A DNA stretch of 63,953 nucleotides, the filler included, from Dirinaria sp. TL-2023a (Eukaryota): assembly GCA_051941275.1 (NCBI GenBank). It is 6 parts of 6 records of this genome, joined end to end, with 100 filler letters (N's around TTAATTAATTAA, not from the genome) between each part and the next. Parts side by side here need not be neighbours in the genome. Positions count along the whole stretch, not along the records: positions 1 to 10,592 come from JAVEBF010000921.1; 5 more parts are not named here. One strand, 5' to 3'. The notes under the pieces were generated by a model, which saw nothing but the letters and a program-made list of their open reading frames with translations, ran no database searches and was not told where the DNA came from. This document shows, piece by piece, positions 1 through 63,953 of this stretch; within the stretch, counting starts at the first letter, position 1, and every line of letters begins with the position of its first letter. Both the position numbers and the translations under genes were made by a program.

Positions 1-4
1 AAAG

Positions 5-36
<32 letters not shown>

Positions 37-2910
37 CTACTGTAAAGTATCGCTCGAATTTTAATTTTAGAGTACATCTCCACAGATGGGGCATCTGAGT
101 TCGTGTTCGTCGCAGGATACTGTTCCTTTCGAAGTATATTCAGGTAGGTGCTCTCTGGAGCGATCTTCAGGCGTATTTTGTTATAGAGAGAGAAATCGTT
201 TGATCTATGAGGGTTTTCCTTTATGAGTTTAAAATACCGCGGTACTCGAGTATGTACGAGAGCATGGTTGTCTAGCTCACCATGAGCTGGATTTCGAGGC
301 GGAATTTGGCATTTATCTTCTGTCGAGTCTCGAAGCTCTTGTTCAGTACCGCAATTGAAGATCTATTTAGACAGTGTTCATTGTAGTTGCCCAGTGGATT
401 TGCTTGAATTTCCGTCTGAGACCGATTTTGATCCGAGGTCATTGTTCGAGACTCTATTGAAGTAGATACGCCTTTTAATACTGTCATTTAAAGCACATTT
501 AGACGTTCTTCATTGTACTTTCCTTTCGCTTTCGCTTAGCTGTCTGTCTGACACCTATTCTGGATTAATACCATTTTCGGAGTATCTGCGTCGAGGTAGC
601 TGCGCTTTTTAATGCTGTCATTAAAAGCATGTCTCTACACTCTTCGTTATAGTTCCCCCGGGACTTTGCCTGACTATCTGTCAAACAGCGGTTCATAGTC
701 GATGCCAGTATCCAAGCTTCCTCATTGTGGCCCGCAAGTTAGAGGTAAGCTCCTGCCGTTCCTGAGAATTCTTATCCACAGTTTGGAGTAAGGGATATAG
801 CTTGTGCCGGTCATCGAGGTTTGCAGGTAGTCTAAATGCGATGATGCTGCTAAAAATAGAGCTCTGTCTAGAGTAAGAACTCACTGGATCATTGAAGGAG
901 TGGAGAAGGAGCGGCTCGGAGCGTAGTTTTGGTTAAAGAAACACAAAAGTAACGTCCGCCTAAGTTTTCCATTTGATTTCTTGGCCAAGGTTTATGGAGA
1001 ATATTCACCGGGACGATTTACTCAATTTGAAGTCGAGCTTCAATCGATACAGCTTCGATAGTAAACTCGGTTGTCACCAGCACAAGCTCACTTCGCCGGG
1101 GTTGGCGTCCGTCAAGTCCAATCCACTGGGGCCAATAGAGCAATAGTACATCAACGATTAGAAGATTCTCGTCATGTAATTGATATGAATCCCCTTCGTT
1201 CTTTCGCGTGACTAATAATTTCCTCCTTGGTGTGGCTTCCATGGTGCTTCACGACCATGGTAGCTAGCATGGTGACTCTTTGCTAAGTGACATCGCAAGC
1301 CGAACAACCTTTGATCCTCGCCAGGGATTCAGCAATAGCTAGAAACTTGCCTCTGACGTAATAATTTGAACATCCTGTTTAGATGAAGCTGGCTACAAAT
1401 ACGCAGCGAGTAAGACTTATGACCTATGAGATTGGTAATATCAGTCAGTAGATCCACCATGGCAGATGTGAGCTCGATAAAGCGCTTTAGTCTCCGGTAT
1501 TGTGGTATGGCTGATCTTTAGGTTGCCTTGTATTGAATTGAAAGGCATGCTATGCTTGACTCTTACAATTATCGAGTCGTAGAAAGAAAACATGAGTTTA
1601 TTTCCGGTGCGAGAGCAGTTGTCACAGTGTCATCCCATCCAACAGTCGAAGGTAAACAAAAGAGAAGAATATATGTGGAAAGCAGAGGATGGCCGTTCAT
1701 CATTATAGAGTATAGTAATAATTAGAAGTATGATATGCCGTTGAATGATTGAAGCGTCGGTAGCCTGAAAAGAAACTAACATATGATACGACGAGGAACA
1801 GTGAATACTCAGGGTTGAGCAACTAGAAAAAGAAGAAGCTTTGTGACCGGACAAGATTTTTGAACATGCGGCCAAGCGACGCGCTAAATTCGAAGCAGAA
1901 GCAAAAGATATTGAGAAATGTTAATTGCGCTTCGCTGAAGCTGGTGAAGACTTTAAAGTTCGACAAGGGTACTTTTATCTGTGGTCAATCAATGAGTTGA
2001 GTTTCGTAAAGGATGGTAGCTTGAGCTTCTCTCATGGACGAAAGGCCACAGTGAATGCGAAGTAAAGATCAATGGCTGTCTTGAATCAAGTTGCACAGGG
2101 CATCGCTTCAGCCCAAGTGAAGAGATTATCAATGCCCATGATCCTCAAAGATCGTCCGTAAGGAGTAGGCAGACAAAACGAGTAGATGTCAGAGTAGGCA
2201 ATTCATTGCCGTGAGTTCTCCTAAAGTTGGCGACGATATTGAGAAGGTGAGAAGTTGAGTCGTATTACCAGTACATTTGCAGTCGTGGTGTAGAAGCCCA
2301 TTCAACTTCCCACTGAAAAAGTTGTTGCTTTTTATTGAAGCACAGAGCACCGTGTTTATACGGGCTCACCACAAGATCTCTAGCCGTTAGCTTCCTTTTT
2401 CAGTATTCTACAGCCACTTTGCGATATCCAATCAATGCAACGTGCCATGATGATTCCTCTAGATGCATTATAGATGTATTCGAATCTCGAAAGGACTCTT
2501 TTGCAGATGCAAAACCTCTCAAGATGAACATTATCCGAAGGTAGGTTTGGGATAAGTGAATTACTTGCCCAAAGCTTGATCGCATTCTGGATCCACGTGC
2601 CATGGGGTCTTTGCGAGGAATTCGCTAGACCGATAGCGGCTGAGAGATATTTGGCGTTGCTACAGCTGTCATGCTTATAGTCCCCATATTGAGCACGGAT
2701 AATATGCAGCTTTTAACTAGCAAGTACCTTTTTGCGTTCGAGGAGCAAAACCGGCCCGGAGCGTCTATTGCCGCTAGCGACTCAACTCTTGCGCTGTGTT
2801 CGCGGTTGGCTATTCCTATGTCCAGAGCAATCTCAGTTCCACGATCGCAATTCTTTCGCTTTTCGAGGCGAGCTTTCTAGTCTCCCTGTTTGAATAGACC
2901 TACGGCCTTT

Positions 2911-5024
2911 TCAGACTCCGATCTCTGCGTGGATTGAATTAATGAAGCGACATCGGTCAATCACTTTCTCCCATGCCAGGGCTTGTTCTAGCTTCGATAG
3001 TCGGACATGAGCAGACTGGTTAATTATTCTTGCGGCACCACTTCCATATGGGCCGCCAAAGACGTACAAATTCAACTCTTCCGGGTACTCGCTATTCAGT
3101 GTTTGACCGGCTTGTCCTGCATATGCATCAGGCCATTGAGTGGGGACTCGGCCGTGAGAGAACGAAGGATCTCCCGTATGAGCGAACGCTGCGGCACTTC
3201 CGCTCAGCAACGAAGAAAGAGCTTCCTGGGCTAAGCTGTTGTCGCCCCCAAACGTTACGTTTTCATTCATGAAATAAGGGATATCGGATAGATGGCTAAC
3301 GCGCCATTGAGGAACACCCATCTCATGGAATATTGGCTCGAACTTGGTCTGATTCATATCGTAGAGACGGACGCTTGAGCCTCCGTGTCGCGTGTATTGC
3401 CATGTGAAATCTATGACCGGACATGTAAACCATATGTCGCGATTCATTTGCGCTGCCCTGTAGTATTGTGCCGTAGCGTCTTGGCCTGGGCGGACCAGAT
3501 GGGTGAAGTCGGACTCCGGGTACAGAGCGAGAAGACTCCGTATCGAAGACTGTGAGAGACCAAGGACGAATGTACCGAAACTTGCAACTACGGAAGCGTC
3601 GTCTGTGATAGTTGGCTGGGCATACCAGGCGCCATCGTTGGTCACCCAGGAGCCTATGATGGGTATGCCTGAAAATGGTAAGATTCACAGTCTTTGCACT
3701 GGGTTGGAACAATAAACCTTTTACGAAACTGCCCTGCCGCAGTAGCAAAGACGGCCGGGTGGCAATATAGTCACCGTCGTAGCTAGGATAGAAGGCAAGC
3801 TCGCCAAAAGGTGGTCTTATTCTCCGGGAAAGCTCTACAGATGTGTTCATCAATTTTTCAAGCGGGACGCTTCGCAGACAGGCCAGCCCCGCCTCTGGAG
3901 CCGAATGATTTAGCGTACAGCCAACAGAGTTGGCAACTGTGGCGGTATTGTTCGCCACGAGGCCACTCATTGTATTGAAGTTGGTCCCAGAAGCTCCTGA
4001 CATCATCCTATGCGTCTGTCAGCTTCAGCTTCTTGTAGTCAGTATCTCTCTTACATCGCTTTTTGGAATGGGACTCCGCGTTTGCCTGAATAGGAAACGA
4101 GGTGTAAAGCGATTGAGGCAGCTCCGACGCTTTGACCCACGGCAACAACATTATCTGGGTCACCACCAAAAGCTGCAATATTGTCGTGAACCCCTATTCA
4201 ATGTATTAAGCTTAGCAAGACATATCTTGACAAACCCATATCAACTCACATTCAAACGCTGCGCGCTGGTCTCTTAGTCCAACGTTGCCTTGCGTTGTAT
4301 ACTCTAGAGCTCTCATGTTGGCGAAACCGAATACTGTGTTTCGTGTTAATCCGCGAGGATCATCTCTTAGGATTTGGACAATTACGTACTGCCCAATCGA
4401 TAATTGATCCCCACATAGATTACAGGCTGGCCGTTCAAATTGGCTTGATGCAAAAGGCCGTCCGGAGTATAGAGTTGATCTGCAGCGCTTCCTAGCGCAT
4501 CTCCACCTGGACGTCTTTAGTACCTGAAATGTCGGTCTTGGGTGATGGCTCTGCGCACCACCATGTATCCACACTAATACCGGCAACCTCGCTGATTGTT
4601 GTGTGCCAGATATTCGAGCAATCCTCAGGCTGAGGCAATTTTCACTCACATTGGTAATGGGACTTGTGAAAGGCAGTGGAGGTCCTCCCGTCGCTTGCGG
4701 ACACCAGGCGCCAGGCGTCGTAGCATCGACGACGGTGCCTGGTTCGGGTAGGTATGGGACTGGAGGAGCGAAGCGATTCTGGCCCGACGTATCCTCTGCG
4801 TAGAAAATATTATGGAATTGATCAATGCCATTTTCCGTGACTCCGTGATATGACACCTGGTTTTGCGCGTTCTTCACAATTGGAAGTGAGCCGTTCAATA
4901 TGCCGGACAGAGGACCGAAAAGAGGGATATAGCTGCGATTCACTCTCATAGCTATGAGAACAACCAGCGCAGCGAGAAAGGTGAAAGCCCAAGCGTAACG
5001 GCCTGGGCTTAGGTGAGAAGCCAT
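2911..5024 (-). CDS. Type-B carboxylesterase/lipase (COesterase family), multi-exon, N-terminal hydrophobic anchor/signal
   Basis: Exons give RFAPP, SENCLSL, PVLVWIHGG, NVGLRDQRAAFE and WVHDNIAAFGGDPDNVVAVGQSVG (nucleophile elbow GxSxG near 4120-4140), plus VSHLSDIPY (catalytic His region). Split over ORFs 4212-5024, 3323-4006 and 2911-3645 by introns. Confidence 0.9.
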
Positions 5025-6063
5025 CCCTTAAGAGACCAGGAAATTAGGAATAGAGCAAATTATTGGAACCTCAAACACTCAAGCGACAAGCTTTTGGCGA
5101 CACATGGCAATGGGCGAATAAAGGGCGAATCCAGTCGGTACCTTGGGAGTTGTGGATGGTTTTATGGGCTAGGATATTCTCAGATCCTCCGACTGGATCC
5201 ACCCGCTGGGGCAATGGCTGACTGGGTTTCATTGCGACCACTCAGCCTCCAGTATCAGGGGCGTTTCGGCGGGTTGATGCTGTGGCCCGCGTGCGATCGT
5301 GCATAATTACGGTTATTTACGGCGGTAATTTTCATTAGTGTGGGCTGTGCATGCACAATTGCTTCCTTTCGCATATTGTACGCGTAACCTGTATTCCGTA
5401 CTTCGTACTAGTAGTACCCCGTACCAAAGGAGAATTCCATTCCATGCTCTTGGTCGGCAACTCTTCAAAACATTTCACTGCCTTCTCCTCAATGTTTTGC
5501 ATGCGCACAACGATAATATCGCTCAGGGGTTCGAGTATGAGCTTGGATTCGTAAAATGGCTCTCCTCTACATACATACGGAGCTGCATGAACTCAGTACG
5601 AGGCAAAGCTACGCTGAAGCGTAGCCTGTACACTTCCATAGTATACTAGCATTAACCTATCATAACCATCTTCATGTTCATCCCTATCATCATCCCCATC
5701 ATCATCCACATGCGCCGCTATTTCTCCTTTCTCAGCGTCCAGCCAAGATTTACAGCGAGCAAAGAGCCCAATCATCACGAGCTTATCGACTGCGTGTAGG
5801 ATGCCTCGAACCCATGTTCCCACTCACTGCTGGTGCACTAGACCATTGAGGTATCATGAGAGATGTTGCTCTGTACGAGAATGCCATGTTCCGTCGGTGA
5901 CTGTAAGTGGGGGTACAGATTTTGGGACATGGTCGAGATGGTCGTTTCGATGCTAGGGTCGAAACGTTTCGCCTGAGGGTAAGGTGGCTTCGCATGCCTA
6001 AGAATCTGAATCAGCACAAGTGCCTTGATGGTCGTTGCAAGACAAATAGATGGTCTGGCCGAC

Positions 6064-7424
6064 TCACAATTCTTTGAAACTTGAGGAGCTATCACTGTCG
6101 GAATAAGGTAACCGGTGTTTTTTGTTCGCTCGCAGCCAGCTGAAATTCAGCAGTCTCTTTTGACTTTCGAAGGATTTAAGGCTGCGAGGAATTTTGGTGG
6201 CAATGGGAAGCAACGTCGGCAGACATGCGCACAGCAGAGCCACGTTCAATTCAATCAGGCTCCACAATAGGAAGATCGTAAAGTCCTCTAAACCGCGTCA
6301 TCAGTGAATGGCCCTCATAACTACCTTATCTACTTACGAATGAAGTCGGGGTTCGATTCTTTCTCTGTTGGGAAAATAGTCAGCGCTAAGAACTTATGAC
6401 GTTCGAAGCACACGAGCGTACCGTAAGACGTAACTAGGTACGCAACCATGCGCGCAATGCCAGCACCGATAGCACTTTGATCAAATCAGCATAAAGGTCA
6501 TCGGTATAGAGGATAATGGTACTGACAAGAAACCAACGAGGAACATAGCACTGATTGCAAGCTTCCTTCGAACACTCATTTGGAGCGACCAGATCTAGAA
6601 GTAATCAGCATGGAGTGCGTCCAGAAGGTCTCAATCGGCACGTACCATCGGCATCGGCATAGCAATGATTAAGATATCAGTGATGATATCAGTCGCAGTG
6701 AACACGGTCAGCATGTTCAGCGTATTTGAACATTGCGTCAAGAAGATTCCGATGGGCGCCCAATTAAGGCTCCAGTCCAATCCACACTGGAATACTGTTG
6801 CGAAAAAGAAAGCCGTGCTCCATGCAATCGTAACGCCAATCATGACCCAGCTAATGATGTTGAAGGTCTGAACATGGCCAAAGATTCGACGCCACAGGAA
6901 TAGGATCGACAATTTGATCAATCCGAAAGCAATCTTTTCCGTGGTTTGGAAGCCGTACTTGTACTGCGTGCCCAGGTTGTAAGACACCATGGCCACAAAG
7001 ATTTACACAATACGTACCTTCTCAGCCTGATGCTCTGTTTCTGTCGAGATGGGCCAGTCATTGACGACGGGCGAGTGGCCAGTGATGACATGCTGCGCGC
7101 AACCTATCACAGCTTCAATCAGTCACTGGGAAAATGAACAGGTTTTCAATCACGTACCAGCCAGAAACATCATGTTAAGGGCAATGACAAAGACCTTGGC
7201 AAGGCATATGGTTAGTCGCTGCATGCATGTAGGACTGCGGCACTCTTGAAGATTCCACGTACCAAAGAAGCAGCAGCTAACCAGTCGTCCGCCTGAAACT
7301 GTAGGCCTTTAAATCTGCGGGCACAGAAACGTAGAACCACGGCGGTCGACGAGGTGATGGAAAAGATGATACACATCGCGATGAGACCACCGCGATCATC
7401 AACTTTCGCGAAGGAGTAACCCAT
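6064..7424 (-). CDS. PTH11-like / fungal rhodopsin-domain integral membrane protein, multi-exon
   Basis: Exons encode VVLRFCARR..ADDWL, GLIKLSILFLWRRIF, TDIITDILIIAMPMP and WSLIELNVALLCACLPTL, which are hallmark motifs of this family. The 3' end is approximate. Confidence 0.85.
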
Positions 7425-9138
7425 GATGTGCTATTGTCTAGAGCTTTACAACATCGATATAGATAGAACTGTTTTGGACGGAATAATCATGAATTTCCAC
7501 ATTGGAGATTTGGAAAATACAATGAAATGCGAACAGCAGCTTGAGAATAAGGCAACTTATTTCAATCGGTACCTTATGAATCACTAGCTTGCGAGAGCCA
7601 GGTACTACAGCTATGTCCTTGACAGGCATGTTGGCCCCCATCAAGCACGTGGAACTACCAAAAGAGCATGGATCATCATGATCTTCGCCAAACTGTCAGA
7701 GAACATCCCAACAGCGCGGCCAATGTGGTGAACATTGCCAGAGAAAGAGGAAGGCCTAGGTAATGTCCCTGGAATGGCTGTTTTTGCAATCGAATCACTT
7801 TTGAGCGCCTTAATTGTGAATGCCGCTACTGAACTTGTGTTACGGTGGACGGGAAACACAGAGACCAAATATTTCGCGTGTGCCCCAACGAGAACGAAGA
7901 ATTATGTTTCAGCTTTACGCATTGTGACGGAATCCGCTTGTACTGTAGGACGATGTCGCGGTAGAAGAGGACGGATAAAACAGGGTTAAACTACGGCGTT
8001 ACGGGAGTCCCTGAGAGGCTGGAAATTAGTTCTGCCCGCTGCCGTTATCCGGGCCGGTCCTGAGACCGCAAGGGCCGAGCGGACAGCGCCATTAAAAGCC
8101 TATAGAGGCCACAGTACACTCCAGCCCCCTTGTTATGAGGAATATTCGCAATAACACTCTGCAAAGCATGCCGCTTCAAGCCTTCCAATGAACCAGCAGC
8201 TCAACTTTTCGTCTACTGAATCCATTCTGATTCCGAAGACGGTACGGCGCGCTGAGTGCAGCGTTCCTACCCCTTTAATGACCGACCGACCGACCAACCG
8301 ACCGACCGATTCCCGCAGTTGGTCGGTCTTGTGTTCTTATTCTTGTGCGATGTAGCCAAAAGTGATGATATTTACAGTGGCTCGTCTCCCTTTCTTTTCT
8401 ATTTAATTACACTCCTTGCTCCGAAAAACAGTATCAATACCGAGCGAGGAGTGTCTGGATAGGCTACATACGGAGATCTAGTAAAAGGCTTCATCCGCCG
8501 AGCACCTTCCTGAAAAGGCATCTCTTCCGCCCCCAGTCTTCTGATGTGCAGCAACCTTGATCTCTAGCTGCTTGCCGGATCGAGGATTTGTTTATTTATA
8601 TGCGCCACCAATCGAAGATGTGCGCTTGCTCGCGATACAGTGCACAAATCTCTGATCCTCCAACATGGCGAATGCAGACGATACAAAAATGAAGTCAACG
8701 TATGCCCGATGACGTGCGTGATAAGGTATTTACACAGTCGTGATACATGCATCCTTTTCGCAAGAGCTCGGGATCGGCAGTGACACTGCCCCATGTTCAG
8801 AGGATGGCTGGTTACAATTGAGCCACGCTTGCGTGTGGACATGACGTCTTTCATCCTGCCGAAAGAGGAGGATGATATGTACGAAGCTGCGCAGCCGCAC
8901 AGCGAGATGCACGTCACAGGGGTTGTAGTTGTTGGAGGATGGAAGTCAAATAATGCGTAGATCAATCGACAATCGTTTGATGTCTCGCATGGGCGCAAGA
9001 ACCATATTGATTCGAGAGAATTCGAATGACCCTTTCTGCCCTGTACCTGGGGGAAGACTGAAACCCCACAGCAAACCTAGCACGAGTTTGTGGTAAAACG
9101 ATGTTATGCTGATAAAGATATTACGCAATAATACAACA

Positions 9139-9993
9139 ATGGAAAAAGAAAGGCTGTTGGAGAATGACGAAGACCCCACGCCGACTGAAAACGTCAAGGT
9201 AGAAAGACGACAGTCTACTCGCTCTCATATCACTCCATTCAGACTATCTGCATTTCTCTTCCTCTGCTCTCTCTGCCTCAATGGCGCTTTGGCTTGGAAA
9301 CTGTTTCGCTCGCGGAATAATAAACCTCCAGAAATCTCCCAACATGGTAAATCCCCCTTACCCATCCAAATCCACAAAACCCCCCCCAGCAACAAATCCA
9401 ACTCATACTTAAAAAAAAAAAAAAAAACAGCCTCCCTAACCCGCACCCTCCCCCAACCCTACTACGCCGAAACCCCCTTTGGCGGGAACCCGAACACGAC
9501 ACTCGAAGCATCGCTATGGTACTCCATAGACATCGACAGCGGCGTGATCAGCCTGCCCGACAGCTACACCACCTCGCACTCCCTCCAGCCCGCGCAACGC
9601 TTCCCCTGGGACCGCACACGCGGGATCTACATCGTGCACGGGTACCACAACCTGCACTGCCTGAAAATCATCTACATCGCCATGCACGAGTGGCGGACGG
9701 GGCGGGCTCAGAGCCGGAAATGGAGACACATCAGCCACTGCTTCGATGCGCTGCGGAGGCAGGTGCTGTGCGATGCGGACGACACGCCAAGGGCGGTGCG
9801 GAAGGGATTCGAGGGGGTGAGTGGGATCGGGCAGGAGAGGGTGTGTAGGGATTGGGGACGGTTGGAGGAGTGGGCGAGGGGGAATACGGCGTGCTATAAA
9901 AGGCCGGAACCGCCGGTGGAAGGGATGCGGAATATTGAGAAGTATAGCCATTGTCCTGAGGGCGCGGGGTATGTGGTTCCCGATGATTTGTGA
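9139..9993 (+). CDS. DUF3328/UstYa-family oxidase (dikaritin RiPP tailoring enzyme type)
   Basis: N-terminal single TM helix (FLFLCSLCLNGALAW), motifs HGYHNLHCLK and HISHCFDALRRQVLCDADDTP, then GQERVCRDW. A probable 84-nt in-frame intron at 9347-9430 (GTAAAT...AAACAG) removes the poly-Lys artefact. Confidence 0.93.
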   Translation: MEKERLLENDEDPTPTENVKVERRQSTRSHITPFRLSAFLFLCSLCLNGALAWKLFRSRNNKPPEISQHGKSPLPIQIHKTPPSNKSNSYLKKKKKTASLTRTLPQPYYAETPFGGNPNTTLEASLWYSIDIDSGVISLPDSYTTSHSLQPAQRFPWDRTRGIYIVHGYHNLHCLKIIYIAMHEWRTGRAQSRKWRHISHCFDALRRQVLCDADDTPRAVRKGFEGVSGIGQERVCRDWGRLEEWARGNTACYKRPEPPVEGMRNIEKYSHCPEGAGYVVPDDL

Positions 9994-10199
9994 TGGTTTT
10001 TTTAAATGATGGGCGATGAATTGAAAGGTTTTTGTTTTTTGAGGTTTCGATGTGTGGATGACAATAGAGAAGCGTGTAATATACCAACATGTGTTGTATA
10101 GCATCTATATGTCCTAATATTACATTCGATGCCACATCTTAATAGAACATCCCCCAGAAAAAAACATCAAAATTAAAATCCTCCTTCCTGACGAAAGAA

Positions 10200-10592
10200 T
10201 CAAAAGCCATCAGCAACATCAACGCCCTCGCCTTCCCTCCTCACCACCCTCTTGAACCCATCAGCCACATCCACGCCCTCACCATCTCTCCTCCTGAACC
10301 CGTCCGCAACATCAACGCCCTCCTCTCCTCTCCTGACCACCCTCTTAAACCCATCCGCTACATCTACTCCTTCATCATCTCTCCTCCTGAACCCGTCCGC
10401 AACGTCAACGCCTTCTCCCTCCCGCTTTATTTTAAACCCATCAGCCACATCCACGCCTTCGCCTTCCCGCTTGAATTTAAAGCCGTCCGCGACATCTACC
10501 CCTTCCCCTTCCCGCTTGAACTTGAAACCGTCCGCGACATCCACGCCTTCGGTGTCGCGTGGGATGGGGGATGTTCGGATCATGGGGTTTAC
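10200..10592 (-). CDS. Kex2-processed repeat precursor peptide (putative RiPP precursor), 8 x EGVDVADGF; 5' end probably truncated by contig end
   Basis: Frame is open to the gap (..VNPMIRTSPIPR). Eight identical EGVDVADGF units are separated by KFKR/KIKR/RRR/KRVVRR, with a stop directly after the last Phe. Nucleotide differences between cores are synonymous in this frame. Adjacent to the DUF3328 gene. Confidence 0.88.
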   Translation of the reverse strand, partial: VNPMIRTSPIPRDTEGVDVADGFKFKREGEGVDVADGFKFKREGEGVDVADGFKIKREGEGVDVADGFRRRDDEGVDVADGFKRVVRRGEEGVDVADGFRRRDGEGVDVADGFKRVVRREGEGVDVADGF

Positions 10593-10692
10593 NNNNNNNN
10601 NNNNNNNNNNNNNNNNNNNNNNNNNNNNNNNNNNNNTTAATTAATTAANNNNNNNNNNNNNNNNNNNNNNNNNNNNNNNNNNNNNNNNNNNN
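10593..10692. other. Artificial contig linker (N + TTAATTAATTAA + N)
   Basis: 100 nt with a six-frame stop motif, identical to four other linkers. Confidence 0.98.
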
Positions 10693-11318
10693 GCTCTGGT
10701 CGTCGGGGCTGACTGCACACTAAAGCTCGAGGCATACGTTAACTGCCAGGCCTACAAGCCCCATGTAAGTGGTTCTCGTTGGCTATAGATACAGTACCTT
10801 TTGCTTCCCTTTGTAACATGGCAGACAGGAAGACACTTCACGTCTTCGCTTTCCTGCCTGCATTGGTGCTGCAGCGGGTTTCGACGTAATGAGTCGTGCA
10901 GAGCAGAGCCTTACTTGTATCTCTTTCAAGGCCATCTTATATTACTGAAAAGGTCTACTGCTTTAATCTTTTTACATCTATGATAACTTACACCGCCAAC
11001 ACGAGCAAGGTTGATAGCGTATTGTACTACAACCACAAACCGAGCGTAAGGTGCTTGCTGCCCTCAGCTGCGCCAGTCACCTTGTTCGGCTTCGGCTACC
11101 AGAAATGAATCATGTCTTACATACCTACAGTACCTTAAGCTGCTGTCCCTCTGCACAACGATCCATCCGTCGGCCACAAGGTTGTGACTGCGTATAAAAG
11201 CAAGTACCTTAAAAGCGGCTACTGCCACTGGCACCTCCACCATCAAGATTATTGGGCTGCTTGTGACTTCAGTCACAAGACCTTTCTCAAATTCTGGAGC
11301 GCGATCAGTCTCGTCACA

Positions 11319-12300
11319 ATGCCCTTTGACAGCACGGCAACTAGTGAGCAGGTGTTCGCGGCCTTTGCTCCATTCGTTCAAGATCGCACGTTCGTCATCA
11401 CCGAGGTTGGAAAGCCTTCTATCGAAAGCTCCATGGCTATAGAGCTTGTCAAAGCCCCATCAGCACATGTCCTCATCGCATTCAGGATCGCTATCAAGGT
11501 TGATCTTGTTTTGTCAACAGCCCGTGGACTCAACCCCGCAGTCAAGGCAACCTTTGTTCAGGTGGACTTATCCGATCACAATTCAGTGCGATCAGTCGCC
11601 TCCGGGATAGCGACTGCGATTGAAAACAAAACTTGAAGTTATCATCAACAGCGCTGGAAACATGGCCTTGAAGGAATACACATTCGACAAACAGGGCATC
11701 GAGATGCAATTGTCGGCCAACCACGTTGGACACTTCTTACTGACGAACCTTCTCACAGCTGCTCTCTTAAATAGCGCTAAAGGTCCACATGGAGCCCGCA
11801 TTGGCAATTTCTCTAGCGCAGGTTACCAGATCTCTCCTGTTCGCTTTAAAGATCATTCATTCTCGGACGGTAAAGCATATGACCCTTGAACGCTTACAGG
11901 CAAGCCAAAGCGGCTAAGATCCTTTTCACCTACGGTTTGATCGACCGACACAAGCAGCAAGGAATTATCTCGTTCGCTTGCCAACGGGTATCTAACTTTG
12001 ATACCAAGCTGGGCACCCACCTAAACATCGACGACTATCTCGATATTGTGCCGTTGACAAAGCGCAACATAGGCAAAGACTTCCTTTCAGTGTTGGAGAT
12101 GAGCTAAGAATCAAGACTTACGAGCAGATCGGCGCCACTCCTCTGATTGCCGCCCTCGACCCGGATCTCACTACGCAGGCTCCCGCTTACTTACAAAACA
12201 ATCAGGTTGTGCAGCCTGCCGTCGAGCATGCATATGACCCCGAGCACGTGGAAAAATGCTGGCAGCTAAGTGAGGGAGTTGTCGGCTAGGAGTTCAAACC
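11319..12300 (+). pseudogene. Short-chain dehydrogenase/reductase (retinol dehydrogenase-like) pseudogene
   Basis: SDR motifs VDLSD, IINSAGNM, QLSANHVGHFLLTNLL, AYRQAK and CWQLSE. Frameshift near 11620-11636, in-frame TGA at 11887 (YDP*), TAG near 12287, and a degenerate Rossmann motif (TEVGKPSIES). Confidence 0.8.
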
Positions 12301-13415
12301 CCGAGTCCTGGGTCGACCGCGGTGTATCAACACCGATCCATATCTAGAATCTCTTGAGTGTGATCAGCAAGCAAAGGTATGGACCACCAAGCGTCTTAGA
12401 CCACTAGAGCTCTGATTGAAGCCGACGAAGTATTGCCCAGTAGCCACAGCAACAAAAATCTTTCTGTGCGTGCCCCTAAATGCTCCAAAATGTATGAACA
12501 GAATGTGAATTGCAGCCCAATCAAAGTACTGACCGTGAAGTATCGCGTCTCGCTTCCAATGCAACCGTTCAACAACTATTTATGTAAGCGGGGTCGAGAG
12601 CCAGACAATTGATGTTCGGCCGCAACAATTTCTCGTGGGCTAAAGGGTGAGCGGAAACCAGAAAGGTGGCACTGCACCGATCTGCTAGTACCGCCTTGAC
12701 TCTACACCTTCAAGCCCAATCGTTTCGCCTAGACCACGAGTCCATCAGTCTACATCAATTAAAGCGGAGACGCAGTATTTGTAAAATTTGCGGGTTCGTG
12801 GACTCGCTGCAGCTTTCCATCCCGATTCACGCGGTTAAGCGTCAGGGCATGTAAGGTGTGGTAATGCAAGTCAATCGATTCAGCAGCCTGGGTGCCTTCG
12901 ATGACAGAAATAAGGAAACAATTGCCGGTTTGGACATGACCGCATATGCATGAAATCAGAAATGGTGATCAGAAATGGTGATTCCAATTGAGGCATCGTC
13001 CATTGCCGGCCAGTCGTGCTGCAGCATTAAAAGTAGCTTGGCTACCTTAGGAGGGAGTGTCTCGATCCCTCGGCCTATAGTGCCATCGAAGTTATCCACA
13101 CGTCTGTGCAGTTAGCTGATCGAGGCTCGGCACCATGTCGACCCTTTCTTCACCGAGTTGAAAACATTCGCTCTCATTTACCTCGAAATGCAAGGTTATG
13201 GAGAATGACAGCCTAGATGCAGGCGCAAATACGATCGTTAACGGTCCCGGATTCAGCTTAGTCATCCATGCCATCATTGCCCCTCTTTGCCTTGGTACGA
13301 GTATACGGACTTTGCTCTTCCAATTGCCTGTTATCTGCTTTCATCCCTGGCAAAGTACGGTATTTCAGAACGAATTCCACGCGCTACTGTCCATAAAGAC
13401 AAATTCTTAAGGGTC

Positions 13416-16400
13416 ATGGGCTCCGAAATACGACTGCGGCCCTGCACAAGGCCCGCCTGCAAAAGTCGCCCCGATGATCCTACCACTGGCTCATGCTGCG
13501 ACGGTATGCTCATTGTCCTGCTTCATTTGGATTTGTATTGATGCCTCATAGAGCACTGTCTCAAGACCATCGCGCAAACCACAGTCAAGCACAGTATCAG
13601 CAGTCCTGACGATGCGGGTCGATCAAATAGCATTATTGGAGTGGAACGATCTCTGGCACAATGGAAAGCAGCGCTCGAGCGAGCAGAGTGTTTGTGCACC
13701 CAGATGCTCAAAATGGGATTCCCTTCCTGCTGTACTACACGCGCTCCTGAAGCGTCTCCTACACAATGGCATGCAATGGCAACTGCAACGAAATGCAGCT
13801 CCAATACAAGCCTCGAAAGCACCCAAAAGCTGGCGTCGGAGGCTAGAACTAGCTGTGCACAGGCATGCTGCTCTTCAACCACTGCAGAGGTAGGTTGTTC
13901 CTCCACATCTGTCCGGAATACCTGTTGTTCCTCTCCTTGCAAGGCCACGAGTACCCAATGCCCCACCCCAGCGTCTACTACCAAGGCCAGCTGCCTTCCT
14001 ACTTCCAATATCAACGCGCCTGAGCCTCAGACCGACCACCGCAGTGGTTATCTCGAGCAGAATCAATATTTGGTCCGTCACCAAAGCCTCGTGCCTTCCC
14101 AAATTGATATCGAGAGAGGCACTGTGGAGCAACATGCTGTAGTCCATATCTCCGGCATGACATGTACTGGATGCGAGCGGAAGCTTCAGTCCGTCCTCTC
14201 CAGTATCGCCGGTGTTCGCAACGTTAAAACCAGTCTTGTTTTGGGTAAGGCAGAATTTGATGTTGATGCAGGGTTGTCCATCACCGAGGTCGCATTGATG
14301 CTGGAAAGAAAAACTGATTTCAAATGCGTTGTTCCTCGGGAAGGCCATCAACTCGAGGTAATCATGCCAAAACGACCGTCCTCTCGAACTGTGAGGCTAG
14401 GAACCACGGTGTTGGCCCCAGAGAAGGATTCTGCAATGGTCACTCAAGGTCTGGCCGGCCCTGGCTATCCTCCTGGAGTGGATCGAATTGAGATCATCGA
14501 TGGCAATGGCCGAGCGTGGAAGGCTAAGACAGATAACAACAACCTAAGGAAATGTTTGACTTGCAAGGCGTTTGCTCCCAAGGGGAACAGGCATAATGCC
14601 CGTATAATGTACAACCCTCGTGTAGTTGGAGCTAGAGATTTATTGGAGAAAGAATTCGGCGCTCCATTGTCACTAGCTCCGCTCAGTTCCAACCACCTCA
14701 CTGCTACTGCAAAGGACCACCTTCATCAAACACTTTACATGACAATACTGTCAGCAGCTCTAACGATACCTGTTCTCGTTATGGCTTGGGCTCCACTCCC
14801 CCCTCGTAAAGTCGCATTTGAGTCTAGTTCGCTTGTGCTAGCAACTCTAGTGCAATGTCTCATTGCAGGCCCATTTTATCCGAAAGCTCTTAAGGCTTTA
14901 CTGTTTTCTGGTATGATCGAAATGGACCTTCTGATCGTCATCAGCACTACTGCAGCGTATGTCTACTCAGTGGTAGCTTTTGTCTACGATATCAAAGGTC
15001 AGCCATTGCCTACCGGAGGATTTTTTGAGACTAGCACTCTTTTGGTCACACTCATAACGTGTGGTCGACTTGCAAGCGCCTACTCTCGTCGAAAGGCCGC
15101 GGACTCCGTTTCAATTCAAGCGCTACAGCCTTCGACGGCACTTCTATCTGAAGATGGAGATGAGAGAATTATAGATATTCGCGCCTTTCAGTATGGCGAT
15201 TTATTCAAGGTCCCATCAGACAGCGTCATTCCTACAGACGGTACTGTTGTTGCTGGCCGAACCGAAATCGACGAATCAATGATTACAGGGGAAGCAATTC
15301 CGGTGCCCAAATCCATTGGCTCCCAAATCACGGCTGGTTCTGTGAACGGGCCAGGCCCGGTTCTAGCTCGGTTGACGAAGTTGCCTGTTGATAATACTAT
15401 TAGCAGGATTGCACGCATGGTTGATGAAGCCAGACTATCGAGACCCAAAGTGCAGGAGACCGCCGATCGAGTAGCCTCTTACTTTGTGCCCTGTATCCTT
15501 GCCGTCACCCTTGCAATCTTTGCAATTTGGGTTGCTGTGGGGATTGCGTTGCGACACTCGTCCAACTCAGATGCGATAGTTACGGCAACCACCTACGCCC
15601 TCGCGGCATTGATTGTGTCTTGTCCTTGTGCTATAGGGCTCGCTGTACCAATGGTGATAGTCATCGCCAGCGGAGTTGGGGCCAAGAATGGCGTGATTTT
15701 CAAGTCGACAGAAGCAATTGACAAGTCCAGAAACGCTTCTCACGTTGTCTTTGACAAGACAGGTACCCTCACGCAAGGGAAGTTTGTCGTAGTAGAGGAG
15801 ATCTATCCGGCTGATGATCGCAATCGAGCAGCTTCAATAGCTCTGCAATTGACTTTGAGAAGTAAACACCCGGTTGCCAGTGCTCTAGCAGCGCATCTTG
15901 AGTCCTACAATAATATTCCCTTGAAACTGACAAACGTTTCGTCAGTCATTGGAAAAGGTATGGAAGCAAATTTCGAGGGTCAGCTGGTGCGAGGCGGCAG
16001 TCCCTTCTACGTGGACGCTGCCGAAGACTTCCAAGTCCAACGCCTCCAGTCGGAAGGTTTGACCGTATTCTGCATTCGCCATGGATCGGCCATTGTAGCA
16101 ATCTACGGTCTCCGCGACTCTCTCCGTACCGATTCTGCAGCTGTCGTCTCTGCGCTGCAAGCCCGAGGTCTCTCCGTCTCCATCGTCAGCGGCGATTCCA
16201 CTACCGCGGTGGAACGACTGGCAACAGAGCTTCATGTACCCCTTTCGCACGCCAAAGGGCAGTGTGCTCCTGAAGATAAAGCTCGCTATATCACCTTGCT
16301 CTCCGCTACGACAACCCAGCACAGAAGCAAAGCCCCTACTGTCACCACCATCTTCTGCGGCGACGGTAGTAACGACGCTGTGGCTCTCGCTCAAGCCGAC

Positions 16401-16703
16401 ATCGGCATCTACATGGCTGGTGGCACCGAGATGGCGAAGAATGCTGCCGACGTTGTACTGACGCAGCCGGCGCTGGGTGGTCTCCTAGCCGCCATAGATC
16501 TTTCGCGCGCGTCCATGCGGCGGGTTTATTTTAATTTCATTTGGTCATTTGTCTACAATCTCTTCGCCATTCTTCTGGCTGCCGGCGCGTTCGTGACAGT
16601 GCGAATAGCTCCCGCGTACGCTGGGCTTGGAGAGCTTGTCAGCGTGTTACCAGTCATTCTGGTGGCGATGCAATTACGATGGATGAGGTTTCGATCAACA
16701 TAG
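13416..16703 (+). CDS. P1B-type heavy-metal-translocating ATPase, PCA1-like (Cu/Cd) with Cys-rich N-terminus
   Basis: HMA motif GMTCTGC, TGE, TM CPC, DKTGTLT, HP and GDGSND. Exon 1 (13416-13503) and an intron (13504-13551) join in frame to the 13641 ORF, giving GSCCDEHCL. Confidence 0.93.
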
Positions 16704-17548
16704 TAGCGGACGAACAAAGGCGGATCCTAACTCTAGTGACGTTCTGGCGACTTCAACTTTTGGCCTGCGGGGACCATCAGTGGGATCGCCGGTGGGAGTA
16801 GATCTCGGACACCTTTGTCGTAGTTTTATCCTACAGCATCCGGCTTCTTATTGTCCATATTTTGCTGGCCTAAGCTTGAAAATGATGGAAATCATGGCAG
16901 CATTAGAGAGAGCTCATTTGCTATGAAACTGCAGAGCAAGAAATACACAATGTTTAGACGCAATCACTGCAGACATTACCGTGACACTTCAAATATCTAG
17001 AAGCTACGAATAAACCAGATTTTCCAACAGAAACTAGTATTGAATGAAAAGCCGTGTCACACAACGGTATATTATTGAGGAAGTTTTACGGGTCGCCAAA
17101 ACTCCATGTCCCTGTAGGGCTGGTTCTGATGGTGGAACATCAATCGTTGAAAGCAATCGAAATTAATCCTTCTACCCAGTTCCACTCGGAAATGGCAGAT
17201 GCTTCATTACGTCTATCTTCTGAAGAAAAAAACTCTGGAGTTGGCAGTTGCTCTGTAGTCAGAATCTTGGAATCATTTCCAAAAATTGGGAATCGAAAAT
17301 TGGTTCCAGAGTTGATTCTTGATTCCCGTCACTACAGAGGACAACTGTGTTCGCGGTAATATGCATCCAATAGCCGCCTAGTGGGAGATATTACCCGTTT
17401 GGCTAAGGTAGCCCGATGGCGCGAGCCCAGTCGGGAATCGCAAATTCAAGTTTCGAATCAATACCACAGAGCCTGTATTTACATCGCGAAAGGCAAGAAT
17501 GTTTTCTCCTCGTATTGACAACTGAAGTGTTTAGATGTTGTCAGTCAA

Positions 17549-18178
17549 ATGCATCTCAAAGCTCGGTGCCAAACATCAGTAACGGCACTAATGGTCTTAC
17601 TGCTTTTCAACACCGTTATAGCTACCGTCCTACCGGACTTCGGGTATGGCCGCAAAAGCGTCGACAACCACAACCTCGACACGCGCGAGATAGGAGTCAG
17701 CGCTGGGAACAACCCTCTCGATGGAGGTCTTATCACGTCGTCGCCAGAAACCAGCTTGAAGGGTCACCAGCATGCCACTTCTGCACTTAGCCGTCGTGGC
17801 CGCCCTGCCCCCGGGCTGACTTATCGCTTCTACAAAATGTATATCGTCAACCCTGTGTCGGCTGAAGCTGAAAAGATGGTGGAGGATTTCTGGAGCGCCT
17901 TCGTTTCCTACCAGAAAGCGGTCTCGAAACTCGAAGAAGCCGATCACCCACCCTATTCCAACCTCACTTTGGGCTATGGCCGTTTAACCCTCTCATTGAC
18001 CTGCTCTAATCCTTTGCATTCGGACGACGTGAGAGAAATATTGAGTTTTCTCTTGTTCATGGCAATCATGCGCTGGGCAGCCTTGTTTAGTGCTGTGTTT
18101 TGGGCCTTAAATGGAGCGGTTATTGCAGTAATATTTACAACCTGGCCCGGGAATCCGCAGCAACTTTTGGTTGGGTAA
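17549..18178 (+). CDS. Hypothetical secreted/membrane protein
   Basis: 209-aa ORF with a signal-like N-terminus (ALMVLLLFNTVIA) and a hydrophobic C-terminal region; no recognised family. Confidence 0.55.
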   Translation: MHLKARCQTSVTALMVLLLFNTVIATVLPDFGYGRKSVDNHNLDTREIGVSAGNNPLDGGLITSSPETSLKGHQHATSALSRRGRPAPGLTYRFYKMYIVNPVSAEAEKMVEDFWSAFVSYQKAVSKLEEADHPPYSNLTLGYGRLTLSLTCSNPLHSDDVREILSFLLFMAIMRWAALFSAVFWALNGAVIAVIFTTWPGNPQQLLVG

Positions 18179-19433
18179 ATGCAGCCCACGCTCAGCTGCC
18201 TTTGGTCGTGATCAATACGCTTTTGCTCTAACTCTGAGCTCCTCCTCCGACCCGAATTTGACTTGGTGCACGCAGCCGAGGCTAATTTAATTATTGTTTT
18301 GGAAATAAAGATGGGGGATGGTATATGCAGACAGCTGTCCCAAGCATATGTGGACACCTTCAGCAGTATAGCGGAGACGTCAATTTGCAACTCCGGATGC
18401 TGGCTCCTCCTCGAGGCTACACCAGCACTGTGAGACTTTTCCATCCCCTTCAGCTCAGCATCAAGGTAGAGCTTACGTTGTTAGAAGATGCTCGCGAAAG
18501 ATTGCGTTGCCGCTTGGAAGCCTATTCGGAGTAGGCTTACGAGCGCAAATAGAGCTGCTTGTGGAATACCTTGAGAAATGAATCGGGTCATTAATATTGG
18601 AAGACTTCGATTTTTACGCCGGAAAGCGTCATTTACGGGCTATCACTACACATTCAAGGCGAATTCTATGCGCACAATATGACGTTCGTTTAGCAAAGAA
18701 ATCTTGTCTTCCTGAATCGTTTCTTTCAATTTTTACATCGATACCTTTCAAATCTGTCGCCCTCAGACTCTGCGAGCAATTCTTCTGTCATATTTTCCCC
18801 TCGTGGTATGATAAGGACACTGTTTCCTTACTGGCAACTTCTATCATAAAGTCTTCTTGAAGCTTTCCTGTTAGAGCTTCTTTCCACCATGTACAAGCTA
18901 GCACTGTTGATCGAATATTCCACGCTGGAAACGTACTACGGAACAATCAAATGTGTAGAGGAGGATTTCTTGCCGTCCATGTACACGGGAGGGAGTCAAC
19001 CACACGATGACTGCCGCTAACTCGCAACAAACTGTAGGTATCTCAGGGATTATGCAGGTGTGAGATATAAATCAATAGGTAAATGATTGTACGAGACACC
19101 TACTTCATTGTATAATTTTGCCGCACCTCAATCCTAGGGTATACGGCCACTGCGAAGTACATTGCAGTCGCCTATACGCCGTATGAGGACTCCGGACTCT
19201 TCGGAGTACCTCGGTCGGTATCAATTCGTCGTGCAAATACCCGGTGTGTGCACGTAATATGGAGACTGCGGATATGCATGACCCTGAAAACCGCTCCAGT
19301 GTTTTTTGGAAGCAGTCAGAACAGCATCCAAAGAGAAATCTTTCCAATGCAGACGCTTTTCTTAGTCCCCGCTCTATCCACTCCCCGCACGAGCTTGCTC
19401 ATTACACACGATAATTGACGACTACAACAGAAA

Positions 19434-20186
19434 ATGACCTCGATACCAAAGATCCTCAGGACCATGTTATTACTCATTCTCCCTCTTCCGACACTTCAGG
19501 TGGACATCGCACAATACTGGTGGTTCGGAGGCATGAAATACTTCCAGGGGCTAATAACCGTACGCTGGAACAACGTACCTCCAGGGACCTGCTGTAAGCC
19601 GGCCCCATGGCAGCTTCCCTCCCTGGAAAACCACAGCGCAGGCGTGACTCGCTTTTTTGACCTACTACAAAACCAATTCGGCGCTGGGTGGGCTGCCACG
19701 GGTACTGGCAACCAGGATATCATCAACTGCACTGGCGCACCGATCTTGCGCGTCTTTGGTCCAACTCCGAATGAAGGTGATAGTATCGATGTGTATAATC
19801 CACCTGCGGGCCAGGAGCTCGAGGGTGCTCCACAGAACGTGGTCTTTGCTGCCTCGTGGATCGACCTTCGAGTGAGATTCCCACCCAATAGTGCTGGGTC
19901 GAGGTATCTGGGATGGCAGGGCGTGAACCGCGCTGTATGGGGCAAAGATGCATGGAACGCAGGCTCGAATGGAGTCCCTTTTCCAAGAAAGAAGCGGAGC
20001 CGTTATGGAACTGACAGGCTCAATAGCTATGCGCAGCAAGGCACTGCATACATATCGGCGCCGGCGCGGTGGGCCTATCCCAGTGTTTACACAACCAATG
20101 GGACAGATTATATGGATCAGGGGAATGGAACTTATGTGAATAAATACGGCACAGTGTTGGATCTTGAAAGCTTTGGGGGTCGATGA
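19434..20186 (+). CDS. Hypothetical secreted protein
   Basis: 250-aa ORF with a signal-like N-terminus (MLLLILPLPTLQ), GTCC motif, Trp/Gly/Asn-rich composition and an internal RKKR site. Confidence 0.65.
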   Translation: MTSIPKILRTMLLLILPLPTLQVDIAQYWWFGGMKYFQGLITVRWNNVPPGTCCKPAPWQLPSLENHSAGVTRFFDLLQNQFGAGWAATGTGNQDIINCTGAPILRVFGPTPNEGDSIDVYNPPAGQELEGAPQNVVFAASWIDLRVRFPPNSAGSRYLGWQGVNRAVWGKDAWNAGSNGVPFPRKKRSRYGTDRLNSYAQQGTAYISAPARWAYPSVYTTNGTDYMDQGNGTYVNKYGTVLDLESFGGR

Positions 20187-21280
20187 CACAGGCTAGAGAT
20201 GTCAATTTTGTGGCCGTGCTAGGTCGTGATTCAGAGTGATCCCGTTTGCTTCTAAAGCAAAGGCTGAAACGGTCAGATATGCTAGCTAACTTTCTGGGGG
20301 GGGGAAGAAAGATTAGATACGGGGACCGTCCCTAAGCGAGAGCACAACGCGGGCTCCAACGAATAGTATTCCCAGCCGTAATTGATAAGCTGATACCGCT
20401 TCAAATAACGACAACATTTCCTCACAAAGTGCAAGCAAAATGAGAGAGCGACCTTGGATCATCGGATTGATTCTCTGCGCTGTCACAACCGCAGCGTGAA
20501 TGACTACCACACGGCGCGTGTTCCACCGATTATTTAATTGCCGGAACCAAAGATTCCTTCTCGCAATATAAAATAGCACTCAGAATCGAAATATTTCTCG
20601 ATCGTGTTTCATACAGCGACAGCCTCTTCGACAACAATGTTTGAACGAGGCGAGCCGGCCCTTTTTAGCCCTTGGTAAGTTTTTATGATCAACCTTTCGA
20701 TCAAAGTCTTGCACAACCTAGGCATACGTGGAAGCGCACGGGGTTATAGAATCTATACCAGCCCAACTGCTGAATTCAAGCTCCCTGCCTCAATGGGCAC
20801 GTCAATTGCTGGTCATTCATGTGCAAATCGATTTCGTATCATGTCTGTCGTGAGCGGGATCTATTATCCTTTGCTGCCAGCAATTGAGAGCTCATAGCCA
20901 CGATCAAAGTCGGAGATGATGGCTTCAAAGTCCATCACACGATTCACGACGGCATTATTGAACGCGCGCGTGTTAGATCGCCTACAGTCAAACCCGGCTC
21001 TCAAGAAGTCGCAAAAAACAAAACCTCAAGCGCGCGAGGTAGAGAAAAGCACGCAAAAACATGCGCTCTCTGCAACCCACCAGCGACAATTCGCTCAAGC
21101 AACCTTACTTTTGAAAAATGAAAAAAGAGAGCCGCAATAAATAAACCAAAAAAGACATGATGAACCAAGAAATTTACCTACACTACCACACTCAAAAAAT
21201 ATGATCCAAATTTTACTATCCATCCTCATGCTCCTCCCTCCATACACCATCATCATCCACGCAACCCCCCCTCTCAATAC

Positions 21281-21380
21281 NNNNNNNNNNNNNNNNNNNN
21301 NNNNNNNNNNNNNNNNNNNNNNNNTTAATTAATTAANNNNNNNNNNNNNNNNNNNNNNNNNNNNNNNNNNNNNNNNNNNN
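21281..21380. other. Artificial contig linker
   Basis: N + TTAATTAATTAA + N. Confidence 0.98.
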
Positions 21381-21393
21381 GAAGAAGGGCGCT

Positions 21394-23312
21394 TCAGAAT
21401 TCCCACTCTTCACTCCTACCCCCACCACCGCCCTGTTTCTTCGCCGCATGGAAACTAACAGCCTCATCACCGCTCTCATCTCCGAACCCCCAAGTCCGAG
21501 CTCCCGCACCCTTTTTTCCACCCATGCCGTCCCCCGCGCTTTTAATACCGATATTCTTCGCGCCCATCGTGGTAGGGAAATTCTCCTTTCCATGCTTCGG
21601 CACCGGGTCCGCGGCTTCCCATTGAGCCTCCATGGTTTTGACGGCTTTGCTCCGGTTCTCCGGGATGGGTTTCTGCTTGCCTTCGGCGTTGTTGTTCATG
21701 GACGACGGGGACGGCTCGTTCGTCATGCTGAAGTGGGCATCGAAGTCCTTGCCTCGCGATTGCAGGTTCGTGACGGGCGCGAGCGGGTGATTTCTCCTGC
21801 CCGTTTCCGTTGCGGGCTGCTGGCCGTCGGCTTCGTGGTCGCTTGAGCCAAACAGGTTGTCTTGGTACAGGCCCATGCCGTGGGTTTTGACGTTGCCCCG
21901 CGGCTGGCCTGCTGGACGCCGTTCGCCGGCTGGTGTGCCGTCGTCTTGGAACTCGAATTGGGCTTTCGCGTCTGGCCGTGGCTTGGATACGGCTGGGGCG
22001 TCTTTCGTCGGAGAGCCCATGGCGGGCTCATCGTCACTCCATCCGAAATGACGCTCGTCGGCGGGACGGCGCTTTGTGGGCAGCTTTTGTGGCGTCGCGA
22101 AGTCATCGAAGTCCCATTGGGATTGATGCTTGGTTTTGGGCTTCCCCGGCTGTGGTGCACCCTGAGTAGGCTGTTCTTCATCACCGTGACCAAACTCAAA
22201 ATGATTGTATTTTTGAGGGTGCGGCTTCAAGAGCTTTTCGCCGTTCGCCTGCGGTGTACCGCGCGTCTCATTGCCGATGTTCTCGAACAACCGCATGGGC
22301 TGGAAATTCTTCCCTGCGCCTGTCTTAGGCGCGACCGGACCAGGCGAAGTGATGTTCTTTAGAGGCGAAGAAGGCTTGTCCTTAGAGGCAGGGGAGGCAT
22401 CCGACTCGTGACCTACGAATAGATCATGATAGTCGCGAGGCTCTGGTTTAGCTGATTGCGCTTTAGGCATCTGTCGGTTCTCCTTCTGTGGCGAGGCTGG
22501 TCTGGGAGGCGCAGACTCCTCGCCAGCAAAAAGGTCGCCATAATCGCGTGGCGGTGGACGGGCTGAGGCCCGTGGAGCAACTACAGATTGACGCGGAGAC
22601 GCTTCATCATCTGCCTCGTCTCTGGGAGCGAACAGCGCCAGACTAGCGTGCGGGTCGCGAGTCACATTTGTATGATTGCGGGATCTTGATCCTTTGCTGG
22701 GACTGGTCTCTCGGACTCCTCCATTCGTAGTAGCAGGCTTGGCAGTAGTATTGCTTTGATGAGCAGACGCCGCGCTCGAAGCGATCAGGCGTGCCTGATC
22801 TTTGCCGTCGCGAATTGGCCAGCTTCTTGCTCTGGCGCCAATTATCTCCACCTGCTTGAGAAGTGATCCCTGGTCCCAATTCAAGCGGATGCTCTGTATT
22901 TTCTGGTTCGCATCGAAGTGGACGATGTGGATCTGGGTAGAGAGGCTTGTTAGCTTGCTTTTCAAGTTCGATGCAGTGCCATAATGAGTTAGACACTCAC
23001 AATTGGGAAGATCACAACGCGATCGGCTAGAAAGTTCTCCTCTACACCGGGTAGATATGCTCCGCCGCCAATGAGGAACTCCAACGTGGTCTCAATTTCC
23101 AAGCAGAGTGCGTCATTTCCCTCGACGGCGCTAAGGATCTTCTCTTCCTTCTTCTTCAAGACTTTCTGATGAGCCGCGAAGTGCTTAACGACTGCAGCGC
23201 GGCTCTTGATGGTGGTGAGGGTGGTGATATAATCGAGAGACGCTTCGTCGTTCAATGGAGCTCCATCGGGGTTCGATAGAAAACTCTGGTATGCGGCCTT
23301 CAGCGACGACAT
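21394..23312 (-). CDS. Conserved fungal protein with N-terminal NTF2-like domain and long disordered tail
   Basis: Exon 1 (MSSLKAAYQSFL..GGGAYLPGVEENFLADRVVIFPI) splices across an intron near 22935-23000 to IHIVHFD..IRLNWDQGSLLKQVEIIG..WPIRDG. The tail has QWDFDDF and WGFGDES motifs. Confidence 0.8.
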
Positions 23313-23902
23313 GGTTTTGATTGCTGTTCGACTAGACGCGTGTGATATGTGCTGCAGGCAACCTGGTAGGAAAGTAGTGTTTGTTTAATGCAGGTGGAGT
23401 CCTTGGCGAAAACGAAACCCCGTTGCCCATGCAACGGCCAGCACCTGCTAGGATGAGCGATGCAGAGCCCCAAAAGCGACCTTTGTATTTTCTACGGAAT
23501 TGAGTGATGTGTTTGATCGTGCTATTATTGCCCGTAAACACCTTGATGTGTTTTGCAACATACAGCGGCCCCTCTCGACACTGCCGACCTTTACGGGAGG
23601 GGAAACGCGACTGAGACGCGAACTTGCACGTGACTCTTCAGGGGCAGGAGTAAGGCCTTAAGGCGATGTACACAGACGCAGAACTAAAAAGTAAGGTATT
23701 TTACATGCTCATATGGCTGTATTCCAAAATCTCAAAAGATGAACATGTTTGAGTTATACCATACACCATGGCTTGCGGGGTATTATCTGCAATTACATAA
23801 GGTCAAATGAGAAACGACCCTATATAGGAGAACTAGTTCGTCACCACTCGTCAAGGCACTTCAGATCACGAAGAACTCGTTGTCAATTAAGCGAACGATG
23901 GA

Positions 23903-25335
23903 GCTAGACATAAGTCTGCTCAACGCTCACAGTGGTCACAGTACCTGTAGCTTCGCTTCCCACTCCTTCTTCTGCATTGGCATCAATAGATTCACTTCCT
24001 CTACCATCTTCTTTGTTACGCTTTTGAAGTCCACCTTCAATTCCCGTAACCACACCTACAGGTAGTCCCAGCTACACGTGGTTCGGTAGCATCTCGATCC
24101 TATCAAACAGATCTAGGTTGTCTGGTCTACGACCTGAGCGGCGCGGGTTACAATTGGGCTGACCTTTAATAATGCTATGTGTCGGTTTCAATGGACCGCG
24201 ACGATGTGCCAGTGCGGCGAATGTTGGGACACGCATGCAGATGAAACCGGTTGAGACCTCGGCGGCTCTGCTCATGTATCAACAACACAGATTCAATGGA
24301 GTATTGGCATCTTCCCGCTCACGCCCAAAGCTGCATTGTAGCTTGATTATGGGTCGTGTCTGGACTTGAGCTAAATTTCAATCGAACCACACTGCCGACT
24401 ATGCTGAAGACAGGTGCTCTGCGTCATTTAGTAAGGGTATTATGATTTGCCTATGGGGCAGGAAGCGGGAGACGGGATATACGTTAGATCCAACGTGAAT
24501 ACTCCGACCACTCCGATTTTCTCTTGGGCGACAATTGCATGCTGCAGACACCTTTCACTGGGATCAGAAGTATGGTGACGTCATTTTGTAGGTTGAAAAG
24601 GCCGCTAGTGTCGAGTATAGCGGAAACGTTCAGACATGCTCCTTGGATAGACTTATCCCATGTTCTTGCTCTGGGTTTGCATTCCCAAATCTTCACTAGC
24701 CCAGTGGCGATGTAAAAGCAACAGAGCATGCAGGTAAAGAGACGAAGGGCTTTATCAAAAGCACTCCGGTGTTGTGGAGAGAAGATATGGCGATGAAATA
24801 ATGTGATGGTGACTTTTGTACCAAGCACAGCAGGTATGTATACAATTTTAGTGACATTAATCCACTAGGACCCGAAATTAGAACTTAGCGCCTTCGCACA
24901 GGGTAATAGAAGCGTAACCACTTACATATAAAGCCTGCTGTATTTCCCGTTGCGATAACTCCCGCTGATGAGCACCAGCGAACTTAAGGTAGTAACTGCC
25001 ATGAAGACGCAATACACCACTAGGCCTACCTTGTATCCTGTCAGGTCACGTCGCCGAGGAGTCGGCACGAGTATTGGACAGTCTTATGGCTTACCCAGGA
25101 TATGCAGCACATAGCTAACGGAGTCAGCACATGAGTAGCTCGGCCCAGTATAATAGATCTTACAATCCTCCAGAATCCATTGCTTTTTAATGACGCTCCT
25201 GACGTACGTTCTGAGAAGCAAAGTAGTAGCTGTGGAGGTTAGACACACTGATACACAGATTGCATTCCGTTTGTGAAGCGGTGTTGCTGTAGTCGAGTGC
25301 GAAGGTGACGCATCAGGTGATATAGGAGATGCCAT
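23903..25335 (-). pseudogene. Second PTH11-like/rhodopsin-domain gene, apparently disrupted
   Basis: Motifs LLLRTYVR..LED, KVTITLF, KIWECKPR, DVTILLIP and AEVSTGFIC are present. There is a 1-nt frameshift near 24515 (expected KRKIGVVGVF lies in another frame) and an in-frame stop at 24072. Boundaries approximate. Confidence 0.6.
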
Positions 25336-26764
25336 CACCACATGTTTAGAATGAAGACTCGTGTCAGGAGTAAGGCACCGTTGCCATATAGCGGGGTAAT
25401 TATATTTGACGCCTTGATAGCGGAATACGCATGCTGAGTAAGAAAGAGAGGCTCGCAATTTGGTGTCAGCCCTGCCATCAATATCCACGCCGTAGCTGAA
25501 CAGCTATGTGCTAGCCGATTAATGCAAACAGGAGACAATAGATTGGTTGGACTGACAGGACTTTCATTCAACAAGGCACGATATCGATTGCTATGTTATG
25601 TGGTGGCATTGCATTGAGGGAAATGGGAGGATTTGGAATCCCTCCACAGATCACTATCGAGAAAGACTGTGCGCTGCAGGTAGGGAATTCGGTACCTCTG
25701 TTGTTTGATTATGAAGGTCTCGGTTGCCCTAGGTGCTCTGTTTTGCAAGAGGGCGACTATTGCGGAAGTACTCCTTTCCATATCTACTCAAGGCGACAAC
25801 GGAGCCAAACAATACCGAACACGGGGGGATCGACGTATCTGGACCATTGCATGAAGAGAAGTTCCAGATATACTGATATAGGTTAGGCTGTCCAGAGTCC
25901 GTCAATGTATCCAAGGGTCTGCTAGATCCCTCAGGATCAACATACATTCGGGAAAGCTTGACCTCGGGCACTTTGGGGCGTTAGCTTGCCCTAGATATGT
26001 AGATAGATAACACGTGACAACGGGAGATCGACATTTTGGAAGGATAGAAACCTTTACCACTAAGGTACACCGGCCTCCCCTGCTCGTACATCACTTTTAT
26101 GACCCCATAACCTTTTCATTGGATATCGCTTGCAAAGCTCGTTACCTACCTACAGTCTCCGGGCTAACTCTGATGCGCGCGCCGCTCGTGATTGCAAAAG
26201 TCAGGCATCGATCATGCCGAAGCCAAAATGCCTAGACGGAAAGAAGGGAGGCCCGTAGGAAACGAGTGTCGGGACGAGTGTCGGATGATCCACCACAATT
26301 GGATAATCCAAACGAGAATCTAAGGCAGATTCATGCAATCTCCATGCGGCTGTCATCTGTCTTTCACGCAAGCAACCCGCAGCGTCGCATTATCTCAGCA
26401 ACGAGGCAACTCTATTCAGACGCCGATCGCTCTTCGAGCACTTGAAGTCGCGAATTTGAGGCAGCTTTTCGGGACGGTCTCACCTCTGCCCATCTACCTT
26501 AGGTCTGAATGTCAATTGGATAGTTGGCAGCAACGCTGCGCGATAAGCTTCGACTGTGTGGACTCATAACTGAACCCTATCAAAATCTTGAGGCGATCCT
26601 GTCCTGCACAGTTCCCAAACAGGTTACCCGCAGAGGATTAGCGGTGGGCCATTCTTGCTCTTGTTGCGCAACTGCACCTACTACCATTCTTTTCAAATGA
26701 TGTTTGCTCCGGATGGTCATTGGACCTCCATGCGGCAGTGCCAAAGGGAAACGTCTGAAGCCAA

Positions 26765-27188
26765 TTAGCGTTTTCAGTATACTTGTCGCATCTTGGCACT
26801 GGAAAAGCACAAGAAAACACACAGACCATTCACAGAATTTGAATGTAGAATCTGTAAAACACCAGGAAACTCGGTACGCTGACGATTCGCGGCTTCAGAA
26901 ATGATGCTATTATGCGTAACAGGGATGATTCGTGGCGTTGTGGGTCAGTTGGGGCGTTTTTACAGGTCCTCATACAAATTCTACGGAAGGCGTGTGTGGT
27001 TTCAGGGCCTTGCAGGGCAAGGGGGAAGTGTCTAGATGCCTGCGATGTCACCTCACAGAGGCTATCGATGCCACGATGTCACCTTATAGAGGTCATCGAT
27101 GCCACCTCATACAAATTCTACGGAAGGCGTGTGTGGTTTCTTGTGTTTTTTCAATGCCAAGAAGCGGCAACGATACTGAAAACGCTAA
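26765..27188. mobile_element. Putative MITE-like element: 81-bp imperfect terminal inverted repeats with internal direct repeats
   Basis: 26765-26845 is the reverse complement of 27108-27188 (66/81 by hand alignment). An internal 36-bp direct repeat sits at 26968-27003 and 27105-27140. No coding capacity. Confidence 0.5.
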
Positions 27189-27319
27189 AACCCCTCAAAA
27201 CCTGCAGCGATGCATACTGAGGGCATTTCCCCCATATTGGGGCCTTTGCTTCCTGTTGTTCTCTTCAATCTCCCAAATCCTAGTCTACAAAGCAAAAGCC
27301 AAATCTGATCATCAATACA

Positions 27320-29142
27320 ATGATGGAAAAACAAGGCAAGTATGCAGATAGCATACTGAAATATACGTACTGACTGCCACACTCGCGCGATGTAGGGACG
27401 ACGCCTGAATCCAAGAATGGTCTAGGCGCAACCGATGATCCAGCTAGCACCATCATCTCTACGAGCGATCAGAGCCCATCGGCTACCAACGAGAAGTCGT
27501 TGATGAGAAAGGTTGACTTCCGGGTGCTGCCTGTCTTATTTGTTATATACCTGGCGGCCATTCTTGATCGGTCCGTCCTATACTGATGTTCATGTTTTCA
27601 TGCTGCGCTGATTGCTCACTGATCAGAGTCAATATTTCCAATGCTCTTATTTTAAAGCTTCCCAAAGACCTCCATCTTGTAAGCAATCAGGCCAATGTCG
27701 CTTTAACCATCTTTTTCGTACCCTACATTGTCTTTGAGATTCCCTCCAACCTTACTTTGAAGCGTTTCAAGCCGCACGTATGGCGTACGTCACTGAGAAG
27801 TACCACAACAGCATTTGGCGCAGTCACTAACAGCACTCAGTATCTGGATGCATAATTGCCTTTGGTATCGTAATGTTTTGTCAAGGTTTTGGTGAGTAGC
27901 ACGGAAGGCTGCAAGTGCTTTCTAAGAGGAAGTAGTTCAGAACTATAGTGGACTTCTTGCCACCAGATTCTTCCTAGGCCTTGCTGAAGCTGGAATCTTC
28001 CCCGGCAGTACGTGGGCTTAGCTTCCGTAAAAGAGACATATGCGCTCGTTGACGGTCGAAAATAGGCTTCTACATCATCAGCTCGTGGTACAAACGGGAG
28101 GAATCGCAAAAGCGATTTACCGTTTATTGGTGCTCTGTGCTAACGGCCAACATGTTTGGTGGCCTCCTTGCTAGTGCTATTGCCAAGATGGACGGCATTC
28201 GTGGCAAAAGTAGTTGGAGATGGCTCTTTATACTTGAGGGTGTCGCGACTGTTCTCATCGGCTTTGTCTCGTATCCCTTGATACCTGACTTCCCCGAAGA
28301 TGCGCGATGGTTAAGCCAAGAGGAAAAGGATTTGATTATTAGCAGGGCTGGCACAAGCCGTCAGCAAGTCCAGCCAATCAGCATCCATCATATCGTGAGG
28401 TTTTTGGCGGATGTTAAGAACATTGCTGGCGGTCTCATGTACTTTGGTGGTAGGTCAAACGCTACATCTTCAAAGCGGTCAAAGGCTAATGTCTTTGCAT
28501 AGCTGACACTGTTCCCAGTTACTGTAAGTAGCCTCTGAGAAGAATCTTTCTGAAGGTATCAGCCAACGACTCTGCCATTTAGCCTTTGCCTATTTCGCAC
28601 CCACCATTTTCAAGACGCTCGGTTACTCGACTGTGGAAACGCAATTACACACCGTCCCTCCTTTTGCCGCAGCTCTCGCACTCTGCATCATCACCGCGTA
28701 TTTCTCGGACCGAGCAAAGGTTCGACTCCCATTCATTGCCTTCAGTATCTGTCTTACAATCACGGGCCTTGGGATCCTCATGACCGTCCACCATGATTTC
28801 CACACGCAGTACGCCGCCCTGTGTCTTGTCGCTATGGGCTCTTTAACGACCGGTCCCATGGTTATCTGCTGGTACGTGATGAATCTGCAAGGGCACCGGG
28901 AACGTAGCATTGGTACCGCGTGGATCATCAGCTGTGGGAATTGCGGCGGGCTCGTTGCCACGTTCACATTCCTCGCCAAGGAAGCACCGCGTTATCATAC
29001 GGGCTATTCGATATGCATGGGTGCCACTTGTATCGGAGCTCTGGCTGTGTCTGTGTATGGAGCCATGATCCTTTGGCAGAACAAGAAGCGGGCAGGAGGC
29101 GGTCCAGACGGTAAGGAAGAGCTGATCGCTTACGGATTATAG
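27320..29142 (+). CDS. MFS transporter, anion:cation symporter (Dal5/Tna1-like) family, multi-exon
   Basis: EKSLMRKVDFRVLP..LDR-VNISNA, IFFVPYIVFEIPSN, RFFLGLAEAGIFPG, WRWLFILEG and SDRAKVR. The first intron needs a GC donor (G/GCAAGT) to keep frame. Confidence 0.9.
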
Positions 29143-30690
29143 ATTTTTTACCGGGATTAAGAAGTAGTAATACCTGCGAGAATATAGAGAGACTACATCT
29201 TATTATAGGACAAGGTCTAGTACTCAATCAAGAAAGAGAAAGACGGGATATGAAGAATGAGCCCACCTCAAGGATACACTCATTACCTAATCCTATACCA
29301 TATCTCTCTGTCATTGTTGCCCTTTTCTCTTTGGTTAGCTAGGTGAAAGTGGCTACCCAGTCATCCCTTGCTGCGAAGGTCGATAATCGCGACAGTCCCT
29401 AGTCAGGTCGCTCTACAGTCCAGTCTATGGTTTGTTTTCTTGTTTTGCTGTTGCTGTTGCTGTTGCTGTTGCTGGCTGGCTAACTAAATAGAGGGAGGGG
29501 GAGGAGAGAAAGGAATACTAGATTCAGTGCGTACTCAGTATTTGTTGACTTAGAAGAAGAAATATAACTTGAATAGCGTTGATGACTAAAAGGGTGGCCA
29601 GTGCAAACTGCACCTAACTAAGGTTTCTTCTTTGGTTTGTCGAATGCGTTAGCGGAAGCTGTGCGGATATGCGGATGATGAGGTACCAAGAGAACTATTG
29701 TACCTTCAAGGCTTACAGCTATTGGCTGAACATTTTCAAGGTTCAGTATAATGGACCTTAGTTTCTCTCATAAGCCTGGGGTACATTGGCATATTTTCTT
29801 CCCTGCCTGTCACGCTACATGATACGGTACTGCCTGCCATCCTACTTCTCATACGACCTGTACTCTGACAGTCAGTATCAGGCAGTATGGCAGGTAGTAT
29901 GGCAGGTAGCATGGGAGGTAGGATGGTCAACATCATGGCAGAAACAGCAAGAAATGTACATTCTCGTGCGAAGAGGTATACACGGAGAGCTCGAGGTTGA
30001 AGGGCGAATGGATTCTGCGATTTACGATCTAAACGTAGAAAATTGCCACGAATCCTCGGCAAGGTATTTTTCACTTTTTTCTTTGATCTGCGAAGCAATA
30101 AGACACTTGACATTTCTTTCTTTGAGTGTAGCGCATGAATCCGTGTTGCTGGGTTTTTTTTTTTTTTTTTTTTTCCATTTTCATATTCTTCTACTATACA
30201 TTTTGTCGCAGGATCCATCAAAGCTTCTTCAACCCTCAGACTAGCTTCGATGGATCTCGTTATGTGTATAGGTGTCCAGTCTCCATTATCGAGACCCATG
30301 AAAACGCTGCCCATTGTCTTGCCGCAATGAGCGCTTTCATGATTGATCCCTATGATTTATCTGCTACCACATTGTGAACCTCTAAGGGACAAAGAATCCA
30401 TCTCATACAAACAACAATACATCTTTTGAAAACATCGAATGCAAGAGACAAAGAAGTTTTATGACCAAGACCCTCACAATAGGGCTAGGGCAGCAACAAA
30501 GCCTTTGATTCTGATATTTGAACGTAAGACATTTTCCGATACCACAACCTCAGCGCCACCAAAAAAACTAAAAGTAGGTAAAAAAAAAAAAAGTAAAAAA
30601 AGTAAAAAAAGTAAAAAATAAAAAAATTAAGAAATTAATATTCTGTACCTACCGTATATTTTTAACGCCCCCCACGATCACAACCCAAAG

Positions 30691-31089
30691 ATGCAGGCCA
30701 TCTCCTTCCTCTCGATCCTCCTCGCGCTCAGCGTCAGTGCCCTCCCGAGCACTCAAAACCACACGCTCGAAACCCGCATATCCCACCATCCCTGGATCGG
30801 CTCCTCTTCGACCAACAACTGCAACATGGGTCCAATGCCCGGACCTCGTCCCAAAATCCGCAACGGCTGCGTCGCGTTCACCCCGCAAACACTTAACGTG
30901 GAATTGTTCTGGGGCTGGGGGAAATGGGCCATCAACAAGATAAACGTGTACAACGGAACAGTGTGCGATAATGTACCGTGGCTCATCATCAACAAGCCGA
31001 CGACCCACAATGGAGGGAGCTGCTACCCGGTCCCCACTGGCCAGCCAGATTGGGGGATCGCGAATTGGGGCTCGGTTAGAAGGGGCTAG
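30691..31089 (+). CDS. Small secreted cysteine-containing protein (effector-like)
   Basis: 132 aa, clear signal peptide MQAISFLSILLALSVSA-LP, 4 Cys, GC-rich coding island in AT-rich flanks. Confidence 0.75.
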   Translation: MQAISFLSILLALSVSALPSTQNHTLETRISHHPWIGSSSTNNCNMGPMPGPRPKIRNGCVAFTPQTLNVELFWGWGKWAINKINVYNGTVCDNVPWLIINKPTTHNGGSCYPVPTGQPDWGIANWGSVRRG

Positions 31090-31968
31090 AGTTAAAATTA
31101 GATACAGGAGGTAAGAATGGTGATGCGTTTACTTTTATCTACATTTCGTTATATTCAATGTCCATCAATGCAATGTGCCCAGTTTCGTGAATGTACAATA
31201 ACATCTTCTATGTTGTATTGGGATTACTTTTTACACCCTCCATCCCCTAACCCCATAGAAAACCCTGCCCCACCTGCAGAATGACGGTCTCTCGGTCCCT
31301 CATTTTTCTTTTCGAAAAAGTAGGTTATCTCTTATTATGAACAGTAGGGGTCAATACATTTTGGACCTGATACAGATATCGAAGACCAGTCAGCCTACGA
31401 AATTGTCATCGTCATGTCAGCCTTCAGACGAAAATCATTCACAGAACAGGAATCGCAACAAAAGCTAACCGACCAACTCCCAGCAAACCCGTCTCAGCAT
31501 GAATTCCCCCATCAGCACATTGATTTAACCAAAATATAACGTTCATCCAATGCTTTCGAAGCTAATGGAGAAGAATGGAGAGTGCACATCACATTGCTTG
31601 TCGTCGTCCGCTGTTTCTTTTGTACGTGATCAATGATAGCTTTCAAGTGAAGCAAGTGCAATTATTATATTCAATGTTTAATTCCATATCATTCGCTATA
31701 CTCGCCTAGTCCAGTTTGATGCGCTATCATATTACTGTTGTTTCAAAATGATTCACTCTTATTTTGACAATGAGTTCATCGAGTGTCATATCAGCCGCGA
31801 TCTGATACAGTGCAAGCAACCAAGTCCAAAAAGATATCAAAAGAACAATGACCTCAATCCGTCAGAATACTACCTCATATACTCAATAACCTGCCCATCA
31901 AAAGAAACCTACCATAAAAGGAATCTAGTCCCGCATAACCAAAAAAAAAAAAAAAAAAAAAAAAAAAA

Positions 31969-32068
31969 NNNNNNNNNNNNNNNNNNNNNNNNNNNNNNNN
32001 NNNNNNNNNNNNTTAATTAATTAANNNNNNNNNNNNNNNNNNNNNNNNNNNNNNNNNNNNNNNNNNNN
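31969..32068. other. Artificial contig linker
   Basis: N + TTAATTAATTAA + N. Confidence 0.98.
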
Positions 32069-32607
32069 AAAGAAAAAAAAAAAGAAAAAGTTCGGCATCC
32101 CCCTCCCCCCCCTCCACCTCAATCCCCTTAAAAATCCACACCCAGCAAACCGCCCGTGAATCACAAAACATCGCGCTCGTGCAACACCTACATGTGCGAC
32201 GATCTCGTGCTGCTGCGGTACCCGTACAGCGCCGAGGGGGAGCCATTGTGGGGAAGCGCATAAACGGGATCGAAATGACGGGGCGCAAGGCCTAGTGGAG
32301 GAGTGCGGCGGCGGTTTTCCGAGTGCGAGAGGGGCAAGATCAAGGGCTGATGAAGGAGTGGGATAAATTGAACATGTGGAAACAGCTCGGGTGGATCGAG
32401 GGGGATGAGTATGTATAAAATTGCGGGAGGGAAAAAAAAAGCAGATCATATGTCCGGTGATTGGGCCATTGCTTATGAGCATAGCTGAGTCGTCTAGCTC
32501 GTAGAGTACAGGTGTACATAAGGATGCTTTTGTTCAAAGATGCTATTGCTCAAGCTTGTGCCAGGCCAGGTATCGTACTTGGCTCGTTACAGCTGGCAGC
32601 CTCGAGA

Positions 32608-33606
32608 TCAATAGTCGCTTGACTGGCCATATCCAGCCTGCTCACGCTTTTCCAGGCCCTTCCGCTCCATTTTCTCATTGCCCATCATTCCGCCGATCTT
32701 CTCCATGAATTTACCGGCTTTGGAGTCTGTAGCCACAAATGCATTAGCAGGCGCATGCAGTAAACTTGAAGGAGCAGATCATACCTCCTCCTGAAGAATC
32801 CTCGTTGCTGCCACTGCTCTTGTTGCCGAAACCGGCACCACCGGTAGTCCCGGATCCATAGTCATTGCTGCCGCTGTATGGGTCCGAGCTCCTAGCTAGA
32901 TCAGCGTTTCCTCCATAGCTATCGCTGCTGCCTAGACTAGGGTCATCGCCGGAGCTCTTGTTTCCGAAACCTGCTCCGCCGATAGTGCCAGAGCCATAGT
33001 CGTTGCTGCCAGAATATGGGTCCGTATTGCCCCCAAGTTGGCTTCGGTCGCGGTTGTCGGTACCATAATCGGCAGGAAGCGAAGTCTGGTCGCCAATACC
33101 GGACGTGCTCTTGTTGCCAAAGCCGGTGCCGCTTGTCATGCCCGACCCGTAGCCAGTACTGCCGGAGCGGTCGTTGGAGAAGTTAGCAGTATGATTGAGT
33201 AATTGTTCTGTGTGGTGGTAAGCACCTTCCTAGAAGCTATTAGTGACTGCGTGTATGCTAACGCTCGCATTCAGAATAACTCACGCCATAGTTGTCCGAA
33301 CCCATGCCTGAGCGTGGATCTCCTCCAGAAGACTTGCGAAGATGTCGGCTTCAGCTCTAGCGAAGACGACGCGTTGAGAACATACACCATAAGAGTCTCC
33401 CCCGACGTCAGAACGCGAGTTACCCTATGCAAAGGATCGAATTAATGGCCATGTGATTGCTCGGCTGGGTGCTGCATACACCATAGCCACCTGATGTACT
33501 ATCATCATTATAGCCACGAGAACCCTTCAATGGGGGTAAGCTATGCTCGATTGAGAGGGTTATGGGCAGGCCATGCGCTTACCATGTTGTCGTTGTAGCC
33601 AGACAT
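32608..33606 (-). CDS. Gly/Ser-rich hydrophilin-like stress protein with GxGFGNK repeats and CsbD-like C-terminus, multi-exon
   Basis: Starts MSGYNDNM. Two DPYSGSNDYGSGTxGGAGFGNKSSG repeats plus a third GFGNK motif. Last exon is DSKAGKFMEKIGGMMGNEKMERKGLEKREQAGYGQSSDY*. Confidence 0.7.
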
Positions 33607-34442
33607 GATGAAGAAGTTATTCACGGATTTGATGTGTTTCAAAGGATCAATAGAAATAGAACTTCAACGTTGCGAGGATTTCAATTGGACGAATAATTGA
33701 GGAGAATGCGAGTTTGAGCCTGGAATAGCAGGAAGTGAAGGACTTATAAAGTCCAGTACTCTTTAGGATCAGGTATAGGAAAGGCAAGCGCGATCTGCGC
33801 TTGGCATGCGCGTTGGCTGATAGATAAGGCCAGCATCCAATTGATAAGGATTATTTAGGTCTTACTTTAGTAGCACGATCGAGCTCCGGTGCTGCTTTCC
33901 CCTTCTCACTGCCTTCACTTCTGCCAATACCGACCTCCTGCCCCTCCACTTGATGAGGGGTAAGTCTTCAGGGTCTTTTTACCATCAGGGATCGTGCCGC
34001 ACAGGTTGAAACATCCACTGAACTCGGCTCAGGATGAACAGTCGGTGATCAACGATCAAGATGGCTTGCTTTCAGTAGTTTGCCACGGGTAGAGCGGAGA
34101 CTCCTGGAAGACTACAGCGAGCTAGCTCGACTCTTGATCTTCAAAAACTTTAGTGCCCGCCTTGAACATGGACCTGAATCATGTACAACGAGCCCTCCGG
34201 TCAAGGATGGATGCTGCCAAAGTCTCCAAAATCGCTTGGGTGCATGCATGTTCGGATTTATACTGCCCACACCGCAAGTGTAAAAGATGGTGTTGCCTCT
34301 GTAGCAATAGCTGAATGCATGGAAGATACCCAGTGGGCTGGATACCTTATAGTGATAGCTCTTCAAAACGTGCCAAGGCCAAGATCAAGCTTTTCGGGCA
34401 CGGTAGGTAAACAGCTGGGGAAAGCTTCTACATGTTGATGAG

Positions 34443-35586
34443 CTACCGGACATATTTGCTCTGAGTATATGTTAGTCCACATGATCTTGTATTCGGAAGC
34501 GATCAGCATCTGATCTATCCGGAACCCACCATGAAGCGCTTGTGAAAGTCCGAGCGGAGCAGATCCTGATGATCGCATTAGCAGTTACCCGTGACGGAGA
34601 ATGCGGAGAACCGTGAGATACATTGACGAATTCCTTTTTACCCTTGTTTTCCGTGCCCCGCGCTTGATTGCGGAACACAACATCGTCGTCCCATCTGAGC
34701 CTGGTGTGAGCAGCAAATCCGGCTTTTGGCAATTGTACTTACCTCCGTTTGGTCTCTGCATCTCTCTGTGGATTGAGTAAGGGGTTGCCAAGGGCTATGT
34801 CATGCTCTCGTTGATCCTGCTCAGCCTTTGCTGCCTCTCGTTCCTGCAATCTTCCGTCAGTGGATGGTTTGTTGGCACGGAATTGCATGGTCGCTTACCT
34901 CTTGCTCGCGTTGCTCGGCTCGTTCTTTCTTGATTTTCTCGAGTTCTCTAAGAAGCTCTGCGGTTTCGTCTTCCTCGTCATCACTGAATAACCCAATCAG
35001 TCCTCAGCCATGTCGGGAGGTGAACCATGGGCAAACCTGTCCTCTTCGCTGCTGTCGCTTTCCGAGCCATCGGAATCTGCATCGATGGCTCTTGTTTCGG
35101 CTAAAACACGTCGTCGCTTCGTCTCAATGTCCTCCTCTATGTCATCATCCTGCCCAACACCAGCCTCTAATTGTCTCTTCGTTGATGTGGTACTGTCAGC
35201 GGCTGTTGATACCTCTGCCTTTGACCCTCCGGTTTTGTTTGCAAAGTGTGCTGCTTCGGCTTCGAGGAGCTGCGCTCTCAAATCACGGGGCCTGATATCT
35301 GCAGTACCGCCCTGGCCTGGCTGTCTAGACACCGGTAAACATTTCGACTTAGGAAAAGAGACCGGGTTACCAACCGGGTTTTGAGCTGCGTATGTGCCGG
35401 CAAGAGACGTTGGTGATAAGCGGGGCCACGTTGAGCTTCTTTACCGCGAGCCTGTACATATTAGCACGTATCGACTTTCGCTATAGATGGGATAGTTTAC
35501 GGGATCGAAAGTAGGCCTGTGCGCTGAGGCTGGTCAATAGAAGCTCGAAATTAGACATCGACAGCTCATTACTTACCAGTCGTCAT
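34443..35586 (-). CDS. CWC15: Pre-mRNA splicing factor Cwc15/Cwf15, multi-exon
   Basis: Spliced MTTAHRPTFDPARGKEAQRGPAYHQR, RDLRAQLLEAE, DETAELLRELEKIKKER, RWDDDVVFRNQARG and DLLRSDFHKRFMSKYVR*. Confidence 0.92.
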
Positions 35587-35899
35587 CGTGGCTACCTAGT
35601 GGGTATATAGCATACGAGAAAGAGGACAACAGTGCACTGCTAGATCAGTGGTGCGCAAGGGCTGAACGCAGAAAGTAATATCGATGTTTTGTGCTCCGCA
35701 TCAAACAATCTCTTGGGTAAAGGTTCTAGTCGGCGTTCCTCGATCAGTAAGGCATTTTTAGCCGACCCTTGCAATGATCATCTTGGCGAAAGATTAAGCG
35801 AGGCCCGATGAAGGGATATGCCAAGAACTCGAGCGCGCCCGCCTCGGCCTTAGAAGAATTTCGAACACACTCTTCTGAAAGTTCGCTCAGTGCGCAAAC

Positions 35900-36976
35900 A
35901 TGCCTCGAGAAGCGATACCATCGCTCAATGAGCGAGCTTTCGTCCTCGAGGCGCTGGAGGAAGATATTCGGCTCGATGGTCGCGCCCTTGACGCCTTCCG
36001 CGCCATCAACATCTCGTTCGGCGACGAATATGGTGTCGCAGATGTCACGCTGGGCAAGACCAGGTAAGGTACTAGAAAAGAAAGCCAGTTGCTTCCGATT
36101 CCAAGCAAGCCGAGGAGTAGATAGATACACTACTGACCAGCGCCGTCCAGGATCCTAGCCCGTACCTCCGCCACCGTTACCGCGCCCTACCCAGATCGCA
36201 AGTTCGACGGCATCTTCACCATCCACTGCGAGGTTTCGCCTATGGCATCGCCTGCCTTTGAACCTGGCAGGTAAAGCTCTCTTTTTCTTGACACTAAATC
36301 CCCTCGCAAAACCTTGCGCCGTTCAGTTCCCAAAGCCTTCCTCCCCCCTTCCCTCCCCGCATGTACTGAGGGCTCACACAGAAGCACAGAGCTATCCTCG
36401 CACATCTCCCGCATCCTCGAGCTTGCCCTCCGCCGCTCCTCAGCGCTTAGCACCGAATCCCTGTGCCTCGTAGCCGGCAAATCCGTCTGGTCGCTCTCCA
36501 CAACGGTCCATATCCTTTCGCACGACGGTTCGCTCCTGTCCATCGCCTCGCTCGCCGTCCTGTGCTCGCTCCTGCATTTCCGTCTGCCAGATACTTCGAT
36601 CGTCGGTGGCGAACTGACTGTTTACTCGGTCAGGGAGCGAGAGCCTATACCGTTGGCCTTGCTGCATTGGCCGTTATGCGTGACGTTTGCCGTCTTCGAG
36701 GAAGGAGAGAAGCTGGTGGTTGATGCCACAATAAGAGAAGAGCAGTGCTGCGAGGGCGAAATCACCGTTGTAGCGAACCGCAGTGGGGAAGTGTGTGCGA
36801 TCTCGAAAAAAGGCGGGGTGCCGACGGATGCATTGGTGCTCCTGGGGTGTATAGACACAGCTTTGGGGAAGGTGAGAGAGTTGGATACGATTTTGAAGGG
36901 AGCATTGGAAAGGGAAGAGCAGAGAAGAGATGTTGGGGGCCTGATGAAAGAATTAAGGGCCGAAAACGAGAGATGA
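35900..36976 (+). CDS. RRP45: Exosome complex component Rrp45 (RNase PH-like)
   Basis: MPREAIPSLNERAFVLEAL..IRLDGR..LGKTR, PYPDRKFDG, SALSTESLCLVAGKSVW and HDGSL; divergent from CWC15. Confidence 0.9.
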
Positions 36977-37306
36977 GAAAAGGCCAACTGCATGGAATAT
37001 GAGTTGTTTGGGTAAGGGAGAAAGCATGCGTGCACGGCATCTGGAGCTTTTCTAAGCCATGTATGCCGATCACGAAGTTGCATGTATGCATCTAACCTTA
37101 TACACGATGCCCACCACCTATAGCCCCCTTTTCTCATTTAAAGAGACAGAGGGTGTGTGCCGCTAAGAGACTAATTCGACCTCCAAATGCTCCAAGACCA
37201 CGCTATTCAATGCAATGCTTCAGAAAACCACCCATGGTATATTAAAGCCGAATAAAGAACTGCGTGCCAATCATTGTTGCCGTACCACTGAATCCGAGTA
37301 CACTCC

Positions 37307-40121
37307 TCACGTCTCCCCCGACACTTCGAGCTCCTTGACATATTTCACGAAAGCCTTCTTATGAACCATGCCAGCAAACTTTCCGTCTTGGAGCACGCAA
37401 ACATAGCGAAGACCAAGTTTCACAAAGCATTGGAAAACCAGATCCATAGGAGAGTGGATGTCCAAAGCGACAGGAGCGGGATCAATGTACGGTGTAAAGT
37501 CTGTGGGGTCATGCACTCTTTCCTCGTCTTCCTCGGTGTCCTGCCAAGTAGTATTTGAGACCATCAAGCATAGTGAATGCTCTTCGTTATCCAATTTGTC
37601 CAAGGCGAACTCAAGATCAGGCGCTGGGATTAAGCCTATGAGAACTCCGTGTCGCAGAATTGGCAAGCCACCATCTATTTCACCAGCATCATGAAGGCGC
37701 TCAAGCTTCGATCTTAAGACTTTTGCTGGCACCAGAGGCGAATTCGAGATCTCAATGACTCGGTGAGGTCTGACCCTTGGCGTAATGTCTCCCAAATCAG
37801 TGGTGAAGATGGGCCTAATCTTGTTGTCTAGCATTGGATACGAGTTCATGTCAGTAAGCAGGTCCTGCGCAGTCATTAGCTATGTTGAGCACGCAGTCCT
37901 TCCTTCGCGGGTTAATTACATAGATACTCAACGGCTCAAGGGCATCAGCCGTCCATTTTGCGACCAGCACTGCAAGCGAGAACGGTAAGACGTGGTTCAA
38001 GCTTCCGGTCAGCTCGAAGAGTATGACAGCAAGAGTAACCGATAACCTCGTTACACCGCACATAGTAGCGCCGGCCGCAACCAGCGCATAGACACCTGGT
38101 GTCACGCAGCGCTCAGCGCCTCCATCAGCCGGGCAGCTAGCAAAGACCCCGGCATTGGGGAAGCTGACGGTAAGGAACTGGACAAGATGGCCAACGATGC
38201 GGCCCATTAAGCCCCCAACAACCATTGACGGCACATAAATACCAGCAGGAACTTTGATGCCAAAGGTGATGGTAGTGAGCAAGGCTTTGACGATGAATGC
38301 GACGCAAAGATACCGCACGACAGCCATGATTTCATCGCCGGATTGAGGGCACAAGCCGGATCGATCAGTATGCTCGCACGGGCTAGCAATCTCGAACAAA
38401 AGCTCTGTGACAGCAAGTTTGGTGTAGCGGTTCCAAAAACTTGTGACCCCTGTAATCACCGCAACAAGGGCGACTTCCAGAATTGGCCACCTCTTGATAA
38501 CAGGTATGCGTCGAAAGGTGCGTGCCCAGACTCCCGAGGCTTTGATGAATAAAGCGCCCAAAGCGCCACCGAGTATGCCGAGTAGTATGAAAACAAATAT
38601 CTCAAAGAATTCCCAGTCCGTCACGTACCGGACCTCGAATATTACAATCTTGCCTGTGCCGTAGGGATCCAAAAACTTCACAGACAAAGCAGCAGCGATA
38701 CAACAGAAGAATGTTCGGAACAGAGTTTTAGCTGGAAAATAATAGCTGACCTCTTCGAGACTAAATAGCACGCCACCGATGGGAGCACCAAAAGCGACAC
38801 CAACTCCGCAGGCAGCAGCAGCACTGAGCATCTCGCGCCGCTTACCATCGTTGTGGTTGTATTTCGAGAAGACACGACAGGCGATGTTGCCCACACAAGT
38901 TGCAATGTGCACATATGGGCCTTCCTTGCCGAGACTGAGACCTGACGCGATACTGAATACGAGTGCCACGGTCTTGACCACGAGCGTTTTGGCACCAAGG
39001 TAGCCATGGACGACGAAGCCGCTGAGTATGACCTTTACCTCGGCCACTCCGCTTCCAGCAGCGGGATAATATACCATAGCGGATGGTTTCATGGGTGAAG
39101 GCAAGGGCTCTGTCGGACTTATAGCTCCATTGATACTGTAGATATCACCATCGCCCTCGTGCTTGCGATCAGCCCCAAGGTTTTCATCCAAAGTAGTCAT
39201 CGAAAAGGCCGAGGGAATCTCGGTCCTGGTTGTTAATGTGAGCAGGCAAGCCGCCAGAGCGAACAGGACCATGAAGAAGACATATGCCATGAAATCTATC
39301 CACTTTTCTTCCAGACCGGTAGTCTTCATCGCCAGGCCCCAGGTCTGCCAGGCCGGGCATTCCTCTCCTCCATAACAGCATTTCCTCTTGCCAAAGTACC
39401 AGCCTTCTTTGCAATATCCTTCTTTAATATCGAAAATTGCTGTTTCCGTAACATTCACGAAATACGCAATGCATGCTGTGATGCACCCGATGAGGGCCAC
39501 GAGTATCCAACCTTGTGCTCCATCGAACCATGCGTAGAGCCGTCCTCGAATGTCCTTACGCGATCTCAAGTCACGTACCCGAAAGGCGTCTGCAATACTA
39601 TCATGTACCCAGTCCGTGGATGTGAACTGATCGTACCACACCCTCTCATCCGCGAACAAGGACGCCTTCGACTCCGCGAGTCCTGACGAAGTCAGGGCGC
39701 TAGCTATATTGAAACCCCAAGAGTTTGCCCTGGCATGATGTTTCGGTAGACGAATACTCCCTGCCGATGTCCTCCTTGACTCCAACAACCCCACAGTATT
39801 TGGTGCGCTGACGTATGCTCTAGCTCGATGATCAGTGTTGACCAGAAGACCGGAGCGTTCGTCAAGTTGCACGCGCGAAGGTAAACGACTGCGCAGGTCA
39901 AGGTCGGATGTTCTGGCTGAGTGCAGTCTGCGGGCTGCTGTGGGAGAGATAGGACTTCGGTGGCCTGCGTGTGCGGAGAAAGCAAGGCTGTCATCCTCAT
40001 CATCCTCGTCGTCGTTCGTTTGATTTATGGATTGGTAGGATGCATTGGATCGAGGCATGTTAGGGGAGGTAGAAGGGACGGCGAAGCTGAGGCGAAGAGG
40101 TCGAGGTCTAGTGGGCTTCAT
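37307..40121 (-). CDS. CLC-family chloride channel/antiporter (Gef1-like)
   Basis: Signature motifs GSGVAEVK, GKEGP and GIYVP; C-terminal CBS region; intron near 37860-37920. Confidence 0.93.
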
Positions 40122-41141
40122 GTCAGCGGATTGGGAGCATATGAGTCAAACTGGACGATTGAGGAAGCGCCGGAAGAGGTACACCAGCCTTCGTCACCAG
40201 CACAAGAAAGCACGAGACTCAAGCAGGTGGTTATACCTCGGCAAGAAGACACGAGGTCCATTTCAGGCTGAGGCTACCGGCAGGCGCAGATTAGGCATGC
40301 TCGATGAGGCTGAAGCAGGATCACTCTGACGTGACCTTTACGGCGTTTGTTTCTTTTTGGAGCTTCATCACTGCTGCGACAAAGGGGGTGTGAAGAAGGG
40401 GCCGGACTCGGGAAAGAAGCACAGGCAGTGAAGAAACGGTGGGCAGTGCACCAGCTGCTGTTTCACATTTGACTCAAACAGCCGATGAACAATTGTCAGA
40501 CGGACATGTGGGGCCGGGGGGGCTGGGCAGGATGTAGAGGTAAAATCGATACATAGAGTACTTAGTTCTTGTGATTATTTAAGTATTATTATTGTCATGG
40601 TGGGGGATCTGAATATTTGACACTTCTCCATTTCCGTCCGGGTCACTTGATAAGGTAAGGTAGGGAATAATAGGTAGTGCTTACTGCTTGGGTTGTAAGC
40701 GTTGTTGCCGGTCTTTGTTTAGATGGCAAACGGTTCATCTAGCAGGGGGGCGAAGGGGAGCGAGGGGAGCTACGGTTAAAGGCCAAGAATGTGCCTTCTC
40801 ATTCTTTCAACCAATCACAGCTAGAGAGGGTGGCTTGAGCCGACGCGAGCAGATTGGCTTTGAGTAAAGCTGATCATACAACTAACAAGAACGTGAGCAT
40901 CGACTTGTTGACGTATGAAGTAGATGGATCATTTGGAGCATATAGTATCCAAGATAAGGGTAGTGCCTCATTGCAAAACGCCGACATATTACGGATGCGA
41001 GAAGCATGCTGGCAGTAGTCTTCCACTATTACGCTCGACATTTCTGCCTTTGGCGATAGCTTCAGAGCTTCTTCTCCGAATCTAGCCTTTATGCGTTTCT
41101 TCCATGACTGCAGGTAACGCAGAGATTCTCCCGTCGGCCTG

Positions 41142-41914
41142 ATGGAGGCAAATCAACGAACTTCAGGCGCTCTCTTGAGTGGGTCTTCTGCCTTGGAACA
41201 AGAGGTCCATACTTCATCTACGCCAATGTTCTGATCAGCTGAGCAGATCGAGCGCTTGCCGACATTTCGCAACTTGTCAAAAGATTCGAAAATATCCTAG
41301 GCTATGCACCCGTAAGTACATAGGACCTTTGGATCCTTCTGGCTTTTGAGATGCATCCCTGCCTTGATAAAATGCCACTTCTTTTATTTGGATTCTCTTC
41401 CATGATTCTTCAAGCAACTTGGAGAGTTAGAATTTCCTCAACCTCACGGCTAGAAATACTGTGTCGACCAAAGTCAATGTTGTCGAATCTACAATGGTAC
41501 AAGTCTCGATCAGGGCGTGTTAACTATCCACCCAGGTCGAAGCCGAAAATCACAATGCAACTGCTGTAGCTGCTTATCAGATGGAGGTTGAAACAGCAGC
41601 GCTGGTAAGTCGATCTCATTCCCGATGATCCATTGTTCAGGGCTGCTTTTCGACCAGCGGAGTTGGTGATGGGTGTCTGCGAGTCGATACTCCACCATTG
41701 AGGCTAAATCATGTATCAGGTACGAGCCGCAGAGGACGTTCTTTCGTTAACAAGGGTGCTCAAGGAAGCATGGCTCTTTGGGAGACTGAACACCGTGGGC
41801 ACTAGCAAAGTAGAGAAGGAGGCGGAGGAATATGCTATAGACGTAGCAGAGCGGTTACAGAGGCTAGCGGGCGAAGGGGAAGCCATGGAGATGTCTTCAC
41901 GAGCAAAGGGCTGA
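41142..41914 (+). CDS. MED22: Mediator subunit Med22 (Srb6), multi-exon
   Basis: Spliced MEANQRTSGALL-NRALADISQLVKRFENIL..-AYQMEVETAAL-VRAAEDVLSLTRVLKEAWLFG. Confidence 0.82.
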
Positions 41915-42127
41915 CTACATGTAATGTAGCTCAATGAAATTATGCTTTAATCCGAGACAAAATTAATTGATCCGTCAATGTAAATGTACTGTAAAGATAC
42001 TGTTGCTTAAACAATCCTGCAGTAACCAGCAAATATAAGACGTTGGGCATGGATGACCTGAAGCAATACACAGGAATGAGTGAATGAATAAAGTTTATAT
42101 TTTTAATAGTTAGTGCTAGAAATCATA

Positions 42128-42294
42128 GCGGGTATTGGCGCAGTGGTAACCGGGTCCGGTTGTAAATCCCAGTCAAGAACACCCAAAAACCCCAATGAAG
42201 CCTGAACTCTGGCCTCTGCCCTTATAGTACAGGGTATACCAGGAGGGGTTTGGTAAGGCCGGTCCCCCTAAAAAAGGGGCCGGCCTGAGCTTTT
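42128..42294 (+). ncRNA. Candidate structured Pol III-type non-coding RNA (unidentified)
   Basis: Consensus A-box TGGCGCAGTGG at 42136-42146, nested stems, strong hairpin at 42256-42286, TTTT at 42291, imperfect B-box-like GGTTCGAACTC at 42382, AT-rich TATA-like upstream region. Confidence 0.4.
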
Positions 42295-42489
42295 GCCATT
42301 TTGAACAAATATCCAAATAGTTGTATCATCTAAAGCCCTTGCCTGGGCGCTGGAAATAGATTCCAAGGACGACAGCGGCGTGGTTCGAACTCTCGACGTC
42401 CCAATTCGGACAGCACGTGATGCCATAACCGAGCTTTAGGGCTACCTCATGGTAAGGGAAGATAGTCCTCCGAGACCTATCAAACTCCA

Positions 42490-42650
42490 ATGCCACAGTT
42501 ACCACCACTCACCCTCATCGTAGCCACAACCCCCTCACTAGGCATCGGTCTGCGCGGCTCCCTCCCCTGGCCACCTCTGAAAGGCGATCTCGCATTCTTC
42601 GCCAAAGTCACAAAACGTCTTCCCCCACCAGCACCACCCCGCTACCCCTC
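42490..42650 (+). CDS. DFR1: Dihydrofolate reductase, 5' fragment (truncated by contig end)
   Basis: LTLIVATTPSLGIGLRGSLPWPPLKGDLAFFAKVTKR is a typical DHFR N-terminus. Confidence 0.85.
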
Positions 42651-42750
42651 NNNNNNNNNNNNNNNNNNNNNNNNNNNNNNNNNNNNNNNNNNNNTTAATT
42701 AATTAANNNNNNNNNNNNNNNNNNNNNNNNNNNNNNNNNNNNNNNNNNNN
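42651..42750. other. Artificial contig linker
   Basis: N + TTAATTAATTAA + N. Confidence 0.98.
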
Positions 42751-43170
42751 CTCTATACATCACTCAAGCAGGCGAGCAAGTGGTGTACAAAAAATGCAAA
42801 CGCAAACTCAAAAAAAGGTTAAAAGCAAAGGATACTACAATCGCCTGAGCGGGGAATAATAAAAAAAAGGGGTTTCGCCATCTTTTTGGGCGGTGTTGCG
42901 GAAAGAAAAAAAAAAAAGAACAGGTAGGTTATTATCATGATCTCGTCAATGTTTCTCCTTCTTTTCTTCTTTCTTCCCTCTTGGAATAAGGGAGGAGAGT
43001 AAAAACTTTAACCAACCCAACCACCCCCCCACCCGATCACTCCACGCGCCGCCCGCTTTCATTATATTTCTCTCCTCTTCTCTCTCCCTGATACCCTCTG
43101 GGAGGATAATACTGTTCCCCAGATACCCGAAACCTGAAAAATTTGAGCCGCCGGGCGTCATTCTGACGGC

Positions 43171-45099
43171 TTATGATGAAGGGCCGAGGGGAACCTGATC
43201 CACAGCGCCGCCTTCCTTCGCCGGCCAATTCGCATCCGTCAGCGCTCTCTGGATGGACCCGACATGCCCGTACCCTCCTTCCAGCTTCGCCGTCTCATTC
43301 CATCCAACGGGATCATCCGCCCAGAACGTGAAAAACGAGGTGGGGAGCCCCGTGACGTTTGTTTTCGCGGCCGCGAACGGCTGGTAGACGGCGTTGCCCT
43401 GGGTCGAGACGGACGCGGGTTTGACGACGAGCGGGGAGGTGACGTTGTAGGTTTCTTGGTCGTTGATGCTGCCGGGGACGCCGGTGATCTGGGTTTCGTG
43501 GATGGTGTTGTTGGTCCCGGGGAGCACGCGGTAGATGTAGGTCGTGCCGTTGTGGGAGAGGGCGCTGATTTGGGCGTTGTTATGGGTTAGGAAGGTGGGG
43601 AGGGAAAGGCCTGGATTTAGATTTAGTTTTAGGTTAGAATTTGGGTGAGAATTGGTAGACGAGAAGCAATGCGTACCTTCGGTGTATTTGATTTCCGGTG
43701 CAGTGATGTCGGTCCAGTATTCTTGCAACGTCCGTTTGCCGGTCGAGAAGAAGAGTCGCAGGATATTGGTGCTTTCGTCGATGGTGGCGGTCATTTGCGA
43801 CGTCGGCCACGCGGTGGAGAAGTTGGTGCCTTTGGACCACGTATCGTTGTTCTGATTCCAGATCAACTCTTGGATCACGCTGTTCCCGGTGCTGTCCATG
43901 TTCTGCGAGCGATAGAAGACACGTGCCTGAGGTCCGGCGTGGAATGCCGTTGAGTGGACTGCTGCTATACGGTAACCGTCCCAGTTGTTGACAGGATCGT
44001 TGTCGTCATTATTAGGAGTTGGGACGTTGCCTCTCACTTGGAGCTGCAGTTGTTTCTTTAGAGTCCTTTGCTCCCAGTAATTACTATCCGAGAACATCTT
44101 GCGTTTCTCCTGTAAATTCAGGTTCTGATCGACATAGAAGATAGTAGCCTGCTGTTGCGTGCCATTGAGATATGTTATCGTGGCCAACCCGGTGTTATTG
44201 ACCGCATCCGTGAAAATCGGGCTACTCCACGATCAGAAAATCGTCTAGATCCTTTCCTTTATAGACTTACTGTGTAGTCTGCCAAGGGCCCAATGCGTCG
44301 GATACAGTCTCACTGATATTTCCGATCGCAGATTGAAAGTACATCCGGAATGTCTGTTTACTCGCCGGATTGCCATTCCCGGGATTCACGTACGATATCA
44401 CGTTTAATGGAGAATCAACAAGAACGTCTTGCGGCCTGTAAAGTAGCAAAAGTCAGACCGAATTCTGTAGTGTTCTCGACGCTTACGATAACTCACAGCA
44501 GAGGTCCACTGGCAATTGGGGTCGGTGTCGGTATTGTAGTTGGATTTGCTGGAGCTTCAGGCGCGGATGATGGCGAAGATGAACGCTTCATTCCCCCAAG
44601 AATCCCACCAAGAAGAGCGGCGGCAACAATCAAAACCAAAAGAATGACGAATAGTATCCAGAATATGCGTTTCCGCATTCCGCATATTCTTTGTGGCTTG
44701 GGTTCTGGAGGTAGAGGGAGCTCGTCATCCATCGTCTTCAATTTTGCAGGTGTGCCTGGGGTTTCCGGAACCATTGTGGTGCCTGCCATGGCGGAAGTCA
44801 ATGTCGAGTCCATTGGTGAATCCATCGAAGTCGGCGAATCGTGAGGTCTCTCATCAACCCGAATCTCTTTCTCATGAAAATAGACATCATCATTGCTTTG
44901 ACGCTGTCGCTTCGGTTTCGGGGCAGCCTTGAGAGGATCCAGGTGTTTGTCGGTACTATCTTGCGCTCGAGTGTCGACTTGAAGACCTTCGTAGTCCCAT
45001 CCGCCATGGTACTACACTCATGGTCAGCAAGATGATGGAGTTTCCCGGATTCGTATTACCCACCGAATCCCCGGAATCCTGTTTCCAATGCTTCGACAT
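43171..45099 (-). CDS. Type II membrane-anchored protein with fungal fucose-lectin-like beta-propeller ectodomain, multi-exon
   Basis: Exon 1 MSKHWKQDSGDS spliced to ..EGLQV..; TM segment RICGMRKRIFWILFVILLVLIVAAALLGGILG; propeller-like blades RMYFQS..ISE, IFYVD..LQE, RVFYRS..IQELIW and RLFFST..LQEYW. Confidence 0.7.
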
Positions 45100-47057
45100 G
45101 ATGCCCGCTCACGTCCTTGCAAAATACCGAACGAAGAGCCGCGAAGTATAGAACATGCAGAGAAGCAAGTTGGACAAACGCAGGCCTGGAGATAGAAGAG
45201 GAATAAATTCTCCGAAAGGTCTATAATCCCTCACGCAAGAGCACGTGCGGCCGGTTAAGTGGCTGGAATGGTGCAGGCGCAGCAAGAAGTTGAGGCGCGC
45301 GAAAGAAGACGCTGGTCCGGCGCAAGAAGCCGCAAAGGTCGACGTCTGGGGTTTGCCGGCTGATGCCGGTGCTTCAGCCAATGCCCTGGTTATAGACCGA
45401 CTTCTAAGCCTGTTATATTATGCGCTGCTTGCAGGGGTATGATAAGTGTATCTGGAGGACGCCACTTTGGCGGACCTGCCGACAGAGGGTTTCAGAGATC
45501 CCGCATGAAGTACTAGACACGAACCTCATGAATGGGAACCAATCAGACGAAGGAAACATCTTTCAATCGACATCCCAACGCCACTTCTCAAGGGCCACCG
45601 CTAGACAAGGATGACAACGACCTCTGCATACATATGATTCTTCAATGTCGACTTTCCAGAACACAGATTGAAACACGAAGTGGAAGTATGGGGGTGGCCA
45701 CGCATGATTGGAGGCTAGTACGACTAAGCAGGTAAAAGGAGCTTCTGGCGCAGCTTCGGTGCAGAACTCGTGCACTTCTTAGCCGTTGCTCAAACATAAT
45801 TCTCCGATCCACGGCTACCATGAATGCATCCCTGAGTCCCTGACATTCCTGGAGTGTAGGAAGCTAGCTTGTGCGGAGAATTGGTGGCGATCATTGCTGC
45901 GGGTGCAGAGGTGGATGGGACATGCCTGAATACTTTGACTAAAGCAGGATAGCGTGGAGGGCTCGCTAGCGGGATGGCCAATGCGACGATCGCGCTTATA
46001 TCGTCGCTTATCCAATCCCGTGTCAGGCGCACATCACCCGAACACGAGCTATAGAAAGCCGGAACAGTCACTAACAAGTGGACTTAAGGTATGCCAATAC
46101 CGAAGGTAGAGCAGGGGCGATTGCTAGCCTGTCGTGGACCACTAACCCCCCACAGCCGCGATAAACCGGTTTTGGAGGCATAACCCGACACGTTAACCGT
46201 GACAGTTATAGATTCCCCTGCAAGATCGAATGATGCTCGCCTCCGCTACGCAACCAGACCCACGCCCAGCCTTTGCCTATTGCAGTAAAGTTTGCTGTGG
46301 GACTCCTTGTCTCAACGAGTCCACCAGGTCCAATCGTGTCGTCGGGTTCAAGCTTTGATGGATGAAGGAAGGATTCCAGAAGGACTTTCACCAAACTCAA
46401 AACTATAATGCCTTATCTGGATACTCGTAATCGATAATGGAATGCATCACATCCCGCGAACTCTGACTTAAGACTCCACGATGGATTGGCGGTCTAGAAA
46501 ACTGCTTTTCCATTGAGAGAAGGTGGTCGGTTGGATTCGGCAAAGGCATTCGTGCGCTTGCCAGAGAGCTTGGCCTAGCATTCTGCGCCGAACTCTTGAC
46601 TGGAATATTGGAAGCCGAACAGAGCCATCACAGGCGTTTGGACTCCTATCACAGATCAACGATCGCAAGGCACCTTCATCAACAAGAAACGACAGTGTGT
46701 GCTTTACGTAATCGCACATGATCATCGATCTTTTTTCCCCTGCAGCCACTTCCGGTCGCGGGAAATTCCCACTCCAATCATCCTTTTCCCTCCATACCTC
46801 GCTTAGTCTTCAGTGCTGAGTAGCCACGCTACCAACGTGAAAACTGAAATGGAAGCGACTGTTGCCGAACCTGGAACTTGCTCCGAAGCGTCCACGGCAT
46901 GCCCGATGCAGGTTGCTTCAAATGATGAAAGGGTGCCGTACCTTATGCTATGCGTGTCCTGCATGACGCAGGCAATAATATGTAATGCCACATCCAGTTG
47001 AACAATAATGGCGACGTGCACAACTCCTTGCACTTTGTGTGACCTGCAAGGCGTGTT

Positions 47058-49044
47058 TCAAGATGATGACGGACGGCGAGATCCATCTCCTTCGTCTCGA
47101 GGCATGCGCATGCCCATCGAGCCCATCAGGTTTCCACTAGGACCGGCCTTACCCCCTTGGCCTTTGAAGCTTTCCAGGAGATTTCTGGCCAGGTTCAGAT
47201 CAATGTCCACCTCGTCCCCTGTCTCATCAGCCGAAGTGGTTGCAGTAGCCGACTGCATCGGTCCCTCTGGGCTTTCGTGAGGATCTGAATTGTGCAAAGA
47301 TTTCAACTTCAGAGAGGAGTCGTCGTGGTCGTCGCCGTCCAAGCGCAAAGCACCGGCGTCGCGAAGTTCGTGCTCTATCGCTCGCGCTGTCTCATTGATT
47401 TCGAGTTCTTCAATATTCCTTTCAAGGCATAGCTCATTACCTTTCTCGGCTGGTTGGGAACTGTCTTTACCCTGTCGCTCTGGCTCCAGACCCATCATCT
47501 CCCGCATCATAGCCGTGAACTTTTCTTCGTTGAAGTCGATCTCGGCGTCTACTGACATACCGCCGCTGCCCTGGCTTGACATGTCATCCTCGCTTTGATC
47601 CTCGTCACTGCCCAGATCGTCCAGGAACTCGGCACCATCTACACCAGCTGTGTCATCATTCAGAAAGCTTTCAAATCTTCCTACCATCCTGCGGAGATTT
47701 TCTTGTGCAACTTTATCGCCAAATCCATCAAGGGGAGATGAAGCTTCGCGCGCTTTTTGGCCGGCAAGTTCCTTTTCAAAATCTTCAAAGCTAATATTGA
47801 GCCAGTCCTCATTATCCTCTCTTTGCGGCCAAGCCTCCATCTCAGCCTGCGAAGGCAAATGATCTTGTCCGTCTTCGATGTCTTCAAGGAGCAGTGCGAT
47901 CTGCCTGACCTGCTTCTTGTCTTTATTTTGAGGATCAGAAATTAGCATCTCGAACCCACAGCTAAGCTTCATGCCAAGTTCCGCCATTGCTCGAGCTCTT
48001 GTATTGTGGTCTCTTGAAGCGATCTTTGTCCAGCTTGTAGGTGCTGAAAATTGCTGACTCTTGAGCTGAGCATACGCTACCTTCGTGAACTTTACAGACA
48101 TCGTAACGAAATCCTGAGGTGGGAAGAACAGTTTTTCTGAATTCTGAGCTTGCAAAGGCCGTAGTGCAATGGGATCTCGGAGATAAAATGCTTCTATAGC
48201 AGCGGTAATACAGGTCTCGTCCTGATGGAGGATATAGGCCAATTTTCGAGGCAGCATAACAAGCGCATGGTGCAGACTCTGCTCAATTTGCTGAGGATAT
48301 TTTTCAAGCCTATAAAAAGCCTCTTTCTGAACTGATGGCGAATGCAGAAGCTTTGTGGGATTCTTCTGAATGAATTCGTGAGCGTCTAGCACAGTAATAG
48401 CAGATACCGACTGCTTCCCGAGTCTAGGGTCCGCTGCCAACTGCTCCGGCGGAATGAGATACAATTTAGCGGCATTAATCCAGACCTGCTTTTTATTAAT
48501 GACAAAACCCATCTAGTGGAGAGACTCAGAACTTCTTACCCTGTTCTCCGCAATTTCTGGGTTCAACCATTTGGGGAGGACATTTGCAGCCTCGATGAGG
48601 AGGAACTGGCCATCAGTGTCCACGACACTGATCCAGATTTCTGGGAATCGCTCGCTAAGTTGTCGTAGAATATATACAACCAGCCACTCGTCTTCCACTG
48701 AATCGCCGTAATTCGTCCGTCCACGCAGGAATGATAACCCTAAAGATGATGAGCCTCGGTCACGTGAATAAATACAAGCCCCCCCACCAATAGACAGTGA
48801 TACCTTTTTCCTTGACAAGCTGGAGCTTGAATGGATCGCGCTGCCAGATGAAGCCCTGCAGAAGCTTTTTCGTCAATGAATTCGCCCCGGCCTGGACCTC
48901 TCGAAGCTTTTGCCGGACCTCGATATCCTTGGATTGCGCATCGATGTAGAAAATGACGTACTCAACGCAATCGTCAGGTAAGCGTCTAGGGAACCCATCA
49001 AACCCTTCGCCGAACCATTTGAATCCGTCCGTTGCTTCGGTCAT
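47058..49044 (-). CDS. SGT1/Ecdysoneless (Ecd) family protein, multi-exon
   Basis: GFIWQRDPF, GRTNYGDSVEDEWLVVYIL, DGQFLLIEAANVLPKWLNPE, FYLRDP, GMKLSCGFEML, NLLESFKGQGGKAGPSGNL. Confidence 0.9.
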
Positions 49045-49369
49045 CTCTGTGTTCGATGAAATGTATGACCAAATCCAGGAATTGGGGGCGGTTTGAAGTG
49101 GAAGGCAAAAAAGAAACCCGAATGCCAAGACACGAGGCTGAAGATAAGATTAGATACTTTAGCAGCAGCATTAGCCTAGGCAAGAACAGGCAACTTTGCC
49201 GATTGTTTACGAGAAAACAAACGCGATCTTTCCGTGGGACACACTGATAATGTAACACATCCCCGATTACAGCATGGTCTAAGGTGTGCACATTATTCTA
49301 ATCTGTCTCTTCGTTTTTTTTTTTTTCCCTTTCGTTTCTCTGAAGTTTGGTCTGTGTCAGAACATCATC

Positions 49370-52300
49370 ATGGCCTACGTGGAAACCCCTCGCACCGATG
49401 CCGGCAACGCGACCTTCATGACCAACGGCCACAACCTCGAGGATTTTTCCGTCGAGAATTCATTCGTTGCGCCTGCCAAAAACGATGATCTGGTGCACCA
49501 GATACGCAACGGTCGCGGACTCAATTTGAGAACCCCTCGCACGCGTAATCCCCTTGCGGATCGGCGGAATCTGCCCAACGGACCAAAGCCGGGGGAGTTT
49601 ACCCCGCTGTTGAAGAGTGTCGCGAAGAACAATTTCAATCGGAATAATAAGCTTCGTGGTGGTGCCGGCCCGGAAACGCCAGCGTTCCTGAAAAATGGCT
49701 ACAAAGGTAGCGATACGCCCGCGTTGCCCGGGACCGATTCTTCGTCAAGGGTGTACGGGGAGGAGACTGCGAGCTTGGCGGAAGGAGACCATGAAGAGAC
49801 GCCCGTCCCGCAGGTTGCGAGTAGTAGCGCTCAATCCACGCCTCTTGCACTTCCGCAGCGCGATGCCGGTGGTGTTCTGACGACAGAAGGCAATGCTATG
49901 ACCCTCAGAGAGCAGGAGAATGTAAGCTGCTGGGAGCGAAGGCCGTTATGTATGTACTTGGCAGCCCGCTAATCGTGGGAACAGATCATCAACAAGATCG
50001 AGAAGGAAAATTTCGGCTTGAAACTCAAAATACACTTCCTGGAGGAGACGCTCAAGAAAGCTGGTCCGGGGTATAATGCAGCAGCGGTTAAGGAGAACAC
50101 AGATCTAAAAGTAGACAAGATTACCATGCAGAAGGAACTTGCAAACGCTAGGAAGGCCGTCACCAAGACCGAACGCGAGTTGGAGCAATATCGGCTGCAT
50201 CTGCAGGAAATGCAGAAGGATATTCAGCGAAAGCATCTGGACGAGCATTTGCAACGCGAGCTTGAGTCGCTGAAAGCTAGCGGTGCAGAGAAAGACGAGG
50301 AGATCCGCCGCCTCAAGCAGCGGGTATCGGCAGCTGACAATGATGAAGAGCAGGCAGATAAACTACGTGGCGACATAGAAGATCTTCAAGCAGAGCTTCG
50401 AGAGAAAGAGAGATGGATCGATGAGCGTGATGACCAGATTGACAGGCTCAAAGAGCAAGCGCAGGAAGAATCCGATGAAGTTGCCCGATTGTCCGATGAG
50501 CTGGAGGACGAAAAGAAACGCGTCGAGGATCTCCAAGAAAACCAAGACCAACATGCAACACAAGCCGAGCAGCTTCAGGAGGCGCAGGAGGATCTCAAAG
50601 AAGCTTTAGAAGCTAAGCAGAAGGCGGAGGAAGACCTTCAAGAGGTTAGCATCCTCATTAAAAATTTCCCCATCGCGCATTCTCCATGCTAAACATGAAT
50701 AGTTGCAAGAGGAAATGTCCAACAAATCTTTCCATACTAAAGGCCTAAGTCGGCAATTGGAAGACAAGGCAAACAAATTGCAGAACGATTTAGCTGAGCT
50801 GCGACAAGAGCATAAGGAGCTTAGAGAGCGTTTCGATCAAACTTCCCGAGAACTGAGGAAAGCGCAGGAGAAGAATCAGGAAATTCAGCAAGATGCTCAA
50901 GATTGTCAACATCGCCTTGAAGACGACAAGGAGCTACTGAGTCACGAGCGCGATGTCGCTATTCGGAAGTCTGGCTCTCTGAGTGGTGAAGTCCAAAAGT
51001 TGACCAAAGAGCTTCGCAATAAGTCAGAGGACAAGGACTTGTTACACTCACGGCACGATGCGCTCACAGCAGAATCTCAGGTTTTACAGAAGGACCTATC
51101 GAAAGCTCAGTCCAGGATTTCAGAGCTAGAACAAAACCTTGACGATGAGCGGCTGCATGCGCTTGAGCAGGAGGGTCGACTACGTTCCGAGGCGCAAAAT
51201 GAGATTGGCCGTCTTTCTGGAGAAAGTGACAGCCTGCGTCGCGAGTTGGAAGATCACGTCAGCCAATTTGACGCGGACAGGGAACAGTGGGAAAGCCACC
51301 GGAGCGACCTTCTATCGCAGAAGGAGCGGTCTGACGAGCGAGCTGCTGGTCTTCAGCGTACAGTTAGCAAGCTGCAGGAGACCGAAGGCACACTCTCTGG
51401 CAGGGAAACAAAGCTGCAGCAGGCTCTCGAAAGCGAGAAACAGCGTCATCAGAAAGAGGAAGCGGTGCTGGGACGACAAATTGACGAGCTTAAGTCTACC
51501 ATTGCGGAGAAACGTCAAGCTTTTGAAGATGTCCGATCTGAGCTCTCTCAGGCAAAAGAGGACCTCCGCCAGGCAGAGCGAGATCAGTCAGCACTCGAAG
51601 ACAGAGTTCAAAACTTGGAGGATGAGATAGAAGTTCTGCAGGTTAACTTTGATGAAGATTCTGAACGAGCTAGAAACGAGATCGAAACTGCACAAGAAGA
51701 AGTAGGCTCGCTGCGGACTGAACTGCAGACGGCAAAGGAAGATCTTTCCCGTGCTACAATGGGACAAGGTTCACCCAGACAGCTCAACGCTAATATCCAA
51801 GATCTCAATGCTCAGCTTAAACAAGTCAATGAGGAGAAGCAATCTCTGCAAGATCGACTGGCTGCGATAAACATTGACCTGCACGATCTACGCAAAACTT
51901 CCTCCGAGACGGAGGCTGAGCGAGACGAGATGAAGAGTCAGCTTAAACAGATGCAAAACCAAGTCGACGAGACTTTCAAGCTTGATGAAGAGAAGATCCA
52001 ACTGCGTACGTCGAAATTGAAGCTAGAGAATGATGTCAGCCGGTTACGGGAGGAGCGTAAAGGCTTGCTTGACAAGAATCAATCGATCGAGCGCGAGTTA
52101 GAGGCAGAAATTGAGCGAGCATGCTCGGAAGAAGCACGGCTGAATGATGAAATATCCGGCCTGCAAAGAAAAGTTGGATCCTCCTCTGAATCCCGCGACA
52201 GAGAGCTCCAGCTCGCCAAGCAGAAATCGCAGCGTCTCGAGAGGCAGGTGCAAGATCTCGAAGACCGTTTGGCCCAAGGAGAGCCCAACGCTAGTCTGCC

Positions 52301-53303
52301 CACTGAGCTGTCAATGTTGCAGAAAGACCTTAGCGCGGCACGCCAAAAAGAGACAAATTTCCTTCATCGCGAAGCCACGTATAAAGACAATATCCGAGGC
52401 TTGAAGCAGAACGTCGCTCGTCTTGAACGCCAGGTACATGAGATCGAAGTCTCTCGACTTGCAGTTGACTCTCCGAAATCTTCTATTGGCGGCTCAGCCC
52501 GGAAGAACGAGCTCGTTGAACTTCGCCGGCAGCTTACAGAAGCGCAGCAGAATCTGAAAGACCTTCGTAGCAAGTCCAAAGAAATTGAGCGCTCCCTTCA
52601 GCGCCGCCTCCTGGAGTCAGAACGACAGGCCCAAACCGAAGCCGAAACTTTTGATCAACAACGCGAGCAGCTGGAAGCAGAACTCACAAGTTGCCGCCTC
52701 GAAATAGAATCCCACACGTCGAAGACGTCAACGGACGCAAAAACAATCGTCCGCCTCAGAAGCCGCATTCAGCACCTTGAATCGTCCCTTCAATCCGCTC
52801 GCAACTCCACCGCTGCCGACCACACCATGGCCGAAGAGCGCAAAGACCTGCATGAGATGCTAAAAGACGCCAAGCTCTCCGCCGAGAGCCTGCAGCTCGA
52901 GATCTCCACCCGCCAATCCCTCCTCGACGCCGCTAACACGCGAGAGAAGGACTTGCGCGCGCAGCTGAAACGCATCCGCGAAGAACGCACGCTCCAGACC
53001 CAGAGATCATCGGCTCTCACATCCGAGCTGGAGAACCTCCAAGCCGACTACGAGAAAGCCCTCGAAAGGTTCTCGCGCAAGCAAAAGCAATGGGAAGAGG
53101 AGCGGAAGAAAGTCCGGTTCACGAACATGAGCGTCAGCGAGGGCAACTCGCAGGTCGACCGGGAGCTGGAGAAGCGGCACACGGTCGAGCTGACGGGGTT
53201 GGCGCGACAGATCCAATGGTTGCGAGCGCGGCTGGTCAGGGAGGAAGGGTTCCGGAAGGGGCTGGCGTGGGAAAAGAAATGGTTGACGATGCGGTGTGAG
53301 ATG
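49370..53303 (+). CDS. pcp1: Spindle pole body coiled-coil protein Pcp1/PcpA (pericentrin/Spc110-like), 3' truncated
   Basis: CM1 motif TLREQEN-IINKIEKENFGLKLKIHFLEE, a very long coiled coil, and the start of a PACT-like region (ELTGLARQIQWLRARLVREEGFR) at the gap. Confidence 0.85.
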
Positions 53304-53403
53304 NNNNNNNNNNNNNNNNNNNNNNNNNNNNNNNNNNNNNNNNNNNNTTAATTAATTAANNNNNNNNNNNNNNNNNNNNNNNNNNNNNNNNNNNNNNNNN
53401 NNN
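53304..53403. other. Artificial contig linker
   Basis: N + TTAATTAATTAA + N. Confidence 0.98.
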
Positions 53404-53955
53404 TGCTGCTGCTGCGGCTGCTGGATTTGGAGAAAGTGTCCTCTCCATGCTTTCGGCCTCGATCATGGCCGGCAAAGGGGCAGCTCCAAAATAGGGGACC
53501 TGGTGAGAAGGCCCAGAGGGAAGAAGCGGGTCCAGCGGGTATCTGGTGGGAGAAGAGGGGGTGGTCGCTACCGGACTTGGCGAGATGGATGGACGTCGCT
53601 GCTCAGGTGCAAGGGATAGCAGAGAGTCGTCCGGATTTCTGGGATCGAACAACGGCTCGTCGTCGGCGGCAGAGAGCGTGTGCGGCACATCTGGACTAAT
53701 TTTGCAATTGTTAGTCCCATGGACGTTCAAGTTCATCGCAGCATGTTTGGAAGCAGGACATACTTCGTGGCCATGCCCTGTCTCTGGGCGAAGTTGTCAG
53801 ACTCCTCGATCGATGTCTGTTGATCTTGCTCAAGCAACATAGGGTCGATGAGCATCTCTGGAGCGGTGGTTTCTGACGGCCCAGCTTGATCGGTAGACTT
53901 TGGGCTCGACATCATCATACTTTGGATGTGGCTCTCGATCTTGCAATACTTGTAT

Positions 53956-54195
53956 TCAGAACGCGTTGCGCGAAAGAGACCAAGGGTTGAGTATGATACG
54001 GGATCAGAAAGCGTTGCTCGGAAGATGCTGAGGATTGAGGATGATGAGCACTCAGAGAGCGGTGTTTGGAAGAACCCAAAGCTTGAGGATGGTAAGCAAT
54101 CAGAAAGCTTCGCTCGAAAGGTACTGAGGCTTGAGGTTGGTAAGTATTCAGAAAGGGTAGCTCGAAAGATGCTGAGGCTTGAGGATTATAAGGGT
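53956..54195. repeat. Degenerate tandem repeat, 5 x 48 bp
   Basis: Units begin TCAGA and resemble TCAGAAAGCGTTGCTCGAAAGATGCTGAGGCTTGAGGATG; translate as SERVARKMLRLED-like on +. Confidence 0.75.
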
Positions 54196-56237
54196 ACCAA
54201 AAAGCGCGTAATTGGGAAGTACGAGGTGATTATTGTGTCGTGTCTCAGTTATATAATCGAAGTAGCGTAACTGCGAAGTACGAGGTGATTATTGTGTCGT
54301 CGTGTCTCGATTATATAATGGAAGCAGCATGGTTTTGCTGTTAGAATAAGCGCCAGGGATCCTACAATCGAATAGCTCTGCTGCTATGGAAAGCGAGCCT
54401 CATAGCCATTGCTGATTGCGAGTCCTTAGAATTATGCTTGGGACATTGAAGTCCCTTTTCTCACTGCCAAACACATGACATGATATATAGTACGGACCCA
54501 TTTGTGACTGAAATCAGTACAACTTGCGAAGCTTTATGTCTCTGGCTGTGAGTGTTTTATATTCTGACTTACCGTGCAGTCAATTGTTGTCATCACACTT
54601 CAACACCAATCTCCCGCTCTAAACACTGTATCTCTATGGAGTTTGTGTTGTAGCAAGGACTAATATGACCTATAGATCTCGATGAATCGGGCCATTCCAA
54701 TTGCCTTAGAGAACGAGGGTTGATCATGACTTTTGATAGGATCGAGAAAGGGGTGGCTCTCAAAATTCCTGGAAAAATATAGGTATACAGAACCGCTGGC
54801 AAGCTTTTCCTGTAGTATATGATCCTTTCTTGAAAAGCATTGATCCACTTACAGCGTTGTTTGGCAGTCTTCTTTACGACCGAGAAATCAAGCCACATAT
54901 TGTCTTTGAAATCCAGAAACCTTTAGTGAGCACAAAATTTTGAGGAAGAAAAATTTGAGGAAAAAATCACCATGATAAATCACCGGCTCCATCGAAAAGT
55001 TACATACTGTCCTTAGGGATGGCTTTTCTATTCTTTTCGACAGTTCCTGACACCGAGTTCAGAACCTTTGAGGCGGTAGCGATGATCGGTCGAAACATAA
55101 AATGATCCATAGCAAGGACTCAGGCTCCAACAGACAAGGCGGCGGCTGACACTGACAACGGCTTGATAGAAATAACAATTCCTTTATTCGATCTCTTGCT
55201 CATCTCGTCTTCAATTTCCATCGGAGTGGGAATCGTGGGCCTATCCATGGATGCTTCGAGATATATCCGCAACTGCTGTTTGTTTTTCGATTATCTTGAT
55301 CCCAAGCACTGTTCATTTTCGAATGCAATCATGAGAAAGACCAGCAATGCATGGTTCGGCACAGATCCCAAACTATGACTTTGGTCTTTACCATTTCTAT
55401 TTCTTGGTATTTTGGTTGTACTTTTCATTTGCTTTAAGTTTGTCGATAGTATGAGAAGGATAAAGTTGCTGCTACTGCGACAGAAGAGAAAGTTTGCAGT
55501 ACTCGGGCTGTCATCGTTGATGGTATAGACGCGGGCGCTGACGCTTTGGGAGCTGATGTCGACAGTCGAAGCTAGTGCGGCAAGACGAAGTAGGCCGTAG
55601 TCTGAATTGGCCACGACTCTAGACTCTAGAGCAAGATTGTTGGACCAATTGGAAGCTGTTGAAATTTAATGGATTAAGTGCAGCAACGACGCGGTACTGC
55701 TACGGATTCCACCGAAGGAAAGATCAAAATACTTTACTTGGCATGTCACTCACCACGTGATCTTCCAGTGCTGCGTGGAGCACCTTTTTCCAGAGACAAT
55801 CGACGAGGTATTCAAGTTATGCATCATTCAGTTGTGCTTTGGTTCTCAATGTGACTGCAAAATTCTATCAGGATCATTATTGTTCACCAGGCACTAATAG
55901 CATACCATGAACGTTGGAATGAGTCTTAAGCTAGGGATACCTAGTAACTGTACACCACAAGTCCACAACCCAAAGATCCTTCTGATACTGGATTGTCTTG
56001 AAGGTATTCAATTATACATATTATGATTACATTACGGGAAGATGCTGGTGGCACCAAAACCAAGGCTTTTCATTTCAATGGCTCATGCATTCACGCTCTT
56101 CGCTCTTACTGAAATTACCTCCGCATGCCGTTTCTGCTCCGAAATTACGTATTATCCTACTTCATGTAGCTTGGACTCTCTTTGGCGTTATCGCACCCTG
56201 CGCACATTATTTCAATGCTCGCTGGATCTGCTCTGCC

Positions 56238-56922
56238 TCACTTCAAACCACCCCTCCTCCAGGCCAAAAAGCTGAAGAACGCGCTCGCGCAAAACGCTGC
56301 CCAGGCAAACCAGATAAAAGCCGTGTCCGCCTGCGCCTGCCTGCACCTTCCCACGCGATCCACATTGTCAGACACGGCATGCTCATTGGTGACGACACCT
56401 CCATTGACGATGTTGTTGTGCGTAAGGTGCGTACACAATCCGTGAGGCTGATTGCAGGAGCAGGAAGTGGGGATGCGTGCTGCAAATGCCTTGAGAAGAG
56501 CCAGCATATGTCAGCGAAATTCTAAATGGGAGCGCGTGAAGCTGATGATCTAGAGAGCGAACGTACGATTCCACCCGCGAACAGGAACAGCGCGGTTAAG
56601 CCATCCAGCGCCAGCGCAACTATGCCTCCCAACGCGCTGATGAAGCTCGCTGCAAGGCCCACTAAAGCCGCCACAATGCCAATGATGCCGACGAAGACCT
56701 CGTAATTCGTTGTCGCGGGTGCGCCGCCGAAATGTTGTGTCGCGACCAGGTTGGCGGAGAGACCGAGGACTATCACGGAGAAAGCGAGCTACAGAGAAGA
56801 GGTGATTAGCTACAGTTAAGACAGGGAAGGACGAGAGAGGCGCAGTACTATAATTGTGAGTTGGAAAGGGGTTTCAAGCTTACCTCGAGGCCGCGGAGGG
56901 CCATGTTTGCTATGGACGCCAT
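56238..56922 (-). CDS. MARVEL-domain protein, Nce102-like, multi-exon
   Basis: MASIANMALRGLE-LAFSVIVLGLSANL, LALDGLTALFLFAGGI, NNIVNGG and RCRQAQADTAFIWF. The 3' end is approximate. Confidence 0.8.
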
Positions 56923-57656
56923 CGCGGAAGGGATGCGCTTTGGGTGCGCAGAGGTGCTTGAAAGGTAGGGGGATTGGATTTAAGAAATCGCGAAGCAAGG
57001 TGAGGAGGGGGAGGAAGTAGAGAGGGGGTAGCGCAGCAGAGGAGGAGAAGCTCTAGATACAGAATAGGTTCGTAAAAATGAGGAGGAGAATGTGGGAAAT
57101 AATGAAGGATGCGGATGGAGATTAACTTCTACTATGAATTGCCAACCACTTTTCCGGTTTGACGCCAAGAAGGAAGAAAAGCCGGTTCGCCGAAGGCATG
57201 AAATCATCCGCTAGCCAATTCGGGAAGATTAGGTAATATCTTATTCAGGCACGTTTGGACTTCTATTCATTTCGCTCACTCTACCTAAATTCGAGCAGCT
57301 CATGTAAACAAAGCAGTCCCAGACAGCTGGATAGTAAGGATTTTTGTGCAAGATGCTTCTTTGTTACCCCTGAACCATGCTCACATCAGTCTTTGAGTAA
57401 GACCCGAATGATACCGGTGCTGAAGATCTGGAAATCTACCTGCTAACATGACCCAATCTGCCTCTTCTGAAATGCAGCCGTCCAGCGATGGGACAACGTT
57501 TCTTCTTAAGTAGCTCACGAATTCTGTTCCATGTATGGCGACAGACCAGAAAGGTTTCCCATCCGTATCTCAGTCGCTCTCGTCGCTCTCATCGCTCTCG
57601 TCACTCTCGCTCAGCATTTCGAGCCTCCCTTGATGGGCGTTCCTACCCACGCCCAG

Positions 57657-59054
57657 TCATCTGCTAACTCCTTCGATCTCTTCCAATTCAAACCTCTGCT
57701 CATTGGAGGTTTCGATCCGGTCTAGTAGCCATTCCCCTCGATCATCTGGATACTCCTTTTGCAAAGCCCATTCGAGGATTTCGGGATCTGCCCAGTCGAT
57801 GTCCACTTTTAACCCATGGAGCAGAGCATGCAAAACAGCGTGGGAGCAGTCGCTGGCCAGTGCGAGTTGGAGATGTTTGGTGCCAACGGTCAGTCCGACG
57901 CAGTACCTGTGAACATGTCTTTCACACATGCCGATGGTATTCCATCCTTCCCAGGAGGGAAGCTCATCGGCGAACCTCTCACATTCATAACACCATTCGT
58001 CCACCACATTTTTGAAAATTAATGTATGAACGGATCCAACAAAGGCCACGATAGCCTGCTTGTTTCCCTCCCTAATGGCCTCACAAAGACCCGTTTCGGC
58101 GACCTCTTTTTCCATCCTTCTGCCAGGTAGGTCTATCCTGCCACCACCTCTAGATATCCGCTGCAGTGTCTCACACTTCTCGTCGGACCACGGCCCGTGG
58201 AGAAATTTGATCGGTATTCTGCAATGATCAAGGCAAAGCATCAATTTCGAAGCGCAATGCAAGAGCTCATCTCCCCAGATATCATCATCTTCGAAATTGG
58301 TAGCAGTCAGCTCTATCCATCCTTCACGGAACGCAACGTGCACGTTGACTCGTACGTTGTGTGACTCGTTCTTCCATTCCCATTGCTCCAATTCCGACAA
58401 TGGCCCCTCCTCTATTATCCTACCTCCTGTGATTTTACGCTTGTAACCCCGACTCACTGCGTCTAGTTTCCCTTCTTTGTCAACGACCAGTCTGCCGGTT
58501 TCCATTAAATCGAATGAAATCTCCAAGTGGGCGGTTTTTCGATCTGCCAGACCAGAACGTCGGAATTCGCGCGATATAGTTCGCACCAGAAAAGGCTCTG
58601 TCAACTCCCTGACGAAAGACGGGGTAGCCCATTTCAGGGCCAATATGTCGGACTGCAAGCGACCAATCGATTCATAGGTCCCAAGGATGCTGAGCAAATA
58701 TCCGAGGTTTCGCAAGTCAGGATCAGTCTCTCCGGGCTCGTAGGTTTCGGAAGTGAAGACAAGGAGGAAGAGTTTTGTCTTTATATGATTCGAAGCTAGG
58801 CGTTTACCAAGGATGGGCGATGAACGCGGTAAGCTAAGATTCAAACAGTACATAAAGACCATTTCCAGTAACTCTGTGGGAAGCTTTTCAAGTGCTGAAT
58901 CTCCGGCAGGTATGTGGTTGGCTGAGCCATTATCTTCTATTCGAGCATGTTTCGGTGGACTGGAGGTCAAGCTGGTTGGTGATGCTGCTCGCTTGTTCCG
59001 CCCTCGGTGGTCGGGCAGTGCTGTGGAGCTTCCCATGTTCGACTGACTTGACAT
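57657..59054 (-). CDS. Hypothetical protein with F-box-like N-terminal motif
   Basis: Long ORF containing LEKLPTELLEMVFMYCLNLSLPRSSPILGKRL; start chosen at MSSQSNM (uncertain). Confidence 0.7.
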   Translation of the reverse strand: MSSQSNMGSSTALPDHRGRNKRAASPTSLTSSPPKHARIEDNGSANHIPAGDSALEKLPTELLEMVFMYCLNLSLPRSSPILGKRLASNHIKTKLFLLVFTSETYEPGETDPDLRNLGYLLSILGTYESIGRLQSDILALKWATPSFVRELTEPFLVRTISREFRRSGLADRKTAHLEISFDLMETGRLVVDKEGKLDAVSRGYKRKITGGRIIEEGPLSELEQWEWKNESHNVRVNVHVAFREGWIELTATNFEDDDIWGDELLHCASKLMLCLDHCRIPIKFLHGPWSDEKCETLQRISRGGGRIDLPGRRMEKEVAETGLCEAIREGNKQAIVAFVGSVHTLIFKNVVDEWCYECERFADELPSWEGWNTIGMCERHVHRYCVGLTVGTKHLQLALASDCSHAVLHALLHGLKVDIDWADPEILEWALQKEYPDDRGEWLLDRIETSNEQRFELEEIEGVSR

Positions 59055-61135
59055 AGTGGGCCTTGCGTGGCACTTCTTGACGCGGATTTGTACTGGAACT
59101 CTCTCTCTGTGATCAGAGCGGAAGAAGAATGATGGAGCACTAGAAATGAGATCCGTTATGGCAGGTTTGAGCCGCTGGCTTGCCGATAAAGGAACTCCAT
59201 GTACGGAATGATGTTCAGGAAGCCATGTAGACTGCAAGAGAGAAGATCACCAGGTTGTGAACACTCAGTACTTACCTTAAGTATCGATGGACATAGAATC
59301 GGTTCAATTTACCCCGTCTTGGCAGTGTTCTCGCTTAATATATGGCTGAGTCTTAACACGAAATCATGCAGATTTAAACACCAACTCTCACTGCAGGATG
59401 GACTCTTCAACACTTTCTCTTTTTTATCACCTCACTTCTTCTAGTGTTTCTTTCCTTTCCCCCCTTTTTCTTTTGGGAGATTCATAGTGCTGGAGCCAGA
59501 TTGTGGCCATTCCCTGCAGTTAGCCTTGCATAATCAAAAGTGTACTGGAGCCCGGCTGGCTTGAATATCATGAAAAGCTCTGGCAGCAATACCATACTAC
59601 TAACCTCACTTTTGGTATCTGATAGGCTTGATCGCGAACTATGCTGGTTGACTGAGACGGCTTAGGATCCATGTGGCGTTTGAAGTCCTAGCTCCGATAG
59701 CTAATCGTGTCACCAGTACCTGCCAGCATATTATTTGGGACCACCATTGGGCCAATAGCGATATATTCTGATTCAGAACAGCTATCGACTCACGTTTCCC
59801 ATCGCAAATCCTGAAGTTGTAAATTGGCGAGGACAGAGAACTCTTTTATGTCGATGGGCTCTGGCTCCCCACAAGCCTTCTTCAAGAAACAGTCTCAAGT
59901 CACGATGGGAGGCAGAGATTAATTGAGCAGCTAAATCAGTTTCTTGTATATGAGGCCATATATAAAATCTTACATCGAATGTGGGTAAAGCGTTAGTACC
60001 CACAGAACACCCAGGAAGCTAAGAAGCTGCAAGAAGCCTTTTCAATCTGGGATTCTGGCACCCAAACAAGCCACAAGGACCTCTAAGCCTATCCTTCTAC
60101 TTTGCCACGATCGAAACTCTACTTAGCTATTGATTTTTCATCCAAAGGCTCTAAGACCAAGTTCAAATTGTAGGAGCTCAACAATTTCACAGCAAAGACA
60201 GCAAACTACAGCTCTCGCAAGTGAGAAGAGATCAAGCACAAACATGAGAGCTCTACAACTCAGCTTCGTCAAAGAGCTTAAAAAGGACCACGAATTTCTC
60301 TTAAGCTATGTATTGCTGAAACAGCATATCGACTTTTAGCATCACATAACCCCAACAACGCAAGATGCTCCATCAGAGCCGCAGTTCGCAAAGCAAATAA
60401 AAGATTTGCGGAACTTGTTTCGATTCACAAGCCTTTGAATCGAAGATGCCACGCCCATTTTCCACGAGGGATATTCGCTGCTGGGTTGCTACACTATAAA
60501 TTCATCACGATAGTAGGATGACGTTCGTGAGAAATATGACGCATTTAACTCCTTCTCGTCGCATCTTAGCGGATTATTTCACTCTGTTATAGTAGAGAAA
60601 AAATTATGGTGAATAATGCCAATGAAATATGGAATTTTTAATGCGGGGAAAAGGATAATGTCTCAGCCTCGCATGGGGGGATGGGTGGATGGTTACATAC
60701 ATTGAGTAAATTGTGAGCTCGGCACGATTTTGAATTGGAGAATTTGGAGGAGATATGGTTTTTAAGTGAGGCGGACTTTTTTCTGTTGTGATACGTATTT
60801 ATGAAAGGTAGCTTCGGCGAATGAATGACAGGGGGTGGTGTTAAGGGCTGGATGGTTTTTTTTTTTTTTTTTAGGAATTATTAGGGGGCTATGTGTTTTA
60901 GTTGATTAATTGATAGACCCTGGGATATGTTCTTTTGATAGGGTTTTGGAGTGAAACAGCTTGAGATAGTTCTTGTATCTGAAGTCAAGAGAAAATCAAC
61001 GTTGTAGAATCGTGAGAGTGGAGAGTAGTATGCTAGGCGGAGAAAGGATAAAATAGTTGATGCATGATGCTTCTCCGACTTGAAACCTTTATTGAGGTAG
61101 GACACTCCTTATAAACCGAACACGACAGGATGTCC

Positions 61136-61849
61136 TCACGTCGCCTTCTTCCACTCATGCTCCGTTAAATCCGCCACCCACTCCGCCGCCGCATCCCCCA
61201 CCTTCAAAGCCGCAAGATACAGGCTCGCGTCCAGCCCACAAGTGACGCCTCCAGCAGTAAGAACCCTGACCCCCGCGCCGTTGACCCCACCATCCACATA
61301 CCTCCTCTGCGCGTTACTCTCCAGCACGTTCACCGCCTCCCCACCTTTAGATGCCTTACTGCAGACCTGCCGCAGCAGATCATACGCACCGTGATGAGTC
61401 GTCAGATTCAAATTCCCCACCGCGCCCGTAGCACCGACCAGCAACGCCCCCGTACACACGGAGAACATCACCCGCTCGCCCTTTCCCCCATCCGACGGCA
61501 CACGAGTCGCAAAGTCACGCACGAACTGCATCTCGGGGCTGTCCCGTTCCACGAGCCCCATCATGAGCTCCGGCGGGCCACCAGGCACGACCAAGATGTC
61601 AAATTCATCGAGCCGCTTGCTGGCTTCTTCGAGAGTCAGGTCCGCGGTGACCGTGAGTGCGCCGCCGGCGCGGATGGTGGGGTTTGCGGCGACGATGTGC
61701 AGTTTGAAGCCCGGTTCGGGGGTTTGACGGTCTTGGTTGTAGGTCACGTGGCTGAGCATCTCGACGGGGCCGGCGAAGTCGAGGATGTCCCCGCCGTCGA
61801 AGACGAGGACTGCTACTTGATGGATTTTTTTGTGGGGGGAAGGAGCCAT
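61136..61849 (-). CDS. DJ-1/PfpI family protein (isonitrile hydratase-like subgroup)
   Basis: VAVLVFDGGDILDFAGPVEML, DILVVPGG, SVCTGA (catalytic Cys), TTHH and TAGGVTCGLD. Confidence 0.9.
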   Translation of the reverse strand: MAPSPHKKIHQVAVLVFDGGDILDFAGPVEMLSHVTYNQDRQTPEPGFKLHIVAANPTIRAGGALTVTADLTLEEASKRLDEFDILVVPGGPPELMMGLVERDSPEMQFVRDFATRVPSDGGKGERVMFSVCTGALLVGATGAVGNLNLTTHHGAYDLLRQVCSKASKGGEAVNVLESNAQRRYVDGGVNGAGVRVLTAGGVTCGLDASLYLAALKVGDAAAEWVADLTEHEWKKAT

Positions 61850-63953
61850 GATTTGCTGGATTTATGAATCTGGGCTGTTTGCTGTGGATGCTCTATCGTG
61901 AAGAAGGGCAGGAAGTGGTCGAACATATATGTGTTTCTCGTGTAGGCTATACGAGGATGGGGATGGCGCTTTCCCTTAGCTTCCAGTTATGATCTTGAAA
62001 TTAACTCGCTTGCATTAGTGCTGAAAACTGAGCACATTATCTGTAAGCAATGAGTGGGTTTCATAAGCCTCAGGTATCATCAGATGCAACATTCAGAATA
62101 ATGCCCGCAGTCAGCCAACGTACAAGGTCCGCCAATCGAATGCTTTTCGTACTGCGACCTGATCGGTGTCGGCAGCAAAAGATGGTGAGATTAGGCAGAC
62201 GATTTTTGAGTAATTCAGTGTCAGGACTATCTTTACTTTTTAGACAATCATTCTGCCTAAAAAGTAGAGTATGTACCGCGATTCCCGTGATACCGTACAT
62301 AACATTAATGTACCTTAATGCATGAGGTACGAGCGAGCCAATGAATAGATGGGTACCTAAGGAGTACCTTGGCAAGTCATTGCGCCAAGCCACTAATATG
62401 CCTTAGGGTAAAGTACCCCAGGTCATGTACGGTATGTACTGTACAAGTAGAGTCTAAAGTAAGGTAGTTCATGACTCTACACATTCCATCGAATTGCATC
62501 TTCGCTTAGAATAGAAATCAAATTTTCATCACTTAGTCCGCCATCATGACAGTCGGTGGATCTCGTAAACCCAATATGTTGCCTTTCCTCGTGAAGGAAT
62601 TGGGGGGAGGGGGAGGAGAAGATGTAAGGAAGATGACTCACTCTACAGGCTAAAGTATCAAGAATCTCTGTCATCTGCATCAACTTCAATATTCTGGCAA
62701 TCAAGTCCAGCGTTCGTAAGCCCCAGAGTACTAAGATCTCGCTTGATCAATTGAAACACATGTGTCAGAGCTCACTGCCCAAATCTCTGTTGGAAGCTGA
62801 AGAGTATATACCATCGAGATGTTTGTCAGCTAGGAGCAAGCACATCCCTTTGCTGCCCACTTCTCCGCTCCCGTACGCTTGCCGTAATCCGTCACAAAGC
62901 ACCTGGAACTTTTTCTCTCTTAGCTCTAAACACTGTCTCCTCGTCAGAAGGAACTCGCTAGAGATCGTTGCATTCACTGTATCGGTGAGCTGGGAGCACT
63001 TTCTTTTGAGTTTTTGATTCGATCCCTAGCATTTATTGTTGCTTGGAGATTAAAGTCAGCGATGAGACTCTCTGCGCGGAATTTCAAACCGCGCTGCTTC
63101 ATGATGGTGTGGATGCGATGATTGTCAGGAGGCTATGTCGTTCTCTTTGTTCATTGGAAGAGATCATCTTGAAGAACAGTCAGATGGTTACGTCGAGCTA
63201 TCGATCAAATTAGACGCTTGGTTCGACAGAATCTTTCGACAGATCAGACGAGATATTCGGGTTGGACCTAGAAAACTCTCCCTATGAACGGTGACTTGCA
63301 AGATCTGTGGCGCTGGAGTCAGGAGAATGAAGAGAAATCTACCGGATAAAGGGATTCAGCTTGTCAAAGGTGAGTCACTTGTGATTCGAGGGAGAAGACG
63401 TCTGAAACTTACCTGATATAGTATACAAGGGAGTAGCTCCATGTAGCCAACGGGATTTTTAACCGGAAATCGGGTCGATTTGTTTTTATATCTCTCACTG
63501 CCTGAGAACTTTCAATTTTCGCGAAATTCATGATCCGTTCCCCCTCCCCCCCCCGGGGGGGGCCTCTTTTCAACCCCGTTTCTAAGCAATTGAACGCTGT
63601 TTCCATGGAAAGGACATCAAATCCACCATCCCCTCCTGAACCCATTTCCCAACAACAGCTTACACTCTGTCAGAGCAGAGCGAATCAACGATCCAACTCG
63701 AAAATATCAATAACTAAAACCAGATGTTTAGGTAGGAAGGGTAATATACTCACAGTAATTATCTAAGCGAATATTAAACAGAGAATCAGGAAAAAAAAAA
63801 AGAAAAAAAAAAAGAAAAATCAATGAAAGCTACCTTAGTATAAACTTATCTTTTTCTTCCTTTCCTTCCTCCTCGAACAATAAATACTCTTTCTTGACCT
63901 TTTTTTTTTTTTTTTTTCTTTTCTTTTATTTTTTTCAATGTAAGGTCTAGAAT

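What the first reader, a model, noticed from the sequence alone, without database searches (positions are those of the whole stretch)
9139..10592. Candidate new dikaritin-type RiPP system: DUF3328 oxidase plus 8x EGVDVADGF repeat precursor
Seen in sequence: a membrane-anchored protein with two HxxHC motifs ends about 200 bp from the stop of a convergent gene made of 8 identical EGVDVADGF units flanked by dibasic or tribasic sites. Established: a UstYa/DUF3328 oxidase beside a Kex2-processed repeat precursor is the defining architecture of dikaritin clusters (ustiloxin UstA/UstYa-b, phomopsin, asperipin-2a AprA/AprY, victorin, epichloecyclins). Inference: this pair makes an oxidatively modified peptide. 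The core matches none of the cores I know (YAIG/YVIG, YVIP-type, FYYTGY, GLKLAF), so the product is probably undescribed.
Basis: partly seen in the sequence, partly recalled or inferred. Interest (0 to 1): 0.92.

Follow-up and report, generated by a model that had tools for sequence, protein, structure and literature searches.

The report
Conserved fungal peptide-modification gene pair
A copper-oxidase-type gene sits tail to tail with a gene encoding eight copies of the peptide VDVADGF, and the same pairing recurs in lichen fungi, Penicillium and Xylaria relatives, so it is very probably an uncharacterised member of the known fungal family of ribosomally made, enzyme-modified peptides.

Summary
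Window 9139-9993 (+) encodes a 256-aa UstYa/DUF3328 protein. Pfam PF11807 scores E 1.2e-24 over the full profile. It has one N-terminal hydrophobic anchor, two HxxHC motifs and an 84-nt in-frame intron. 206 bp downstream, convergent, lies a repeat gene (10200-10592, -) with 8 identical EGVDVADGF units separated by KR/RR/RRR sites.

Two corrections. The window is six ~10.6-kb contigs joined by N linkers, so the repeat gene is cut at a contig end and its signal-peptide exon is missing. The pair is also not unique. It belongs to a family with the heptapeptide core [VI]-D-[VI]-A-D-G-F. For 15 of 23 lineages there is evidence of linkage to an orthologous UstYa; the other 8 could not be tested. In lichen fungi and Eurotiales a second UstYa paralogue flanks the precursor.

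The eight DNA copies differ only synonymously (pS 0.81, pN 0). No paper held in the library names this core. One member is listed, undescribed, in a 2020 bulk catalogue.

Verdict: a real, probably functional dikaritin-type cassette, a new member of a known kind. Its product and chemistry are untested. Interest is moderate; the unusually conserved, tyrosine-free acidic core is the notable part.

The parts
9139..9346 (+). UstYa-A exon 1: cytosolic N-terminus and single hydrophobic anchor (residues ~34-56, nt ~9238-9306)
   Evidence: ATG at 9139 matches the MEKERLL start of homologues P0008 and P0009. The most hydrophobic 19-mers lie at residues 34-56.
9347..9430 (+). Intron of UstYa-A (GT..AG, 84 nt, in frame, with an A-run)
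   Evidence: Its 28 codons are an insertion absent from P0008 (92% identical in the alignment) and from 6 of the other 7 homologues. The sequence was read.
9431..9993 (+). UstYa-A exon 2: lumenal catalytic domain with HNLHC (9646-9660) and HISHC (9727-9741); stop TGA at 9991-9993
   Evidence: Pfam PF11807 at E 1.2e-24 over the full profile. Motif positions. Both motifs are invariant in alignments A2 and A3.
9994..10199 (.). 206-bp tail-to-tail spacer between the two convergent genes
   Evidence: L001 and L002 show the same convergent arrangement with a spacer of about 290-300 bp.
10200..10592 (-). Precursor gene, last exon only (130 codons plus stop), cut by the contig end. It has 8 EGVDVADGF units at 10524-10550, 10479-10505, 10434-10460, 10389-10415, 10347-10373, 10296-10322, 10254-10280 and 10203-10229, each followed by K/R-rich sites except the last, which ends the protein.
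   Evidence: RNA-library contigs 91% identical cover 10194-10591.
2911..5027 (-). Carboxylesterase-family gene, a neighbour transcribed divergently from UstYa-A. Whether it belongs to the cassette is uncertain.
   Evidence: Pfam PF00135 on three ORF pieces. A COesterase fragment also lies beside UstYa-A in L002.

Best explanation
This is one arm of a conserved three-gene RiPP cassette of the dikaritin type (UstYa-B, precursor, UstYa-A).

The precursor has a signal-peptide exon, which is missing here because the contig ends. That exon is followed by tandem units of an acidic spacer, the heptapeptide (V/I)-D-(V/I)-A-D-G-F and basic residues. The proposed route is as follows. The precursor enters the secretory pathway. 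There the membrane-anchored, lumen-facing UstYa enzyme(s) use O2 to attack C(sp3)-H bonds of the core. By analogy with characterised members these would be binuclear-copper enzymes built on HxxHC(x)nHxxHC. The most likely targets are the beta-carbons of the two conserved beta-branched residues and/or the aspartates, giving desaturation, hydroxylation or a cross-link. Kex2-type cleavage after KR/RR and exopeptidase trimming then release up to eight copies of a modified heptapeptide ending in Phe.

Shown here: the gene structures, the family memberships, the conserved linkage and purifying selection on the core.

Inferred: copper dependence, the compartment, the processing steps, and the kind and position of the modification.
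For: UstYa identity, motifs and anchor come.

The family core was tallied over 110 repeat units from 26 sequences. My filter did not constrain position -7, which is V/I in 108 of 110, or position -6, which is D in 101 of 110. Position -8 is variable (G 47, D 23, N 11...). Position +1 is K/R in 87 of 89 internal units. The protein ends exactly at the core's F in 21 of 26 sequences.

Selection: within the gene pS is 0.81 and pN is 0. Against a 91%-identical RNA-library contig, the 9-aa units show 17 synonymous and 1 non-synonymous (V to I) codon changes, while the spacers show 9 and 4.

Linkage was seen in 15 of 23 lineages.
- Direct DNA adjacency in 3: the window, L001 and L002.
- Adjacent locus tags in 4: P. 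verhagenii N7466_007230/007229, Rostrohypoxylon 468784/468783, Parahypoxylon AAE478_007621/007620, and Stereocaulon N7G274_009689/009690.
- One catalogue entry marked 'DUF3328 in vicinity', RYP52811.1.

A second paralogue, UstYa-B, has both HxxHC motifs. It flanks the precursor in L001 and L002. In two Penicillium genomes its locus tag is two away from UstYa-A: N7447_005192/005194 and N7517_007409/007407.

Signal-peptide exons lie upstream of the repeats in L001 and L002.

The enzymology of the family comes from the CctR paper PMC12435403 (abstract and passages): membrane-anchored, lumenal, disulfide-linked homodimer, 2 Cu per monomer at HxxHC(x)nHxxHC, dependent on O2 and on an electron supply.
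Against: No product has been observed. The core has no Tyr, Trp or His, which are the residues cross-linked in ustiloxin, phomopsin and asperipin-2a. Umemura reports Y in 65.6% of the repeats of DUF3328-linked KEPs. No tyrosinase or methyltransferase was found among ORFs of 90 aa or more in window 1-9138, or among the 64 L002 ORFs scanned, which were mostly 90 aa or longer.

The window lacks the signal-peptide exon and the UstYa-B side. Eight lineages could not be tested at all.

Three spacers (KFKR, KFKR, KIKR) would leave a non-basic residue after Kex2 and a basic-residue carboxypeptidase, so a further protease must be assumed.
Confidence: 0.75

Rival explanations
1. The repeat protein is an ordinary Kex2-processed repeat protein that yields unmodified linear peptides, pheromone-like or signal-like as with yeast alpha-factor. 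On this reading the neighbouring UstYa genes act on something else.
For: Most KEPs (78% of 7878) have no DUF3328 neighbour and are thought to be linear (PMC7329392). The core lacks the aromatic hydroxyl used in known UstYa cross-links. The core is far more conserved across classes than RiPP toxin cores usually are, which is what one expects of a signal peptide.
Against: The tail-to-tail adjacency with the same UstYa clade is kept in Lecanoromycetes, Eurotiales and Xylariales. That is 15 of 23 lineages, with none seen unlinked. In Umemura's survey, genes for alpha-factor-type KEPs were not accompanied by DUF3328 genes.
Confidence: 0.12
2. The UstYa enzymes modify a non-ribosomal or other small-molecule substrate, as CctR does in cyclochlorotine. 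The acidic repeat protein would then have an accessory role, for example as a secreted carrier, metal buffer or self-protection factor.
For: DUF3328 enzymes do occur in NRPS pathways (PMC12435403). The repeats are rich in Asp and Glu.
Against: No NRPS or PKS domain was found in the flanks scanned. These were window 1-9138 (ORFs of 90 aa or more) and 64 ORFs over the 20 kb of L002. The dibasic sites, the sharp heptapeptide boundary and the protein ending exactly at the core's Phe all fit a multi-core precursor, not a folded accessory protein.
Confidence: 0.08
3. It is a decaying or non-functional remnant: a pseudogene pair on a fragmentary contig.
For: The precursor is incomplete in the window. 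The assembly is fragmented. The COesterase next to UstYa-A in L002 looks fragmentary.
Against: The truncation coincides exactly with the contig end. Both reading frames are open. Selection on the core is strong. The UstYa keeps every invariant residue of its clade. A 91%-identical copy is present in RNA-library contigs.
Confidence: 0.05

Closest known systems
Asperipin-2a cluster (AprA precursor plus the single DUF3328 enzyme AprY), Aspergillus flavus
   Same: It is a minimal cassette: a Kex2-processed multi-core precursor next to DUF3328 enzyme(s), with no tyrosinase. AprY is reported to be copper- and O2-dependent and dimeric (cited in PMC12435403).
   Different: The core here has no Tyr. 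None of the 100 named or unnamed hits to UstYa-A carries the name of a characterised enzyme.
Ustiloxin cluster (UstA, UstYa, UstYb, UstQ tyrosinase, UstM methyltransferase)
   Same: Two distinct UstYa paralogues accompany one repeat precursor. The core lies inside a longer Kex2 fragment and needs further trimming (recalled).
   Different: No tyrosinase or methyltransferase was found. The core is a heptapeptide ending in Phe rather than the tetrapeptide YAIG/YVIG.
Phomopsin cluster (PhomA, PhomYa-e)
   Same: UstYa-family proteins there are reported to install dehydro-Ile and dehydro-Asp (recalled from Sogahata et al. 2021; not read here). That is a precedent for oxidising exactly the residue types conserved in this core (V/I and D).
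   Different: The phomopsin core (YVIPID type) starts with a Tyr used for the macrocycle, and that cluster has five UstYa genes and a tyrosinase. None of this was seen here.
Victorin (vicA, core GLKLAF)
   Same: It is a Tyr-free core that ends in Phe and is modified by DUF3328 proteins (recalled).
   Different: The core sequence is unrelated. Victorin needs a copper amine oxidase and chlorination (recalled), and no such gene was seen in the flanks scanned.
Kex2-processed repeat proteins (KEPs) catalogued by Umemura 2020 (PMC7329392)
   Same: The architecture fits the KEP definition. One family member, RYP52811.1 of Monosporascus sp. mg162 (= P0121), is listed in Table S2 with 'DUF3328 in vicinity'.
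   Different: It is listed there as type 0, stand-alone with no homologues in that data set. It is not described further, and the multi-class family and its heptapeptide core are not recognised.
Lichen UstY-type RiPP clusters, clans R1 and R2 (Pasinato and Singh 2025, PMC12048977)
   Same: These are HxxHC-bearing UstYa homologues in Lecanoromycetes.
   Different: That survey found no repeated-core precursor in the two clans it studied (passages read). Here the repeated precursor sits directly beside the enzyme.

Membership tests
UstYa / DUF3328 (Pfam PF11807) | Significant match to the family profile over its full length | tested here: met
   E 1.2e-24, 87.9 bits against a cut-off of 25, profile 3-220 of 220.
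UstYa / DUF3328 (Pfam PF11807) | HxxHC(x)nHxxHC motif, the copper site in CctR | tested here: met
   HNLHC is at unspliced ORF residues 170-174 and HISHC at 197-201. Both are invariant in A2 and A3. The role of the motif comes from PMC12435403.
UstYa / DUF3328 (Pfam PF11807) | Single N-terminal transmembrane anchor with a lumenal C-terminal domain | tested here: met
   There is one hydrophobic segment at residues 34-56, with a Kyte-Doolittle mean of about 1.7. Topology itself was not tested.
UstYa / DUF3328 (Pfam PF11807) | Copper- and O2-dependent catalysis | not testable with these tools
   Inferred from CctR, ApnU and AprY (PMC12435403).
Dikaritin-type RiPP cluster | Precursor with tandem repeated core peptides flanked by Kex2 (KR/RR) sites | tested here: met
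   8 identical units with KR, RR or RRR in all 7 spacers.
Dikaritin-type RiPP cluster | N-terminal signal peptide on the precursor | tested here: inconclusive
   It is missing from the window because the gene runs off the contig end at 10592. Relatives have it as a separate first exon: L001 MYFLKSYLVLLASSALLATALP..., L002 MHFIKSPLVLLAGSAILAIAAP.... It is also present in P0002, P0003, P0005, P0114 and P0120. These were judged by eye; no signal-peptide predictor was run.
Dikaritin-type RiPP cluster | Precursor gene clustered with DUF3328 gene(s), and the linkage conserved | tested here: met
   The gap is 206 bp here. Linkage was seen in 15 of 23 lineages, with none seen unlinked and 8 untestable.
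Dikaritin-type RiPP cluster | Tyrosinase and methyltransferase in the cluster (early five-gene definition, as quoted in PMC12048977) | tested here: not met
   No such Pfam hit was found among ORFs of 90 aa or more in window 1-9138, or among the 64 L002 ORFs scanned. Later definitions drop this requirement, as for asperipin-2a (PMC12048977).
Dikaritin-type RiPP cluster | Aromatic (Tyr) residue in the core serving as cross-link partner | tested here: not met
   The core [VI]D[VI]ADGF has Phe only, with no Tyr, Trp or His in 110 of 110 units.
Dikaritin-type RiPP cluster | A post-translationally modified peptide product | not testable with these tools
   This needs expression and mass spectrometry.
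Kex2-processed repeat proteins (KEP) | Secreted protein with 3 or more repeats separated by dibasic sites | tested here: met
   Repeats and sites are shown. Family member RYP52811.1 is in Umemura's KEP table. The signal peptide is seen only in relatives.

The most novel reading that the evidence does not exclude
The cassette makes a small modified peptide that is conserved across three classes of Pezizomycotina and acts as a shared fungal signal or housekeeping metabolite, not as a lineage-specific toxin. Its two UstYa paralogues would carry out chemistry not yet described for the family. One example is joining the two conserved Asp carboxylates to the tertiary beta-carbons of the two conserved Val/Ile residues (ester cross-links); another is a double desaturation of a Tyr-free core.
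Probability: 0.15. Interest if true: 0.8.

Novelty: new member of a known kind. Interest (0 to 1): 0.5.

Why it matters
Only a handful of dikaritin-type peptides have known structures, and almost all use a tyrosine cross-link. This family is different in two ways. Its core is acidic and tyrosine-free, and it is almost invariant from lichen fungi to Penicillium and Xylariales. RiPP cores usually vary freely. That conservation points to a conserved target or signalling role.

The family also offers a clean minimal system of one precursor and two enzymes for asking what else the newly defined copper-dependent DUF3328 enzymes can do.

It bears on a point left open for lichens as well. The 2025 survey found UstYa homologues widely but no repeated-core precursor in the two clans it studied (PMC12048977).

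Carriers appear to include culturable, genetically tractable Penicillium and Aspergillus species, so the hypothesis can be tested directly.

Tried and rejected
- Whole-genome search: no genome is held for this window, so the missing 5' exon and the UstYa-B side could not be sought in the same assembly.
- tblastn of UstYa-A and UstYa-B against the other five pieces of the window found nothing but the gene itself. A six-frame scan for ADGF/VDVA found only one unrelated ADGF at 39079.
I repeated it with the single window protein, which gave 2 confirmed loci out of 588 pattern matches.
- RNA runs. Four runs of one sample and one study of a lichen metatranscriptome were laid. X1 and X2 laid nothing. 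X3 and X4 gave contigs only over 10194-10591 at about 91% identity. These come from a relative, not this strain. An RNA library can hold DNA, so this is only a weak hint of expression. The lack of cover over UstYa-A says nothing.
- PDB by sequence: no relative was found (best E 0.63), so no structural comparison was attempted.
- Paper searches. 'VDVADGF' and five variants, matched anywhere, gave 0 papers. Searches on DUF3328, dikaritin and UstYa gave no paper on this core.
- Umemura 2020 supplements: 'ADGF' gave 0 hits, because the tables hold accessions and not sequences. The accession search found RYP52811.1 but not ROW00561.
- Earlier findings of this scan: nothing relevant.
- Long hits to the precursor (for example P0109, P0111, P0113 and P0115, at 30-35% identity and 701-5108 aa) and P0112, P0131 and P0136 were set aside as unrelated or doubtful acidic or other repeat proteins. 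They were not counted in the family.
- A Ste13-like stepwise dipeptide removal of the acidic spacer (EG-EG, DD-EG) fits this window. It was rejected as general, because relatives have 7- or 8-residue spacers.
Full report
WHAT IS THERE

The window is not one stretch of genome. It is six pieces of 10592, 10588, 10588, 10582, 10553 and 10550 bp joined by N44-TTAATTAATTAA-N44 linkers. They look like contigs of a fragmented assembly sorted by length. The finding lies at the very end of piece 1 (1-10592), so nothing beyond 10592 is a neighbour. No whole genome is held for the window.

THE ENZYME GENE

On the + strand an ORF starts at ATG 9139 and stops at TGA 9991-9993.
- It matches Pfam UstYa (PF11807, DUF3328) at E 1.2e-24, 87.9 bits, over profile positions 3-220 of 220.
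- An alignment with eight homologues shows that 28 codons are an insertion. They are absent from the closest relative P0008 (256 aa, 92% identical in the alignment) and from six of the other seven. The seventh, P0011, has an unrelated insertion at the same place. The 84 nt at 9347-9430 start with GT and end with AG. This is therefore an in-frame intron and the mature protein has 256 residues.
- It has one hydrophobic segment (residues 34-56) and the two motifs HNLHC and HISHC.
- Both motifs are invariant across the clade and in the paralogue described below.

THE REPEAT GENE

On the - strand, 206 bp from that stop and converging on it, a frame is open from the contig end (10592) to TGA at 10200-10202.
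- It reads ...IPRDT followed by eight identical EGVDVADGF units and ends on the last Phe. The spacers are KFKREG, KFKREG, KIKREG, RRRDD, KRVVRRGE, RRRDG and KRVVRREG.
- The eight 27-nt copies differ at 2-8 positions (mean 5.1). All nine codons vary, and no difference changes an amino acid.
- That is pS 0.81 on 6.33 synonymous sites against pN 0 on 20.67 non-synonymous sites. The peptide, not the DNA, is being conserved.
The one caveat is that the gene is cut by the contig end and has no start codon or signal peptide in the window.

RELATIVES OF THE PRECURSOR

- A word-indexed search found 7 small proteins with the same repeats.
- An exhaustive phmmer search of 1.84 billion representatives found 33 hits. 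After reading 16 of them, I accept about 17 as family members and set the long or divergent repeat proteins aside.
- Named members come from Stereocaulon virgatum and Fulgogasparrea decipioides (lichen fungi), Penicillium verhagenii, Cytospora chrysosperma, Monosporascus sp., and the Xylariales Biscogniauxia, Rostrohypoxylon, Parahypoxylon and Xylaria curta.

A tally of 110 repeat units from 26 sequences gives the following.

| Position relative to the final Phe | Result | Constrained by my filter? |
|---|---|---|
| -8 | variable (G 47, D 23, N 11, S 9...) | no |
| -7 | V/I in 108 of 110 | no |
| -6 | D in 101 of 110 | no |
| -5 | V/I/L | yes |
| -4 | A/S/G | yes |
| -3 | D/E | yes |
| -2 | G/A | yes |
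| -1 | F | yes |
| +1 | K/R in 87 of 89 internal units | no |

The protein ends exactly at the core's Phe in 21 of 26 sequences. The conserved core is thus the heptapeptide [VI]-D-[VI]-A-D-G-F with Phe as its probable C-terminus.

In two metagenome loci the repeats are preceded by a short intron and a separate first exon that encodes a typical hydrophobic signal sequence. That is the part missing from the window.

IS THE LINKAGE CONSERVED?

Direct adjacency on DNA.
- In both, an orthologue of the window's UstYa converges on the precursor about 290-300 bp from its stop. The orthologue is 68% identical over the C-terminal 109 residues.
- In both, a second, distant UstYa gene lies about 1.5-2 kb upstream of the precursor. 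I call the two UstYa-A and UstYa-B.
- With the window, that is 3 of 3 DNA loci with the same tail-to-tail arrangement.

Adjacent locus tags between precursor and UstYa:
- P. verhagenii N7466_007230/007229
- Rostrohypoxylon terebratum 468784/468783
- Parahypoxylon ruwenzoriense AAE478_007621/007620
- Stereocaulon virgatum N7G274_009689/009690 (here with UstYa-B)

Shared contig length. This is inference, not seen adjacency.

Catalogue entry. The Monosporascus member RYP52811.1 is marked 'DUF3328 in vicinity' in Umemura's Table S2.

In total, 15 of 23 lineages show linkage. For the other 8 (P0001, P0003, P0004, P0006, P0108, P0118, P0128, P0134) no test was possible, and none was seen unlinked.

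UstYa-B orthologues occur in Parmeliaceae, Lepraria, Stereocaulon, Penicillium, Aspergillus and Paecilomyces.
- In P. robsamsonii and P. concentricum the UstYa-B locus tag is two away from UstYa-A: N7447_005192/005194 and N7517_007409/007407. That leaves one gene between them, presumably the precursor (inference).
- In three Aspergillus species the two paralogues share a contig length.
- UstYa-B has its own anchor and both HxxHC motifs, is only 20-24% identical to the UstYa-A orthologue P0008, and lacks its Cys-rich tail.

EXPRESSION

Four RNA-seq runs from one lichen metatranscriptome sample hold a small share of the stretch. When laid, two of them give contigs covering only 10194-10591 at about 91% identity.
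- This is a related fungus, not this strain.
- Of the 31 codons that differ, 26 are synonymous. In the 9-aa units there are 17 synonymous changes and one V-to-I change; in the spacers there are 9 synonymous and 4 non-synonymous.
- This supports selection on the core and hints at transcription. RNA libraries can contain DNA, so it proves neither.

HOW IT MOST LIKELY WORKS

The CctR study (PMC12435403; abstract and passages read) shows the following for DUF3328 proteins. They are membrane-anchored enzymes facing the organelle lumen. They are disulfide-linked homodimers. They bind two coppers per monomer at HxxHC(x)nHxxHC. They use O2 and electrons to activate C(sp3)-H bonds. The family is credited with hydroxylation, halogenation, macrocyclisation and isomerisation.

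The protein here has every sequence feature of that description. I therefore infer this route:
1. The precursor enters the secretory pathway.
2. UstYa-A, and UstYa-B where present, oxidise the core.
3. Kex2 cuts after KR/RR.
4. Exopeptidases trim the acidic N-terminal spacer and the basic tail.
5. Up to eight modified heptapeptides are released per molecule.

Which bonds are made is unknown. The residues under the strictest constraint are two beta-branched residues with tertiary C-beta-H bonds, two aspartates and the terminal Phe. From recall, not read here, UstYa proteins of the phomopsin pathway make dehydro-Ile and dehydro-Asp, which would be a precedent for desaturation of just these residue types. 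Beta-hydroxylation, or a cross-link from a carboxylate to a beta-carbon, are alternatives.

The spacers KFKR and KIKR imply a protease beyond Kex2 and a basic-residue carboxypeptidase. That is usual for dikaritins; the ustiloxin core also lies inside a longer Kex2 fragment (recalled).

COMPARISON WITH WHAT IS KNOWN

The cassette meets the working definition of a dikaritin-type cluster: DUF3328 enzyme(s) plus a Kex2-processed multi-core precursor. It fails two features of the older, narrower definition.
- No tyrosinase or methyltransferase was found in the flanks scanned.
- There is no Tyr in the core.

It resembles the minimal asperipin-2a cluster most in gene content, and victorin in having a Tyr-free core that ends in Phe (recalled).

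None of the 100 listed homologues of UstYa-A, at identities down to about 41%, bears the name of a characterised enzyme. No solved structure is related by sequence.

NOVELTY

- The core string and five variants occur in none of the roughly 8.4 million papers and preprints searched.
- Three topical searches found no description of this family.
- One member is in Umemura's 2020 bulk catalogue, as a stand-alone KEP with a DUF3328 neighbour and without further comment.
- The 2025 lichen survey reports UstYa homologues widely in Lecanoromycetes but no repeated-core precursor in the two clans it studied (PMC12048977; abstract and passages read).
- Subscription-journal papers are not in the library, so an undetected description cannot be excluded.

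I class this as a new member of a known kind. Predicted KEP+DUF3328 pairs are common, at 1758 in Umemura's survey, which tempers the interest. What stands out is the near-invariance of a Tyr-free acidic heptapeptide across three fungal classes, together with a fixed pair of UstYa paralogues.

SCORES

- Interest: 0.5.
- Confidence that this is a functional RiPP cassette whose UstYa enzyme(s) modify the VDVADGF core: 0.75.

Noticed in passing
window 10593-10692, 21281-21380, 31969-32068, 42651-42750, 53304-53403: Five N44-TTAATTAATTAA-N44 linkers divide the window into six pieces of 10592 to 10550 bp in descending length. The window is a concatenation of separate contigs, so features on different pieces are not neighbours.
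   Followed up: yes
window 2911-5027 (-); L002 11642-12739 (+): A carboxylesterase-family gene (PF00135) lies on the far side of UstYa-A, both in the window (about 4 kb away) and in L002, where it is directly adjacent and only profile positions 215-302 and 409-495 were detected. A gene call P0157 (218 aa, PF00135) also shares 78% identity with 41% of the UstYa-B query. This may be conserved synteny, or the gene may be a cluster member.
   Followed up: partly
window 6064-7002 (-): ORF pieces match the fungal rhodopsin domain (PF20684, E 3e-20 and 1.6e-5). They lie between the carboxylesterase and UstYa-A and represent an integral membrane protein of unknown role. No counterpart was seen in L002.
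   Followed up: no
L001 501-6000: A 5.5-kb stretch of 14-29% G+C with no ORF of 70 aa or more lies directly beside the UstYa-B gene. It looks like an AT-rich (RIP-like) block bordering the cassette.
   Followed up: no
L002 17207-18164 (-) and 19462-20259 (+): A 2OG-Fe(II) oxygenase (DIOX_N plus 2OG-FeII_Oxy) and a metacaspase (Peptidase_C14) lie 7-9 kb beyond UstYa-A in L002. It is unknown whether they belong to the cassette, and the corresponding region of the window shows neither.
   Followed up: no
window 13542-16703 (+), piece 2: An uninterrupted 1053-codon ORF encodes a heavy-metal (copper-type) P-type ATPase with HMA domains. It is on a different contig, so no linkage to the copper-enzyme cassette can be claimed.
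   Followed up: no
window 37851-40145 (-), 47058-48512 (-), 49973-53303 (+): The other pieces carry ordinary fungal housekeeping genes: a CLC chloride channel, SGT1 and a centrosomin-like coiled-coil protein. This is consistent with a filamentous ascomycete genome.
   Followed up: no
window 10146-10644 (+ strand frames): Two long open frames on the + strand overlap the precursor repeats. They are by-products of the stop-free repeat. The - strand frame is the one supported by homologues and by the third-position pattern of substitutions.
   Followed up: yes

What the first reader, a model, noticed from the sequence alone, without database searches (positions are those of the whole stretch)
10200..10560. 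Tyr-free, acidic, Phe-terminated core implies non-canonical DUF3328 chemistry
Seen: the invariant nonapeptide has no Tyr, Trp, Cys, Ser or Thr. Its only aromatic residue is the C-terminal Phe. Established: most dikaritin macrocycles are aryl ethers from a Tyr phenol. Victorin is the Phe-terminated exception, and DUF3328 enzymes also hydroxylate, desaturate or halogenate. Inference: this enzyme must do something else, for example Phe or Asp beta-hydroxylation, Val desaturation, or a cross-link after Phe oxidation. By analogy with the acidic 'VED' leader of UstA, EGVD may be the recognition sequence and VADGF the core, but the boundary cannot be fixed from sequence.
Basis: inference. Interest (0 to 1): 0.75.

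Follow-up and report, generated by a model that had tools for sequence, protein, structure and literature searches.

The report
Tyrosine-free fungal peptide, two copper oxidases
This fungus has a repeat-peptide gene between two copper-oxidase genes, a three-gene unit also found in other moulds and lichen fungi, and because the peptide lacks the tyrosine that such enzymes usually cross-link, the unit likely makes a modified peptide by different chemistry.

Summary
Observation confirmed: eight identical EGVDVADGF repeats differ only at third codon positions and lack Tyr, Trp, Cys, Ser and Thr. The window joins separate contigs, and the gene is cut at a contig end. Its signal-peptide exon lies on contig C1207, and RNA contigs of a close relative splice across the gap. 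The oxidase A / precursor / oxidase B unit recurs in 3 of 3 distinct metagenome loci long enough to show it. Precursor and oxidase A pair up across lichen fungi, Penicillium and Xylariales. Homologues conserve [VI]-x-[VI]-[AGS]-D-[GA]-F; E and G vary, so 'EGVD recognition' is not supported. No tyrosinase lies on either contig. The likely product is a peptide oxidised at its Asp-Gly-Phe end, probably ring-closed on Phe as in victorin; no chemistry was shown. Tyr-free repeats are common (about one third of DUF3328-linked precursors), and non-Tyr DUF3328 chemistry is known. The motif was not found in the papers searched; one member is catalogued as a stand-alone precursor. The scan had no earlier look-alike. 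Verdict: new variant of a known kind.

The parts
10200..10591 (-). Precursor exon 2: short pro-region plus 8 x EGVDVADGF separated by dibasic spacers, ending at Phe-stop
   Evidence: covered by RNA contigs of a relative about 91% alike
10592..10592 (-). Last base of the precursor's intron (G of the acceptor) at the end of contig C921. Exon 1 (ATG, signal peptide, phase-1 GT donor) is off-window at G000:C1207:8184-8262 (+). Oxidase B (second DUF3328) is at C1207 about 7150-6242 (-), divergent, 1033 nt from the precursor ATG
   Evidence: the RNA loose end at 10591 equals the last 8 nt of exon 1
9139..9993 (+). Oxidase A: DUF3328/UstYa protein, 256 aa after removal of intron 9347-9430, one predicted N-terminal membrane helix, convergent with the precursor (206 nt between stops)
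   Evidence: Pfam PF11807 E 1.3e-24; gene model, same length and junction as relative P0008
9646..9660 (+). First HxxHC copper motif (HNLHC)
   Evidence: motif role from PMC12435403
9727..9741 (+). Second HxxHC copper motif (HISHC)
6064..7424 (-). Fungal rhodopsin-domain (Pth11-like) membrane protein gene, a possible accessory gene; ends approximate
   Evidence: PF20684 E 3.1e-20; a 61% identical gene lies in the same place and orientation in L040
2911..5024 (-). Carboxylesterase gene with GxSxG motif at about 4137, a possible accessory gene; ends approximate
   Evidence: PF00135; 65-70% identical gene upstream of oxidase A in L042/L043
10593..10692 (.). Artificial spacer (N44-TTAATTAATTAA-N44) joining unrelated contigs; DNA right of it is not part of the locus

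Best explanation
A secreted eight-repeat precursor lies between two DUF3328 oxidase genes in a conserved unit, and the two predicted copper enzymes likely oxidise the Asp-Gly-Phe end of each released repeat and probably close a small ring on the terminal Phe instead of on a Tyr. Shown: gene structure, splicing in a close relative, intact HxxHC motifs in both oxidases, conserved linkage and the conserved heptapeptide. Inferred from family knowledge: ER entry, Kex2 cutting at KR/RR and trimming of basic residues to expose Phe, and membrane-anchored dicopper C-H oxidation in the secretory lumen. Inferred and untested: one oxidase oxygenates (Phe ring or a beta-carbon) and the other couples Phe to the beta-carbon or carboxylate of Asp(-2), or to the beta-branched Val/Ile(-4). 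The variable acidic N-terminal residues would be trimmed away, and the alternating V/I-x-V/I stretch would serve partly as the docking strand.
For: Linkage: the motif is present in 5 of 5 metagenome loci with the closest oxidase-A matches (L040-L044; L042 and L043 are near-identical) and in 0 of 15 loci of more distant paralogues; 2 of 800 shuffled loci match. Adjacent locus tags pair oxidase and precursor in 3 named genomes (Penicillium verhagenii, Rostrohypoxylon, Parahypoxylon). Paired members are spread over the whole oxidase-A tree. Oxidase B lies divergent from the precursor in L040, L042/L043, L044 and this genome (77-81% identical over the last exon to L042/L044). D(-2) is kept in 133 of 136 units, G/A(-1) in 135 and F(0) in 136; 29 of 37 precursors end at Phe-stop. 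In loci found by the oxidase rather than the peptide, 12 of 14 units end in DGF. Position -3 can be Gly (13 units), which excludes it as a required beta-carbon partner. All five dikaritins known in 2022 are described as cyclised by UstYa homologues (PMC10512285). Victorin is cyclised between a C-terminal Phe side chain and an internal Leu (PMC9233826). Ustiloxin needs two UstY proteins plus a tyrosinase for its first cyclic intermediate (PMC6514808).
Against: No chemistry or product was observed. The DUF3328 reactions described in the papers read are mostly C(sp3)-H reactions, and no tyrosinase lies on C921 or C1207 to supply a phenol (8 matches in the genome, none on these contigs). No P450 ORF was seen there either (not searched by profile). 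The conservation counts are biased because the proteins were found with an ADGF-built profile and the strict unit pattern already required an acidic or Gly residue at -2. A looser pattern added 3 Tyr-ending units and 1 Ser-ending unit from one lineage. No hypervariable core exists, so the core/leader boundary cannot be read from variation. Oxidase A was not covered by the RNA contigs, so its expression is not shown.
Confidence: 0.48

Rival explanations
1. Same three-gene pathway, but no ring: the two oxidases each make one open-chain change (beta-hydroxy or dehydro Asp, Phe or Val/Ile, or a chlorination), as CctR and PhomYc/d/e do.
For: CctR is a beta-carbon hydroxylase (PMC12435403). PhomYd makes dehydro-Asp and PhomYc dehydro-Ile (PMC10880069). 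No phenol and no tyrosinase is available. Two enzymes fit two independent sites.
Against: In phomopsin and victorin these changes decorate an already cyclised core. Linear intermediates were not found for epichloecyclin or ustiloxin and are thought to be degraded (PMC10540207). Small residues at -1 and -3 fit a tight turn (inference).
Confidence: 0.28
2. The oxidases oxidatively decarboxylate the C-terminal Phe to a styrylamide (enamide), with or without a further hydroxylation, much as plant copper cyclases are recalled to do in cyclopeptide alkaloids.
For: Phe is the terminal residue in every strict unit and directly precedes the stop in 29 of 37 precursors. The DUF3328 site resembles the plant BURP copper site (PMC12435403).
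Against: No DUF3328 decarboxylase appears in the papers read. A terminal aromatic followed by KR is also the ordinary layout of cyclised cores. Some spacers leave K-x after Phe once Kex2 has cut, so the carboxylate is not free at once in every unit.
Confidence: 0.1
3. The peptide is mainly a secreted signal, lightly modified or unmodified, sensed by the neighbouring rhodopsin-domain membrane protein; receptor fit, not enzyme chemistry, fixes the sequence.
For: The whole heptapeptide is conserved across distant fungi with no variable core. The rhodopsin-domain gene is syntenic in L040 at 61% identity. Most repeat precursors lack DUF3328 neighbours and include linear pheromones (PMC7329392).
Against: Two oxidases with intact HxxHC motifs flank the precursor in every locus long enough to show it. 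Rhodopsin-domain genes also sit beside motif-less paralogous oxidases (L045, L051). This rival is compatible with modification and differs only if the oxidases are dispensable.
Confidence: 0.09
4. The oxidases act on another substrate (a Tyr-containing precursor or a non-ribosomal compound elsewhere) and the repeat gene is only a neighbour.
For: The genome has 31 UstYa matches and other Tyr-containing repeat precursors on C402 and C2329. DUF3328 enzymes also serve NRPS and PKS pathways (PMC12048977).
Against: Those precursors have their own adjacent UstYa genes. No Tyr-repeat ORF was found on C1207 or near oxidase A. The linkage is conserved over 14 independent pairings.
Confidence: 0.05

Closest known systems
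Victorin pathway (VicA plus DUF3328 VicY proteins), Cochliobolus victoriae
   Same: Kex2-type multicore precursor with a Tyr-free core ending in Phe; ring built on the C-terminal Phe side chain (PMC9233826 passages).
   Different: Different, acidic core; no chlorination or amine-oxidase genes seen on the two contigs; a widespread conserved unit rather than a host-selective toxin of one pathogen. The primary paper was not available, and VicY sequences were not compared.
Ustiloxin (ustA, ustYa, ustYb, ustQ) and phomopsin clusters
   Same: Signal peptide, dibasic sites, acidic residues before the core and two DUF3328 genes next to the precursor. UstA cores are flanked by ED and KR (PMC6514808). 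Phomopsin DUF3328 enzymes desaturate Asp and Ile.
   Different: No Tyr in the core, no follower residues, no tyrosinase on either contig, and no methyltransferase or other tailoring ORFs seen.
Asperipin-2a cluster (aprA, aprY)
   Same: Minimal cluster without tyrosinase; core ends in Gly plus an aromatic residue; ethers formed at beta-carbons.
   Different: Asperipin uses Tyr phenols and one oxidase; here there is no phenol and there are two oxidases.
CctR, ApnU, AprY (characterised DUF3328 copper enzymes)
   Same: One membrane helix and HxxHC(x)nHxxHC in both oxidases (PMC12435403).
   Different: Sequence distance to these enzymes was not measured: no reference sequences were available and no PDB chain matched. 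No characterised name appeared among 96 hits at E<=1e-30.
KEP catalogue of Umemura 2020 (PMC7329392)
   Same: One family member (RYP52811.1, Monosporascus) is listed with a DUF3328 gene nearby.
   Different: It is listed as stand-alone (type 0). A second member (ROW00561.1) is absent. The family and the three-gene unit are not described in the parts read.

Membership tests
KEP (Kex2-processed repeat protein) | N-terminal ER signal peptide | tested here: met
   Exon 1 on C1207 encodes a 26-aa hydrophobic N-terminus (mean hydropathy 2.2 over 12 aa; no SignalP run). It is spliced to the window exon in RNA of a relative, and the intron position matches L040, L041, L042 and L044.
KEP (Kex2-processed repeat protein) | Repeated units separated by KR/RR sites | tested here: met
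   8 repeats, each pair separated by KR or RR
KEP (Kex2-processed repeat protein) | Actual cleavage by Kex2 and secretion | not testable with these tools
   needs peptidomics
Dikaritin (DUF3328-defined class) | DUF3328 gene(s) clustered with the precursor | tested here: met
   Oxidase A 206 nt from the precursor stop; oxidase B 1033 nt from its ATG; linkage conserved
Dikaritin (DUF3328-defined class) | Side-chain cyclisation by the UstYa homologue | not testable with these tools
   no product data
Ustiloxin/phomopsin-type dikaritin (narrow definition) | Tyr in the core as aryl-ether donor | tested here: not met
   No Tyr in any repeat; the only Tyr is residue 2 of the signal peptide
Ustiloxin/phomopsin-type dikaritin (narrow definition) | Clustered tyrosinase | tested here: not met
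   8 PF00264 matches in the genome, none on C921 or C1207; both contigs are short
DUF3328 copper oxidase | Pfam PF11807 above cut-off and two HxxHC motifs | tested here: met
   Oxidase A 87.7 bits, oxidase B last exon 52.6 bits (cut-off 25); both have two motifs; 40 of 41 aligned A homologues have two
DUF3328 copper oxidase | Copper- and O2-dependent activity as a dimer | not testable with these tools
   structure job did not return; needs assay
Victorin-type | C-terminal Phe in a Tyr-free core | tested here: met
Victorin-type | Oxidases orthologous to VicY proteins | not tested
   no VicY sequence was available from any tool

The most novel reading that the evidence does not exclude
The two oxidases form a Tyr-independent cross-link by coupling the Asp side-chain carboxylate oxygen to the benzylic beta-carbon of the terminal Phe (C-H acyloxylation), giving an 11-membered Asp-Gly-Phe macrolactone. 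This would explain the fixed Asp and Phe, the small residue between them and the exclusion of Tyr, and the syntenic carboxylesterase would open or protect against the ester. It would be a new RiPP linkage in a pathway kept across three classes of ascomycetes. I recall no such DUF3328 reaction; this was not searched specifically.
Probability: 0.15. Interest if true: 0.85.

Novelty: new variant of a known kind. Interest (0 to 1): 0.56.

Why it matters
Only a handful of DUF3328-made ribosomal peptides have known structures (five in 2022, PMC10512285), and all but victorin depend on Tyr. How a Phe-terminated core is oxidised and closed is open, and victorin's cluster is large. This unit offers a minimal test case: two oxidases, one short fixed substrate and natural variants at each position. 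It also occurs in culturable moulds, for example Penicillium verhagenii with adjacent genes; oxidase A is also in P. roqueforti. Its conservation across lichen fungi, Eurotiales and Xylariales points to a conserved target or signalling role. One Penicillium-clade locus has a single-core precursor that repeat-based surveys would miss.

Tried and rejected
Tyr-containing precursor beyond the contig end: rejected after fetching all of C1207. DNA right of 10593 (the copper-ATPase-like ORF and others) as part of the cluster: rejected, it lies on other contigs. ATG at about 10583 as the start of a signal-less precursor: rejected, because RNA splices in the upstream exon. Alternative oxidase intron 9303-9389: rejected in favour of 9347-9430 (canonical donor; matches P0008). 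PDB sequence search with the oxidase profile: 0 matches at E<=0.1. ESM Atlas: generic UstYa clusters for the oxidase, and only sub-0.9 leads for a homologous precursor. AlphaFold job for oxidase A did not finish, so no fold search was run. The oxidase tree is only the quick tree, and its outgroup rows have very long branches (one probably mis-framed), so it was used only to see where paired members fall, not for rooting. Lack of RNA cover over oxidase A is not taken as evidence. Supplement searches for ADGF in PMC7329392 and PMC6339444 gave 0, but Table S2 of the first lists accessions rather than sequences, so this is weak. Victorin, AprY and multicore-review papers were not held. Five profile hits (P0121, P0123, P0126, P0131, P0134) were dropped before counting as unrelated long repeats or a different Tyr-containing repeat.

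Full report
Observation. The minus strand from 10592 to the stop at 10200 encodes eight exact copies of EGVDVADGF separated by basic spacers, the last copy ending at Phe-stop. The copies are all different in DNA, and all nine variable columns are third codon positions, so the amino acids are being conserved. The pattern occurs only here in the genome (8 matches, 0 control).

The window is a concatenation. Positions 1-10592 are the whole contig G000:C921, and N-spacers separate it from unrelated contigs.

What lies beyond the break. Loci related to the neighbouring oxidase showed a second DUF3328 gene on the far side of the precursor. Its orthologue in this genome is on C1207, 77-81% identical over the last exon to L042 and L044. 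C1207 ends with an ATG, a 26-residue hydrophobic signal peptide, a phase-1 GT donor and a partial intron. The same intron position occurs in the precursors of L040, L041, L042 and L044. RNA contigs from four runs of one lichen-metagenome sample, about 91% alike, cover 10182-10591. In 3 of the 4 runs they continue into eight letters that equal the end of that exon, a word found once in the 8,284 bases of C1207. This shows a spliced form in a close relative and joins the two contigs. The joined model is one open frame of 156 aa with one Tyr, at position 2. No other repeat precursor was found on C1207.

The oxidases. Oxidase A (9139-9993, intron 9347-9430, 256 aa) scores 87.7 bits on PF11807, has a predicted N-terminal membrane helix and two HxxHC motifs. 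Oxidase B also has a predicted helix and both motifs. CctR shows this motif to be a binuclear copper site in a membrane-anchored dimer, and the paper notes the same for the halogenase ApnU and cyclase AprY (PMC12435403, parts 1 and 3 of 3 read). The closest named relatives of A are from lichen fungi (Lepraria, Loekoesia), then Penicillium, Aspergillus and Xylariales; none of 96 hits carries a characterised name. Class assignments of these genera are from my own knowledge.

Linkage. The peptide motif is present in 5 of 5 metagenome loci with the best oxidase-A matches (four distinct) and in 0 of 15 loci of more distant paralogues; many of those 15 are near-duplicates and four are contigs of about 2 kb or less. 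Shuffled loci match 2 of 800 times. Oxidase B is present in the 3 distinct loci long enough to show it; L041 is too short. Among database proteins, three named genomes have adjacent locus tags for oxidase and precursor, and three more named genomes and four unnamed records share a longest-contig length, which is weaker evidence. These pairs fall across the lichen, Penicillium/Aspergillus and Xylariales branches of a quick tree. A rhodopsin-domain gene (L040, 61%) and a carboxylesterase gene (L042/L043, 65-70%) upstream of A are each syntenic in one distinct locus, so they are possible accessory genes only. No tyrosinase lies on C921 or C1207.

Which residues vary. I used 37 precursors: the window, 33 of 38 database hits (5 dropped as unrelated) and 3 loci. 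They give 136 units under a strict pattern. Counting back from Phe: -8 is E in 41; -7 G in 67; -6 V/I in 134; -5 D in 119 (also V, A, N, E, G, Q, S); -4 V/I in 134; -3 A 113, G 13, S 8; -2 D in 133; -1 G 115, A 20; Phe in 136 although the pattern allowed Tyr or Trp. These counts are biased by an ADGF-built profile and by the pattern. A looser pattern gave 140 units: 136 ending in Phe, three in Tyr and one in Ser. All four lie in one lineage whose locus looks decayed. In the loci found through the oxidase, 12 of 14 units end in DGF, and 3 of 14 have Val at -5.

Mechanism. Signal peptide, Kex2 cutting and trimming of basic residues follow from family knowledge. Spacers such as KFKR or KLRR leave K-x behind Phe and need a further protease. 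The chemistry is inferred. I favour a ring on the terminal Phe (0.48): all five dikaritins listed in 2022 are cyclised (PMC10512285 passages); victorin closes on a C-terminal Phe side chain (PMC9233826 passages); and Asp, a small residue and Phe are fixed together. Gly at -3 rules that position out as a required beta-carbon partner, leaving Asp(-2) or Val/Ile(-4). Against this, no phenol or tyrosinase is at hand, and published non-Tyr DUF3328 reactions are open-chain: beta-hydroxylation by CctR and dehydro-Asp/Ile/Pro by PhomY (PMC10880069 passages). That gives the main rival 0.28. Decarboxylation to an enamide (0.10), an unmodified signal (0.09) and an unrelated substrate (0.05) are weaker. 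The boldest reading inside the ring model is an Asp-carboxylate to Phe beta-carbon lactone (0.15).

Novelty. The motif VDVADGF occurs in 0 papers of the held library. Searches combining ADGF with Kex2/DUF3328/UstYa, DUF3328 with copper or dikaritin terms, Phe/Asp hydroxylation and Asp-Gly-Phe (listing only) gave no description of this family. Most subscription papers, including the victorin, AprY and Nagano 2016 reports, could not be read, and sequences in figures or in supplements not held could list it. One member is catalogued as a stand-alone KEP with DUF3328 nearby. About a third of DUF3328-linked repeats lack Tyr (65.6% have it; PMC7329392 sections 6 part 1 and 7 read), so absence of Tyr alone is not rare. 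The lichen RiPP survey describes other clans without repeat precursors (PMC12048977, part 1 and passages). Earlier scan notes held no look-alike sequence.

Verdict. A real, expressed (in a relative), conserved three-gene DUF3328 RiPP unit with a Tyr-, Trp- and His-free heptapeptide core and unknown product. It works like a dikaritin pathway, fails the narrow ustiloxin/phomopsin definition, and most resembles victorin in its Phe end. New variant of a known kind; interest 0.56.

Noticed in passing
L042:7705-7990 (also L043): Only about 285 nt separate the esterase homology from oxidase A exon 2, against about 5.2 kb in the window. A deletion has likely removed the esterase 5' end, the rhodopsin-domain gene and the oxidase's membrane-anchor exon. 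The first two repeats of this locus's precursor are degenerate.
   Followed up: partly
L040:2222-2440 (-): The Penicillium-clade precursor has a single core (VVVADGF then stop), so repeat-based surveys would miss it.
   Followed up: partly
L010:118-633 (-) = G000:C402: Another repeat precursor, 10 x DAIAYPDSY, beside a UstYa gene. Its Asp-small-aromatic end echoes DGF, and database protein P0134 has AVAYPDGY repeats. Possibly a Tyr-bearing relative of this family.
   Followed up: no
L035:660-1238 (-) = G000:C2329: Repeat precursor with about 8 units of type DTYVGGVE beside a UstYa fragment.
   Followed up: no
L045:8600-9430 and L051:8600-10500: Sister oxidases (41-47% identical to A) lack the motif but have a convergent small ORF with a signal-like start and rhodopsin-domain neighbours. 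L045 also has P450-like, MFS-like and second DUF3328 ORFs.
   Followed up: no
G000 whole genome: 31 UstYa profile matches on about 15 contigs, a large DUF3328 repertoire for a 27.7 Mb assembly.
   Followed up: no
window 10593-10692, 21281-21380, 31969-32068, 42651-42750, 53304-53403: Five identical N44-TTAATTAATTAA-N44 spacers: the window is six contigs joined artificially.
   Followed up: yes
window 11139-12289 (+): Short-chain dehydrogenase-like sequence split over several frames by stops and shifts, probably a pseudogene, on another contig.
   Followed up: no
window 10182-10591: The RNA sample holds two distinct precursor variants, one with an extra repeat-length insertion near 10385, suggesting alleles or strains with different repeat numbers.
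   Followed up: no
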